64,000 nt of DNA from Squalus acanthias (taxonomy: Eukaryota): NCBI GenBank assembly GCA_030390025.1, contig CM059432.1:92320001-92384000 (forward strand). The letters run 5' to 3'. Every line of letters begins with the position of its first letter. The stretch's first letter is position 1. A program made the position numbers and the translations under genes. Positions 1 to 64,000 of this stretch are shown here, piece after piece. The notes below the pieces were generated by a model. It had not been told where the DNA came from. It saw nothing but the letters and a program-made list of their open reading frames with translations, and ran no database searches.

Positions 1-117
1 AAAAATATCTGGCATAATTAAATTAGTAATGTAACTTCAGATCATATGATAATGTAAACTATCTTAAATAAAGCATTTTCTTCCAGCAGCTTCATCCAAA
101 TGTGTACTGGTACTTAC

Positions 118-497
118 ATGACAGTGAAAAGCTTGACATCATAATTCTGCACAAAAAACCAAAAGCACAGTAAATGCTCATCTACTTAACTAATGTAATC
201 CTCCAATATAACATTTTTAATATCAGTAATGTAATGGCAGAGAGCAGCAGGAACTTCGGGAGCAGTGCTGAGGGAGGACTCTGCCTTTCGTCAGGTCTTT
301 TTATTACTGGACTGGGAAGATTGCTAAACTATGATGAATAAGGACGTCTGGATATTGAAATATTGCAGAACTCCAGCTCATATAGAAAAACTTCCTCATC
401 CATCCCATCTATAGTTTCAGGAAGGCAATAACAGAGGAAGAGTAGAGAACATGTTTGATTCATCATTACCAAAATGTAAGAAGGCTGTATTACTTGT
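118..497 (-). pseudogene. Decayed exon of the long minus-strand gene (3'-most in window, KIAA0825-like region)
   Basis: Minus strand ...gaacAG| at 497 and |GTAAGT at 117. Reads QVIQPSYILVMMNQTCSLLFLCYCLPETIDGMDEEVFLYELEFCNIS... with in-frame stops. Unique sequence. Confidence 0.5.
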
Positions 498-567
498 CTG
501 TTCAACAATTCAATTTTAAAAAAAAAGCAAAATTGTTTTTCTTTGTTAATCCAACTAAATATACAGC

Positions 568-1672
568 AACTGGATACAGCAAAGGCTATGGGGCCCGACA
601 ACATCCCGCCTATCGTGCTGAAGACTTGTGCTCCAGAACTAGCCGCGCCTCTAGCCAAACTGTTCCAGTACAGCTACAACACTGGCATCTATCCGACAAT
701 GTGGAAAACTGCCCAGGTATGTCCTGTCCACAAAAAGTAGGAAAATTCCAACCCGGCCAATTACCACCCCATCAGCCTAATCTCAATCATCAGCAAAGTG
801 ATTGAAGGTGTCATCGACAGTGCTATCAAGCGGCACTTACTCACCAATAACCTGCTCACTGATGCCCAGTTTGGGTTCCGCCAAGACCACTCGGCTCCCG
901 ACCTCATTACAGCCTTGGTCCAAACATGGACAAAGGAGCTGAATTCCAGAGGTGAGGTGAAAGTGACTGCCCTTGACATCAAGGCAGCATTTGACCGAGT
1001 GTGGCATCAAGGAGCCATAGTAAAACTGAAGTCAATGGGAATCAGGGAAAATGCTCCACTGGCTTGAGTCATACCTAGCACAAAGGAAGATGGTTATGGT
1101 GGTTGAAGGTCAATCATCACAGCCCCAAGACATCGCTGCAGGAATTCCTCAGGGCAGTGTCCTAGGCCCAACCATCTTCAGCTGCTTAATCAATGACCTT
1201 CCCTCCAACATAAGGTCAGAAATGGAGATGTTCGCTGATGACTGCAAAGTGTTCAGCGCCATTCACAACTCCACAGATAATGAGTGCAGCTCCAACAACA
1301 CTCAAGAAGCTCAACACCATCGAGGACAAAGCAGCCCACTTGATTGGCACCCCATCCACCACCTTAAACATCCGCAACCTCTTCCACCTAGAAGGACAAG
1401 GGCAGCAGGCGCATGGGAACACCACCACCTCCAAGTTACCCTCCAAGTCACACACCATCCTGACTTAGAAGTATATCGCCGATCCTTCATCGTCGTTGGG
1501 TCAAAATCCTGGAACTCCCTCCCTAACAGCACTGTGGGACTACCTTCACCACATGGACTGCAGCGGTTCAAGAAGGCAGCTCACCACCACCTTCTCAAGG
1601 GCAACTAGGGATGGGCAATAAATGCTGGCCTTGCCAGCGATGCCCAGATCCCACAAACGAATAAAAAAAAAA
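568..1672 (+). mobile_element. 5'-truncated CR1-group non-LTR retrotransposon, family A (RT C-terminal half, ends HHHLLKGN + polyA), two internal deletions
   Basis: RT motifs QFGFRQDHS, LDIKAAFDRVWH, GIPQGSVLGP, FADD. 3' UTR and A tail at ~1660-1672. Closely similar to 10792-13680 (opposite strand) and 47870-48709. Confidence 0.93.
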
Positions 1673-4600
1673 TCCTTCCTTAAATAAGGAGAACACAACT
1701 GTACGCAGTACTCAAGGTGGTCTCACCAATACCCTGTGCATTTGTAGCAGGACTTCCCTGCTTTTATACTCCAACCCCCTTGCAATAAAGGCCAACATTC
1801 CATTTGCCTTTTTGATTACTTGCTGTACCTGCATGCTAACTTTTTGTGTTTCATGCACAAGGACCCCCATGTCCCTCTGAACTAGCATTTTGTAATCTCT
1901 CTCCATTTAAATAATAATTTGCTTTTTTATTTTTCCTGCCAAAGTGGATAACCTGACACTTTCCCACATTATACTCCATCTGCCAAATGTTTGCCCACTC
2001 ACTTAGCCTGTCTATATCCCTTTGCAGATTCTTTGAGTCCTCTGCACAACTTACTTTCCCACTCATCTTTGTATCATCCGCAAACTTGGCTACATTACAC
2101 TCGGTCCCTTCATCCAAGTCATTAATGTAGATTGTAAATAGTTTAGGCCCCAGCACCGATCCCTGTGGCACCCCACTAGTTACTGTTTGCCAACCGGAAA
2201 ATGACCCATTTATCCCAACTCTCTGCTTTCTGTTAGTTAGCCAATTCTCTATCCATGCTAATATATTACCCCCAACTCCGTGAGCTAATGGCCCAGAAAT
2301 TAGGCTCCCTGGCTTCCCGCGGGTGCAAGGATCCCGCGCGCACCTACCTACCACGCCTGCCGTTGACCTCTGGGCCCACAGGGACTTCATCTCCTGGGCC
2401 TGCCCCAACTGCCAGCGCGCAGTGCTTGCGTGTCCCAGGGGCGTAGTTAGTGCGATGCGTCCCCTGGGATCACGTGGGCCATGGAGAGCCAATGGCAGCA
2501 GACCATCTTTCATTCATAGATTTGACAGACCTGTCAAATCTATGAATTGAAATCGGCCCCAAAACAACACCTAAACTTCAAATAATTTTTTTTTAAAACC
2601 ATCACATTTTAAAAATAACTATAAGTTAAATAAATTAACTACTTTAAACAAAAATTTAAATTTTTGAAAAAATTAAAATACTTTTTAACAGTGCTAAAAA
2701 TAAACTTACCTTTCTTTAAAGTATCTAAAAAAGATAAACCTGTTGAAAAAATGTTTAAATTATAATTAATTAACCACTTACCTTGTTGAAAACGGGTCCT
2801 GCGCCTCCTTTTTAAAAGCGCAGGTTCTTCAATACTTACCCTCCCGGAGAAACCTGAAAAAAAACCTAAGTTTGCTGTGTGCGCGCAGCCTCTACCACGC
2901 ACACGGTTCACCTCTGAACCGCTCCCTTCACGAGACCGGAAGTTCCGGTTTCCCACGCATGCGCAGTGCATGCAGGAAACCAGCACTTCAGGAGGCCTTA
3001 CGGGTGAGTACACAGTCCGGCAAGTGCCGAATTTTTGGCCCCTTATCTTATGCAATAACCTTTTATGTGGCACCTTATCGAATGCCTTCTGGAAATCCAA
3101 ATACACCACATCCACTGGCTCACCTTTATCTACCCTGCTCGTTACATCCTCAAAGAACTCCAGCAAATTTGTTAATCATCATTTCCCTTTCATAAAACCA
3201 TGTTGACTCTGCTTGATTGCATTATGATTTTCCAAATGCCCTGCTACCGCTTCCTTAATGAAGGACTCCAGCATTTTCCCAACGACAGATGTTAGGCTAA
3301 CTGGTCTATAGTTTCCTGCTTTCTGTCTCCCTCCCTTCTTAAATAGGGGTGTTACATTTGCGGTTTTCCAATCCGCTGGGACCTCTCCAGAGTCCAGGGA
3401 ATTTTGGTATATTGTAACCAATGCATCCACTATCTCTGCAGCCACTTCTTTTAAGACCCTGGTCCAGGGGACTTGTCGTCTTTTCGTCCCATTATTTTAC
3501 CAAGTACTTTTTCCTTAGTGATAGTGATTGTTTTTAGTTCCTCCCTCCCTGTGGCCCTTTGATTATCCATTATTGGGATGTTGTTGGTGTCTACTACCAT
3601 GAAGACAGATACAAAATATTTGTTCAGAGTCTCTGCCATTTCCCCGTTCCCCATTATTAATTCCCCATTCTCATCCTCTAAGGGACCAACGTTTACTTTA
3701 GCTACTCTCTTCCTTTTTATATACCTGTAGAAGCTCTTACTATCTGTTTTAATATTTCTTGCCAGTTTACTCTCATAATTCATCTTCTCTCTCTTTATTT
3801 TTTTTAGTCATCCTTTGCTGGTTTTTAAAATTTCCCAATCCTCTGGCCTCCCACCAATCTTGGCAACATTGTATGCCTTCGTTTTCAATTTGATACCATC
3901 CTTTACTTCCTTAGTTAGCCACGGATAGTGCTTCCTTCTCTTAAAATCTTTCTTTCTCACTGGAATATATTTCTGTTGAGAGTTATGAAATATCTCCTTA
4001 AATGTCCGCCACTGCATTTCAACTGTCTTACCTTTTAATTTATTTTTCCAGTCCACTTTAGCCAGTTCTGCCCTCATGCCATTGTAATTGACTTTGTTTA
4101 AGATCAGGACACTGATTTGAGATACAACTTTCTCACCCTCCAACTGAATTTGAAATTCAACCATGTTATGATCACTCTTACCTAGAGGATCCTTTACTAT
4201 GAGATCATTTATTAATTCTGTCTCATTACACAGTACCAGATCCAAGATAGCCTGCTCCCTGGTTGGTTCCATTACATACTATTCTAGGAAACCATCCCGG
4301 ATACACTCTATGAACTCCTCCTCAAGGCTACCATGGCCAATTTGATTTGCCCAATCAATATGGAGATTAAAATCACCCATGATTATTACCGTAACTTTTT
4401 TACAGGCCTCCATTATTTGTTGATTTATACTCTGTCCAACAGCATTGCTACTGTTCGGGGGCCTGTAGACTACGCCCACCAGCGACTTTTTCCCTTATTA
4501 TTTTTTATCTACACCCAAACCGATTCTACATCTTGATCTTCTGAGCCAATATCACTTCTCACCACTGCACTGATCCCATCCTTTATCAACAAAGCCACCC

Positions 4601-4991
4601 CACCTCCCTTTCCTTTCTGTCTATCCTTCGGAATTGTCAGATACCCTGGAATATTCAGTTCCCAGTCCTGGTCACCTTGCAACCACGTCTCTGTAATGGC
4701 GATCAGATCATACCCATTTGTATCTATTTGTGCCATCAACTCATCTATCTTGTTACGAATGCTGCGTGCATTCAGATATAGAGCTTTTAATTTTGTCTTT
4801 TTACCATTTCTCCTTGTTTTGGCCCTATTTTCTGTTGCACTCTTATTTTTACACATTCGGTCCCTTCCTGTCACACTCTGGTTATTATTTCCCCTATCTC
4901 TATCCTGCTCTATTGTTTTCTCATTTCTCATTGACTTTTTAAATTCCCGCTCACCTGAACCCTCCCTCCCACTACTTAGTTTAAAGCCCTC
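1673..4991 (-). mobile_element. CR1 LINE family B, 5' part (end of ORF1, APE endonuclease, RT), broken just after EYCVQ
   Basis: YLNARSIRNK, ITETWL, GDFN, LDLVL, SDH, QHGFMKGK, YLDFQKAFDKVPH, GVPQGSVLGP, FADD. Same subfamily as 23574-26313. Confidence 0.95.
2290..3041. mobile_element. Harbinger-type non-autonomous DNA transposon (MITE) inserted in CR1-B
   Basis: Ends GGCCCAGAAATT ... AATTTTTGGCCC. CR1 RT sequence resumes on both sides. Internal palindrome ttcatagatttgacag-a-c-ctgtcaaatctatgaa at ~2513-2547. Confidence 0.75.
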
Positions 4992-7900
4992 TCGAATAAC
5001 AAGGGTGATAGATAGGGCTTTAAGCTAATGAAGGGGTGTGGGAGGATTCAGGAAAGGGTAAATTCAAAAGCAGTAAGATAAATGTCAGGACTGCAGAGCA
5101 GAGTATTGATTTGGCTAAAAATAAGCAATGTGGATCAGGAAGGGACAGAGAGCTTAATAAAGGTAATAGGGCATCAGTGACTACATAGGATTATATAGGA
5201 CATATGGCACAGAAACAGGCCATTCGGCCCAACCAGTCCATGCCGGCGTTTATGCTCCACACGAGCCTCCTCCCGTCTTTCCTTATCTAAATCTATCAGC
5301 ATAACCCTCTATTCCCTTCTCCCTCATATGCTTGTCTAGCCTCCCCTTAAATGCATCTATACTATTCGCTTCAACCACTCCCTGTGGTAGTTCCACATTC
5401 TCACCACTCTTGGGTAAAGAAGTTTCTTCTGAATTCCCTATTGTATTTCTTGATACTATCTTATATTGATGGCCTCGAGTTATGCTCTTCCCCACAAGTG
5501 GAAACATTCTCTCTGTATCCACTCTATCAAAACCTTTCATAATTTTAAAGACCTCTATTAGGTCACCCCTCAGCCTTCTTTTTTCAAGAGAAAAGAGACC
5601 CAGCCTGTTCATCCTTTCCTGATATGTATACCCTCGCATTTCTGGTATCATCCTTGTAAATCTCTCTGCACCCTCTCCAGTGCCTCTATATCCTTTTTAT
5701 AATATGGCGACCAGAACTGTACGCAGTACTCCAAGTGTGGTCTAACCAAGGTTCGATACAGGTTTAGCATAACTTCCCTACTTTTCAATTCTATACCTCT
5801 AGAAATAAACTCTAGTGCTTGGTTTGCTTTTTTTATGGCCTTGCTAATCTGTGTCGCAACTTTTAGTGATTTGTGTATTTGTACTCCAAGTTCCCTTTGT
5901 TCCTCTACTCCACCTAGACTCGCCCCCTCCACGTAATAAGTGACCTCCCTATTCTTCCTACCAAAATGTAATACCTCACATTTGTCTGTGTTGAACTTCA
6001 TTTGCCAATTATATGCCCATTCTGCAAGTTTATTAATGTCCTCCTTTTGTTACAGTTCTCCTCAGTATTGACCATCCCCCCAATTTGGTGTCATCCACAA
6101 ATTTAGAAATTGTGTTTTTGATTCCAAATCTAAATCGTTAATGTAAATTGTGAACAGCAGTGGTCCCAGCACTGATCCTTGTGGAACACCACGACCCACC
6201 TTCTGCCACTGTAAATAGCTACCCTTTACTCCTACTCTCTGCTTTCTGTCCTGAAGCCAGCCAGCAATCCATTCTGCTACTTGTCCCCTGACTAAGGTGA
6301 CATCAGGGAAAAATAGAAAACATTAAAGCTAAAGACATTATATCTGAATGTATGAAGCATTCGTAACAAAATAGATTAATTAATAGCAGGGATAGAAATA
6401 AATGGGTTTGATCTAACAGCCATTACGGAGACGTGGTTGCAGAATGACCAAGGTTGGGAACTAATAAATATTCCAGGATACTTGACTTTTAGAAGAGATA
6501 AGCAGAATAGAAAAGGTGGGGAGGGGCGGGGGGAGCCCTGATAATAAAGGATGGGATAAAGACAGTTATGAGAAAGGATCTTAGCCTGGAAAAACAAAAT
6601 GTAGAATCACTTTGGGTGGAGCTAAGAAACAACAAGGGGCAGAAAACACTGATGATTCAGTTAAGTCTGAAACTAGGGTCTTAAATCTGAACAAAGCAAA
6701 CTACATAGTTATGAGAGGCGAGTTGGCTAAGGTAGGTTGGGAAACTAGATTAAAAGATATGACGGTAGATAAGCAATGACAAACATTTAAAGAAATAATT
6801 CATAATTCGCAACGAATATACATTCCCTTAAGGAATAAAAACCCCACGGGGAAAATGGTCCAACCATGGCTAACATGAGAAGTTAAAGATAGTATTAGAA
6901 TAAAGTAAGAGGTTTATAATGTTGCTAAAAAGAATAGTAAGCCTGAGGATTAGGAGGATTTTAGAATTCAGCCAAGGAGGACCAGGAAATTGATAGAGAA
7001 AAGAGAGTATGAGAGTAAACTAGCAAGAGACATAAAAACAGATTGTAAGAGTTTCTATAGGTATGTAAAAAGTAAGAGATTAGCTAAAGTAAACATAGGT
7101 TCCTTACAGGCAGAGACAGGAGAAATTATAATGGGGAATAAGGAAATGGCAGAAACATTAAACAAATACTTTTAAATCTTTCTTCACGGAAGAAGACACA
7201 AAAAACATTCCGGAAATAGTGGGGAACCAAGGGTCTAGTGAGAATGAAGAACTTAACGAAATTAGTATTAGTAAAAAAAATAGTACTGGAGAAATTAATG
7301 CAACTAAAAGCCAACAAATCCCCTGGACCTGATGGCCTACATCCTAGGGTTTTAAAAGAGGTAGCTACAGAAGTAGTGGGTGCATTGGTTTTGATCTTCT
7401 AGAATTCCCTAGATTCTAGAATGGTCCCAGTGGATTGGAAGGTAGCAAATGTAACCCCGCTATTCAAGAAAGGAGGGAGAAAGAAAACAGGGAATTATAG
7501 ACCAGTTAGCCTGACATCAGTAGCAGCTAGATTCTATTATTAGGGACGTTAGAAAATCATAATATGATTGGGCAGAGTCAATACGGATTTATGAAAGGGA
7601 AATCATGTTTGACAAATCTAATAGAGTTTTTTGAGGTTGTAACTAGCAGGGTAGATAAAGGGGAACCAGTAGATGTAGTGTGTTTGGATTTTCAGAAAGG
7701 ATTTGATAAGGTGTCACACAAAAGGTTATTATACAAAATTAGGGCTCATGGGATTGGGGTAATATATTAGCATGGATTGAGGATTGGCTAATGGACGGAA
7801 AACAGAGAGTAGGAATAAATGTGTCATTTTCGGGTTGGCAGGCTTTAACTAGTGGGGTGCCACAAGGATCAGTGCTTTGGCCTCAGCTATTTTCAATCTA

Positions 7901-8866
7901 TATCAATGACTTAAATGAGGGGGCCGAGTGTAATGTATCCAAGTTTGCTGATGATAAAAAGCTAGGTGGGAAAGTAAGTTGTGAGGAGGATGCAAAGTGG
8001 CAGCAAAGGGATATAGACAGGTTAAGTGAGTGGGCAAGAACATGGCAGATGGAATATAATGTGGAGAAATGTGAAGTTATCCACTTCGGTAGGAAGAATA
8101 GAAAAGCAGAATATATATTAAATGGTGAGAGATTGGGAAATGTTGGTGTTCAGAGGACCTGGGTGTCCTTGTACACAAATCACTGAAAGTTAACATGCAG
8201 GTACAACAAGCAATTAGGAAAGCAAATTGTATGTTTGCCTTTATTACAAAAGGATTGGAGTATAAGAGTAAAGAGATCTTATTGCAATTATATAGGGCCT
8301 TGGCGAGACAATACCTGGAGTACTGTGCACAGTTTTGGTCTCCTTTGGTTAAGGAAGGATATACTTGTCTGAGAGGAAGTGCAATGAAGGTTCACCAGAC
8401 TAATTCCTGGGATGTGGGGATTGTCCTATGAGGAGAGATTGAGGAGACTAGGCCTATATTCCCTAGAAATTAGAAGAATGAGAGGTAATCTCATTGAAAC
8501 ATATAAAATTCGTACAGGGCTTGACAGGGTAGATGCAGGGAGGATTTTTTCCCCTGGCTGGGGAGTCTAGAACCAGGGGTCACAGCCTCAGAATAAGGGG
8601 GCGGCCATTTAGGACTGAGAAGAGGAGAAATTTCTTCACTCAAAGGGTGGTGAATCTTTGGAATTCTCTACCCCAGATGCTCAGTCGTTGAGTATATTCA
8701 AGACAGAGATTGATAGATTTTTGGATATTAAGGGAATCAAGGGATATGGGGATCGGGCAGGAAAGTGGAGTTGAGGTCGAAGATCAGCCATGATCTTATT
8801 GAATGGCGGAGCAGACTCGAAGGGCTGAATGGCCGACTCCTGCTCCTATTTCTTATGCGTTTATGT
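4992..8866 (+). mobile_element. CR1 LINE family C, 3' part (ORF1 C-terminus RITRVIDRALS*, endonuclease, RT, 3' tail), degenerate
   Basis: ORF fragments with QYGFMKGKSCLTNL, GVPQGSVL, FADD, LEYCAQFWSP. Tail TCCTATTTCTTATG at ~8845-8865. Confidence 0.92.
5184..6288 (-). mobile_element. CR1 LINE family D, 5'-truncated, nested in CR1-C
   Basis: RT C-terminal ORFs (MKFNTDKCEVLHFG, HLEYCVQFWSP, RRLRGDLIEVFK). Flanking TGACTA at 5178-5183 and 6289-6294. Confidence 0.92.
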
Positions 8867-8924
8867 TTGAGGCCCAAATTTCTGACGTGGAATTTCACCT
8901 ATTGTGTGTTCATTTGTCATACAG

Positions 8925-9026
8925 TAGCAGAAATATCGCAACTAGATATTGCAGTAACATTTTAGAAGCCATAAAAAGAAGAATTATTGCACTAAAAATA
9001 TCAGTACAACTCAAACAGGAGATAAA
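8925..9026 (+). pseudogene. Decayed exon of the long gene, flipped to plus strand by the inversion
   Basis: catttgtcatacAG| acceptor and |GTAATG donor. Reads AEISQLDIAVTF* (or SRNIATRYCSNILEAIK in another frame). Confidence 0.4.
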
Positions 9027-9136
9027 GTAATGTTATTTATACTTTTCATGTGGAAGGATTTTGCAGCTTTAACTACATTAATCTTTTACGTTTATCATTT
9101 GGAATTTATTTCTGACTTTTATTTATTTTTATTTAG

Positions 9137-9328
9137 TTGTGTATAATTTACTGTTCTGTCTAAATGGACCATCTGTAGAAGCTGATAAGAGAAAATAAAC
9201 ACTGGATAATATCCACCCGTCGGCAGAATACAGGCTGTATTGTCTATTGTACAGAAGGCACTTGCCTCACAGACATGTTGTTGCTGAAATTCTGTGTCAG
9301 ACTGCTGAGTGGATAGACCACAATGAAA
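9137..9328 (+). pseudogene. Decayed exon of the long gene, flipped to plus strand by the inversion
   Basis: tttatttttatttAG| acceptor, weak donor. Reads VYNLLFCLNGPSVEADKRK*TLDNIHPSAEYRLYCLLYRRHLPHRHVVAEILCQTAEWIDHNE with a single stop. Confidence 0.45.
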
Positions 9329-9335
9329 GTATAAT

Positions 9336-10683
9336 GGTTAGAAATTTGATCGCGTTGTGCCCATTTTACAGGCATAAAACAGACACCTAAGGATCCAATA
9401 TGGCGTGCAGTGCACCGCTTGACATATTACGCGCACTAGAATTATTTAAAAGCCTCATAGTAATATTTAAATAAGGGTCCTACGCTTGTTGTAGGACTCT
9501 TTTGTGAAATTGGTCTACCTCAGCGCCTGACTCACCACGTGATAAAAACGCTCAGCAACTCACCCACAGTGCTCTCCTGCCACCTTTCTGAATAGAAAGG
9601 TGTTCCATTCCCTCAACGTCTAGCTCGTTTACAACCATAGGCTGCGCATCATACAGAGCTGTGCCCGGAACCCAGACACACCTGCAGAGCCGGCCCACAA
9701 TGAGACTTCATGCCTCCACCAGAAACGTGATCGCGCAGACAGTCAACATGTTCTAAAATCGCTTCCCCTGAATGGACCGTTCAGGAAGAGCTTTACAGTA
9801 CAGCCTTGAGTGGATACCCAGATTTGCTGCATGCTACATAACATTGACATCATGAGGGTGCAGCCCTTCCCACCACTTGGGTAATATGAAGCGCAGGAGG
9901 AGGAGGAGCAGGAAAAGGTGGAGCAGTATGAAGAGGAGGAAGAGCAGTAGCCATGTCGACCACCAGTGCCATAAATCCTCACACCAAATTCAGAACAATT
10001 TTTTTTTTATCCAACAACTGGGGGTGCACATGCACAAATCTTTGATGGTGGCAGGACAAGTTGAGAAGGTTGTTAAAAAAGCATACGGGATCCTCGGCTT
10101 TATAAACAGAGGAATAGAGTACAAAAGCAAGAATGTTATGCTAAACCTTTATAAATCAGTGGTTAGGCCCCAGCCAGAGTATTGTGTCCAATTCTGGGCT
10201 CCACATTTTAGGAAGGATGGTACCAGGGATATGGGACCTCTGTTATGTGGAAAAACTAGAGAAGTTGGGGGTTTTCTCCTTAGAGCAGAGAAGGTTAAGG
10301 GGAAATTTAACAGTGGTGTTCAAAATCATGAAGGGTTGTCATAGAGTAAATAAGGAGAAACTGTTTCCAGTGACAGAAGGATCAGTACCCAGAGGACAAG
10401 ATGAGGAGAAATCTTTTTACACAGCGAGTTGTTATGATCTGGAATGCTCTGTCTGAAAGGGTGGTGGAAGCAGATTCAATAATAACTTTCAAATGGGAAT
10501 TGGCAGCCCTGGCCCCCAAACAGGTGCTCAACCAATGAATAATTTGGGTAGCGATGGCTGCTCGCCTGAGTCATGATAATTAGCTGGTAGCATCAATGTC
10601 ACGTGGTCCCTGCGAACAGGCACATGCACTGCGTGCTCTACCCCCGGCACACCCATTTACAGGCATGACCAAATTTCTAGGCC
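9336..10683. mobile_element. Harbinger-derived element carrying a nested CR1 3' fragment (~10015-10503, +)
   Basis: Ends GGTTAGAAATTTG ... CAAATTTCTAGGCC. Subterminal ccatt(t)tacaggcat repeats. CR1 piece encodes KKAYGILGFINRGIEYKS. Confidence 0.6.
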
Positions 10684-10791
10684 TTTGTGTCTGTACCAAT
10701 CCCAATATGGCTGCGGCCTGGTATTAATTATATTGATTAATAAAAACAATTTTGATTGGTTGTATGTAGTTGGCAACAGATTAACTAGAGA

Positions 10792-13680
10792 TTTTTTTCA
10801 ATTTGTTTATGGGATGTGGGCGTCGCTGGCAAGGCCAGCATTTATTGCCCATCCCTAATTGCCCTTGAGAAGGTGGTGGTAAGCCGCCTTCTTGAACTGC
10901 TGCAGTCTGTGTGGTGAAGGTACTCCCACAGTGCTGTTATGGAGGGAGTTCCAGGATTTTGTCCCTGCGACGATGAAGGATCGGCGATATACTTCTAAGT
11001 CAGGATGGTGCGTGACTTGGAGGGGAACTTGGAGGTGGTGGTGTTCCCATGCACCTGCTGTCCTTGTCCTTCTAGGTGGAAGAGGTCGCGGGTTTGGGAG
11101 GTGCTGCTGAAGAAGCCTTGGCGAGTTGCTGCAGTGCATCTTGTAGACGGTACACACTGCAGCCACGGTACGCCGGTGGTGGAGGGAGTGAATGTTTAAG
11201 GTGGTGGATGGGGTGCCACTCAAATGGGTTGCTTTGTCCTGGATGGTGTCGAGCTTCTTGAGTGTTGTTGGAGCTGCACTCATCCTGGCAAGTGGAGAGT
11301 ATTCCATCACACTCCTTAATTGTGCCTTGTAGATGGTGGAAAGGCTTTGGGGAGTCAGGAGGTGAGACACTCGCTGCAGAATACCCAGCCTCTGACCTGC
11401 TCTTGTTGCCACAGTATTTATGTGGCTGGTCCAGTTAAGTTTCTGGTCAATGGTGACCCCCGGGATGTTGATCGTGGGGGATTCGGCGATGGTAATGCCA
11501 TTGAATGTCAAGGGGCGGAGGTTAGTCTCTCACTTGTTGGAGATAGTCAGTGCCTGGCACTTCTGTGGCGCGGATGTTACCTGCCACTTATCAGCCCAAG
11601 CCTGAATGTTGTCCCGGTCTTGTTGCATGCGGGCATGGACTGCTTCATTATCTGAGGAGTTGTGAATGGTGCTGAACACTGTGCAGTCATCAGCGAACAT
11701 CCCCATTTCTGACCTTATGTTGGAGGGAAGGTCATTGATGAAGCAACTGCAGATGGTTGGGCCTAGGACACTGCCCTGAGGAACTCCAGCAGCGATGTCC
11801 TGGGGCTGTGATGATTGACCTTCAACCACCACAACCACCTTCCTTTGTGCTTGATATGGCTCCAGCCAGTGAAGCGTTTTCCGCCTGATTCCCATTGACT
11901 TCAGTTTTACTAGGGCTCCTTGCTACCAGACTCGGTCAAATGCTGCTTTGATGTCAAGGGCAGTCACTTTCACCTCACCTCTAAAATTCAGCTCCTTTGT
12001 CCATGTTTGGACCAAGGCTGTAATGAGGTCAAGAGCCAAGTGGTCTTGGCGGAACCCAAACTGGGCATCAGTGAGCAGGTTACTGGTGAGTAAGTGCCGC
12101 TTGATAGCACTGTCGATAACACCTTCCATCACTTTGCTGATGATTGAGAGTAGACTGATGGGGCAGTAATTGGCCGGGTTGGATTTGTCCTGCTTTTTGT
12201 GGACAGGACATACCTGGGCAGTTTTCCACATTGTCGGATAGATGCCAGTGTTGTAGCTATACTGGAACAGCTTGGATAGAGGCGCGGCTAGTTCTGGAGC
12301 ACAAGTCTTCAGCACGATAGCCGGGATGTTGTCAGGGCCCATAGTCTTTGCTGTATCCAGTGTGCTCAGCCATTTCTTGATATCATGTGGAGTGAATCGA
12401 ATTGGCTGAAGACTGGCTTCTGTGATGGTGGGGACCTCGGGAGTAGGCCGATATGGATCATCCACTTGGCACTTCTGGCTGAAGTTGGTTGCAAACGCTT
12501 CAGCCTTGTCTTTTGCACTCACATGCTGGGCTCCACCATCATTGAGGATTGGGATATTCTTGGAGCGTCCTCCTCCCGTTAGTTGTTTAATGATCCACCA
12601 CCATTCACAACTGGATGTGGCAGGACTGCAGAGCTTTAATCTGATCCGTTGATTGTGGGATCGCTTAGCCTTGTCTATAGCATGCTGCTTCCGCTTTTTA
12701 GCATGCATGTAGTCCTGTGTTGCAGCTTCCCCAGGCTGGCACCTCATTTTTAGGTACGCCAGGTGCTGCTCCTGGAATGCTCTTCTACACTCCTTATTGA
12801 ACTAGGGTTGGCCCCCTGGCTTGGTGGTAATGGTAGAGTGAGAGATATGCCGGGCCATGAGGTTACAGATTGTGGTGGAATACAGTTCTGCTGCTGCTGA
12901 TGGCCCACAGTGCCTCATGGATGCCCAGTTTTGAGCTGCTAGATCTGTTCTGAATCTATCCCATTTAGCACGGTGGTAGTGCCACACAACACGATGGAGG
13001 GTGTCCTCAGTGTGAAGATGGGACTTCGTCTCCACAATGACTGTGTGGTGGTCAATGCTACAAATGCTGTCGTGGACAGATGCATCTGCGACAGGTAGAT
13101 TGGTGAGGACGAGGTCAAGTAGGTTTTTCCCTCGTGTTGATTCACTCACCACCTGTCGCAGGCCAAGACTGGCAGTTATGTCCTTCAGGACTCGGCCAGC
13201 TCGGTCAGTAGTGGTGCTACCGAGCCACTCTTGGTGATGGACATTGAAGTCCCCCACCCAGAGTACATTCTGTGCCCTTGCTACTCTCCGTGCTTCTTTC
13301 AAGTGGTGTTCAACATGGAGGAGTACTGATTCATCAGCTGAGGGAGGGCGGTAGGTGGTAATCAGCAGGAGGTTTCCTTGCCCATGCTTGACCTGAAGCC
13401 ATGAGACTTCATGGGGTCCGGGTTCAATGTTGAGGACTCCCAGGGCCACTCCTTCCCGACTGTATACTACTGTGCCACCACCCCTGGTGGGTCTGTTCTG
13501 TCGACGGGACAGGACCTAGCCAGGGATGGTGATGGAGGAGTTTGGGACATTGGCTGAAAGGTATGATTCTGTGAGTATGACTATGTCAGGCTGTTGCTTG
13601 AATAGTCTGTGGGACAGCTCTTCCAATTTTGGCACAAGTGCCCAGATGTTGGTGAGGTGGACTTTGCAGGGTTGACTTGC
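10792..13680 (-). mobile_element. CR1-group family A LINE, nearly complete ORF2 (APE + RT)
   Basis: ORFs 12802-13449 (YRPP, GDFNVHH, LDLVLTN), 11923-12747, 11530-11895 (GVPQGSVLGP, FADD) and 10855-11511 (..HHLLKGN). T-rich tail at ~10792-10808. Confidence 0.95.
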
Positions 13681-14192
13681 ATTGGAGGCAGTTCAGAGAC
13701 GATTCACTAGGTTAATTCCAGAGATGAGGGGGTTGACTTATGAAGAAAGGTTGAGCAAGTTGTGCCTATACTCATTGGAATTTAGAAGAATGAGAGGTGA
13801 TCGTATTGAAACATATAAGATACTGAGGGGGCTCGACAAGGTAGATGCAGAGAGGATGTTTCCCCTCATGGGGAAATCTAGAACTCGGGGGCATAGTTTC
13901 AGAATAAAGGGTCGCCCTTTTAGAACTGAGATGAGGAGGAATTTCTTCTCTCAGAGGGTCGTAAATCTGTGGAATTCTCTGCCCCAGAGAGCCGTGGAGG
14001 CTGGGTCATTAAATACATTTAAGGTGGAGATAGACAGATTTTTGCAAGATAAGGGAGTGAAGGGTTATGGGGAGTGGGCAGGGAAGTGGCTTTGAACCCA
14101 AGATCAGCCATGATCTTATTGAATGGCGGAGCAGGCTCGAGGGGCCAAGTGGCTTATTCCTGCTTCTATTTCTTATGTTCTTATGTTCTTAT
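13675..14192 (+). mobile_element. CR1 LINE family B, 3' part (continuation of 1673-4991)
   Basis: Starts ACTTGCATTGGAGGCAG, where the 1673 piece stops (compare the intact copy at 25771-25810). Ends in a (TTCTTATG)n tail. Confidence 0.93.
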
Positions 14193-14379
14193 GATTTGCC
14201 AGGACACTGATCCCAGCCCGGTTTAAGTTCAGCCCGTCCCAATGGAACAGCTCCCTCTTTCCCCAGTACTGGTGCCAGTTCCCCATGAATTGAAACCCCT
14301 GCCTCCCACACCACTCTTTCAGCCACACATCTAATGTTCTAATCTGCTTGTCCCTGTTAGACATCCTGAAGAGATTTAT

Positions 14380-14555
14380 TAGCAAAATACTGCGGATGCT
14401 GGAAATCTGAAATAACAACAGAAAATGCTGGAAATACTCAGCAGGCCAGGCAGCATCCGTGGAGAGAGAAACAGACCTGAAACGTTAACTCTATTTCTCT
14501 CTCCACGGATGCTGCCTGGCCTGCTGAGTATTTCCAGCATTTTCTGTTGTTATTT
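14380..14555. mobile_element. Penelope-like terminal fragment forming a ~62-bp perfect inverted repeat
   Basis: Arms ~14410-14471 and ~14494-14555 are reverse complements. Same sequence as the Penelope end at 61865-61960. Flanked by 14-bp direct repeat CTGAAGAGATTTAT (14366-14379, 14556-14569). Confidence 0.85.
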
Positions 14556-14781
14556 CTGAAGAGATTTATGTTGGACATCTTGGGGAGTTAAAAGTTTAAC
14601 AGTTGACTTTCTCTGTATCTTAAAGCAACAGGCTTTCCAAGATATAAACAGGATGACACTGAAGTGTCGTAAAAGGAATGCATTGTCAGGCTTTCCGATA
14701 TAAACAGGATGACTTTGAAGTGTTGTGAGGAGAAGGCATTGCTTGTTATCTGAGATGTAAAGTGCTTGTGTAAGGGACTAA

Positions 14782-15647
14782 GGGCTGGATTTTGCCAGCG
14801 CTCAGAGGGCAGGTTTGGAGGCGGGTCGAAGGTTAAAATCGTTTTGATTGACGGCGGGTTGCGATCCCATCGTCAACCCTCCTCCAAACAATTTTCCCAA
14901 GTGTCGGGTCCCCGATTTGCGAATGGACCCGACACATAACGGTGGGAAAACAATTAAAGGCAATTACCTGCCTATTAACAGGTAGTTGCCAGTAGTTGAC
15001 AGCCTATTTTTGAATTTTGGCGCTTCTGGCTCGGGTTTCCTGATGTCTGGACACCACACCAGGTAAGTGTGGCATGTTGTGAGTCTGCTGTAATGTTTCT
15101 GGATTGATGGGAGCTGCAGAAGTGGTGTGAAGGATCCAATGTTGCACATTGTAAGTCTCAGAGGAAAGAAATTGTTGGGAACTGCATTTTTAATATATTT
15201 ACACTTTTCTTTAGTTTACAAGTTTTTAAATGCCACCTCACTGGGAGAACCTCTCTCACCAGTGACAGATCGCTTCTGCCACCTCACCTGCAGCTGCCAT
15301 CTATTCTAGCCTATGGAGGGAGTCATTGGAGAGCCTGGGTGCAAGAGGTCACCTTTGTGCAGTGATTGTCAGTGTTTTTAGCACCTCAATGCTGTCAAAC
15401 ACTGAGAAATCAACTGTCAAAATAAAATTGTGCATGGTCCCTTTAAGGAAACCGGCAGATGACGCGTCATCAAATGACGTCATCTGACCCACTTCCTCTT
15501 AATTGGCCGGCAAGCCCGTAGGGCGGGCTTAACAAGGTCAATCAAGGCAAAATCACGTCAGTGAGCCGGATGCAGCTGGGGGCGGGACTGGAAGCCAGAA
15601 ACCACCTGACCCTCACCCAACCCGCCGCCATTGATAAGATCGCGGCC
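14782..15647. mobile_element. Harbinger non-autonomous element
   Basis: TAA TSD. Ends GGGCTGGATTTT ... AAGATCGCGGCC. First ~100 bp match the terminus of the transposase-bearing element ending at 38208. Confidence 0.88.
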
Positions 15648-15867
15648 TAAGTGTTAGTAATGACATCACCCATAAATGGTTTAGTTTTAGGGTAATAAAA
15701 CAGGGGTAGCGAGTCTATTTGCTAAAGGTAACAGTAGGTAAAGGAAGTTTTGTTTAAGGGAAATGATTCTGAAGTAAACAATTGCAAACTGTTTACATAG
15801 TCTATTTTCAGAGGATTTGGGAAATAGATGTCATTTTCACATTTTCCTTTGATGTAGTTAAAATATG

Positions 15868-16762
15868 GGGGGAGAAATTCAGTATCGCCCCATTTGGGGC
15901 GCAATTATCGGCCGGGCACAAAGATTAGCGCTTGGCGCTAATTATCGCCTCCGACTGCAAACTTGACTTTTATCACCCCTGGAGGTGATTGGAGCACTAA
16001 ATCAGGCGCTACACATCTGTCTTAAGGCGCAAAGGCCGAGAAGCGAAGCGCTAACTCAGAGCGCTGGCGAAGCTCATGTGATGTCAGTCAGCAATGGAAC
16101 ACAGACACAATGGCGCTGGCCAGTTCTTAAAGGGGAGGGTTGATCTTGCTTTCCATCCACATCCTGCTCATTGCAGCCTTGAATCTCGGCCTGGAGAGAC
16201 CTGTACATCAAATCTGCTGGAAAGAACAATGGAGAGGCCCAGGGATAGAGCTCAGAGTGCAAACCCCACAGTCTCTTCTAAATCGATACAAGGAAGGGCA
16301 AATCAAAATGAACCTGCAAAGTGCTGCTCAGTACCCAAAACTCCTTCACACAGCGTTGAATCTCTCCAGAAGTCTCTCTCTCTCTCTCTCTCAGAATGCA
16401 TGGTTCAAAAATGTCACCAACAAAAAAAGGCAGGAAGCGGTCGCCTTTAAATAGCGCTCCCCCAGTCCCTTCCTGACTGCAAAACGCTCCCCTCAACCTG
16501 TCGTTGCTAGCGGCAGGCGGTAAGGCAGGGGGCGCCACTCAATATCCGCTCCGGGGCGCTACCGGGGCGTTGCGCACTCGACTGACGTCACGATCTGCCG
16601 GCGCAGGAGATCGTGGCGGTAGTGTTTAGCACCGCCGCAAAATGTCTAGTTAATTTCACGAGCGGCGCAAACATCGCCGTGCCCGGGCGCTAATTGCTTT
16701 GCGCCCCATTAGCACCCTCTTAAGGCGCTAACGGGAGGCGCAACCAACTGAATTTTTCCCCC
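15868..16762. mobile_element. Harbinger-type MITE, copy 1 (GC/CpG-rich)
   Basis: TIR GGGGGAGAAATTCAG / CTGAATTTTTCCCCC. 3-bp TSD ATG. Near-identical copy at 46499-47389. Confidence 0.9.
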
Positions 16763-17262
16763 ATGGTCTATAAAGGAGCATTGCTTTCAATAGTTTGTCA
16801 GAGTGTACTCAAAAGATACAGAAACCGAATATCCACTCTCTGTACGCAGTTAAGACTAATCACCTTTACTGTGTATCAATAAAGTCTGTCCCGTATACTC
16901 CACTGCAAAGTCTCGTGCTTACTCGAAATGTGTTGTTGTGAACCAGAGGAGAAAGGAGGTTGCTTAACAGTCCCTATGTCAATGGCTCAGGTAACAATCC
17001 AGAGATTATTACCTGTGAGGTTCTATGTTTTAATTTGGACCCGAGCTCCTCAAACTCTGTCAGCGGAACCTCATTCCTAGTTCTACCTATGTCATTGGTT
17101 CCTAAGTGGACCACGACAACCGGATACACACCTCCCACTCCAAGTCCTATTCCAGCCGCGAGGAGATATCCTTAACCCTGGCACCAGACAGGCAACACAG
17201 CCTTCGGAACTCCCATCGCGCTGCAGAGAACAGTATCTATCTCCCCTACCACTACAACATTC

Positions 17263-18965
17263 TGTAAAGTTTCGCAATTATCGCGATTCGAAATAACAAG
17301 ATAGAAGCAGATTCGTTTGATCAGTTTATTTAAACAAAATGCTGTCATGATATAAAGGACACAGAAGCCTGTAAAATGGCCGCCGCGCATCGTGGCAGAA
17401 GCTTCCAGAAGTACAGTGGGCAGACAAGATGGCGTTCGAATAAACATTTTCAATATAAGATGGGATCATACTCGATATGCACTGATAAAGACAGGATGCA
17501 ACCTGTTTGCATTTGTGACAATAGCAAAAGATATGAGTGCTGGAATCGTTTTCCATGCACAAGTAAGGACCATTGTACTGGGCAATCGAAGGCCCATCCA
17601 GACACATCAATACACAAATACCCCCACGGCTCTACAATGAGAGAGCCATTCTCAGGTGATTAAACAAGTATTCGGGGGCCCCCAAAACCAGTCAGGGAGA
17701 CGATTCATACGATCCTGGCTGGGCCAACAATGGGGAAAACATTAATGGGTAGTTGGCCAGTCTCAGGTGCTACCGAAATCCGTTAAAGACAAGAATCACC
17801 CCATGCTGGGAGTTTTGAGCGCCAATATTTCACAAAGGACAAACATTAAGATTTGGGCGGGAGATAAGGGAACACAGCACTATAACTATAGACAACAAAT
17901 GTCCATCGCTCTCTTATTCGCTTGATTCGTGCTCTTATCTCTGCGGACTCTTGACTCGGGTGGAACTCTGCTGGACGAGCAGCCTTCTGTGCTTTCTCTG
18001 GACTCTGTTGCCTCTGGACTTTTAGCCGCACTGGACGGTTATTCGAATGTTGGGTGGAGCTCAATTGGAACGAGTCGCCCCGACGAAGGCCAGTGACCGA
18101 GTGCACCATCCCGAGGATCGGTAAACGGTGTCTGGACCCGAAGGTCCAACAAGACAAGACGAGACGAGAAGAAAAGAAGAAGAATCCACATGCCGCCACG
18201 GTCAGTAAACCCCGACCGCGCCCGAAAATATACGACCCATTTCTTGAACTCTACAGGTTACTGCACGAACCGGTCAAAGACTCTTCTTTGAATTCTACCG
18301 GCAACTGGTGTCGGTACAGGAGGACTTTTCTTTGAATTCTACAGCCGGGCCCGAGTGCTGTCGAGTTCTTCATGACAACGGGGAGCCCAGCCTGCTTGCC
18401 GCAGCAGCGAAGATAAACAAGTGGGGTACAGAGACCCCTCCAAACACGTGACAGTCAGGCGCTGCAGCGACACGAGCCGAGTGCCTCACTTTAAAATTCT
18501 CCGAAGTGTCACGAGTGGTGAGCATGTTTCCCGATCCTACAAATCTAGATGTAGTGTAGGTATTGATAGGGGAGGGTAGTTTTATTAAGGATAAAGTATA
18601 ATGTGTTCCCCTTTTTACGATGTGCCGTGCGTTCTTCATTACCATAGACCAAGCTTTATGAATGTATGTATACTTGTACTCTCGTTAATTTGCGCCTATG
18701 ACATGTACTTCATGATTTTGGACGCTATGCAATAAAGTTTTCCATTTCGTACTATTCAACCGGGTCTATTTGAGTTTTTCTCTGCATTACTGCTCTCGCA
18801 CCTAAGCCCAGTGTTAGAACCATAAGGGCGAGTGGGTCGAACCACTCACAGATGCTTATTGCAACAAGGCTGGCTGGAGACCAGAGCAAGCAATAGTATT
18901 AGGCAACGAAGGCCTAACCCCGCACCAGCACCATCTGCGATACAAGCACGCCAACACCCCTTACA
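17263..18965 (+). mobile_element. 1.7-kb solo LTR (Gypsy/ERV-type)
   Basis: TGTAA...TTACA termini. 4-bp TSD ATTC (17259-17262, 18966-18969). TATA-like at ~17881 and AATAAA at 18731. CpG-rich. Confidence 0.88.
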
Positions 18966-19729
18966 ATTCCTTTTCACTCCTCCCACTTGAATGGCCTCCT
19001 GTACCACGGTGCCATGGTCAGTTTTCTCATCCACCCTGCAGAGCATACCTATTTGTTGTTGAACAAGAAGAATTTGTGAATAGGTGGGAATGCTGAAGTT
19101 TCCTCTCAGAAATTCTATACCGTTCATGGATCATCAAGTGTAGTGAATGATTTTGAACCAACCAGAAGGTTAGGCTGATAAGGTTAGATGAAGAGGGCTG
19201 GGAGGAGGCTCGTGTGGATTATAAACACCGGCATAGACCAGTTTGGCCGAATGGCCTGTTTCTGTGCTGTACATTCTATGGACTTCGATGTAATCACAGC
19301 AGAGCATTGATTATCAGAGTTTAGCATTTTAGGAAACAGGAAATAAGCTGATTGGTCCCTATAAGGATGTAACTTTACACACTGTAGATATAATAAGTAG
19401 GAATTGTACAGGCAGGTGGAAGTATGGCCCCGAAAGGCATGTCTTATCAGCTTCAACTCAGCGATTGTGTTAAACGTACTGGCCAGAGTGGCAGTAACAG
19501 CTGGCCCTAGCAGCGTGTGTGCTCACATTCATATACAAGAAAGCAAACCCGGAGATGGGGCAGAGATAAGCTGTGAGACTGATTCGTAGTGTCAAAAGAC
19601 TGAATTATGCAGAAATTTAGTATAGACAAATGAGCAGTACTTCACATGCAAAGGAAAAATAAGCAACGCATGCATTCCATAAATGGTGTTGAAGTAGCTA
19701 AGGATGACCTAAAAGATGTAGTAAACTCA

Positions 19730-20332
19730 GGCCCAGACTCGGCTCTGCGCTACCAGCGTGTGCCCAAACCGAAAGGCCCAAGGATTGATGGAAATTGGTC
19801 CTCAGGCCTCATCAGCACATTCAGCGTGAGCTGCCGGCGCTGGTTGCGCCTCCACAGGCAGCTCGCCCGAGCAATGACATCAGTGTCGGGCTGCCTGTCC
19901 CACCGGCAGCGGCCCTCAACCAAATCCCGGGAGGGGAGATTGGAGCGGGCAATGGTAGGAGGGTGGTCCAACACGACTCCTGTGGATTCAGAGGAGCACT
20001 CCTGCTCCTCCTGGCTCCACAGGAAGGGTTTTTTAAGAAGAAGAAAAATTTCAACTTACCTGTCATTAGTGGCTGTGAGATTGCTGAAGAATCCTGAGCG
20101 GGGCAGGCCCGATACTTATTGGCAACAAATTTCTTGAATTGGACCTTCAATAGGCAGTAAGCCCCTAATTTACAATTTTAAGGGGCTTAACGCCTGTTAT
20201 GGGCCCCACAAATTTAGCAATGGGACCAACGCCTGCGCAGATTGGGTGCAGGCAGTCCTACTGCTAAATTGCATGCTTTGCACCTGTTTTATGCCCGAAA
20301 AATAGGCGCAACGCAAACCAATTTCTACCCCC
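19730..20332. mobile_element. Probable Harbinger-type non-autonomous element
   Basis: GC-rich block ending CCAATTTCTACCCC, like other Harbinger ends in the window. Left end unclear. Confidence 0.5.
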
Positions 20333-20344
20333 CAAAAGTCTTAA

Positions 20345-21240
20345 TAGACTCAATGCTCATCATGTCCAACCAATGCAAAACAGCAATCAACAAAGCCAAT
20401 AGAACATTAAACCACATGACCAAAACAATATATTGCAAATTAGTAGAAGTTATAACTAAACCGCTGGTCAGAACACACCTTGAGTACTAAGCCCAGTTCT
20501 GGTCGCTTATTGACACATGAGAAACATTGCAGAGAGAGCCACAAGGCTGACTCTTGTGTCAAAGGTCTGAATTAAGAGGTAACCTGAGCTTTCTAGTTTA
20601 TAAATGATGCAAAGGTCATCATATAGAGGTTTATAAGATAGTTCAGGGAATGGAAAAGATAAAATCTGGAATATTACTTTAGTTAAATAGCAAGAGTAGG
20701 ACAGAGTCAAAGTAGTAAAAATGTAATTAAGCGCTGATGTCAGAAATTTCCTCTTTATATGAAAAGTGATCAGTGTATGGAATAGACTTCCAGGAAAAGT
20801 AGTGAAGGCGAAAACCCTGGAATCTTTTAAGAATTGACTGGTTACTGAAACAGGGGAACTTTAGGAGCTTGCTGGGTCGATGAACTTAAATGGGCTGAAT
20901 GACCTTTTTCATCTGCTGTTATCTGTAATCTTGTGAAAGACTGGAAAAATGTGGGCTTTTCAAAGAGGTAGTAAACAGTACAGGAAAAGTAAATTTGGAA
21001 CAGAATGTCAGTAGAACAAAGGGATGCACATTCAAACTAGTAATAAGGAAATTTAAGACTGATGTTAGGAAGATCTTCTTCACACAAAGAGTAATCAACT
21101 ATGTGAAATGGGCTTCTAGGTATATAGTGGAGGCATTTGAGAAACAGCTGCATGCTGTGATGAGGGAGGTATTATAGATTTTTTCTGGCTGGGTGAGCTG
21201 GAATTGACCGAATGCCCTTCCTCATCCATATATATTGTTT
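20345..21240 (+). mobile_element. Old CR1 3' fragments (two)
   Basis: KANRTL...LVRTHLEY, and RTKGCTFKL...RKIFFTQRVIN. CR1-type 3' UTR hairpin remnants. Confidence 0.75.
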
Positions 21241-21745
21241 GTGACCTAAAGGAGTGCTACAGTGTACATCAGCAAACCTTGGCTGGAGAGGGGAAATCAG
21301 CCAGTGTTTTTGTTCTTGATTACTGCCCGTGCTGGAAAATGAACTTGACAATGATTGTTGGATGAGAACAGGACTGTGATAGGCTGTGATCAAACTGCCA
21401 ACACTCACTGCATGGCTCACAATGAAGAATAGCCACTTGGGTCCATACCACAGCAGAGGTCAACACCGTGAGGAGACAAAAAAAGTGTAGGAGATAAATA
21501 CCAAAAAAAAGGTGTGGATTCCATTTTGACTTTTAGGTGGCCGACCGGCAGAGCATTCCAGCCGTATCCATGGTGAAGAAGCCCCCTCGATTTTGAGTCC
21601 CAAGCCTTATTTGAATTGGACCGGTAAACTATGGATGCTAAATAACCATCCTGAGGCAGCTCACCCACAGTAATGTCAACCAGCTGTAGGAGGGGCCGGG
21701 GAGGGGCCCACAGTATTTTACCCACAGAAATCATTTCAAACTTAC

Positions 21746-22040
21746 TTTTTCAGAGCACAGCATGCAGCTGCCATCACCAGAATGATGTGGAACGCTCGGG
21801 GTATTCTCGGGTCAAATACTCATTTGCAATAGCCAACAGACCTCAGGCCATGCTTATGTTCAGCATAAGGCAGCATGAAAGAGTGAACATATCTCCAGCA
21901 CAAAGGAAGGTAAATAGGCTGATTCCACTAACAGCAGGTAATCACTTTCATTCAGTCATTTTTATGTCAAATTGATACCATAATGTTAACCTTTTTGGGA
22001 ACTGATTTGCCTTTATACTATACAAATTGTCTTCCACCAG
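21746..22040 (-). pseudogene. Decayed exon (KIAA0825/DUF4495-like region)
   Basis: tttttttaacctgtcAG| acceptor and |GTAAGT donor. Reads LVEDNLYSIKANQFPKRLTLWYQFDIKMTE*...GLLAIANEYLTREYPERSTSFW*. Confidence 0.55.
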
Positions 22041-22180
22041 CTGACAGGTTAAAAAAAGGCATTATCTTGAATTAAATGTTTTAACAGCCTAGGTTTGCAT
22101 TTTGTGTGAAAGTAAAAAGAAATAGCCCAGTGCAGTGCACAGGAACTCCCTTGCGCTGATATTGAATTTTAAGCAATTAC

Positions 22181-22521
22181 ATAAAATGAGTAATTTCCGC
22201 TGTCATTTTTAAAAATTCTTGTCTGGCACATATTTTTGTTGTAAACCTATTCCATTGAATGCATACTGTATGACTACAGCCTTCACGTTCATTTTGAGGA
22301 CTGTAAACAGAAGCTGTATCCAGAAGGTAATTGGCTATTCTTCGCAATCAATAGTGTAGAACTTCCATGAAGCTGTCCTGATCTTCCATCATAACTTTAG
22401 CAGAAGATGTCCTGATCTTCCATCATAACTTTAGCAGAAGATGTCCTGATCTTCCATCATAACTTTAGCAGAAGATGTCCTGATCTTCCATCATAACTTT
22501 AGCAGAAGATTAGGAGAAACC
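22181..22521 (-). pseudogene. Decayed exon containing a 34-bp tandem expansion
   Basis: atttctacAG| acceptor. With the repeat collapsed it reads KVMMEDQDSFMEVLHY*LRRIANYLLDTASV...ARQEFLKMTAEITHF. Confidence 0.5.
22374..22509. repeat. Perfect tandem repeat, 4 x 34 bp (TGTCCTGATCTTCCATCATAACTTTAGCAGAAGA)
   Basis: Units start at 22374, 22408, 22442 and 22476. No spacers. Confidence 0.97.
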
Positions 22522-23573
22522 CTGTAGAAATGGCATAAATGGTCATTTTTGCTGTTTCTCTAGAGTTTACACCGTTATCCCACCAAAGTTATGGAGGGAT
22601 CAGGAAAACAGGTAAATGTGATTTTAAAACGTTATTCTAATGTAAGAAAACAGTGTGTATGAGTCACATAAACTCAGTAAAATAGGTGATGAAGCCTAGT
22701 GTCTTAAATATGCCTGTAAAAAAAACCATCAGAATTCTTCCTCATAAATAGTGCCATTCCCCTTTAATGCCCGGCCAGTGGCCGTTCCATTGCATTTAAA
22801 TTAGGTCAAGTGGGCTTTTTTTTCCCCAACTTCTGCTCCAAACTCAACCCTAATTATTACTGCCACAATATAAGTAGTGGTATAAGCAGCGGAGTGGTAT
22901 CCCTACTGTGATTAGCACATTGAGGACATTGTTTTGTTTGCTGTGGCTGAAGGTTTGTCTTACTTTGACTACATATCAATTTTAGCTGTTTGGTTACCTG
23001 GAAGTTAGAATCATAGAATCATAGAATGGAAGAAGGCCATTCGACCCATCGAGCCCATGCCGGCTCTCAGCTAGTCCCACTCCCCTGCCCTTTCCCCGTA
23101 GCCCTACAAATTTTTTCCTTCAGGTACTTATCCAACTCCCTTTTGAAAGCCATGATTGAGTCTGCCTCCACCACCCTTTCAGGCAGTGCATTCCAGATCA
23201 TAACCAATCGCTGTGTAAAAAAGTTTTTTCTTATGTCACCTTTGGTTCTTCTGCCAATCACTTTAAATCTGTGTCCTCTGGTTCTCGACCCTTCTGCCAA
23301 TGGGAACAGTTTCTCTCTATCTACTCTGTCCAGACCCCTCATGATTTTGAACACCTCTGTCAAATCTCCTCTCAATCTTCTCTGCTCCAAGGAGAACAAC
23401 CCTAGCTTCTCCAGTCTATCAACATAACTGAAGTCCCTCGTTCCTGGAACCATTCTTGTAAATCTTTTCTGCACCCTCTCTAAGGCCTTCACATCCTTCC
23501 TAAAGTGTGGTGCCCAGAATTGGACACAGTACTCCAGTTGGTGCCGAACCAGTGTTTTATACAGGTTCATCAT

Positions 23574-26313
23574 GGATGAACATGAAATATAAAAACAGAT
23601 AGTAAGAGCTTCTACAGGTATATAAAAAGGAAGAGAGTAGCTAAAGTAAACATTGGTCCCTTAGAGGGTGAGACTGGGGAATTAATAATGGGGAACAGAG
23701 AAATGGCAGAGACTTTGAATAAGTATTTTATATCAATCTTCATGGTAGAAGACACTAAAACCATCCCAATAACACATAATCAAGGGGCTATAGGGAGGGG
23801 GGGACTTAAAACAATCACTATCACTAAAGAAAAAGTACTCGGTAAAATAATGGAACTAAAGGTGGACAAGTCCCCTGGACCTGATGGCTTGCATCCTAGG
23901 GTCTTAAAATAAGTGACTGCAGAGATAGTGGATGCATTGGTTGCAATCTACCAAAATTCCCTGGACTCTGGAGAGGTCCCAGCGGATTGGAAAACCGCAA
24001 ATGTAACACCCCTATTTAAGAAGGGAGGGAGACAGAAAGCAGGAAACTATAGACCAGTTAGCCTAACATCTGTCGTTGGGAAAATGCTGGAGTCCATTAT
24101 TAAGGAAGCAGTAGCAGGACATTTAGAAAATCATAATACAGTCAAGCAGAGTCAGCATGGTTTTATGAAAGGGAAATCATGTTTGACAAATTTGCTGGAG
24201 TTCTTTGAGGATGTAACGTGCAGGGTGGATAAAGGGGAACCAATGGATGTGGTGTATTTGGATTTCCAGAAGGCATTCAATAAAGTGCCACATAAAAGGT
24301 TACTGCACAAGATAAGAGGTCACGGGGTTGGAGGTAATATATTAGCATGGATAGAGAATTGGCTAACTAACAGAAAGCAGAGAGTCGGGATAAATGGGTC
24401 ATTTTCCAGTTGGCAAACAGTAACTAGTGGGGTGCCACAGGGATCAGTGCTGGGGCCTCAACTATTTACAATCTATATTAATGACTTGGATGAAGGGACC
24501 GACTATAATGTAGCCAAAGTTGCTGATGTTACAAAGATAGGTGGGAAAGCAAATTGTGAAGAGGACACAAAGGGGGGAATTTTCCCAGCCGTGGGGAGGC
24601 GGGTATGGAGGCGGGACTGCCAGGAAAATGGCAGAAACTGGGAGCGGGTACCAACCCTGCTCCCACCCGCCTCCATGCCATCTTCCCGGGAGATGGGTTC
24701 CCGACTCACGCAGGGACCCGTCTCCTCAAGGCGGGAAGGGGATTAGAGCCAATTAACTACCTGTTAACAGGTAGTTAACAGGCAGTTTTGAGGCTTATCC
24801 CCATTTTACCCCTGCAAGTGCGGGCTTCCCGACAGCTGCGAACCTCACCAGGGTCAGCAAGGTGAGCAGTGGGTCTGCGGGGGTGAGAGGGATCGAAAAG
24901 TCCACTGTAGAGGTGAGTGATGGGTGCAAGTGTGGAGAGGTAAATATGAGAGGTGAGTGTAAAATGTTGAAAAAAGTTTCCTTACCTTTCCTTCTTCCTG
25001 CAGACTTCAACCCTTGGGGATCCGGAGGTGCCTCATCTCAACGACAGAGATGACAGAATGGCTGCTGCATTCTCAGATGCAGCATCCATCTGCTTTCTGC
25101 TGAGGAGAGAGGTTTTGGTGAGCCTTCAGCGCAAGGGCTCACCTTAGAATAGAGATTGAGAGATTGTCAGTGTTTGACAGCTTCTCAAAGCTGTCAAACG
25201 CTGACAATTCATCTGTCAAAAAATTTTCGACAGATGAAACGTCATACGCTGATGTCCTCTGTCACTGGCTTTCCCTTAATTGGCCGGTAAGCCCACAGGG
25301 CGGGCTTAACAAGGTCAATCAAGGGAAAATAGAGTGGGTTGGCCAGACATTGCTGGGGCGGGCCTGAAACCCGACAACCAGCAGTCCCGCCCCCAACGCA
25401 CCCCCATTAACAAAATCCAGCCCAAAGAATCTGCAAAGGGATATAGATAGGCTAGGTGAGTGGGCAAACATTTGGCAGATGGAGTATAATGTGGGAAAGT
25501 GTGAGGTTATCCACTTTGGTAAGAAAAATAAAAAAGCAAATTATTATTTAAATGGAGAGAGATTACAAAATGCTGCAGTACAGAGGGACCTGGGGGTCCT
25601 TGTGCATGAAACACAAAAAGTTAGCATGCAGGTACAGCAAGTAAACAGGAAGGCAAATGGAATGTTGGCCTTTATTGCAAGGGGGCTGGAGTATAAAAGC
25701 AGGGACGTCCTGCTACAACTGTACAGGGTATTGGTGAGACCACACCTGGAGTACTGCGTACAGTTTTGGTCTCCTTATTTAAGGAGGGATATACTTGCAT
25801 TGGGGGCAGTTCAGAGAAAGTTCACGAAGTTGATTCCTGAGGTGAAGGGGGTTGACTTATGAAGAAAGGTTAAACAGGTTGAGCCTATACTCATTGGAGT
25901 TTAGAAGAATGAGAGGTGATCTTATTGAAACATATAAGATACTGAGGGGGCTCGACAAGGTAGATGCAGAGAAGATGTTTCACCTAATGGGGGAATCTAG
26001 AACTGGGGGCATAGTTTCAGAATAAGGAGTCGCCCATTTAAAACTGAGATGAGGAGGAATTTCTTCTCTCAGAGGGTCATAAATCTGTGGAATTCTCTGC
26101 CCCAGAGAGCTGTGGAGGCTGGGTCATTGAATATATTTAAGGTGGAGATAGACAGATTTTTGAACAATAAGGGAGTAAAGGGTTATGGGGAGCGGGCAGG
26201 GAAATGGAGCTGAGCCCAAGATCAGAACAGCCATGATCTCATTAAATGGCGGAGCAGGCTCGAGGGGCCAAATGGCCTACTCCTGCTCCTATTTCTTATG
26301 TTCTTATGTTCTT
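23574..26313 (+). mobile_element. CR1 family B, 5'-truncated (RT to 3' tail)
   Basis: ORF 23913-24746 carries RT motifs. ATCAT TSD (23569-23573, 26314-26318). (TTCTTATG)n tail. Confidence 0.95.
24572..25423. mobile_element. Harbinger non-autonomous element nested in CR1-B
   Basis: AAA TSD. Ends GGGGGGAATTTTC ... AAAATCCAGCCC. Shares the subterminal block cttaattggccgg..agggcgggcttaacaaggtcaatcaagg with 14782-15647. Confidence 0.88.
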
Positions 26314-26799
26314 ATCATAATTTCCACACTTTTGTACTCTATACCTCTATTTATGAAGCCCAGGATCCCGTAAGCCTTTTTAACTGCTTTCTCAACCTGC
26401 CCTGCCACCTTCAACGATTTGTGCACACATACCCCCAGGTCTCTCTGCTCGTGCACCCCCTTTAGGATTGTACCATTTAGTTTATATGTCCTCTCCTCAT
26501 TCTTTCTACCAAAATGTATCACTTCACACTTTTCTGCGTTAAATTTCATCTGCCACGTGTCCGCCCATTCCACCAGCCTGTCTATGTCCTCTTGAAGTCT
26601 ATCAGTCTCCTCCTCACTGTTCACTATACTTCCAAGTTTTGTGTCATCTGCAATTTTTGAAATTGTGCCCTGTACACCCACGTCCAAGTCATTAATATAT
26701 ATTAAGAAAAGCAGTGGTCCTAGTTCTGTCAACACTTATACTGCGCTGTTTAGTGAGCTCTGCAGAAAGTACAATTTTGGAATGAGAACATGATTTTCC

Positions 26800-27720
26800 C
26801 AGTGGAATCCCCCTAGTCCCATGTTATAAGAAGAGGAGGATAAGGAGATGGAATATGCTAGATTGGACGCACTTACAATGAAGCCTCATAGAAGACATGC
26901 AGATGTCCACTTACCAGGGTTACCAGGGTTTACAGATTTCTGTGCACTTCTCCCCCAGAAGCAACTGGGGAGATATGTCAACTGCAACCCATTTCCACTA
27001 TAAGAACAGCATTGTCTGTACCAGTCAGGGTAAATACTGCCTTAACTTTCTTTGCAAATGGATCTTTCCAGGCAGCATTTGGTGACCTTCACCACATTAG
27101 TCAGGCAATAACATGCCATTACATAAAGAAGGTGACGATGTTCTCATCAGGAAAAGTGCGCACTTCATTTTCTTCCCAATGCAAGCAGAGAAACTAATAG
27201 AGAGCTATCCAATTCTACAGACAGTCAGGGTTCGCACATATGCAAGAAACAATTGACAGAATGCATGTTGCATTCAAAGTCCATATGAGAATCCCTTCAA
27301 TTTCATGAACAGAAATCACTTTTTTTCTATCAATGTGCAACTAGTGTACGATGCCAATCACATTATCCTGCACGTTAATGCCTACTACCCAGGAAGCTTT
27401 TATGGCGCATTCATCATATGACAATCTACCATATGAACCCTGATGACTCATATCAAGTATCATAATGGTTGTTTGCTGATCAGGGCTATCCCCTGTGTCC
27501 ATGGCTTATGACTCCAATAAGGCTTCCTCAAACAGAGGGGAACAATAGATATAATGAGACCCAGGCCACTACAATAAATGTGATAGAGAAGACTGAAGAA
27601 TTCTTAAGCCTTGGTTTAGGTGTCTGGATAAATCTGCTGGAGTCCTGCAGTGCAACCCCAGCGAGACTCCAGAATCATTGTAGCTTGCTGCATTCTGCAT
27701 AACTTTAGAGTTCTGAAATG
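26800..27720 (+). mobile_element. Degenerate PIF/Harbinger (HARBI1-like DDE) transposase
   Basis: VRVNTALTFFANGSFQAAFGDLHHISQ, IDRMHVA, SINVQLV, ADQGYPLCPWLMTP, RYNETQATTINVIE, RFRCLD, with frameshifts and stops. Confidence 0.88.
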
Positions 27721-28071
27721 ACTCTCGTCTTAATGAAGCAACTGTGACAGAGGGACCAGCTAACAGCCTTTCTCTTGCACTATCAAGGGGTGCCGGGCCC
27801 ATCTCTGAATCTCTCTCATGTGCAGGCATTGGAGAGGGCCTTAAGGCAGCAACCTCATTGCCACTCTCACAGAAACAGCGACATCTGCAACCAATTCTTG
27901 CAGCCCTAGAGCTGGGCACAGGCTCATGCATGCTACTGGTCTGTGTCATTACAGACTGATTAGTCGCAATCAGGTCTCAGAAGCCCTGTACAGGTGTAGT
28001 GTTCAGGCCGGTCCTCAAGACATCTACTGAAGCAGTAATAGTTGCCAGTTTGGAAGCCACCAATATTCTTG

Positions 28072-29735
28072 GGCCTAGAAATTGTAACCTTTAGCGCCGG
28101 CCATTAAGGCTGGTTTTGAAGAAAAAATGGCAGTCACCTCGCTTCCGCCCACTTCTGGTACAGAACACAGTGGCCGCCATATTGGGCAGGTCAACAGCAC
28201 TGTTGTTGTTTGTGCTCACCTCAAATATTTTAATGATTAAGAGCGTGACGTCAATCGGCATGCAACGCCAAATTGACACACGCTGAATGATTTTGGACGT
28301 CGCTGCTCCTTTTAATGCCTTCTCCAAAGCACGCCCGTGCGTGCAGCCATTGCCAGCACGTAGACCTGGGAGAAAGCGGAGGAGATCTATCGATCTCCGA
28401 GAAGTCTTCAATAACTATGCAGAGTATGTGCAGCCTCACTGAACCCAAGCTCTGTGACAGGTTTGCATTCTTCACTGATCACTGTTACAAATAATTTTGA
28501 CATTGTTTGCACTAGATGGTGTAATCAGAAATTTAATGACACATGTAGCATGAGTTTTCATATGTCAAGTATTTGGAACCTCAAACTGCTAGAATGATTC
28601 CACCCAAATTGCAGTCATTTAATCAGTTAATGATGATTTTTTTGATTAATAATTGTACTTGACAAATTACTGCAGAAACCTTTTGGCACATCACTCTCTC
28701 CAGGGTGTTCAGCATATCATAAATCTCTTGCAATGTGTTTCAGATGCATATAATGGTCTTCTCCCACTTCTCAATCATCTCAACCATATTAATGGAAATT
28801 ATCACCACTGCCTGCACATGAGACTGATGCTCCCAAATCATAGTTCTGTTGAAGACTATACTCCTGAAAGCTAGGTCCCTGGGCTCCTCAGGCAAGGGCA
28901 GTCATTTTTCCACTCTGGAAATCTGGAAGTAAAAAGCCGGTATCAGTAAAAATGACCATGAAGCTGTCGGATTGTTGTAAAAACCCAACTGGTTCACTAA
29001 TGTCTTTTAGGGAAGGAAACCTGCCGTCGTTACCCAGTCTGGCCTATTTCTGACTCCAGTCCCACACCAATGTGGTTGACTCTTAATTGCCCTTTGAATA
29101 GGCCTAATAAGCCATTCAGGGCAACTAGGGATGTGCAATACAGGCCGGCCTTGCCAGCAACGCTCACATCCCAAGAATTCTTTTTTTTTTTAAATGGCGC
29201 TCTCCCTCTTTTCCACTTCCATGTCCTCATGTTTACTATTGTTCAGTGCTTCAACCAGTGAAAACCCTTCTGACTCAATATATACTTCCTTCCGAGTGAG
29301 TGTGTCTGGGCTGGTGCTGGGGCAGATAAGACGCTAGATGATTGAGCTGATGTGGACGTAGCAGCAGTTGTCGATCTGGAAGTGGCCAGGTGATCATCGG
29401 AGTGTCCATCCTCTTCCTCCAGAGCACCCCCTATGATGTGAAAAGCAGAACAGCTTGTTTAGCTGTGCACACAGTGATTGCCCCCACCCACCCCGAGGCC
29501 AGTTCCTTTCTTTTTGCTGTTGTGTTTACTGCAGCTGAAAAAGTCATGACCTCCTTTCACTAGTTGTAGCCTTTTAAAGGCTTCAACAGTACTCAATTTC
29601 CCTCCCTTCCCCCAGCGGCGGTAACCCAGTCAGGAGTGATATTACTGCTCCTAACCCACTGCATGGCTAGTGAGGGCCCCGAGAGGGAACTTCACTGAGT
29701 TACCAGCAGATTCAACAGGAGGAGAATTCAGCCCC
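28072..29735. mobile_element. Harbinger-derived remnants (terminus at 28072; probable partner-gene fragments to ~29735)
   Basis: GGCCTAGAAATTG end and GAATTCAGCCC end. TGACGTCAATC.GC.TGCAA subterminal motif also seen reverse-complemented at ~50210-50230. Confidence 0.45.
28915..29190 (+). mobile_element. SINE-like element ending in the family A LINE tail
   Basis: 3' end GGGCAACTAGGGATG...GGCCTTGCCAGCAACGCTCACATCCC matches the family A 3' UTR. Body is non-LINE. Related piece at ~56025-56190. Confidence 0.7.
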
Positions 29736-30439
29736 TAGACTTACACAGCGATTTAGATTACAACAGTTCCCCTTTAATAAGGAACTCTTACAGGACAATG
29801 TTATCTCATAATGTTATTAATAAAGATTTTTCCCTCTGACATTGTGACATTATTTGTGTCACAAGGACAGTTGTTCATGCCACAGGAACATCTTCACACA
29901 ATAAATCATATTGTTTCATTTGCATGTGACATCAGTGGGACAGAAAGACACCGAGCTTTGCTAAGATTTTTTTTCCCCACAGCAGCAAAAATACTTCTTT
30001 AAGGAGGATAATACTCTATCACAAATTCCACATTGCATATCAGAGAGCCTGCTATATTTTGTGCATGAATTAATGTACATGGATTAATGAATATATATAA
30101 AATTTGTAATCCTTTTATTAGCTGCCTGCTAGTTCAATCAGTGTTGTCTGCAACAATTATGCCAATTGAATCTACTCATCCAACAACAGCTACATAAAAT
30201 GGAGGGAGCTGACAGCTGTTTTTTCACCTACTTTCAATCAATCCATGGAAATCTGCCCAGAGCTTCCAGTGCACCATGGCTGTAAAATGTCCCAGCGCAA
30301 AGTCATTCAACATGCAGTTATCTGTCTATCCGCAGTAAGTATTCACTACCTTTTTCTTAAGTGAATGCATTTTTTGTAACTGCTTCATAAATTCTTGGAA
30401 AAGCTGAAAATGAAAAACAAAATCAGTGAAGAATGTCAC

Positions 30440-31150
30440 AGGAACATGAGTAGGCTATTTAGCCCCTCAAGCCTGTTCCGCTATTTAATTAGATCATAGC
30501 TGATCTGTATCTTAATTCCATCTAGCCGCATTGGTTCCATACCCCTTACCTAACAAAAATCTATCAATCTCAGTTTTGAAATTTTCAATTGACCTAGCCT
30601 CAACAGCTTTTTGGAGGGGAGAGAGTTACAGATTTCCACTACCCTTTATGTGAAGAAGTGCTTCCTGATCTAACCCTGAATGGCCAAGCTCGAACTTTAA
30701 GGTTATCCCCCTTGTTCTGGACTCCCTCACCAGAAGAAATAGTTTCTCTCTATCTACCCTATCATGTCCTTTAATCATCGTAAACACCTCAATTAGATCA
30801 CCCCTTAATCTTCTATACTCGAGGGAATACAAGCCTAGTCTATGCAATCTGTCCTCATAATTTAACCCTTTGAGCCCCGGTATCATTCAAGCAAAGCTGT
30901 GCTGCACCCCCTCAAAGACCAATATATCCTTCCTGAGGTGCGGTGACCAGAACTAAACATCGTAATCTAGATGGGATCTAACCAGGGCTTTATATAACTG
31001 TAACATAACTTCCACCCTTTTGTATTCCAGCCCCCTTGAGAGCAAGGTTAACAAGCCTTTTTAATTATTTTTTGTACCTGTCCACTACATTTTAGTGATT
31101 TCTGTACATGGACCCCTAAATCTCTTTGCGCCTCCACAGTTCCTAGTTCT
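30440..31150 (-). mobile_element. CR1 3' fragment
   Basis: MIPGLKGLNYEDRLHRLGLYSLEYRRLRGDLIEVF. CR1 3' UTR hairpin. Confidence 0.88.
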
Positions 31151-31259
31151 TCATACTTGGCTTAAGCAAAACATTAGTCTCTGTAAATAGATACATCCTT
31201 TTAAAAAAAAAAGTGTGGTTTGAAATCAAAAGCTGGCATTTCTTCAATTAATTGCATAG

Positions 31260-32510
31260 TATTGAGGCAACAGAAGGTATGGGGAGCCAACAGAGTTAAG
31301 GAAGAAGCAGAGTAATAGGTGAGTGTAACTTAGTACTGGGTAGGATGTGGGCAGCATCCTAGTTGAAATTTATGTAGGATAGTGCTCGGGAGGCCAGCAA
31401 GGAGAGTTGGAGAAATCAAGCCTGCAGGCCCCAAAGGTATGGTGATAGTTTTAGCAGTGTGGGATAAGGCAGCAATATTGTGGAGGTGAAAATAGGAACC
31501 ATGGTGGTGGCCTGGATGGAAAGTTTGAAGCTTAGCTCAGGGTCGAACAGACCTAAGCTCTCTAAGAACAAGGAATACACATTGTCAGGTTTAGCTTGAG
31601 TGAGCAGCTGCGGAGGGAATGGACTCGGGGGGAAGGTGTGGAGTTTTTAGGGATACCCGAACACAATGGCTTTTTGGTCTTGGCAATGTTTAATTTTTAA
31701 TTGGAGGAAATTCTGGCTCATCCATGACATGATGTCAGGTGGGCAGTCAGATAATAAAACAACAGTTCTGGAGTCAAGGCTGGTGGCAGAAATGTAAAGC
31801 TGTGTATTATCAATATACATGCATACATACAAACATACGAAAATGACAGATAGGAAAAGGCCAGATCGAGCCTGTCCATTGCAGCCAGGTGCAACTGAGG
31901 ATCATGACCCCCAACAGTCCCCACCTACAGAAGTCGCATAATCTCAAAAAAACCTACGTCAACTCAGGGAATAAAACTCTGGGGAAATCTGATCCCCAAA
32001 GGCAATCAAAATAAGTTCCAGGAGACCACAGTGACCATGAAGCACATCACCCAATACCCCACCAACCTTTTGCACTGTGTGATGTTAGCTACAGCCAGGA
32101 ACCCATCCAGCTCCCTTTTGGACACCTGTAACATCCACACTCAATGGCCCTCTGCAACAAAAAAAACCTCCTGACATCTAACCTAGTTCTGTGCTTACGT
32201 AACTTATACGCAAGTCCCCTGGTTTTCCCTAACGTGCCTAATTCAAATACTCAAACACAGACACATTCTAGTCCCTTCATTATTTTAAAGACCTTTTATG
32301 GAAGCTGACACCCATGCTTATAGATGGTGAGGTGGATTTTCCTCAGATTGATCATCTGAAGATGGAAGTCTTTACAGGCTAAAAGGGTTAAAAGCAATCC
32401 AGGGATAGACAGCATTTATCTTAGTATAGATGGATGAGATTTGTGAGGCATTGAGGGACATTCTGATGGAGTCACTGGACATTAAATTGGAAACAGGCTG
32501 ATTTTGTGAT
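31260..32510 (-). mobile_element. Old L2-type LINE fragment with a nested CR1-type tail (~31815-32300)
   Basis: DNTQLYISATSLD...DIMSWMSQNFLQL, the typical L2 RT C-terminus. Confidence 0.7.
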
Positions 32511-32567
32511 CAGTTTAAAAAAGGGTGACAAATCTGAAACAGGCAACTACAGATGTATTAGTTTTAC

Positions 32568-32797
32568 TTCAAATAATGAGATCAATTATGTCCCCTATAA
32601 CTAGGCACAAGAGCTGCAGAAGAGCTACCCGCTGTAGGTGTGATTCACCCAAAAACATTCTCCTCTTTCCTGATGGGACAGCCTCTGCTGCCCTTAGTGC
32701 GTACCCTGCTGGCATAGTGGAGAGCAGGAACTCGATGTGGGGCGTTGCCCATCTTACTACTTCACGGTGCAATGCCCTGTACCCAGAGTATTTTTAA
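32568..32797 (-). pseudogene. Decayed exon
   Basis: ctttctttcctttAG| acceptor. Reads ALHREVVRWATPHIEFLLSTMP...LQLLCLVIGDIIDLII*. Confidence 0.5.
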
Positions 32798-33051
32798 CTA
32801 AAGGAAAGAAAGCACTTGGGGAAAGAGGCCTGCACTTTACAGAGATTAATAGATTCAGCATATTTTGTATGGAAAAAAACCAAGGCCTGTGCTTCATACA
32901 CAGAGCGGAATAGAATTAAATTGCTTAGCAGAGTCCCTTTAGAGATCATTCCTCTCAGTATTCAGTCTGCAGACAGCACCAAATATGTTCCTATGAAGGT
33001 TCAGCCAAAAAAAAATTAAACCATATAAGATTGCACATGTCACAAACTTAC

Positions 33052-33965
33052 CCAATGTAAATGAAGCCCAAATCTGATGCAGTCCTTCTCAGTGCATTTT
33101 ACTAGCTTTAATGAGAAAGCAATTTTATGATGAAAAGTCAAATCTTCTGCTATGTTCGAAAATAAATCTAAGTGTATATGAGTCTGAACTGAATGAGCTA
33201 AAAGCTGAGTATTTGGTCTGAAACAATCACACCCAGCTATTTTGGATAAGCCTGTTTGTCTGTGTAGCTGCACTTCATACCAATTAGTATGAGTGATGAA
33301 GATAGCTTTGTGCCATAGATTTATATCCACAGGGAATTGCACTGAAATTGATCAGATTCTTCCGAGGAACCTTGAGAGTGATCAGAGAAACAAGATCCTC
33401 GTCGCATCTGAACCCAGGTCCCAGAGGTGAGAGAGCAAGCTTCTGAAATATTGCACACCCAATCCTCTGACAGAATCTTTTTGGAAGCCATAAAATTCAT
33501 ATATCTCCTGTGCAATAAAAGGTTTTTGCTTCTAAAACTGATTACCCATTGAAAGGTCAACTCAAACCACCCTCCCCTCCCCCACATTTTTGATATCCTA
33601 ATGGTTATGCAAAATGATCTCTTCAGACCCATCTCCCATGTGGAGTGCATGAAACAAGACAACGTCACCTTGGATTCCTGCCAAGACAGACTGTGCACTG
33701 ATGGGATACAAAAGTGATGTTAACAGTTCCTGTATGCAAAAGATTTTAGTGTCAGGAACTCTGTCATACTGTATACAGTATCTTCTGGATAGATACACAT
33801 CAGAGCTAATTGCCTTTAGCATTGCAGGGTGAGAGACAGGTAATTAATGTTAGTACAGCCAATTGATTTGCTACACACTCATTTCGGGAAATATCGTTCG
33901 GTCTCCAGTGTCTCTAGTGATTATTGTTTCAGCTGCTATTTCATTTTCACTGCCAGTCCAATAAA
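33052..33965 (-). pseudogene. Large decayed exon (KIAA0825-like)
   Basis: atttataacAG| acceptor and TGG|GTAAGT donor. One frame runs ~300 codons with scattered stops: MLKAISSDVYLSRRYCIQYDRVPDTKIFCIQELLTSLLYPISAQSVLAGIQ...FIAQEIYEFYGFQKDSVRGLGVQYFRSLLSHLWDL...RFGLHLHW. Confidence 0.62.
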
Positions 33966-34184
33966 CTGTTATAAATGGCATTAGATCACAAACATGCCAG
34001 ACATGGCTGCTTATAATGGTTCAGAAAAGAATTTAAGCCATCTCAACATGGATTAAAGCTTAGTGCAATCAAAGCTTTTGTATAGAGCAACTCCTGCAAC
34101 CTACACAAAGTTGGGTGCTTTCATAAATCATATGCTGGAGTTGTTTGTGATCTAGTATACATTCTGCTTTACATAAGAAAGTAG

Positions 34185-35035
34185 AAATAAAGAATTTTCA
34201 TTTATATAACACTTTTCACAACCTCGGGATGTCCCAAAATGCTTTACAACCAATTAAGTACTTTTGAAGCGTAGTCATTGTTGTAATGTGGGGAATGCAG
34301 TTGCCAATTTGCACATAGCAAGGTTCCACAAACAGTATAGGAACATTAGGAACAGGAGTAGTCCATTCAGCCCTTCGAGCCTGCTCCACCATTCAATTGG
34401 ATCATGACCGATCTTTACCTCAACTCTATTTTCCTGTCTTTGCTCCATATTCCTTGATACCCTAACCTAACAAAAATCTAGCGATCTGAGTCTTGAAAGC
34501 TCCAATTGTCCTAGCACACACAGCATTTTAGGGGAGATAATTCCACGTTTCCAATACCCTTTGAGTGAAAAGGTGCTTCCTGATTTCGCTCCTGAACGGC
34601 CTAGCTCTAACTCTAACCCCCACGTTCTTGAATCCCCACCTGAGGAAATAGTTTCTCCATATCTACCCTACCAAATCCTTTTAACATTTTAAACAACTTG
34701 ATCAGATCACCCCTCAATCTTCTATACTCACCAATGAAATAAATTACCAGACCATTTGTTTTTGATGTTGGTTGAGGGATAAATATTGGCCAGGACATCA
34801 GGAGAACTCTCTTGCTCTTCTTCGAATAGTGCCATGGAATCTTTTATGTCTACCTGAGAGGACAGATGGGGCCTTTGGTTTAACTTCTCATCCAAAAGAC
34901 AGCACCTCCAACAGTGCAGCACTCCCTCAGTACTGCATTGATGTGCCAGTCTAGATTATGTGCTCCAGTCTCTGGAGTGGGGCTTGAACCCACGATCTTT
35001 TGACTTATCGACAAGAATACTACTACTGAGCCAAA
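34185..35035 (-). mobile_element. tRNA-headed Deu-domain SINE (SacSINE1-like) with L2-type tail; nested CR1 fragment ~34338-34729
   Basis: Minus-strand A box TGGCTCAGTAG and B box GGTTCAAGCCC. Deu core GGAGGTGCTGTCTTTTGGATGAGA. L2-type tail ...GTTATATAAATG. Confidence 0.8.
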
Positions 35036-36526
35036 GCTTATAGAAGCCACAAATCTACCACCAGGGTTAGATACCCTGAATCAAATATTACTGCCCTGCA
35101 TGCAGTGTAAGAGTATTTTATACAGAAAAACAAGAAATAAACTATACAAAAAAAACCGAGTACTTTAAATCATATGTGAATTTTGTAAACAAATCCTGTA
35201 AGATAGAAAGAATTATTTTAAAACTGAGGCCAGGTATGTGAACACGTAATCATGCATCCAAGGTTCAATGCCTAAGACCAAAAACACTACCAATTACATT
35301 TTAACTGTTCATTCATTTCATTTGCTGTTTTGGCTGCAGCATTTGCTTAGATAACAACAGTGGCTACACTTTAAAATAAAGTGATTTAATGTTTATGAAG
35401 TGCTTTGGGATGTCTTGCAGATGTATTAAGATGCTATATAAATGCAAGTTCTTACTTTTTCTTTCTGACCTTGATTGGATTGCAGAGGAGTGAACCGTTT
35501 TTGCTGCAGCTGAACACCTCAAACTGGTGGAATCAGTGTTCACTGGGGTGCAGTGTATGTCCAGAGTGTGGTCAAAAGAATGGTGTAATGCACGCATGCA
35601 TTTCATGGTGACTTGTGCTGCAGGGTTTCTATTATGTTTTGTAAGGTATAATAGTTCCTACAGGTCGGTGTTCAAATGATCTAAGAAGTACAATTGTACA
35701 ACAGTAAGGCTTCTGCCCCATCTCCACCAATAGAATACTTCGCTTCTTCAATGATACCCATCCACCTGCCTAGTCAGAAACTGACCAAACTGCAATGCAT
35801 GAGTTTGAATAATGGGCATTGCTGTGACTTGGGCCTACAATCTTCATTTAGGAGTGAAGTGCCCCATTGTTTCAGCTACTGAATCACATGACATTATATT
35901 TTTAAAGTCACACATTCGAATCTTTGTAACAACTAACCTTCTAACCTACCAACTACAGATGGAGTTATCCGAGTCTGAGAAAGGACGTTCTAACTGATTG
36001 TTATTTGGAATGGACACAGGTTTCAACCCGACAAAATACAGTACAGCACAGGCACTGGGAGTGGGAAGGACTCGGAACTACTAGGCTGGTTGTTTAGAGA
36101 TTAAGCAATAAAAGAAAGATGAAAAGCACACACAGGCTAGGTACAAGAGCACATGTTCATATATCTACGGTTCAGTGAGTACGTTATTGAATTGCAGAGA
36201 GATAAACTGTTCCCGCTGGCACTTAACAACCGGTAGAGTCACGGTTCGATATGGTAGAGTGTGTATCTAAGATGCAGCCAGGAGGTGCTAATACAAACAC
36301 TACTTATGCTGAATTGATCTGTTCACTATGTTGCTTTTGCTGTACCTATGGCTCAAACTACACTTGTTAGTTGTCTAATCACCAACTAGTGACTATTCCC
36401 GATGGAGAGGGTGGTATTTAGCTCAAATTGACTCCAAGGTGAAACCTGTTACAATGGGAGGTTGTAACTGGGCCAATCTTCTGTAGCAGACTCATGTTCT
36501 GATACCTGAGCCAAGCAAATATGTAG

Positions 36527-38676
36527 GATCATAGAATCATAGAATGGTTACAGCACGGAAAAAGGCCATTCGGCCCATCAAGCCCGTGCCCGTGCCAGCT
36601 CTCTGCAAAAACACCTCAGCTAGTCCCACTCCCCGTAGCCCTGCAATTTTTTTTCTTTCAGGTACTTATCCAACTCCCTTTTGAAAGCCACAATTGAGTC
36701 TGCCTCCACCACCCTTTCAGGCAGTGCATTCCAGATCCTAACCACTCGCTGCGTAAAAAAGTTTTTTCTTACGTTGCTCACATTGTAGCGCTCCTCAGCT
36801 TCGTTCGATGGCCTCCTCATCAGTGTCATTAGCCATGTCTTCAGGAGATAGCCCTTGTCTCCAAGTAGCCATCCGGAAAGTTGGGCTGGCAGATTGAATA
36901 GCTGAGGCACAGTAGACTGCCGCAGGATGAACGAGTCATGGCAACTGCCAGGGAACTTGGTGCAAACATGCATAATGTTCTTCCTGTGGTTACACACCAG
37001 CTGGACGTTAAGGGAGTGAATGCCCTTGCGGTTGACAAATACAGCTGGGTTGTGATGGGGTGCCCTAATAGCCACATGTGCGCAGTCTACGACGCCCTGC
37101 ACCCTTGACAAGCCTGCCATATTTGCAAAGCCAACCGCACGCACGGTTACACTTGCTTCATCCGTGGAGAAGTGGATGTAATTGTGCGCCTTTGCAAAGA
37201 GGGCATCAGGTAACCTGCGTGATGCAGGCGTGTGCGGCCGACTGGGAGATGCCGCTGATGTCTGCTGATGATCCCTGGAAAGACCCTGAAGCAAAAAAAT
37301 TGAGTGCAGTGGTGACTTTGACAGCCACTGGTAAGGAGTGTCCACCCGCTCCTCTGGGCTCCAAGTGTTGGTGCAGCATTGCGCAGATGTCAGCGACTAC
37401 CTCTCGCGAAAGTCTCAGCCTCCTTTGGCACTGCTGCTCAGTCATGTTGAGGAAGCTCATCCTCTGTCTGTAAACCCTGTGTTGGGGGTATCTGCTGCGG
37501 CGAGGTGCAGCCCTGCACTGACACCCTCTGCCCTGTGCAACATCAGGTGGCTGAGGAGAAGGTTGGCGCTCCTGTTGTTGCTGCTGCTGTTATGCCTGGT
37601 TCTGCTGCTGCCGCGGCTGCTCTTCCTCCGACTCTGAGGACCAGGATGAGAGGGTATAAATGGTCCCATTCCGCTGGTATATATGTCAGTTGAGGAATAG
37701 ATGTTATAAGCGCTCAGTCAATGTGGGGAGAGGGTTTTCCAAGGAGGTCACAGTGCAGATGGATCTCAGCTTAAACACTTACAAGCTCAATAGACCTGCA
37801 AAATGTGTTCCAACACCTCAAAGCACAAAGTTCTGCCATCTGAAAGTCAGCCATATTACAGGTCCGCTTTTATGCTGCAGGTGCAGCTGTCAAGAATTCA
37901 GGTAGTTGCTGAACACGGCACAATCAGTTGGCGTGTTTGGCGCACGACGTGGAACACACTGAAAATGTCGTAAAATGGGACGAGCCTGCTAAAATGGGAT
38001 TATGTAGACAGTTAACAAGCTGTTAACTGCTTTAAGTGCCTCTCCCGCTGCTTGGTGTCGGGTCTGATCGGGACTCCCAGACCCGACACTTTGCAAAGTT
38101 GCGTGGAGGCGGGATGGCGGCGGGTTCACAACCCACCATCAATCAAAATGACTTTAACCTCTGACCCTCCTCCAAACCCGCCCTCTGAGCGCCGGCAAAA
38201 TCGCGGCCAATACTCCAGTTGAGGCCAAACAGGTGTTTTATATAGGTTCATCATAATTTCCACGCTTTTGTACTCTATGCCTCTATTTATGAAGCCCAGA
38301 ATCCCGTATGCTTTTTTAACTGCTTTCTCAACCTGCCCTGCTACCTTCAACGATTTGTGCACATATACCCCTAGGTCTCTCTGTTCATGCAGCCCTTTAG
38401 GATTGTACCCTTTAGTTTATATTTCCTCTCCTCAAAATGTATCACTTCACATTTTTCTGCATTAAATTTTATCTGCCATGTGTCCGCCCATTCCATCAGC
38501 CTGTCTATGTCCTCTTGAAGTCTATCACTATCCTCCTCTCTGTTCACTATGCTTCCAAGTTTTGTGTCATCTGCAAATTTTGAAGCTGTGCCCTGTACAC
38601 CCAAGTCTAAGTCATTAATATATATCAAGAAAAGCAGTGGTCCTAGTACCGACCCCTGGGGAACACCACTGTATAC
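36527..38676 (-). mobile_element. CR1 family E copy split by a Harbinger insertion plus deletion (36527-36770 and 38209-38676)
   Basis: YSGVPQGSVLGP, FADD, ...QLEY| on the right. [10 protein letters not shown]... and AGAATCAT tail on the left. Confidence 0.9.
36771..38208 (-). mobile_element. Harbinger transposon: 5' TIR plus HARBI1-like transposase (frameshifted, C-terminally truncated)
   Basis: [88 protein letters not shown] at 38208. Confidence 0.93.
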
Positions 38677-39499
38677 CAGGGTGCTCTTGATGATTGACCA
38701 GGCAGCTTGACTTATTGATTGGACCTGGAGGGGTAAACCTGTAATTGGGGCTGAGATTCTTCCCACTAGGCTCGAGATAACCCTGGAAGCCAATACCCTA
38801 ATGGGTAGGGTGATTCTAGTGATAATGCAGCAGGAAGCCTACCACTCCAGCAGTACCCCGATGCAGTCTTGGAAATTGCTAAGCCTTGTCTCTTGACAAC
38901 CGCACCTAAGATCTCCGCAGCTCAGTAAATGGAATGTGTCCGTACGGTCAGTTTGTTCTCCACATCAGGCAAGTGGAACCTCTACGTGTGTGAATTTCTC
39001 AGTAGTTTGGCTTTGTTTGGCGACCTTCAAGATTGATGATGGGTTTCTGTGCATGTCAGACATGCGGCTGACCAAAAGGAATGTGTCATTTGTCTTTCTG
39101 TTTATGGTACAGTATGCTGATTGTCAAAGGAATGAGGAGGAGGAAAGACTATGACACTTTAAACCAGCTGCACTTACTTCTCCTTTATGATTTACTATTG
39201 AGTGCTGGGTGTAACGAGTTCACACAATGATTGTAATGAATAGATAAGTACTACAACTGAGTGTCGCATTTCCATAGGACTGACAGCTGTGAAATCCTGA
39301 TATCAATGAACTTTAAAAATAAGTGCAGGTACCAACTGCCTTATAGCCTAAGAAAATGACAGACAGGATGCCCACATCTAGTTGCTACTGAACTCATTTA
39401 AATAAATCCCACACAAGGCAAAATCATATTTAAAAAATAAAGATGACATAAAATATGGTCAGTATGTGATCAGTGATAAAAATGGGATTTTCAAAAGGC

Positions 39500-40690
39500 T
39501 AAAACAGCTGTGCGAAGACTTAGCTCAATTCCTGATCACCGCCGTCCTTATTCGGCCCATTGTGTAGGCGGCTGAGGTGCCTGGCTGACTCAGGCGGCAG
39601 TCTAATTAATACATGCAAATCAAATACCTTTCAGGTCATTAGGATCCCGATGGCATTTTAATGGCCTACTGAGCGGGGCGCCCGTCGCAGACGCCCTAGT
39701 CAATAAAACGTAGCAGAGAAGAAAAGGAGGCCCTCTAAGCTAAGTCAAAAAGTTTCCTTAGTGGTGCAATGAGCAGCAAAAAAGTCTTGGGCCCCGATAT
39801 TTACAGGGAGGTGGGGAGGACGAAAATGGCCGGGGAATGTGTTGAGTCTGGGGACACGGAGGTCCTGCCAAATTTAACAGCAGGACCTCATTATAATTTT
39901 TTTCTTCCGTTTCCCGCCCAGCAGCCAGCCAAGGTGACAGGCTGGCAGCTTTCGGGTGGGAAAACCAGCAGCAGGAGGCCGCAGCCGGGGACCCTTGGTG
40001 ACAGTCCCCAACAATCAAGAGGAAGGCCGGATCAGGGCTTTGAGGGGTGGGAGAGAGAGGCACTACTGCTCCTCCTGGCCCACATGGAGTGCTGAAAAAG
40101 GCACTTAGCTTCTTGAGGTAGTAACTCCGATTTCCTTTTTACTGTCGGGTTCCCTGAACCCTGGGAAACCCACGCGGCCACTATTAAATTTAAATCAGGC
40201 TCCCAATTGCAGTGTGGGAGCCTGATTTAAATCTGTTAATTAAGTGCCCCGCCTCCCCACGGCGAGACACGCGCACGCCACGAAACCCGCCGCCATGAAA
40301 ATGGCGCCTACGCGGCAAGTTGGGGGCTCGTTCCCTGTTTTTTAATTTTTAGTCCCCTCCTGCGCATCGTGGGGGGATGGGGTTAATATCGAGGCCCTGT
40401 CCTCTGCTGCCCTGGCTTCCCCACACCCCCCACCCTTCCCACCTGCAAAACAGCCCCGATTCCAGCCACATCATGGTGGGCGGCCTCTGGGCCCTGCGAT
40501 TCTGACCTGCCTGAAGCCAGCCAGCTGACTCTTTCTGCCCGTCCCGGGTGGGCAGTGGACCAGCTGTATACAAATGAGGCCCAGGAGTTAAAATAGCCAA
40601 TGCTTCAAACTAATGACATTGAGCGGGTTTGACACTCGCCTGTCCGCCACCCACACAAATCCCAATCCCAGTTAAAATTCCCCCCCCCCC
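39500..40690. mobile_element. Cluster of GC-rich non-autonomous DNA transposon (Harbinger-like) fragments
   Basis: Termini such as GGGGCCCGATATT (39789), AATATCGAGGCCC (~40385-40397) and TTAAAATTCCCCC (~40672-40685). Boundaries uncertain. Confidence 0.55.
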
Positions 40691-41299
40691 AAAGTACATG
40701 ATCAGCCTTGGCTTCAGAAAATTGGTCAAATCAGAGCAAGTCTGCAGCTAGCGCCAGAGCCCAGCTTTTGTGTAACATTGCAGGTGCATTATCACATGAT
40801 ATATGTGTCAGCTTTCAATTGCCAATTATATCCTCTCCAATTTTTCCTAATTTTGCAGCAAACTGCCAAGGCTATCCTGATACCTCACATCAAATTACCC
40901 CATCTGAAGTGGAGAATTAAAAAGACATTTTTTATTGCTCCCTGGACTATTAGAACTATCAAATCTAAAAGGTTTTGTGGTATCCCAACCTTACAAAAGA
41001 TTCCTTTTCAAACAAAGGATGATAAAAGCTCCAATTAAATTGAACGAGGAGGGAGACATCACAAAACAGAAAATAAATGACAAAAAGCAATGATTTATGG
41101 AACAACAAACCTGCAAAGAATATTGGGCCACAAGATACTGCGATCCAAAGGATGAGTAGGTGATGTAATCTACATTCACTGTGGTTACTTTTTCCACAAC
41201 CCCCTGTTTTGTTTTGAAGGGTCACATCCAAAATATAAAATTATCTTTATGTAGGAGAGGGATTTTAACTGGGAGTGGGTTATGCGGCGAGCGCCAAAT

Positions 41300-41730
41300 C
41301 TGCCCGATCCAAAACTCCGCTGCCTGTATCCGAGTCCCATTCACCCATCACACCATGCTCGAATTTAATATTGTCATCCTTGTTTTCAAATCCCTCCATG
41401 GCCTCGCCCCTCCCTATGTCTGTAACCTCATCCAGCCCTACAACCCACCAAGATATCTGCGCTCCTCCAATTCTGACCTCTTGCGCATCCCCGATTTTAA
41501 TCGCTACACCATTGGCGGCTGTACCTTCAGCTGTCGTGGCCCTAAGGTCTGGAATTTCCGACCTAAACCTCTCCGCCTCTTGGCCTCTCTTTCCTCCTTT
41601 AAGACGTTCCTTGCCCTGATATCCCCTATGAGGCTAGGTGTCAAATTTTGTTTGATAACGCTCCTGTGAAGCACCTTAGGACGTTTTACTACATTAAAGG
41701 CGCTATATAAATGCAAGTTGTTGCTGTTGT
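41300..41730 (+). mobile_element. L2-type LINE 3' end
   Basis: IQNSAA..., LVFKSLHGLAPPY, YLRSS, and tail GGCGCTATATAAATGCAAGTTGTTG. Confidence 0.85.
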
Positions 41731-41749
41731 TATTGTTGATATGATCAGT

Positions 41750-42297
41750 TTGAGCCCAGGCCTACTTTAACTCCTAGGCCTCATTTGCATCCCTGCCGAC
41801 CAGCTGCCCGCCCAACACAGGTGGAAAAAAACAACTGGTCGGCTTCAGACAGGTCAAAACCGCAGGGCCCAGAGGCCTCCTGCCAGCACCAATGTAAGTG
41901 ATGGGGGTGGGTGGGAAGGGGGGGACACCTGGAGCAGCAGAAGCCCAAACTTTCCTTGTGAGGGCCAGAGGAGCACACCTGCTTCACCTGACCCCACTAA
42001 GGAAAACTTTGACTTGCCTTTGGACTTACCTCCTCTTCTTCCCTGCTAGGTTTTACTGATCAGGGCGCAGTTAAAATGCCATCAGGACCCTAATGACATT
42101 ATAGGACCCCAATTAGCATATATTAATGAGGCTCCTGCCCGAGTCAGGCGGACACCTTTGCCACCTAAAAATAGGGCTCAGTTAAGATGGTGGTTGGAGG
42201 GAATGGAACGGAAACAGGTCATTAAGTCATCGCACAGCTTTTTAAACTGTGTGCCCACCCTGTTCCCATCGGGTGGGGTAGGTTAAAATTCCCCCCT
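41750..42297. mobile_element. Harbinger-like MITE fragment
   Basis: Ends GGTTAAAATTCCCCC. Internal similarity to the 39500-40690 cluster. Confidence 0.5.
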
Positions 42298-43352
42298 TTC
42301 AGGTGCTGACCATTCCGCTGAGCGCTTCCAATGTTTCTACTCCTAGTTCAGGGTTTCGACATTCGTAGTTTTATCAACCAACAACAGAATCATTTATCTG
42401 ATTTATACCACACACTATGTAAGTACCTTGTTGACATTAAAACTATATATTGCCTATTGTGCCATGTGCCAATTTGTGGAAATGTAATGGATTAGTACAG
42501 TCCTGATTTCAGCTAAAAAAGCTGTGCAATTCTGTAGTATAGTTGGCATCAGGCCCCCAATTCCATTTTCACTGTTATGGAGAAAAGATGGGAGGCACAG
42601 GGACATAATATAAAAGGGAATTAATCTTGAAGAACTGTGACTCAGAATGCAGATAAGGAGAAAAGAAAGGAGGAGAATTAAGATAGATACTGCAGTAGGG
42701 ACAGGATAGAGACGGACAGGTCAAGAGAGACTGACAAACTGGCAAGGGACAGGCTGGTGCTCAGGCAAGATGGAGAATGAGAAGTCAGGAAGAAGAACAG
42801 TAAAATAGGATGGTAGAAATGGGTGCTTGGGTGAAATGGAAAATATAAGAGGATAGCAGCAGAAAAAGCAATTTGGCCTATCCAACTGCCTAATCAGTTA
42901 GATCTGTGTACACTATCTATTTGAGCCATTTGCATCTCCTTGCTGCCTTGGCACAAATCCCATATTCCCTATGCCTTACTGAATCAGGAATCTATCCATG
43001 CACTTTTCAATAACTAAGCCCACATTCAATGTACGAGTTAGCTGCCGACTCAATCATTTTAAAGACTGCTTTTTGTGTATTTTAGCACATCTGTGCTGTG
43101 GAAATGATGTTTTATTCAGTCAATGCATCAGTTCATGCCATCAAATGAACTGCAACTTGTTTTTGACGTGCTTTTGTATTGCTGTACTACAATTTAATTT
43201 GTCACAGAGAGCAATGTCTTCACTCAGTGTGTGAGGAAAGATAGAATGGTGATTTCCTTCCACCTACCAGAAGCAAAAGATAAACAGCACATAATCCATA
43301 ATTGAAATGATACAAAAAAAATCACAAAAGCTGTTTGGAACATCTGACTTAC

Positions 43353-43565
43353 TGGGTGTCAGGCAGAGAGAAATTTGTGAAATTATGAAACATGAAAGAA
43401 TAAAAATTGTGGGTCATGCAGAGATGAAGCAGCTCCATGCAGGTTCCACCGGCTCACTTTTACAGACCTCCGAGCAGCTGCTCAGGAGCAGGATTGGCTT
43501 TGGGTTGGCAGCATGCTGGCTGCTTCACCCCTCCCCAAATCCAGACGCTATAAATCCCAGGAGGG
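43353..43565 (-). pseudogene. Decayed exon (between CCDC142-like and KIAA0825-like parts)
   Basis: Strong acceptor ttttctctcctttctAG| and donor |GTAAGT. The frames I translated contain stops. Confidence 0.5.
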
Positions 43566-44708
43566 CTAGAAAGGAGAGAAAATCTTGGGGAAAAAAGAGT
43601 AATGTATCACAATAAAAATAAATAAGTAAACTAAAACTAAGTATCGAAGCACCACTTTTGCTCTGATTGGAAGTCAGCATATTTTGCTTTGTGGTAGTCA
43701 CAGAAAGTATCATTAAAATGAACAGAATTTTGGTGAATGCCTTCCAGCCAGTGCAGTAATACTGTCTCTGCCCCTCCTCAGATACGCACACTCAAACTTA
43801 ATGTGCCACAGGAAATAATCACATGAAGACAGAGCATGACCCAACATAGAGTGACAGGTAGGAAGTGTGGCAGGACAAAGAGATTACAGGCTGGATGCTA
43901 ATGTGCAGTGTGAGGAGGCTAATGTGATCCATGCAGTAATGGAAGTACATTGGCAACAGAAGGCTCTTGCAGAAGATGATGAAATCAATTCTAATGGATA
44001 AGTACTCTTCACAAATAAACAATCACTTCTCAGGCCATACAAATTGTATTTAAAATATAGCAATTTATTTGTAGCATTATTGCTATCTCTACGGCAAAAA
44101 AGAATAGCTTACATTCTTTGAAAAAGATTTATTATGGAAAAAGCTAAAATATGAAGTTTTATGTTTTGATACAATTAAATTAAATGCAAGTAGGTTGATA
44201 CAAGTAACAGCAGCTGCCCAAACCCAAGATGTATTGTTTAGTTGCTTGTCCTGTGGTTATTCTATTGTGCACACCCCAGGCTGTGCGGTTTATCATTTAA
44301 TTATTTTCAGTCATTGAATAAAATCACAAATCACACGTTTCAAATGACAATGCTTAATGTGTTTCTTGTTACAAGAAAGGGGAAGCAGTATATACAGATA
44401 TCCGTGAAGGAATGAGTGCATCACTACCATGATGCCTGAATACTGTTAACTGCCATCATAATTATGGCAAACATAAGTGCTTGGACATTCTGATACCAGA
44501 TATTCACTTCATGTAAGGTACCTATCACTTTTAACATTTTATCACTATGGTTGGAAGGCAACCAATTTTATTGAATGATCCAATTATCTCAGACATCTTT
44601 AAACTACTGAAGCCTTGTTTTGTATCTGGATCATTTTGCTATTATTCCATTCAAAACAATGGAAACTTTGTAGACAGCCATTTATCAAAGAGATTTTAGT
44701 TGTCAATA

Positions 44709-45032
44709 CAGGTTGAGCGTCCCGAATCCGGCAACCTCGGGACCGAGGCCGAGCCGGTTTTCGGGTTTTTCCAGACTTTGGAACGTGTTTCTGATGTCCG
44801 AAGTTCGGAAACGCCCGAGCCCAGGTTGCGATATTTCCGGACTTCGGACATCAGAAACACGTTCCGAGTCCGGAAATACCTGGGCCCAGGTTGCGTTTTT
44901 GGTAAGCCTCCCTCAGGGTGTCCGGATTCCGGAACATTTTACGGATTCCGGACCCCTGCCACCAATCGTCCCGGAGTCCGGATTCCGGAACATTCCAGAT
45001 TCCAGAACTCCGGATTTGGAACGCTCAACCTA
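44709..45032. mobile_element. pogo/Tigger-like (Tc1-mariner) MITE
   Basis: TIR CAGGTTGAGCGT.CC.AATCCGG at both ends. TA TSD (44707-44708, 45033-45034). Multiple TCCGGA repeats. Confidence 0.88.
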
Positions 45033-45084
45033 TACAGATAAAATGTAACACACGGAAATCCACTTGCATGCAAGTTTGATAAAA

Positions 45085-46295
45085 AATAAACTTAAACTGA
45101 TCCAAAACTCTGCTGCCCATGTCCTAATCTGTACCAAATCCTGTTCACCAATCACCCCTGACCTACAATGCCTTAAATGTAAAATTCTCATCATTGTGTT
45201 CAAATCCCTCCATGGCCTCACCTCTCCCTATCTCTCTAACCCCCTCCAGCCCGTCAACCCTACAAAAATCTGCATTCCTCCAATTCTGGCCTCTTGTGCA
45301 TCCCCCACTCCAATTGGCCCTCCATTAGTAGCCGTGTCTTCAGCTGTCTAGGCCCTAAGCGCTGGAATTCCCTCCCTAAACCTCTCCACCTCTCTCTCCT
45401 CCTTTAAGAACCTCCTTAAAACCCCATGGGGGAAAAATTGAGTCACGCCCCATTGGGGCGCTAACTTCACCAGGGCGCTACTTTTAGCGCCCCGAAAAAA
45501 ATTGGCACCCCCGCGGCCAAAATTCATCAGTAGCACCCCAAGAGGGAAGCGGGGTGCTACTGGAAGCGCCCCGCCTCCCTCTTGGGGCGCTGCGAGGGAA
45601 GATCGCGGCGCTACGTGCCGCGGTATTGCAGGCCTTCCTCCCCTTCTTAAAGGGGAGGGGCCTTGCACAGCACGACCCGGGGCCCAGTTGGGCCACCAGG
45701 ATCGGAGTGCCGGCAAAAGAGCCCGGCACTCAAGAGAAGTGCCGGGCTCATGGAGCGCAGCCGGCACTCCGCGGGGGGGTTGCTCAGGAGGCCAGGGATG
45801 GCAGCGGAGGCAGGCGCTGACAGGCGGCCAGCAACAAAAATAGCCGCCCGGCACCTCGCCTTTAATTAGCGCCGCCATGGCCGCAAGTAGGACTCCCCTG
45901 ACCCCGTCGGACATAGCGTCCGGCGGTAAGTCAGGGGGCGCTACCGAAGATCGCGGCCGGGGCGCGAGCGGGGTGCTGCACATGGCGATGATGTCATCGC
46001 CAGCGGCACAGCGCCACAGGTCGCTAACAGTTACCGCCGCCGCTAACCTCCCATTAAATTTCGCTGGAGGCATTGGTGGCGCCGCGCCCAGGCGCTAGTG
46101 CCCTCTTAGGGCACTAACGGGAGGCGCAAAGCAAACGAATTTCTCCCCCCATATCTCTTTGACCAAGCTATTATTCACCCCTCTTAATATCTCCTTCTTT
46201 GGATCGGTTAATTTTTGTCTAATTACGTTACTGTGAAATGCCTTGGGACATTGTCCAACATTAAAGGCGCTATATAAATACAATTTGTTGTTGTT
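45085..46295 (+). mobile_element. L2-type LINE 3' end interrupted by a MITE
   Basis: KLKLIQNSAAHVL...VFKSLHGLTSPYL, and tail GGCGCTATATAAATACAATTTGTTGTTG. Confidence 0.82.
45428..46149. mobile_element. Harbinger-type MITE (sister family of 15868/46499)
   Basis: TIR GGGGGAAAAATT / AATTTCTCCCCC. CAT TSD. Shared 3' subterminal ccctctta.ggc.ctaacgggaggcgcaa. Confidence 0.88.
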
Positions 46296-46498
46296 GCTGC
46301 TTGCAATTTTTGTAAATCAGAATTTTACAGCATTCATTCTTGTGCTGTTGGCTCTAACTGCATTCAGCTCTATAAATACAAATTCTACCTTTATAAAATG
46401 AACAACTGAAGTCTGAGAGAAAATTTCAGGCAAATATTTCTCCCTAATATGTACCTAGAATTAGTTGTGAATAGCAATCTAATCATATTTGTATTATA

Positions 46499-47389
46499 GG
46501 GGGAAAAATTCAGTATCGCCCCATTTGGGGCGCAATTATCGGCCGGGCGCAAAAATTAGCACTTGGCGCTAATTATCACCTCCGACTGCAAACTTGGCTT
46601 TTATCGCCCCTGGAGGTGTTTGGAGCGCTAAATCAGGCGCTTCACACCTGTCTTAAGGTGCAAAGGCCGAGGAGCGAGGCGCTAACTCAGAGCGCTGGCG
46701 AAGCTCATGTGATGTCAGTCAGCAATGTAACACAGACACAGTGGCGCTGGCCAGTTCTTAAAGGGGAGGGTTGATCTTGCTCTCCATCCACATCCTGCTC
46801 ATTGCAGCCTTGAATCTCAGCCTGGAGAGACCTGTACATCAAATCTGCTGGAAAGAACAATGGAGAGGCCCAGGGATAGAGCTCAGAGTGCAGCCTCCAC
46901 AGTCTCTTCTAAATCGATACAAGGAAGGGCAAATCAAAATGAACCTGCAAAGTGCTGCTCAGTACCCAAAACTCCTTCACACAGCGTTGAATCTCACCAG
47001 AAGTCTCTCTCTCTCTCTCAGAATGCGTGGTGCAAAAATGTCACCAACAATAAAAGGCAGGAAGCGGTCGCCTATAAATAGCACTCCCCCAGTCCCTTCC
47101 TGACTGCTAAACGCTCCCCTCAACCTGTCTTTGCTAATGGCAGGCGGTAAGGCAGGGGGCGCCACTCAATATCCACTCCGGGGCGCTACCAGGGCGTTAC
47201 GCACTCGACTGACGTCACGATCCACCGGCGCAGGAGATTATGGCGGTAGTGTTTAGCGCCACCGCAAAATGTCTAGTTAATTTCGCGAGCGGCGCAAACA
47301 TCGCCGCGCCCAGGCGCTAGTTGCTTTGCACCCCATTAGCGCCCTCTTAAGGCGCTAATGGGAGGCGCAACCAACTGAATTTTTCCCCC
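46499..47389. mobile_element. Harbinger-type MITE, copy 2
   Basis: ATA TSD. Colinear and highly similar to 15868-16762. Confidence 0.9.
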
Positions 47390-47869
47390 ATAATCTCCAG
47401 TTGTGCACTTGGAATGAGGTGGAACTTATTTAAGATTGTCCAGCTATACTTGAAAAGGACTTTGGCCTAGGAGACCCAATGTAGTGTGGCCGTAGTGTCC
47501 CTGGAGCGAGGCAGTGTTCTCTTAAAGCTAGCCTGTCATTTCAGAAAGCAGTGTCGAGCCCTTAAAGGGGATAATAAAGATAATTTCAAAATATGCAGTC
47601 TTTGGCCTTAGAGCTCAACTGCCTTCAGAAAAAAAAATAAACATTAAAAATAATTCCAAAATGGCAGTCTTCAGCTCTTAAAGGTGAACTGCCTTCTGCA
47701 TGTAAAAAATGGTAAAAGTGGTTCAGCTAACACAAATGGCTCAACAAGCCAGGGGAGGGGCAACCAGGGTCACGCACGCAGCACTCCAGCTTTGTGCAGG
47801 GGGTCAACACTACAAGAGAGATCCTCTACCCACAGGTGCCAGGAAGCCCTCCAGAAAGAACAATGTGGG

Positions 47870-48709
47870 ACCACATGCAACAAGACCTGGACGACGTTCA
47901 GGCTTGGGCTGAAATGTGGCAGGTAACATTCGCGCCACAGAAGTGCCAGGCAATGACTATCTCCAACAAGCGAGAATCTAACCACTGCCCCATGACATTC
48001 AACGGCATTACCATCACCGAATCCCCCACCATCAACATCCTGGGGGTCACCATTGACCAGAAACTTAACTGGACCAGCCACATAAATACTGTGGCAACAA
48101 GAGCAGGTCAGAGGCTGGGTATTCTGTGGCGAGTGTCTCACCTCCTGACTCCCCAAAGCCTTTCCACCATCTACAAGGCACAAGTAAGGAGTGTGATGGA
48201 ATACTCTCCACTTGCCTCGATGAGTGCAGCTCCAACAACACTCAAGAAGCTCGACACCATCCAGGACAAAGCAGCCCGCTTGATTGGCACCCCATTCACC
48301 ACCTTAAACATTCACTCCCTCCACCACTGGCGTACCGTGGCTGCAGTGTCTACCATCTACAAGATGCACTGCAGCAACTCGCCAAGGCTTCTTCGGCAGC
48401 ACCTCCCAAACCCGCGACCTCTTCCACCTAGAAGGACAAGGGCAGCAGGTGCATGGGAACACCACCACATCTAAGTTCCCCTCCAAGTCACACACCATCC
48501 TGACTTAGAAATATATCGTCGATCCTTCATCGTTGCTGGGTCAAAATCCTGGAACTCCCTACCTAACAGCACTGTGGGAGTACCTTCACCACACGGACTG
48601 CAGCGGTTCAAGAAGGCGGCTCACCACCACCTTCTCAAGGGCAATTAGGGATGGGCAATAAATTCTGGCCTTGTCAGCAACGCCCACATCCCCTAAACAA
48701 ATAAAAAAA
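47870..48709 (+). mobile_element. Family A LINE, 5'-truncated
   Basis: MQQDLDDVQAWAEMWQVTF...MTFNGITITESPTINILG, HHHLLKGN, and A tail. Confidence 0.93.
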
Positions 48710-49689
48710 GATCACCGAGACCGTCACTTCCAGCAGTGTCACCCCCACCACCTGGCTCCAGTGCCCAAAGAAGTTTCATGACCTCAGACCAGTGGTCAAG
48801 TTCAGTGAATGCATTTTCAAAAGCCATCTCCTACCAATTGCACCACTAGCCTCACTGCTCATTGCACGACCCACCCCATCCACCTCCCGCCCCCCCCCCC
48901 CCCATGCATCACTCACCTAATGGCAATCTCTACCAAACACGAGACACACCTCACATTCCTAGCTTCACCTCACCTCCTTGGAGAAGACGGTGCTGGCCAT
49001 TCTTGGCAGGGGCATGGCTGAGCCCTTGGTCTGTGGTGGGGCTGAAAGGATACAAGATGCTGGTATTCTCATACTTTATCCTCCTTCTCACATCCCACTT
49101 CCCCCTCATCCCAGAATCTCTTCTGATGTACAAGCTGTGTATGGTGTAAGTATGCAGCTCTTGCTTTCCCACCACCGCCCCCGCCCGCCCCCCCCCCCAC
49201 TCACAACAACCCTGCCCTTGTGCCTTCCTCATTTCAGACACCCAAGGAATCCAGCCTGCCCAGCCAGTGATTGACCAAGAAGAGGGAGAGGAGAGTGAAG
49301 AAGAAGAAACACCGTCACTCAATTTGACACTCCCAACCAGCAGCTCCTTGAGGTCATCCTGCAAGGCTATCTGCAGTCTCCCCCACTGAAAGTCAGCAGC
49401 CTTCCACCAGCCATGCTGCAGCCACTGGGGTAGCACTGCGTGACATCACTAGGATAGGCAAAGGCAGACGCAAGACACTCATTAAGGGAATGCAGAAGGG
49501 AATGCAGAAGGATGATCAGTTGATTTCTTGATGTCATATTGGATGCATAGATGGATAAAGTTGGATTGGAAAGTTTGCTTTGTGGTGGCTTTTATTTCAG
49601 CATTGTGGCCAAGAGGATGCTGTGATTCTCAGTAACAGAGGGAAGGTAAGGTGTGCGACAAATGTTGAAAGGGGAATTGGGGTTATGGT

Positions 49690-50072
49690 CATAGGAACAT
49701 AGGAACAGGAGTACTCCAACTAGCTCCTCAAGCCTATTCCGCCATTCAATGAGATCATGGCTGATCTGCGACCTAACTCCATATACCCGCCTTTGTCCCA
49801 TATCCCTTAATACTTTTGGTTAACAAAAATCTATCAATCTCAAATTTAAAATTAACAATTGATCTCGCATCAATTGCTGTTTGCGGAAGAGAGTTCCAAA
49901 ACTCTAGCACCCTTTGTGTGTAGAAGTGTTTCCTAATTTCACTCCTGAAAGGTCTGGCTCTAATTTTTAGACTATGACCCCTAGTCCTAGAATCCCCAAC
50001 CAGCGGAAATAGTTTCTCTCTATCTACCCTTAATATCTTGAAAACTTTGATCAAATCACCCCTTAACCTTCT
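49690..50072 (-). mobile_element. CR1 3' fragment
   Basis: RTRGHSLKIRARPFRSEIRKHFYTQRV, and (CATAGGAA)n tail. Confidence 0.88.
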
Positions 50073-51227
50073 GTATCTTCCTCTTCCATCTGCCAGCAGC
50101 TTATCTCCTTTGCTGCCTCTGCTTCATCTCTGTCTCTGCAGGGCTGCTTCATGCACAGCATAACGGAGAGCAAGAACGTCCAATTTAGCAGTCGTGGCGT
50201 CAAGTCAGGCATTGCACGCTGATTGACGTCACGATCTGCTTAGTTAAATTTGAGAGGTCGGCGCTGTCAACGGCAGCACTATGGCCCTTACCAAAATGGC
50301 AGCTGCCGTGTCCCACGCTGGAAGCGAGCCATTTTTTCTACAAAATGGGTCTTAACAGATAGCCATCGAAATTTTAGGCTAGTGACTCTTAGCTTGCGTC
50401 TTGAAGCATTCTAATTATGCATAATATATGTTGTAATACAATGCAATGGAATCAATACTTTATGCAGCATATATTGAGAATAAATGTTGTTACTATAGTA
50501 TTTTTATATTAGAACTTCTAATTTCACAATACTGTACAGTGAAGCTTAGTTAACTGCTCATTTAGTACAAAGAAATCCAGTTCAATTTATACCATTTTCT
50601 GATGAGAGCCACACCCAAACATGAACCTATGTTTCTCCTTCCTTTCCAGGTTTTTCAGTTTTTCAGATTTCCAACATTTGCATTTTTCCCCCAATTATAT
50701 CAAAGACTAATAACAAACATCTTTTTTTCCAAGCCAAAATATAGGATTTTTGCTATGAAGTGTACATAATATAACTGCTTTGGTGAAGACAATACCCAGA
50801 TTTAACTCTTTCCGTTTGGGCAAATAATAAATATATTATTAAGTAATCATAATGTATCACATGTACAGCTTCAAGTGAAATATGCTTCAAGTTGACAATT
50901 CATTTAAACATTAAATCAAACTTGAGCTCATTTATAAAGGTCTTGAAGAAGTCAGCTTTGAAAGAAATGTTAAATAAATATAAACAGTGTAGAGTTAATA
51001 GCCTCAATATGATGCTGATTATATTATGTTGCACAATGCTTGCAGTGGGATAGGGAGTCAAAAAAAATTCAATATCCCGTGATTTAATACCCGTTGTTGT
51101 GCACTAATGTACTGTTGTCATGTAGATTTATTTTTTGCTGTTGTGTGATGCAGTATTGCAGAATAGTTTAGTCTCTGCATTTAACTCAGCTCAAATTTTC
51201 ACGGTCATGATTAAATCCTAATGCTAC

Positions 51228-51400
51228 CTTTATGCTTGTGGCAGGCAGGAAATCATTCCTTATACCAGAACTATGGATCATCGAGTCTCTTGCACAGATT
51301 CACAGGCACTTCAGAGACACATACAGCAACTTACTGCTCCCAGCTTCACCGAATCAAGACTGCAATCCCTCTACTCCACCCACAAACAGCAGCACTGCAG
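51228..51400 (-). pseudogene. Decayed exon (possible end of CCDC142-like part)
   Basis: gcgttttAG| acceptor and AAG|GTAGCA donor. One frame reads CSAAVCGWSRGIAVLIR*...NLCKRLDDP*FWYKE. Confidence 0.4.
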
Positions 51401-52559
51401 CTAAAACGCAGTTTTTAAATCTTAGCATTTCATATTACTTCTACCAGGGCCATAATTAACTGGGTTATATTTTAGGTAACCTTTCTCTAAAATACTATTT
51501 GTAATGTTATTTTTACTAATAAATAATAATCACGTAATGTCTAGTATCCATAAGCCAACTAGAACATGTTCTTTTAAAAAGCTTTTAGCACAATAGCAAG
51601 ATATGTTAAACTAACATTTCCACCTTCAGTGCAGTTAGATCTGAATAGTCAGATGCTAGAATGGTGCAAGGTACCAATGTATTTTTTACATTAGGGTGGG
51701 AATGTAAAGAAATCAATGCAGCCCAGCATTTAAATCCATTGGGGTTGCATTCACATTTCATAAAATATGCATGGAATTTCTAGGAATCCAGTTCAGATTG
51801 ATTTTGGCTGGACTGAAAGGATGACATTAACTGCTTTTATGCTGTGTCAATTGCAATAGAGAGTCAAGTGGACTTTGAATAATCATATCCAACAGTATTC
51901 ACCATGGAAATGAAAGCAGCTTTTGTGGTAAGAGAGCAAACAGCTGATGATGATGATGGCAGTGGTGATGATGGTGAGTTTGGTCATCCCGTGAGATTCT
52001 TTGGACACACTTGCAAACCCAGGGCTAAATAAATGATATGTGCTGCTTATAATAGATAAGATCTTAATCAGATGATAGAGGTATGCTTTATACTAAATAG
52101 TGTATAAACAGCTGCAAGAAAGCTAGACCTGGTTTTTAGCCTCCTGGTTGCAATAGCTGAAAGCTAGAAACAGTGAAACAAATGAGCTGAAACTGAGATG
52201 AAAAGTGTCTCCACGTAGAGTTACCAATCATTACAGCACAACATTGCTGCTCAGAATTTGCCTGGACTTTCCATTTGCCACCTGCTAGCACCCATGAGGC
52301 TTTCTTGTTCACTTCTCTGTGCTTTTAGTCTGCTGACACCACTTTTTAATGATCAAAGTAAATTAGCTGAATGTTAAGCCTTGTTTCAAGCATATGCCAA
52401 CAATTCCAGTTAACCCGCAGCACCAGGGCACTAGTACAATTAAACACTGCAGAGCAACTGTAGCTCTACTCACAATAGATTCACTGAAAACCAAAATGGT
52501 TCTTTTGAGTTTGATTTAAGGCAGAATATAATACATGTAAGGGCGTGGCTGTAGCTCCC

Positions 52560-52764
52560 CCTCCCCCTCTGTGGTGCTGGAACATTGCCGCAAATGTATT
52601 GAAAATGTCCGATTTTTCGACAGATACGGTTCAGCACCACGGACAGCACATAATGATCGCGCAAGAAAAGCACTCGGAAGAATTTTCAGATGTTATAAAA
52701 TCTGCTGCTTCCAAAACATCAATTATTGATGTCAGACATTGAGCATCTTGCATGGAATGTTCCA
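52560..52764 (-). pseudogene. Decayed exon (CCDC142-like)
   Basis: cctctttttccAG| acceptor. Reads EHSMQDAQCLTSIIDVLEAADFITSE, frameshift, then FFRVLFLRDHYVLSVVLNRI. Donor unclear. Confidence 0.5.
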
Positions 52765-53074
52765 CTGGAAAAAGAGGGGTGGTCCAATATTGATTTGCAT
52801 TTCAAACTGCATACTGGCACTTTGTACTTTAGCATCATTGGTGGATCAATATTTAATGCCCGGAGATCCAGAGAATGCACCAGTCATGTCAAGGGACCTT
52901 TTCAGCCAATCTGCTTTGCTTGGCAGGTGATTATTATTCATAGAAGTCTGCCTGTGTTCTTTCCTTTCGAGAGCTCCACACTGCTGACTCAGTGCCTTAT
53001 TCAGTCATCTCTCTCTACGCTGCTGTAGCTGGACCCCTTTCCCTTCCAGCCTCTGAGCATTTGCATCCTCCACC

Positions 53075-53093
53075 ATGTCTAAAACAGCAATCG
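53075..53093 (+). CDS. Candidate first coding exon of an unidentified plus-strand gene (MSKTAI, phase 1)
   Basis: CCTCCACC-ATG context, 19 coding nt, then G|GTAAGA donor, in a transposon-poor island. Confidence 0.4.
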
Positions 53094-54059
53094 GTAAGAA
53101 TTCCTTACTTTTGTAATACACCGTGATTTTTCTCAGCAGAAAATGTAGTGTATTCAAATATAGATTTTTTTTATATAATTAAATCTCTACTTTCTTTTAT
53201 GCTGTTCTTTTTTTAAGATTCTGTAGCTTAATAGATCTACTAATGGCTAAATGAAAAGTAAATTTTCAGCTTTACCTCTAAAATATTTGGTCTAGTAGTA
53301 AAATGCATTCAAAAATACCCAGACAAGAAATGAGAGCAGCACCTTGAAAATGATTGACATTAGTTCTATTATTTGTAATTTGTAGTAATTGTTGTAGTTG
53401 TAAATGAAATAACATTTCTATCACCTACAAAGAAAACCTCTGAGGTTTTAGAAGCTCCATTAGATGTCCGACATTAGTCTAACCAAAGATAGTAACCTTA
53501 TACAGTGTTTGTTTTATTCTTTTTATAAGATTGGTTTATGTTTCATTCCTTACTGGGATGTGAAATCCTTAAAATCTTCAGAGAATAAAAGTGCATTTGT
53601 GCATTTGCAGTGGTGTGCTTGCTACGTTTTTTTGACAGAACACAGCACAATGCAGGCAGACCCCACCCATGTGGCCATTCTTTCAGCATGGAGACACAAT
53701 TTAAAATTCATCAGCTTTTATGTTACCTGGCTGAGATTCCTTTGGGAGGGATGAAGACTAATAACATAGAAATTGCTGATTTTACAAAAATAAACATCTA
53801 TTAAGTTATGAAATTCTAATAATCATGAAAATAATCTTAAATATCAGATTAAATGTACGTGAACAAGTGTCTGCAGAATTACAGTTCACCATTTAATAAG
53901 TGGGAAACTGTATGAAAGAAAATGATCAAATAATCCAACTGCTGCAATCTCTTGTTACTCACAATTAGCAATGACTTAGAAGGAAAGATGCAGAAAGATA
54001 TTGTGTTCGAAATCTACCAGCTGCTAATTGGAATGTTCTGTCCTATTATTAAATACTAC

Positions 54060-54587
54060 CATCTGGGATTTTCGATAATATGAACACATCTCTGGAATTA
54101 GTTCCCTCTTTAGAGACAGATGTCGCCATCCAAGCTTGTTCAGCGGATGAGGAAAAGAGGAAATCTGTATGTAAATGAAGTATATAGTGACTAGCAAAGA
54201 AGGTGGTGGAAAGGGTGGGGTGCTTATTCTGAGACGGAGCTGTATGCAAATACATTGAGACTAAACTCTGGGAGAGCAGCCAGCCCTGCAGTGCTTACAG
54301 CAGCAATCCCTCCCCACTGCACCAATCTGGTAATCAGTATTGATAATTTGTAGTTGGTGAGAGACTGATCACTGCAGAAAGCCCTATTAAGAATTCTGTT
54401 GCCATGGAAAGCTCTTCTTCGATTGATTAACAAGCAGTTCATAAATGGCAAACAGCAGTTTCGGCTAAAGACAAGGCTGCTGGAACTAGTAGCTAAAGAA
54501 GGCCACCGATGTGAATCAAAGTTCAAAGCAGCTGAAACACCAGACATGCTTTGTATTTGGATAGCCAAAACAAGTCTCAGGTGGTGT
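54060..54587 (-). pseudogene. Decayed exon (CCDC142-like)
   Basis: ccttttttttctcctAG| acceptor. Long frame HHLRLVLAIQIQ...LITRLVQWGGIAAVSTAGLAALPEFSLNVFAYSSVSE*. Confidence 0.6.
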
Positions 54588-56208
54588 CTAGGAGAAAAAA
54601 AAGGAACAAGGTTATATAACCCCATCATTATCACTATGTATATTGTTAACATCACTACTACAGGTACAATTTGACAGGAATTAAACCTTTCTCCCACATC
54701 CCTTGATGTAATACCTTTGGCTCAGTTGGTCTTTAATCTTTGCATTGTTATTCAACCAACATTTTGGCAACTCATTTATATAATGATGCTGTTAGCATTC
54801 TGAGGATTTTATTTTCTGGAAAGTAGTTAATTCTACTCTTCCTCTTTCCTGTGCTATTAACATATTTTGTATATACTATGCAGCAGCTTAATCTCAGGGA
54901 ATAAAATATATAAATCCAAAATGTATAATATTGTAATCTTATCATTCAGAAATACAAGTCTTTAGAACAGATTGATTCTTGATATGGAACAGAAGTATAT
55001 ATCCCATTAACATAATTGTATATCAAATGCAATTATTACACAATTTAATATATGCTTTCATTGGATTATTTACCTCCCCTTGCAAGCCATAAGCCATCAT
55101 TTAACTGGGAGGGCAAAGTGGTCTGGGCCATTGACTTTTCAACAACCACTGTCCATGTCATTCCATGACCAGCCACCAGGTAGTGTAATACAGACTCAAA
55201 TTAACTGTCACCTCATTCAAGACAGGACACCATGCTTCCACATGGTGCTCATTCTTCTGGACTGGCTGGGAGCTGGTAAAATTCACCTAGCTGAGGAAGG
55301 TGATTTCAAATAATAGGCAGCCCTGGGATTAAACTCTCAATTTTTTTAATATATAAATCACTGGGTCAGTATAAATCAGAATCTAATTTTATCAAATCTT
55401 TTAGAGAAAAATTCTACATCAATTCTTGCACATTTGACATTTTCTTTTTAATCAGTATGACCTTGAAAAGAGGTCATTGTATGTAAGTGCATGATTAAAA
55501 TCTGATCTTATTTCAATCCTCACCTCCCAAATCCCCATTTTCTTTTTTGATGTTCAAAATATTATCAGCACATTAATTTATGTTTACTCAAAACAAAATC
55601 AATATGGGGTAATTTATTTTAGTTACTCACATGTCATAAATACTAAACTTATTGGGGAGGGACTGGATTCCACCTGTATTGCTCTCATTTCAGGTATAAA
55701 ATGAGATTATTTATGCTGATTCAGAAAAAGAAAGACTTTTTTTGGATTGTAGTTCAGAAATATTGATCCAGCAATCCCTTTCTGTACTGGAACTCATAAT
55801 AGCGCCATATCATTGAAAGAACGTCACAGAAGTACCAATCAGTAAATACCCAAACACATCAACTGCTGTAAAACTAAGGATTTGGGGCCATCTATAGTTT
55901 GCCACAGATTGATCATTACTCTTGCTATTTTGTCCTTTGGGCATTAATAGGTTCTATAATATAGGTGTGTGTGTGTGTATGTATATGTATATACTCCTAC
56001 ACTGTATTTCCATGCCAATATACTTCCCTTCCAATGTGGTTGACACTTAACTGCCCTCTGAAGTAGCTTAACAAGTCATTCAATTGCATCAAACCGCTAT
56101 CAGTGATTCAAGAAAAAGGCTGACCACTACATTCTCAGAACAACTAGGGATGTGCCAGTGATGCCCACACCCCGAGAATGAATGAAAAACAAACTTGCAA
56201 ACCCTTAC

Positions 56209-56694
56209 ATTTTATTTAGCAGACCTTAACAGAGAACTGTATTCATTTAAATTACCACATAATCCCAAATATTTTCAAAGGAACTTGCTTCTGTCTTCCA
56301 TTGTTTGTGTTCTACGCCATAAAACTGCAGCTCAGTAGTAGCTATGAAACTGGCATTTTCCTTAGAATTCCTCCTGAAGTTCTCCTCTAGTGACATCACG
56401 AAGTTCTCCTCTAGTGACATCACGAAGTTCTCCTCTAGTGACATCACGAAGTTCTCCTCTAGTGACATCACGAAGTTCTCCTCTAGTGACATCACGAAGT
56501 TCTCCTCTAGTGACATCACGAAGTTCTCCTCTAGTGACATCACGAAGTTCTCCTCTAGTGACATCACGAAGTTCTCCTCTAGTGACATCACGAAGTTCTC
56601 CTCTAGTGACATCATAAATGAAAGCATAGGGCTGAAATCATTTTTATGATAAGATTTAGGATTATATAGTAATTGACATAGATACAATTCTCTT
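56209..56694 (-). pseudogene. Decayed exon containing an in-frame 24-bp expansion
   Basis: ttatttatAG| acceptor and |GTAAGG donor. Reads RELYLCQLLYNP...MMSLEENF(VMSLEENF)9RRNS...FENIWDYVVI*. Confidence 0.55.
56376..56614. repeat. Perfect tandem repeat, 10 x 24 bp (GAAGTTCTCCTCTAGTGACATCAC)
   Basis: Period 24 from 56376. The last unit lacks its final base. No spacers. Confidence 0.97.
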
Positions 56695-57017
56695 CTATAA
56701 ATAACATATATAGGAAACAACAGTCTCCTGAATAATGCAAGAGTCGCACATTTAGATGGAATGCATGGTGATGTGCAGCATTACAGGAAATTATATATTT
56801 AACAAAATGTTTCTGCCTTAATGAAAGTAAGTTCTAATTTAGTTGATGTTCTCCATGAAGATAATGCTGTTAAAAATTTCACCAAAGGAAATTATAGAGC
56901 AGGATATAAAGCATTGATATGTAAAAAAAAATTACAACTGAAAGAAAAACAAAATGGTAAAATATGTTTCATAACCAACGAATACAAATCAACAACTAAC
57001 TGCATTTATATAGAACA

Positions 57018-57140
57018 AAAGCAAATTACTACGATATTGGAAATCTGAAATAAAAACAGAAAATGCTGGAAATACTCAGCAGGTCTGGCAGCATCTGTGG
57101 AGAGAGAACATTTTGGGTCGATAACCTTTCATCAGAATTG
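57018..57140. mobile_element. Penelope terminal fragment with a degenerate hammerhead-like motif
   Basis: GGAAATCTGAAATAAAAACAGAAAATGCTGGAAATACTCAGCAGG. Minus strand reads CTGATGA-AAGGTT-ATC-GACCC-AAAA. Confidence 0.75.
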
Positions 57141-57790
57141 AAGCCTTTAGCCTTCACAGTTGTAGGTCCAACTCAAACAGGAACAGCAAGGAAATAAGTG
57201 GGGAGGGGGTGGTGGCTGAAGCAATAGGTACATTTTCAGATATCTTTTGAAAGTGGGGAGAGATGTAGTAAGGCAGATAGCTTCAGACGAGAGATCTGAA
57301 ATGTGGGGACAAGGTGGCTAAGGGGGAATACACAGCAGGTTAGAGCAGGAAGTACAGACAGAGCTGGAAGAAGTGGCAAAGATAGGTGGACTGAGGCCAT
57401 GGACGGATTTGTAGATGAGGATGAAGATTTTGAAATCAATATGCTGAGGAATGGGAAACCAATGGAGGTAAGCAAGGGTGGTAGATGAATAGGTCTATGT
57501 GTGGGATAGGAGGTGGATGGCAATATCCTAGATGAATTGAAGTTTATGGAGCGCGGAGCTTGGGAGGCTGGTGAGAAAGAGATTGGAAAAGTCAAGTCCA
57601 GAGGTAACATGAGGGTTTCGGCAGCAATGGAGTGGGGAAAGGAATGAAACAAGTGCAGCTAGGAGTTGAACAGGACACTGAGGTTGCATATCATCAGATT
57701 GAGCTTGCGCTAGCATTCAGGAAAGGGGCTGGGATTAGGGGCTGCAGGAGTACAGGGTATCGTGGAAACTGAACAGGATTGCTTTCAGTT
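57140..57790 (-). mobile_element. Old L2-type LINE fragment
   Basis: SGLDFSNLFLTSLPSSALHKLQFI, and LHWFPIP...FKIFILIYKSVHGLSP. Confidence 0.75.
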
Positions 57791-57808
57791 CAAGAAATTA
57801 CAGAAGTG

Positions 57809-59074
57809 TGTTGAGATTAGCTTATCACTGGTCTTTCAAATAATCAGGATCGAGTGCAAACCAATATGGTGGGTATATTGTGTTTAATCAGAGTTTAAGA
57901 AGGAACATAACACACTAGTTATACAGCAAAAACATACGACCGTGACAAGTAGCTGGTACCGGACCCGATCGGACAGACGGCTGGCGTGCACGAACAGCTC
58001 TTCTTCTTCCTCTCTATTCCTGAACTGCCCAAGTGTGTTAGACTGAAGTCAGCATTAACTCCACTCTCAGGACTCCTTTCTTCACCGTCTGTGCTAAGGG
58101 CTTTCCAGGTCGGTCTGTTGTTCTCTTTTTAGGGGTGGACCTGGGGCAGAATATTGGCAAGACCATTTAAGCTATAGAGGTTCCCCTTAAAACAAAGTGC
58201 CCAATGGTATGTCAAGTTCTTTGTTTAAGCCATGGAAAAAGGGTCAACCCTCCTATTATCTTCCACCTGCCGGGTCCTTTTTAGCCATTACACATGGTTT
58301 CTGTACCTAGCCAATCATGGCGTTACAGCATGTTGAGGACTGTTTTTCCCTTATCTCATCCAGTGCTTTCCTTCCAAAACTATAGTCTCTTATCTCATCC
58401 TGTCTTGTCCTCCCTGGTCTGGAGTCAGCAACTCCACATTCCAAGTTCGGCCTTCAGACTCCTCCAGTCAGAGACCCCATTGTTGGAACTGCTTGGTATC
58501 AATTATTTATATTCATGCAGCTGGCCGTGCAAACTAACTATTTCATTTCATTATCAGACTATTGTACCATGAAATGAATCATTAAATTCCCAAAGATATC
58601 CTCTATTCTATGCCCTTATACTAATTAACTTCTACATATCTTCGCAAGCAGTTCTATTAAATGAACTCCAATTCCTACCTTAGCATTATAATATGGTTAT
58701 TAGTAATAATGGGAGAAACATAGGTTGGGCCTTAGTTGGCCAAATTAAAGGTACATTAAACAAAATTAAAATCCTAACTTACAAACAACAGACAGCTAGC
58801 CTGGGAGGCAAGGCCATATGTGACTGCCCCTGTGTGGGATGTCATGCATTTTCCACTTAATCTCATACCAGTCTGAAGACCCTTTGTCTCAAGCTCTAAT
58901 ACAAGTTTCCAGGAAAATGAAACTTAAGCAGTTCCAGTAAAACACAACTTATACATTAAACCCTTACTTGTCTCGAGCTCTAATACAATCATTTAAACAC
59001 AGTTTCAAATAAAAACAGCGTCACAATTTCATTCGCATAACCATACACATTTTAGGTACCCCTAATTTCTAACA
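57809..59074 (-). mobile_element. 1.27-kb solo LTR
   Basis: TGTTGAGA...TTCTAACA termini. 4-bp TSD AGTG (57805-57808, 59075-59078). Minus-strand ATTAAA near 57885. Internal duplicated motifs. Confidence 0.8.
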
Positions 59075-59149
59075 AGTGTAGTCTATACTGAATTGCCCCA
59101 TAACCCAGAAAGTTAACCAGTTCACTAAAACAGAGGACTTTCAATACCC

Positions 59150-59500
59150 TGTTAATTCCATTTTATGTTTTAAAACTTCTAGCTGGAGCTAGCCTGGAGA
59201 CGGATATTTTAGGGCTGATTTTCCAAGTGTGTATTCGTGGTGCTGAGGTTTTCCCGCTGGAAGTACAAGGGCATACTTTCCACAATTTTCCAATCACATG
59301 GGGAGCACATCTGTGACTTCCTGATATCTGTTTCCAGGCTCTGCGCCAGAAGCATGTATTTAGAAAATTGCCTTTTTGTGTTGAATTCCATCTTGTATAA
59401 CATCCTGAAGGTTCTTTTCCAGTGATGACATATTGGGACGATGGACTGTGAATATTATTCACACTGGAGTGGAACTTCATCAGGTCACATGAAAGGTATT
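59150..59500 (-). pseudogene. Probable decayed exon (a second candidate lies at ~59605-59760)
   Basis: attttgcatAG| acceptor at 59500. Protein-like frames with stops (..KIVESMPLYFQRENLST..). Confidence 0.35.
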
Positions 59501-60247
59501 CTATGCAAAATATCTGCTTCTAAGTAGGGTAACCAGAAGTGACTGAGAGACCATTAACTAAATTTATTGAATTTACAATTATGTGGCAATTCAATAGATA
59601 TAACCTCTTCTTTAAACTTGGAAACCGAATAAAGGTTAGTTGTAGTGATAACAAATGTAAATAATAAGCACATCGTTCAACTCTAGGCTCAATTCTGTGA
59701 TCTGGCACTCTCCATGGGGCGAGGTGCTCGCAGAGAACATATTGTGGGAAATTACAGGTCAACCACCTGTGATTTTCCATCCATTAAAATTGACCAAAAC
59801 TCCTAAACAAATAATGTAGGACCAGAGCTCACCAGTACAAGGTGAGCTATCACACCTATCAGTAAATTCACTAATATTTTGCTTTTAAAAAAATAACCTC
59901 GTAGTAATCAATTTGATACAAACATGAATTATATTTGCATCATTGTACAAAGAGTTGTGCCTCTTTTATATTTAAAAAGACTTTCAGCTATATTTTCCTC
60001 TATTTGCCACTTACAACTACTTTGTCATTAAAATGATCATGGTAAAATATAACACTGTGTTAGCTTGGTAGGTAAGTGCTTTAAGGTGTGGTACAATATC
60101 ATACTGACCAGGAAGATCCAAGCACCAATCCCTGGTCTGTGCTGTGATAACACATCTCAGCCAGTATGACACTAGGATTACTACAGTTGGCCTCAAAGCT
60201 CCTAGGCTAGAGAGGTAATAAATGATTGAGGGTTACTGCTTGTGAGC

Positions 60248-60561
60248 TAGGGTTGCCAACCCTCCAGAAATTTCCTGGAGTCTCAAAGAATTCAAGATTA
60301 ATCTCCTGGAGACTGTTCAAGAAATCCAGGAGAAAAATGAGAGGGGCATTAAAAAAATATTGCTTTTTTTCATTTTCTTTGAACATTTTTGTTTATTAGT
60401 TATAAAGGAGGGGGGAAAAAAAGACTTGTTTGACTGACAGTCAAGCATCATGCAATGGTAATGTGTGTCTGTTGGCTTTCCAATTGGCGTGGGATGTTTG
60501 GAGGCAGGAGGTCATGTGATGAAACCTTCTGGAATATGTCTAATCAGAGTTGTCAACCCTA
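60248..60561. mobile_element. hAT-type MITE
   Basis: TIR TAGGGTTGCCAAC / GTTGTCAACCCTA. 8-bp TSD TTGTGAGC / TTGTGATC. Confidence 0.85.
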
Positions 60562-61038
60562 TTGTGATCACCTGTTCGAAAATGTATGTGGGCAATAGGA
60601 CAGAAGTGGGACTGGCTGTGAGGCCCTCCATGGTTACATAACATTCTGACACTCTATCTAAGCTCAAACATAAAGAATTGTGGGTTACTGGGCCCTACCA
60701 GCACCGATGGAACATAATCATCAATCACTACCTTCAGAAGAGCAGGAAAGAAAGGGGGTAAAATTGGAGAGGCGGGGAATAAAAGGAATGTGTTTTGTTA
60801 ATGTTTCCAACACTGTGGATGTTTTAATTGTATTTCTTTTTTCATTTACTTGACGGTAAGTAAAAAGGAGCAATGAGGGCATGCTTGTGGAACAGCAAGT
60901 CACTGCTCAAACGTGCTGTGCCTCAAGGTGCCAGGACTTAGCCTTGCATCTGTGATTCCCCATGAGGTAAGTTCACAAATCACATTTTTAAAATGCTTCC
61001 CATCGAGAAAAAGAAATGGAAAAGTAAAGTCAACTCAC

Positions 61039-61211
61039 CTGCGCCTCCCTGAATCAACAGATTAGAGTGGTGCTGCCGAGGCCTGAAAACAGCATTTTGT
61101 TCCATTACCCATGGTTCTGTTGTGCAGCAACCTCGAACAGGAAGAAAACACTCAAAATGGAGGGTTATTGACACAAAGGTTTGGAAGAATTTTGTCAACT
61201 CAGAATCTGTT
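61039..61211 (-). pseudogene. Probable exon of the minus-strand gene
   Basis: Consensus donor CAG|GTGAGT. Open frame TDSELTKFFQTFVSITLHFECFLP...HHSNLLIQGGA. Confidence 0.4.
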
Positions 61212-61966
61212 CTGAATATGTGCAGTTAATGATTTGAAACCTCAAATAATTAAACTGTCCACAATGGGGAAAACAGTGAAAAAAGAAAGGATGCAAAACA
61301 ATTCCTTTAGATGTAATTAATAACTACTTTTTCTGTACGTTGGTCGTATTGCTGGAGTTTATTACAAACTAATAGTCTACTGATCTTCTAGCAGTTCCAC
61401 TGAAAATAAAGACAGTGGGAATCGGTGCAATGGTTCATAGCCAAATAACTGTATCCCATTTTATTCTTATTATCTGATGTTTCCAGGAGGGGAAAAATCA
61501 ATAAATATGCATTGCTTTTTAAAAAAAAAAGAAAATTCAAGGTTCTCACAATATTGACCAGGTTTATTTGAAATCCTGATCCAAATCCTTTAGCATTGAG
61601 GAGGTTCTTAAATACTTGAATAGCCCATCTATAATACAGGATCCTGCTTCAGAGTAGGGTCATGGTCAAAATGATTATTGTAAATGACAAGAATTAATAA
61701 TTACTATGAAAAAATAATGGCATATAAATTTCAGATTGTTGCTCCAGAACTCTTGTTAAAATGTTTGGTTTTGAATCCTATTTAGGTCTGGTTATAATCT
61801 TAGGAAGCACAGATTTCATGTTGGAAATAAAACTAATTAACACACAAGGGAATAGACCTGTTCCAAAAGCAAAATACTGCAGATGCTGGAAATCTGAAAT
61901 AAATCAGAAAATGCTGGAAATACTCAGCAGGTCAGGCAGCATCGAGGAGAGAGAAACAAAGTGAAC

Positions 61967-62160
61967 GGCCGGAATTTTCACAGGAAAAAAACGAGTGGTT
62001 TGGCGGCGAGGGGGAAGTGAAAGTTGGAAAAATCTATAACCCGACCTCAACCCACCTCCAACCCGCCAACTTTCACCTTTTACTCGCCGAATTTCTGAGT
62101 TGCCCGCCGTCTTGTGGGTCCCCCCACACCGTGCAGGTGGGAAACAGGAAAATCCAGCCC
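61967..62160. mobile_element. Short Harbinger-type MITE inserted into the Penelope terminal repeat
   Basis: AAC TSD (61964-61966, 62161-62163). Ends GGCCGGAATTTTC / GAAAATCCAGCCC. Confidence 0.8.
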
Positions 62161-62189
62161 AACGTTTCAGGTTGATGACCTTTCGTCAG
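62161..62189 (-). ncRNA. Minimal hammerhead-ribozyme-like core of the Penelope terminal repeat
   Basis: Minus strand reads CUGACGA-AAGGUC-AUC-AACCU-GAAACGUU: CUGANGA box, stem II, GAAA, palindromic AACGUU. Stem I is disrupted by the MITE. Confidence 0.65.
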
Positions 62190-63243
62190 GTATTAAGCAA
62201 GTGCAGAGGCAGGGAAAGGGGGAAGGGGAGGAAAGAACAAAAGGAAAGTCTGTGATAGGGTGGAAGGCAGGAGAGATTAAAAGACAAAAGGGATGATGGT
62301 GCAAGGCAAAAGGAGATGGTAATGGGACAAGTAAAGAAACAAAAGATGGGTCTAGAAGAGGTGTAAATGGGAATAGCAGAATCATCAACGGCTGCCATCT
62401 GAAAAAATGGGGGCAGAGGTTATGATCTGAAATTGTTGAACTCAATGTTGAATCCGGAAGTCTGTAAAGTGCCTAATCGAAAGATGAGGTGCTGTTCCTC
62501 GAGCTTACGTTGCACTTCATTGGAACAGTGTAGGAGGCCGAAGACTTTGAGAGGTCAGAGTGGGAGTGGAGCAGAGAATTAAAGTGACAGGCGACCGGAA
62601 GCTCGGGGTCACGCTTACGGACTGAATGGAGGTGTTCCGCAAAGCGGTCACCCAATTGGCATTTGGTCTCCCCAATGTAGAGGAGGCCGCATCATGAGCA
62701 GCGAATACAGTATATTAAATTGAAAGAAGTGCAAGTAAATCGCTGTTTCACCTGGAAGGAGTGTTTGGGGCCCTGGACGGTGGGAAGGGAGGAAGTAAAA
62801 GGCCAGGTGTTGCATCTCCTGCGCTTGCTGTGGGAAGGGGAGGGGGTGTTGGGGGTGATTGAGGAATGGACTAGGGTGTCGCAGATGAAACGGTCCCATT
62901 GGAATGCTGAAAGGGGAGGGGAGGGTGTGAAGATGTGTTTGGTGGTGGGATCACGCTGGAAGTGGCGGAAATAGCGGAGGAAGATCCGTTGAATGTGGCG
63001 GCTGGTGGGGTGGAAGGTGAAGACAAGGGGAACCCTATCGTGGTTCTGGGAGGGAGAGGAATGGGTGAGGGCAGAAGTGCGGAAAATGGAACGGACACAG
63101 TCAAGGGCCTTTTCAACCACAGTGGAGGGGAATCCTTGGTTGAGGAAAAAGGAAGACATGCACTGAAATGTTCACCAGTTTATTGCATAAACCACTATAG
63201 CTACTGTAAGAGTATCATTCTCCTGTCTTGATTCTAAATTACA

Positions 63244-63589
63244 TTAGATAATGCTAGCTTCTGACCATTTCTTGCACATCTGGTCCCATCTCCAATCTGT
63301 TCTTTCTTTTCTGGAGGCAACTGTAGCTATCCTTTCTGTAGACTGCCATCAGCATCTGTCCCGAGACTGCTATTTTTATCCTTCCCACACACTTCCATCA
63401 CTATCCTTCTTGGAACTTGTCATCTTTATCATTATTGAGGCTGCCATCACTATCCTTCCCAAGACGGCCATCTCTATCCTTCCTGAGGGTGCTGCATTTA
63501 TCCTTCCTGAGGCTGTCATTACTATTCTTTGCAAGACCTCCACAATCTCTCTCTCAAAATCTGGTATTGCTACTTGCTCTGTTTTTTGC
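63244..63589 (-). pseudogene. Candidate exon with a degenerate 24-nt (8-aa) repeat
   Basis: tttatttgtAG| acceptor. Reads KNSNDSLRKDKCSTLRKDRDGRLGKDSDGSLNNDKDDKFQKDSDGS. Confidence 0.35.
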
Positions 63590-63714
63590 CTACAAATAAA
63601 TTAAGTGTAAAAAAGAACTTCAAAAATCATCAGCCACTCCCATTGAGCATCTGATAATTTTTAAGACTTCTAAATATCCATCAACAATGACATTTAAATT
63701 GATAGGTTCTAAAG

Positions 63715-64000
63715 AAAGAAAGACTTGTTTTATGTAGTGCCTTGTCATGTCTATTAAAGTGAAAGTGCTTCACATACAGTGATCTTCTTTGCAGTGAAGA
63801 TACTGTTGCTATTTAGGCAAATGTAGCCACCATTTTGCCCACAAGATCCCACAAATAGCAATCCTTAGTTTTGATGGTGTTGGTTAAGGGAGGAATGTTG
63901 GCCAGGGCACAGGGCAAACTCCCTGCTGTTTTTTGAATAGTGCCATGGGATCTTTAACATTTACCTGAATCACCAAAACAGGCAGATTGGGCATTGGTTT
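63715..64000 (-). mobile_element. Deu-domain SINE (SacSINE1-like), 3' part, runs off the window
   Basis: GAATAGTGCCATGG.ATCTTT and TTGGCCAGG.CA motifs shared with 34730-34880. L2-type tail. Confidence 0.75.

Follow-up and report, generated by a model that had tools for sequence, protein, structure and literature searches.

Inversions generated by Galileo elements are large chromosomal inversions. For LINEs, the human–chimpanzee comparison has put LINE–LINE inversions of the size considered here on record: over half of the L1 cases reported exceed 10 kb, and the mean size given for human-specific L1 recombination-mediated inversions (L1-RMI) is 14,294 bp (PMC2603318). A different route is described for tumours, where synchronous L1 insertions are reported to give reciprocal inversions (10.1101/2024.08.27.596794). 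Among titles and opening lines of abstracts in the open literature we found no report of a small shark inversion mediated by a LINE. The locus described here, from a 64-kb window (the whole stretch of DNA analysed) of a shark-like genome, is a fresh instance of a known rearrangement type, probably the retrotransposon recombination-mediated inversion (RRMI): the DNA flanked by two family A LINEs in opposite orientation has been flipped.

Split CR1 elements

The features of the locus are as follows (window coordinates, strand, description and basis):

1-564, no strand: L, single-copy left flank, ancestrally continuous with the end of Y in reverse complement (contig depth; X7 record 25)
565-1671, plus: A1, 5'-truncated family A LINE from the RT to an A-rich tail, the repeat at the left breakpoint (aligned with A2 and A3; RVT_1 match)
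1672-10791: minimal inverted segment, 9,120 bp (in-silico flip; X7 contig)
1672-4992, minus: B5', 5' part of CR1 B, from the last ORF1 codons through EN to RT (90-94% to reference B; EN and RT matches)
2287-3041, no strand: MITE-like insert with inverted ends, within B5' (contigs of 4/4 runs skip from 2286 to 3042)
4993-8867, plus: C3', 3' part of the older CR1 C, with the last 11 ORF1 codons, ORF2 and tail (about 78-80% to B; ORF1 end matches homologue P0003)
5190-6289, minus: D, CR1 fragment that inserted antisense into C and is flanked by a 5-bp target duplication (junction strings; contigs of 4/4 runs skip from 5177 to 6289)
8868-10791, no strand: Y, remainder of the inverted segment, single-copy DNA and old repeats, its right end ancestrally beside L
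10792-13674, minus: A2, family A LINE reaching from the beginning of the EN domain in ORF2 to the tail, right breakpoint repeat
13675-14193, plus: B3', 3' end of CR1 B with its tail (474/518 columns match reference B)
14194-14358, minus: C5', the ~55 codons of 5'-truncated CR1 C that lead up to the break in ORF1 (76 homologues)

The preliminary description had read CR1 B as cut at a single point, and all the strings it quoted are in place, with the unbroken string at 25775. B5' is broken close to the end of ORF2; its cut end, on the minus strand at 1672, abuts the poly(A) tail of A1, and B3' opens on the plus strand at 13675, directly beside the 5' end of A2. When the halves are rejoined, merely 2 bp of the intact copy are missing. 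The copy called intact does carry the unbroken string, but it is itself 5'-truncated and is interrupted at about 24572-25423. Flipping 1672-10791 in silico, a check proposed along with the original reading, makes the four B pieces colinear with reference B on a single strand, and A2 then sits between reference positions 368 and 371. Overall, the two halves do not differ in their distance from the reference (mismatches: 97/1,341 for B5' and 44/518 for B3', p=0.38).

The ORF1 of C is split as well, reading ...GISVLAN on the minus strand and RITRVIDRALS* on the plus strand; this reading was already given, but the pieces end at 14194 and 4993 rather than at 14193 and 4992. A 2-bp overlap is common to both ends, and the reading frame is kept across the join. 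One homologue (P0003) reads VLAN-RITRAVDRALN through the same point, and 12 of the 17 homologues inspected stop 9-14 residues past the matched stretch, as C does. The 55-aa C5' piece, which has no Pfam match itself, gave no match in a word-indexed protein search and 76 homologues in a HMMER search; all seven homologues scanned match GDSL/SGNH (PF13472), four of them above the Pfam cut-off. Further Pfam matches in B and C are an APE endonuclease (PF03372, 4512-5024) and RT (PF00078, 1854-2513 and 7743-8183).

We take B, C and D to belong to the CR1 clade, a name that comes from their features rather than from an RT tree. An esterase-type ORF1, EN and RT in ORF2 and a short tandem-repeat tail are shared with CR1-clade LINEs; in contrast to those, the copies here are dead, truncated and nested. 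The end of B lies 19 nt from the position that corresponds by homology to its antisense target site in C, and the locus might conceivably record a homology-guided 5' truncation. Separately, the fold of 4940-5070 contains a predicted hairpin (-27 kcal/mol, a value without shuffle control), which we do not take as evidence.

Single-copy flanks and outgroup contigs

Contigs of relatives were compared with positions 1-10791 of the window in four of the 20 runs listed (86% likeness), in each of which more than 500,000 repeat contigs piled up; the small runs X10-X14 (share about 0.33) count neither for nor against. The first bin of L (1-360) has a contig depth of 5.6-13 in 4/4 runs. X7 record 25, a single-copy contig of 2,274 bp (depth 10.1) from a relative about 10% diverged, matches window positions 3-559 on the plus strand (record positions 405-959) and 9575-9870 on the minus strand (record positions 1273-1564). 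The L and reversed Y parts are just 313 letters apart in this contig, too close for a complete A copy to fit between them. A comparison with relatives had been suggested as a check of the ancestral orientation: this outgroup has the flipped order and has no room for an A copy at the left site. A contig piece that reaches 10791 is likewise at depth 10.1 and, by this equal depth, probably belongs to record 25. Among the contigs listed in the four runs for window 1-10791, we saw no relative with both A copies un-inverted; contigs of X16 and X19 pass from L into A1 but end there after 29 and 23 bases.

The end of L and the start of reversed Y share a 13-mer, whose score was reached in 13 of 5,000 shuffles and in 62 of 19,564 AT-rich pairs, and which points weakly to L–Y adjacency. 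As a target duplication the 13-mer was ruled out, because it is offset from the junction.

The inversion is real, and both split elements and the outgroup contig in flipped order back its existence, its polarity and a size of 9.1-11.8 kb, as originally proposed; the segment could reach 11,802 bp (565-12366), depending on where the crossover lay. In the restored order, A is nested within B and B within C.

The bounding LINE copies and the origin of the flip

Both breakpoints lie inside inverted LINEs of the same family. Two inverted family A copies had been described and both are there, but A2 is 2,883 bp long (10792-13674), of which only 10792-12366 is common to both. A1 carries two internal deletions, one of 365 bp (1279/1280) and one of 100 bp (1371/1372); ORF2 of A2 has no frameshift and four internal stops; each copy has an ordinary tail and 5' end. 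Their flanks, read from B and from L|Y, are exchanged. The two are identical in 1,024 of 1,094 columns (70 differ; 93.6% identity). A3, the sole other family A copy used, is equidistant from A1 and A2, with an overlap of just 401 A1 columns (private changes: 16 in A1, 13 in A2 and 14 in A3), so the three copies are of similar age.

Ectopic recombination between the inverted A copies after their insertion is the likeliest cause of the flip, and we consider it probable. CR1-C would have inserted first, followed by CR1-B, antisense, into the end of the C ORF1; two family A copies would then have landed in opposite orientations some 9 kb from each other, one in B and the other in single-copy DNA at L|Y. 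A crossover between them, anywhere in the shared 1.1-1.6 kb, would have flipped the intervening DNA, and both of today's A copies would be chimeric, each with its 5' flank from one insertion and its 3' flank from the other. We infer that both A insertions were complete before the flip and that the flip was homologous recombination; it appears to be old, probably from a time when the A copies were more alike than now. The preliminary description had proposed both this recombination and the use of diagnostic sites to locate it. The former is still the best reading, reached by inference, but neither crossover nor conversion tract is placeable: diagnostic sites with A3 as reference do not position the crossover, identity is even along A1 and A2 with no conversion tract between them, and their longest exact match (66 bp) is at chance level (p=0.56).

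It is possible, though we think it unlikely, that a real inversion was made during retrotransposition, without any un-inverted stage that held both copies. Priming at one site might have given a new A cDNA that recombined with the inverted A copy already present 9 kb off; alternatively, two insertions happening at once, or two breaks repaired with A cDNA, might have joined each other's ends. The same four junctions would be expected, the equal distances and similar age of A1, A2 and A3 fit such an origin, and so does the B site, which lost 2 bp and gained no duplication (no clear target duplication was found at A1, A2 or A3); small deletions are reported at L1-mediated reciprocal junctions (10.1101/2024.12.14.628481). 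However, the cases described come from tumours and L1-induction models rather than from germline evolution, for two events to coincide within 9 kb should a priori be rarer than recombination between neighbouring inverted repeats, and A1 and A2 have neither the twin-priming inversions nor the split bridges reported for several tumour cases. Titles and abstract openings in the open literature gave no report of a germline insertion-coupled inversion. That retrotransposition itself made the inversion in a vertebrate germline, from which it was inherited, is more doubtful still; if true, the locus would preserve, as an evolutionary fossil, a process reported from tumours.

An assembly artefact, with the true order un-inverted and a strand switch by the assembler inside the A pair, is very improbable. 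All four A junctions are present in either order, and no contig across A1 is among those listed in the four runs, not even for X1, whose single-copy letters depart from the window at only 9 of 1,438 positions. But the A copies share just 1.1-1.6 kb, in which 6.4% of columns differ, the two deletions intervene and exact matches are as short as given above; reads longer than about 2 kb would be expected to cross either copy, and the window has no N and has other repeat pairs of 90-94% resolved. That there was no inversion, and that B5', B3', C5' and C3' are independent truncated insertions with ends matching by chance, has next to no probability: the region is crowded with CR1 fragments and one of two divergence tests, the local one, is marginal (the B stretch adjoining the break is nearer the reference, with 18/364 mismatches against 44/518 in B3', p=0.045), but two unrelated break pairs would match so closely with a joint chance of about 2e-6 (a rough value that assumes uniform breakpoints), and the outgroup contig, whose join of L and reversed Y owes nothing to the CR1 pieces, contradicts it unless record 25 is chimeric.

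Gene content and comparison with known inversions

The inverted content is dead jumping-gene DNA, and no working gene was found in the inversion. Beyond 15 kb, none of the 121 open frames of at least 75 aa has a non-transposon Pfam match; the 64-kb window gave neither Rfam families nor tRNAs, and six-frame translations of L and of 8868-9400 have short open stretches only. The locus looks neutral; it may nonetheless contain short exons or regulatory elements. Split nested LINEs let a single genome reveal and polarise a small inversion, and here an outgroup contig confirmed the reading. In a large vertebrate survey, inversions and duplications are reported as <0.2% of called variants, a share that is partly technical (PMC13320814), so the split-LINE approach could help to count inversions in LINE-rich genomes.

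The L1-bridged reciprocal inversions and translocations (10.1101/2024.08.27.596794, 10.1101/2024.12.14.628481) resemble this locus in having a LINE bridge at each breakpoint and exchanged target flanks, but those reported are somatic or experimental, recent and often have complex bridges. Galileo inversions in Drosophila buzzatii (PMC2775673) are likewise attributed to ectopic recombination between oppositely oriented transposon copies; Galileo, however, is a DNA transposon, whereas here 9-12 kb were flipped within transposon debris. With RRMI and L1-RMI as reported from human and chimpanzee (PMC2603318), the locus shares inverted LINEs of the same family at the breakpoints, swapped flanks, a size of ~10 kb and no net length change. 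In contrast to those cases, the LINE here is not an L1, the genome is cartilaginous-fish-like, usable target duplications are absent and pre-recombined copies are not at hand, hence no crossover window; the polarity comes instead from split host elements and a LINE-free outgroup site.

Split CR1 elements and their rejoining

The window is LINE-rich and contains no N. The locus is laid out as follows:

1–564: L, the single-copy left flank
565–1671, plus strand: A1, a copy of LINE family A
1672–4992, minus strand: B5', a half of CR1 element B
4993–8867, plus strand: C3', a half of CR1 element C
8868–10791: Y, the rest of the inverted segment
10792–13674, minus strand: A2, a second family A copy
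13675–14193, plus strand: B3', the other half of B
14194 to about 14358, minus strand: C5', the other half of C

Every string quoted in the preliminary description was recovered where stated, with an offset of at most one base, and the inversion it claimed is confirmed: the halves of B and C rejoin after reversal of 1672–10791 (the flip), and a contig from an outgroup has the flipped order of L and Y. B5' ends at the A1 tail and B3' begins at the A2 5' end; jointly they are 2 bp short of the unbroken string at 25775. Reverse-complementing the segment in silico, the check proposed earlier, makes B colinear, with all four pieces on one strand and in order and A2 falling between reference B positions 368 and 371. 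The same reference copy is the closest CR1 piece to each half (seven compared for B3', six for B5'). Pooled mismatches to it do not separate the halves (97/1,341 for B5' versus 44/518 for B3', p=0.38), but the 364 columns of B5' beside the break are closer to the reference than B3' is (p=0.045).

ORF1 of C is split across two strands, as had been claimed: C5' ends GISVLAN, C3' opens RITRVIDRALS*, and the two join in frame with a 2-bp overlap and zero codons lost. Among the 76 homologues found for the C5' piece, P0003 reads continuously through the join (VLAN-RITRAVDRALN). We inspected 17: 12 terminate 9–14 residues past the matched stretch, two stop after 2 residues and three run on, and the RITR continuation occurs in 3 of the 17. 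All seven scanned homologues match a GDSL esterase model (four above its cut-off). EN and RT domains (endonuclease and reverse transcriptase) are present in both B and C, which we provisionally label CR1 by these features. Another copy in the window resembles B at 90–94%; for C the figure is about 78–80%.

Two un-inverted controls are found in the window, namely D (a CR1 fragment) in C, and the reference B in another CR1 (23006–26724); in both, the host halves are colinear and there is a 5-bp duplication. The reference B copy (23574–26318, plus) is antisense in its minus-strand host, whose halves are also in reading order.

The B 5' end aligns to C position 5011–5012, 19 nt away from the C3' start, so that an imperfect head-to-head palindrome (4981–5023) arises from B5' and C3', its exact stem of 10 bp lying at 4981 and 5014. 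These 19 nt are the distance from the B 5' truncation point to the position homologous to B's own antisense insertion site in C. The chance of this position, noticed post hoc, is ∼0.9% under a uniform model, and one of three antisense CR1-in-CR1 insertions examined has such a placement. It may be coincidence; more speculatively, the nascent cDNA of B may have annealed to the C strand homologous to it, ending near the nick.

The locus in relatives

Contigs from four sequencing runs (X1, X16, X19 and X7), of 20 listed, were aligned to window 1–10791; the pieces and joins described are those among the matches listed, where repeat pile-up is heavy. Counted only on single-copy-looking pieces in L and Y, differences from the window amount to 9/1,438 letters for X1, 52/1,763 for X16, 102/1,953 for X19 and 85/847 for X7, the outgroup.

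In the X7 relative L is joined to the reverse of Y, matching the flip prediction, in one contig of one run. This contig (record 25; 2,274 bp, depth 10.1) carries window 3–559 on the plus strand (record 405–959) and 9575–9870 on the minus strand (record 1273–1564). An X7 contig of equal depth over 10740–10741 still has 52 letters of its piece left at the first of these positions and 51 at the second, so the piece ends at 10791, directly ahead of the A2 tail; from the equal depth, we infer that it is part of record 25. Between the listed X7 pieces lie 313 letters, too few for a 1.1–1.6 kb A copy; the window has 921 in 9871–10791. Roughly 600 bp of Y, probably the CR1 fragment at 10018–10503 and a repeat at about 10510–10700, either inserted later or were lost from the X7 relative. 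The ends of L (528–540) and Y (10742–10754) share a 13-bp inverted match (p about 0.003), which turns into a local direct repeat once the ancestral order is restored.

Contigs of X16 and X19 reach 598 and 592 from L, i.e. slightly inside A1, which dates the presence of A at the L site to before the split of those lineages; no contig spanning A1 is among the matches listed for the four runs. Contigs of all four runs jump from 2286 to 3042 and from 5177 to 6289, which confirms that both the MITE-like insert of B and fragment D of C came in later.

Family A and the cause of the inversion

ORF2 of A2 runs from the endonuclease start to the tail in a single frame with four internal stops. A1 is the 3' 1.6 kb of A2 minus deletions of 365 bp (at 1279/1280, with 4-bp microhomology) and 100 bp (at 1371/1372), separated by just 92 bp; in contrast to this twice-deleted copy, A2 has no frameshift across 2.9 kb. 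The family A RT is far from that of B (31% identity over 122 residues), and the one named protein match for the family is from Heterodontus francisci (73% identity, 32% of query), which makes a cartilaginous fish the likely source. A2, which opens at the EN domain, has no tRNA head. Runs of at least four T are nearly absent from the coding strand (one in A2, none in A1 or in the third copy, A3, at 47871–48713), where A-runs of at least four number 12, 7 and 2 in A2, A1 and A3.

The nesting shows that C came first, that B entered it antisense, and that A next landed both in B and at L|Y (the ancestral junction of L and Y); the flip had both breakpoints inside A copies. In the proposed course, the two A copies would already have been complete when a crossover between them, in their inverted orientation, flipped the intervening DNA. 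In our judgement such recombination after insertion is the probable cause. A1 and A2 differ at 70/1,094 columns (6.4%; A2 and A3 at 51/833), a divergence between the X19 and X7 distances that fits A insertion between those splits, with the caveat that repeat and flank rates need not be equal. The ectopic recombination suggested in the preliminary description is supported as an interpretation, and we infer the mechanism itself. The crossover could not be placed from private changes (16 in A1, 13 in A2, 14 in A3) or from the longest A1/A2 exact match (66 bp, expected by chance, p=0.56). Either the event is old or the crossover left no long conversion tract; both would fit these values.

An inversion coupled to insertion would yield identical junctions, and we judge it unlikely. 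Tumours and L1-induction models provide described examples (10.1101/2024.08.27.596794; 10.1101/2024.12.14.628481), the first of these papers discarding post-insertion recombination solely since its data show no intermediate; among the papers listed in literature searches, titles and abstract openings gave no germline case. Misassembly is very improbable, the A1/A2 repeat pair being short, diverged and marked by indels. Independent insertions whose ends match by chance can practically be dismissed, both joins together having a probability of ∼2e-6 under a uniform-break model.

Other window content and known inversions

No gene was found among 121 open frames beyond 15 kb or, within the inversion, among transposon frames and translations of L and 8868–9400; the window gave no tRNA or Rfam match. 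A palindromic (head-to-head) short repeat of ∼180 bp at 14365–14570, with a 63-bp exact inverted match, is flanked by a 14-bp direct repeat, and single arms occur at 57016–57108 and 61864–61958. A 0.9-kb GC-rich pair (15864–16764 and 46495–47391; 94% identical, inverted ends) is MITE-like in appearance. A DDE_Tnp_4 transposase remnant lies at 36623–37396 (minus strand, E 5e-21), its open frame extending into a CR1-type 3' end. Two tandem repeats lie at 56376–56614 and about 22380–22510, one made of ∼10 identical 24-bp units, the other of a 35-bp unit present ∼4 times.

Judged on titles and abstract openings, the papers listed in literature searches include no shark case of a small LINE-mediated inversion. 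PMC2603318 describes 49 retrotransposon recombination-mediated inversion (RRMI) loci, 21 of them through L1 and over half of these >10 kb, with chimeric elements and unmatched duplications. No clear target duplication is seen at the three family A copies here. In its probable mechanism our locus works like RRMI, with inverted same-family LINEs at both breakpoints and the segment between them reversed.
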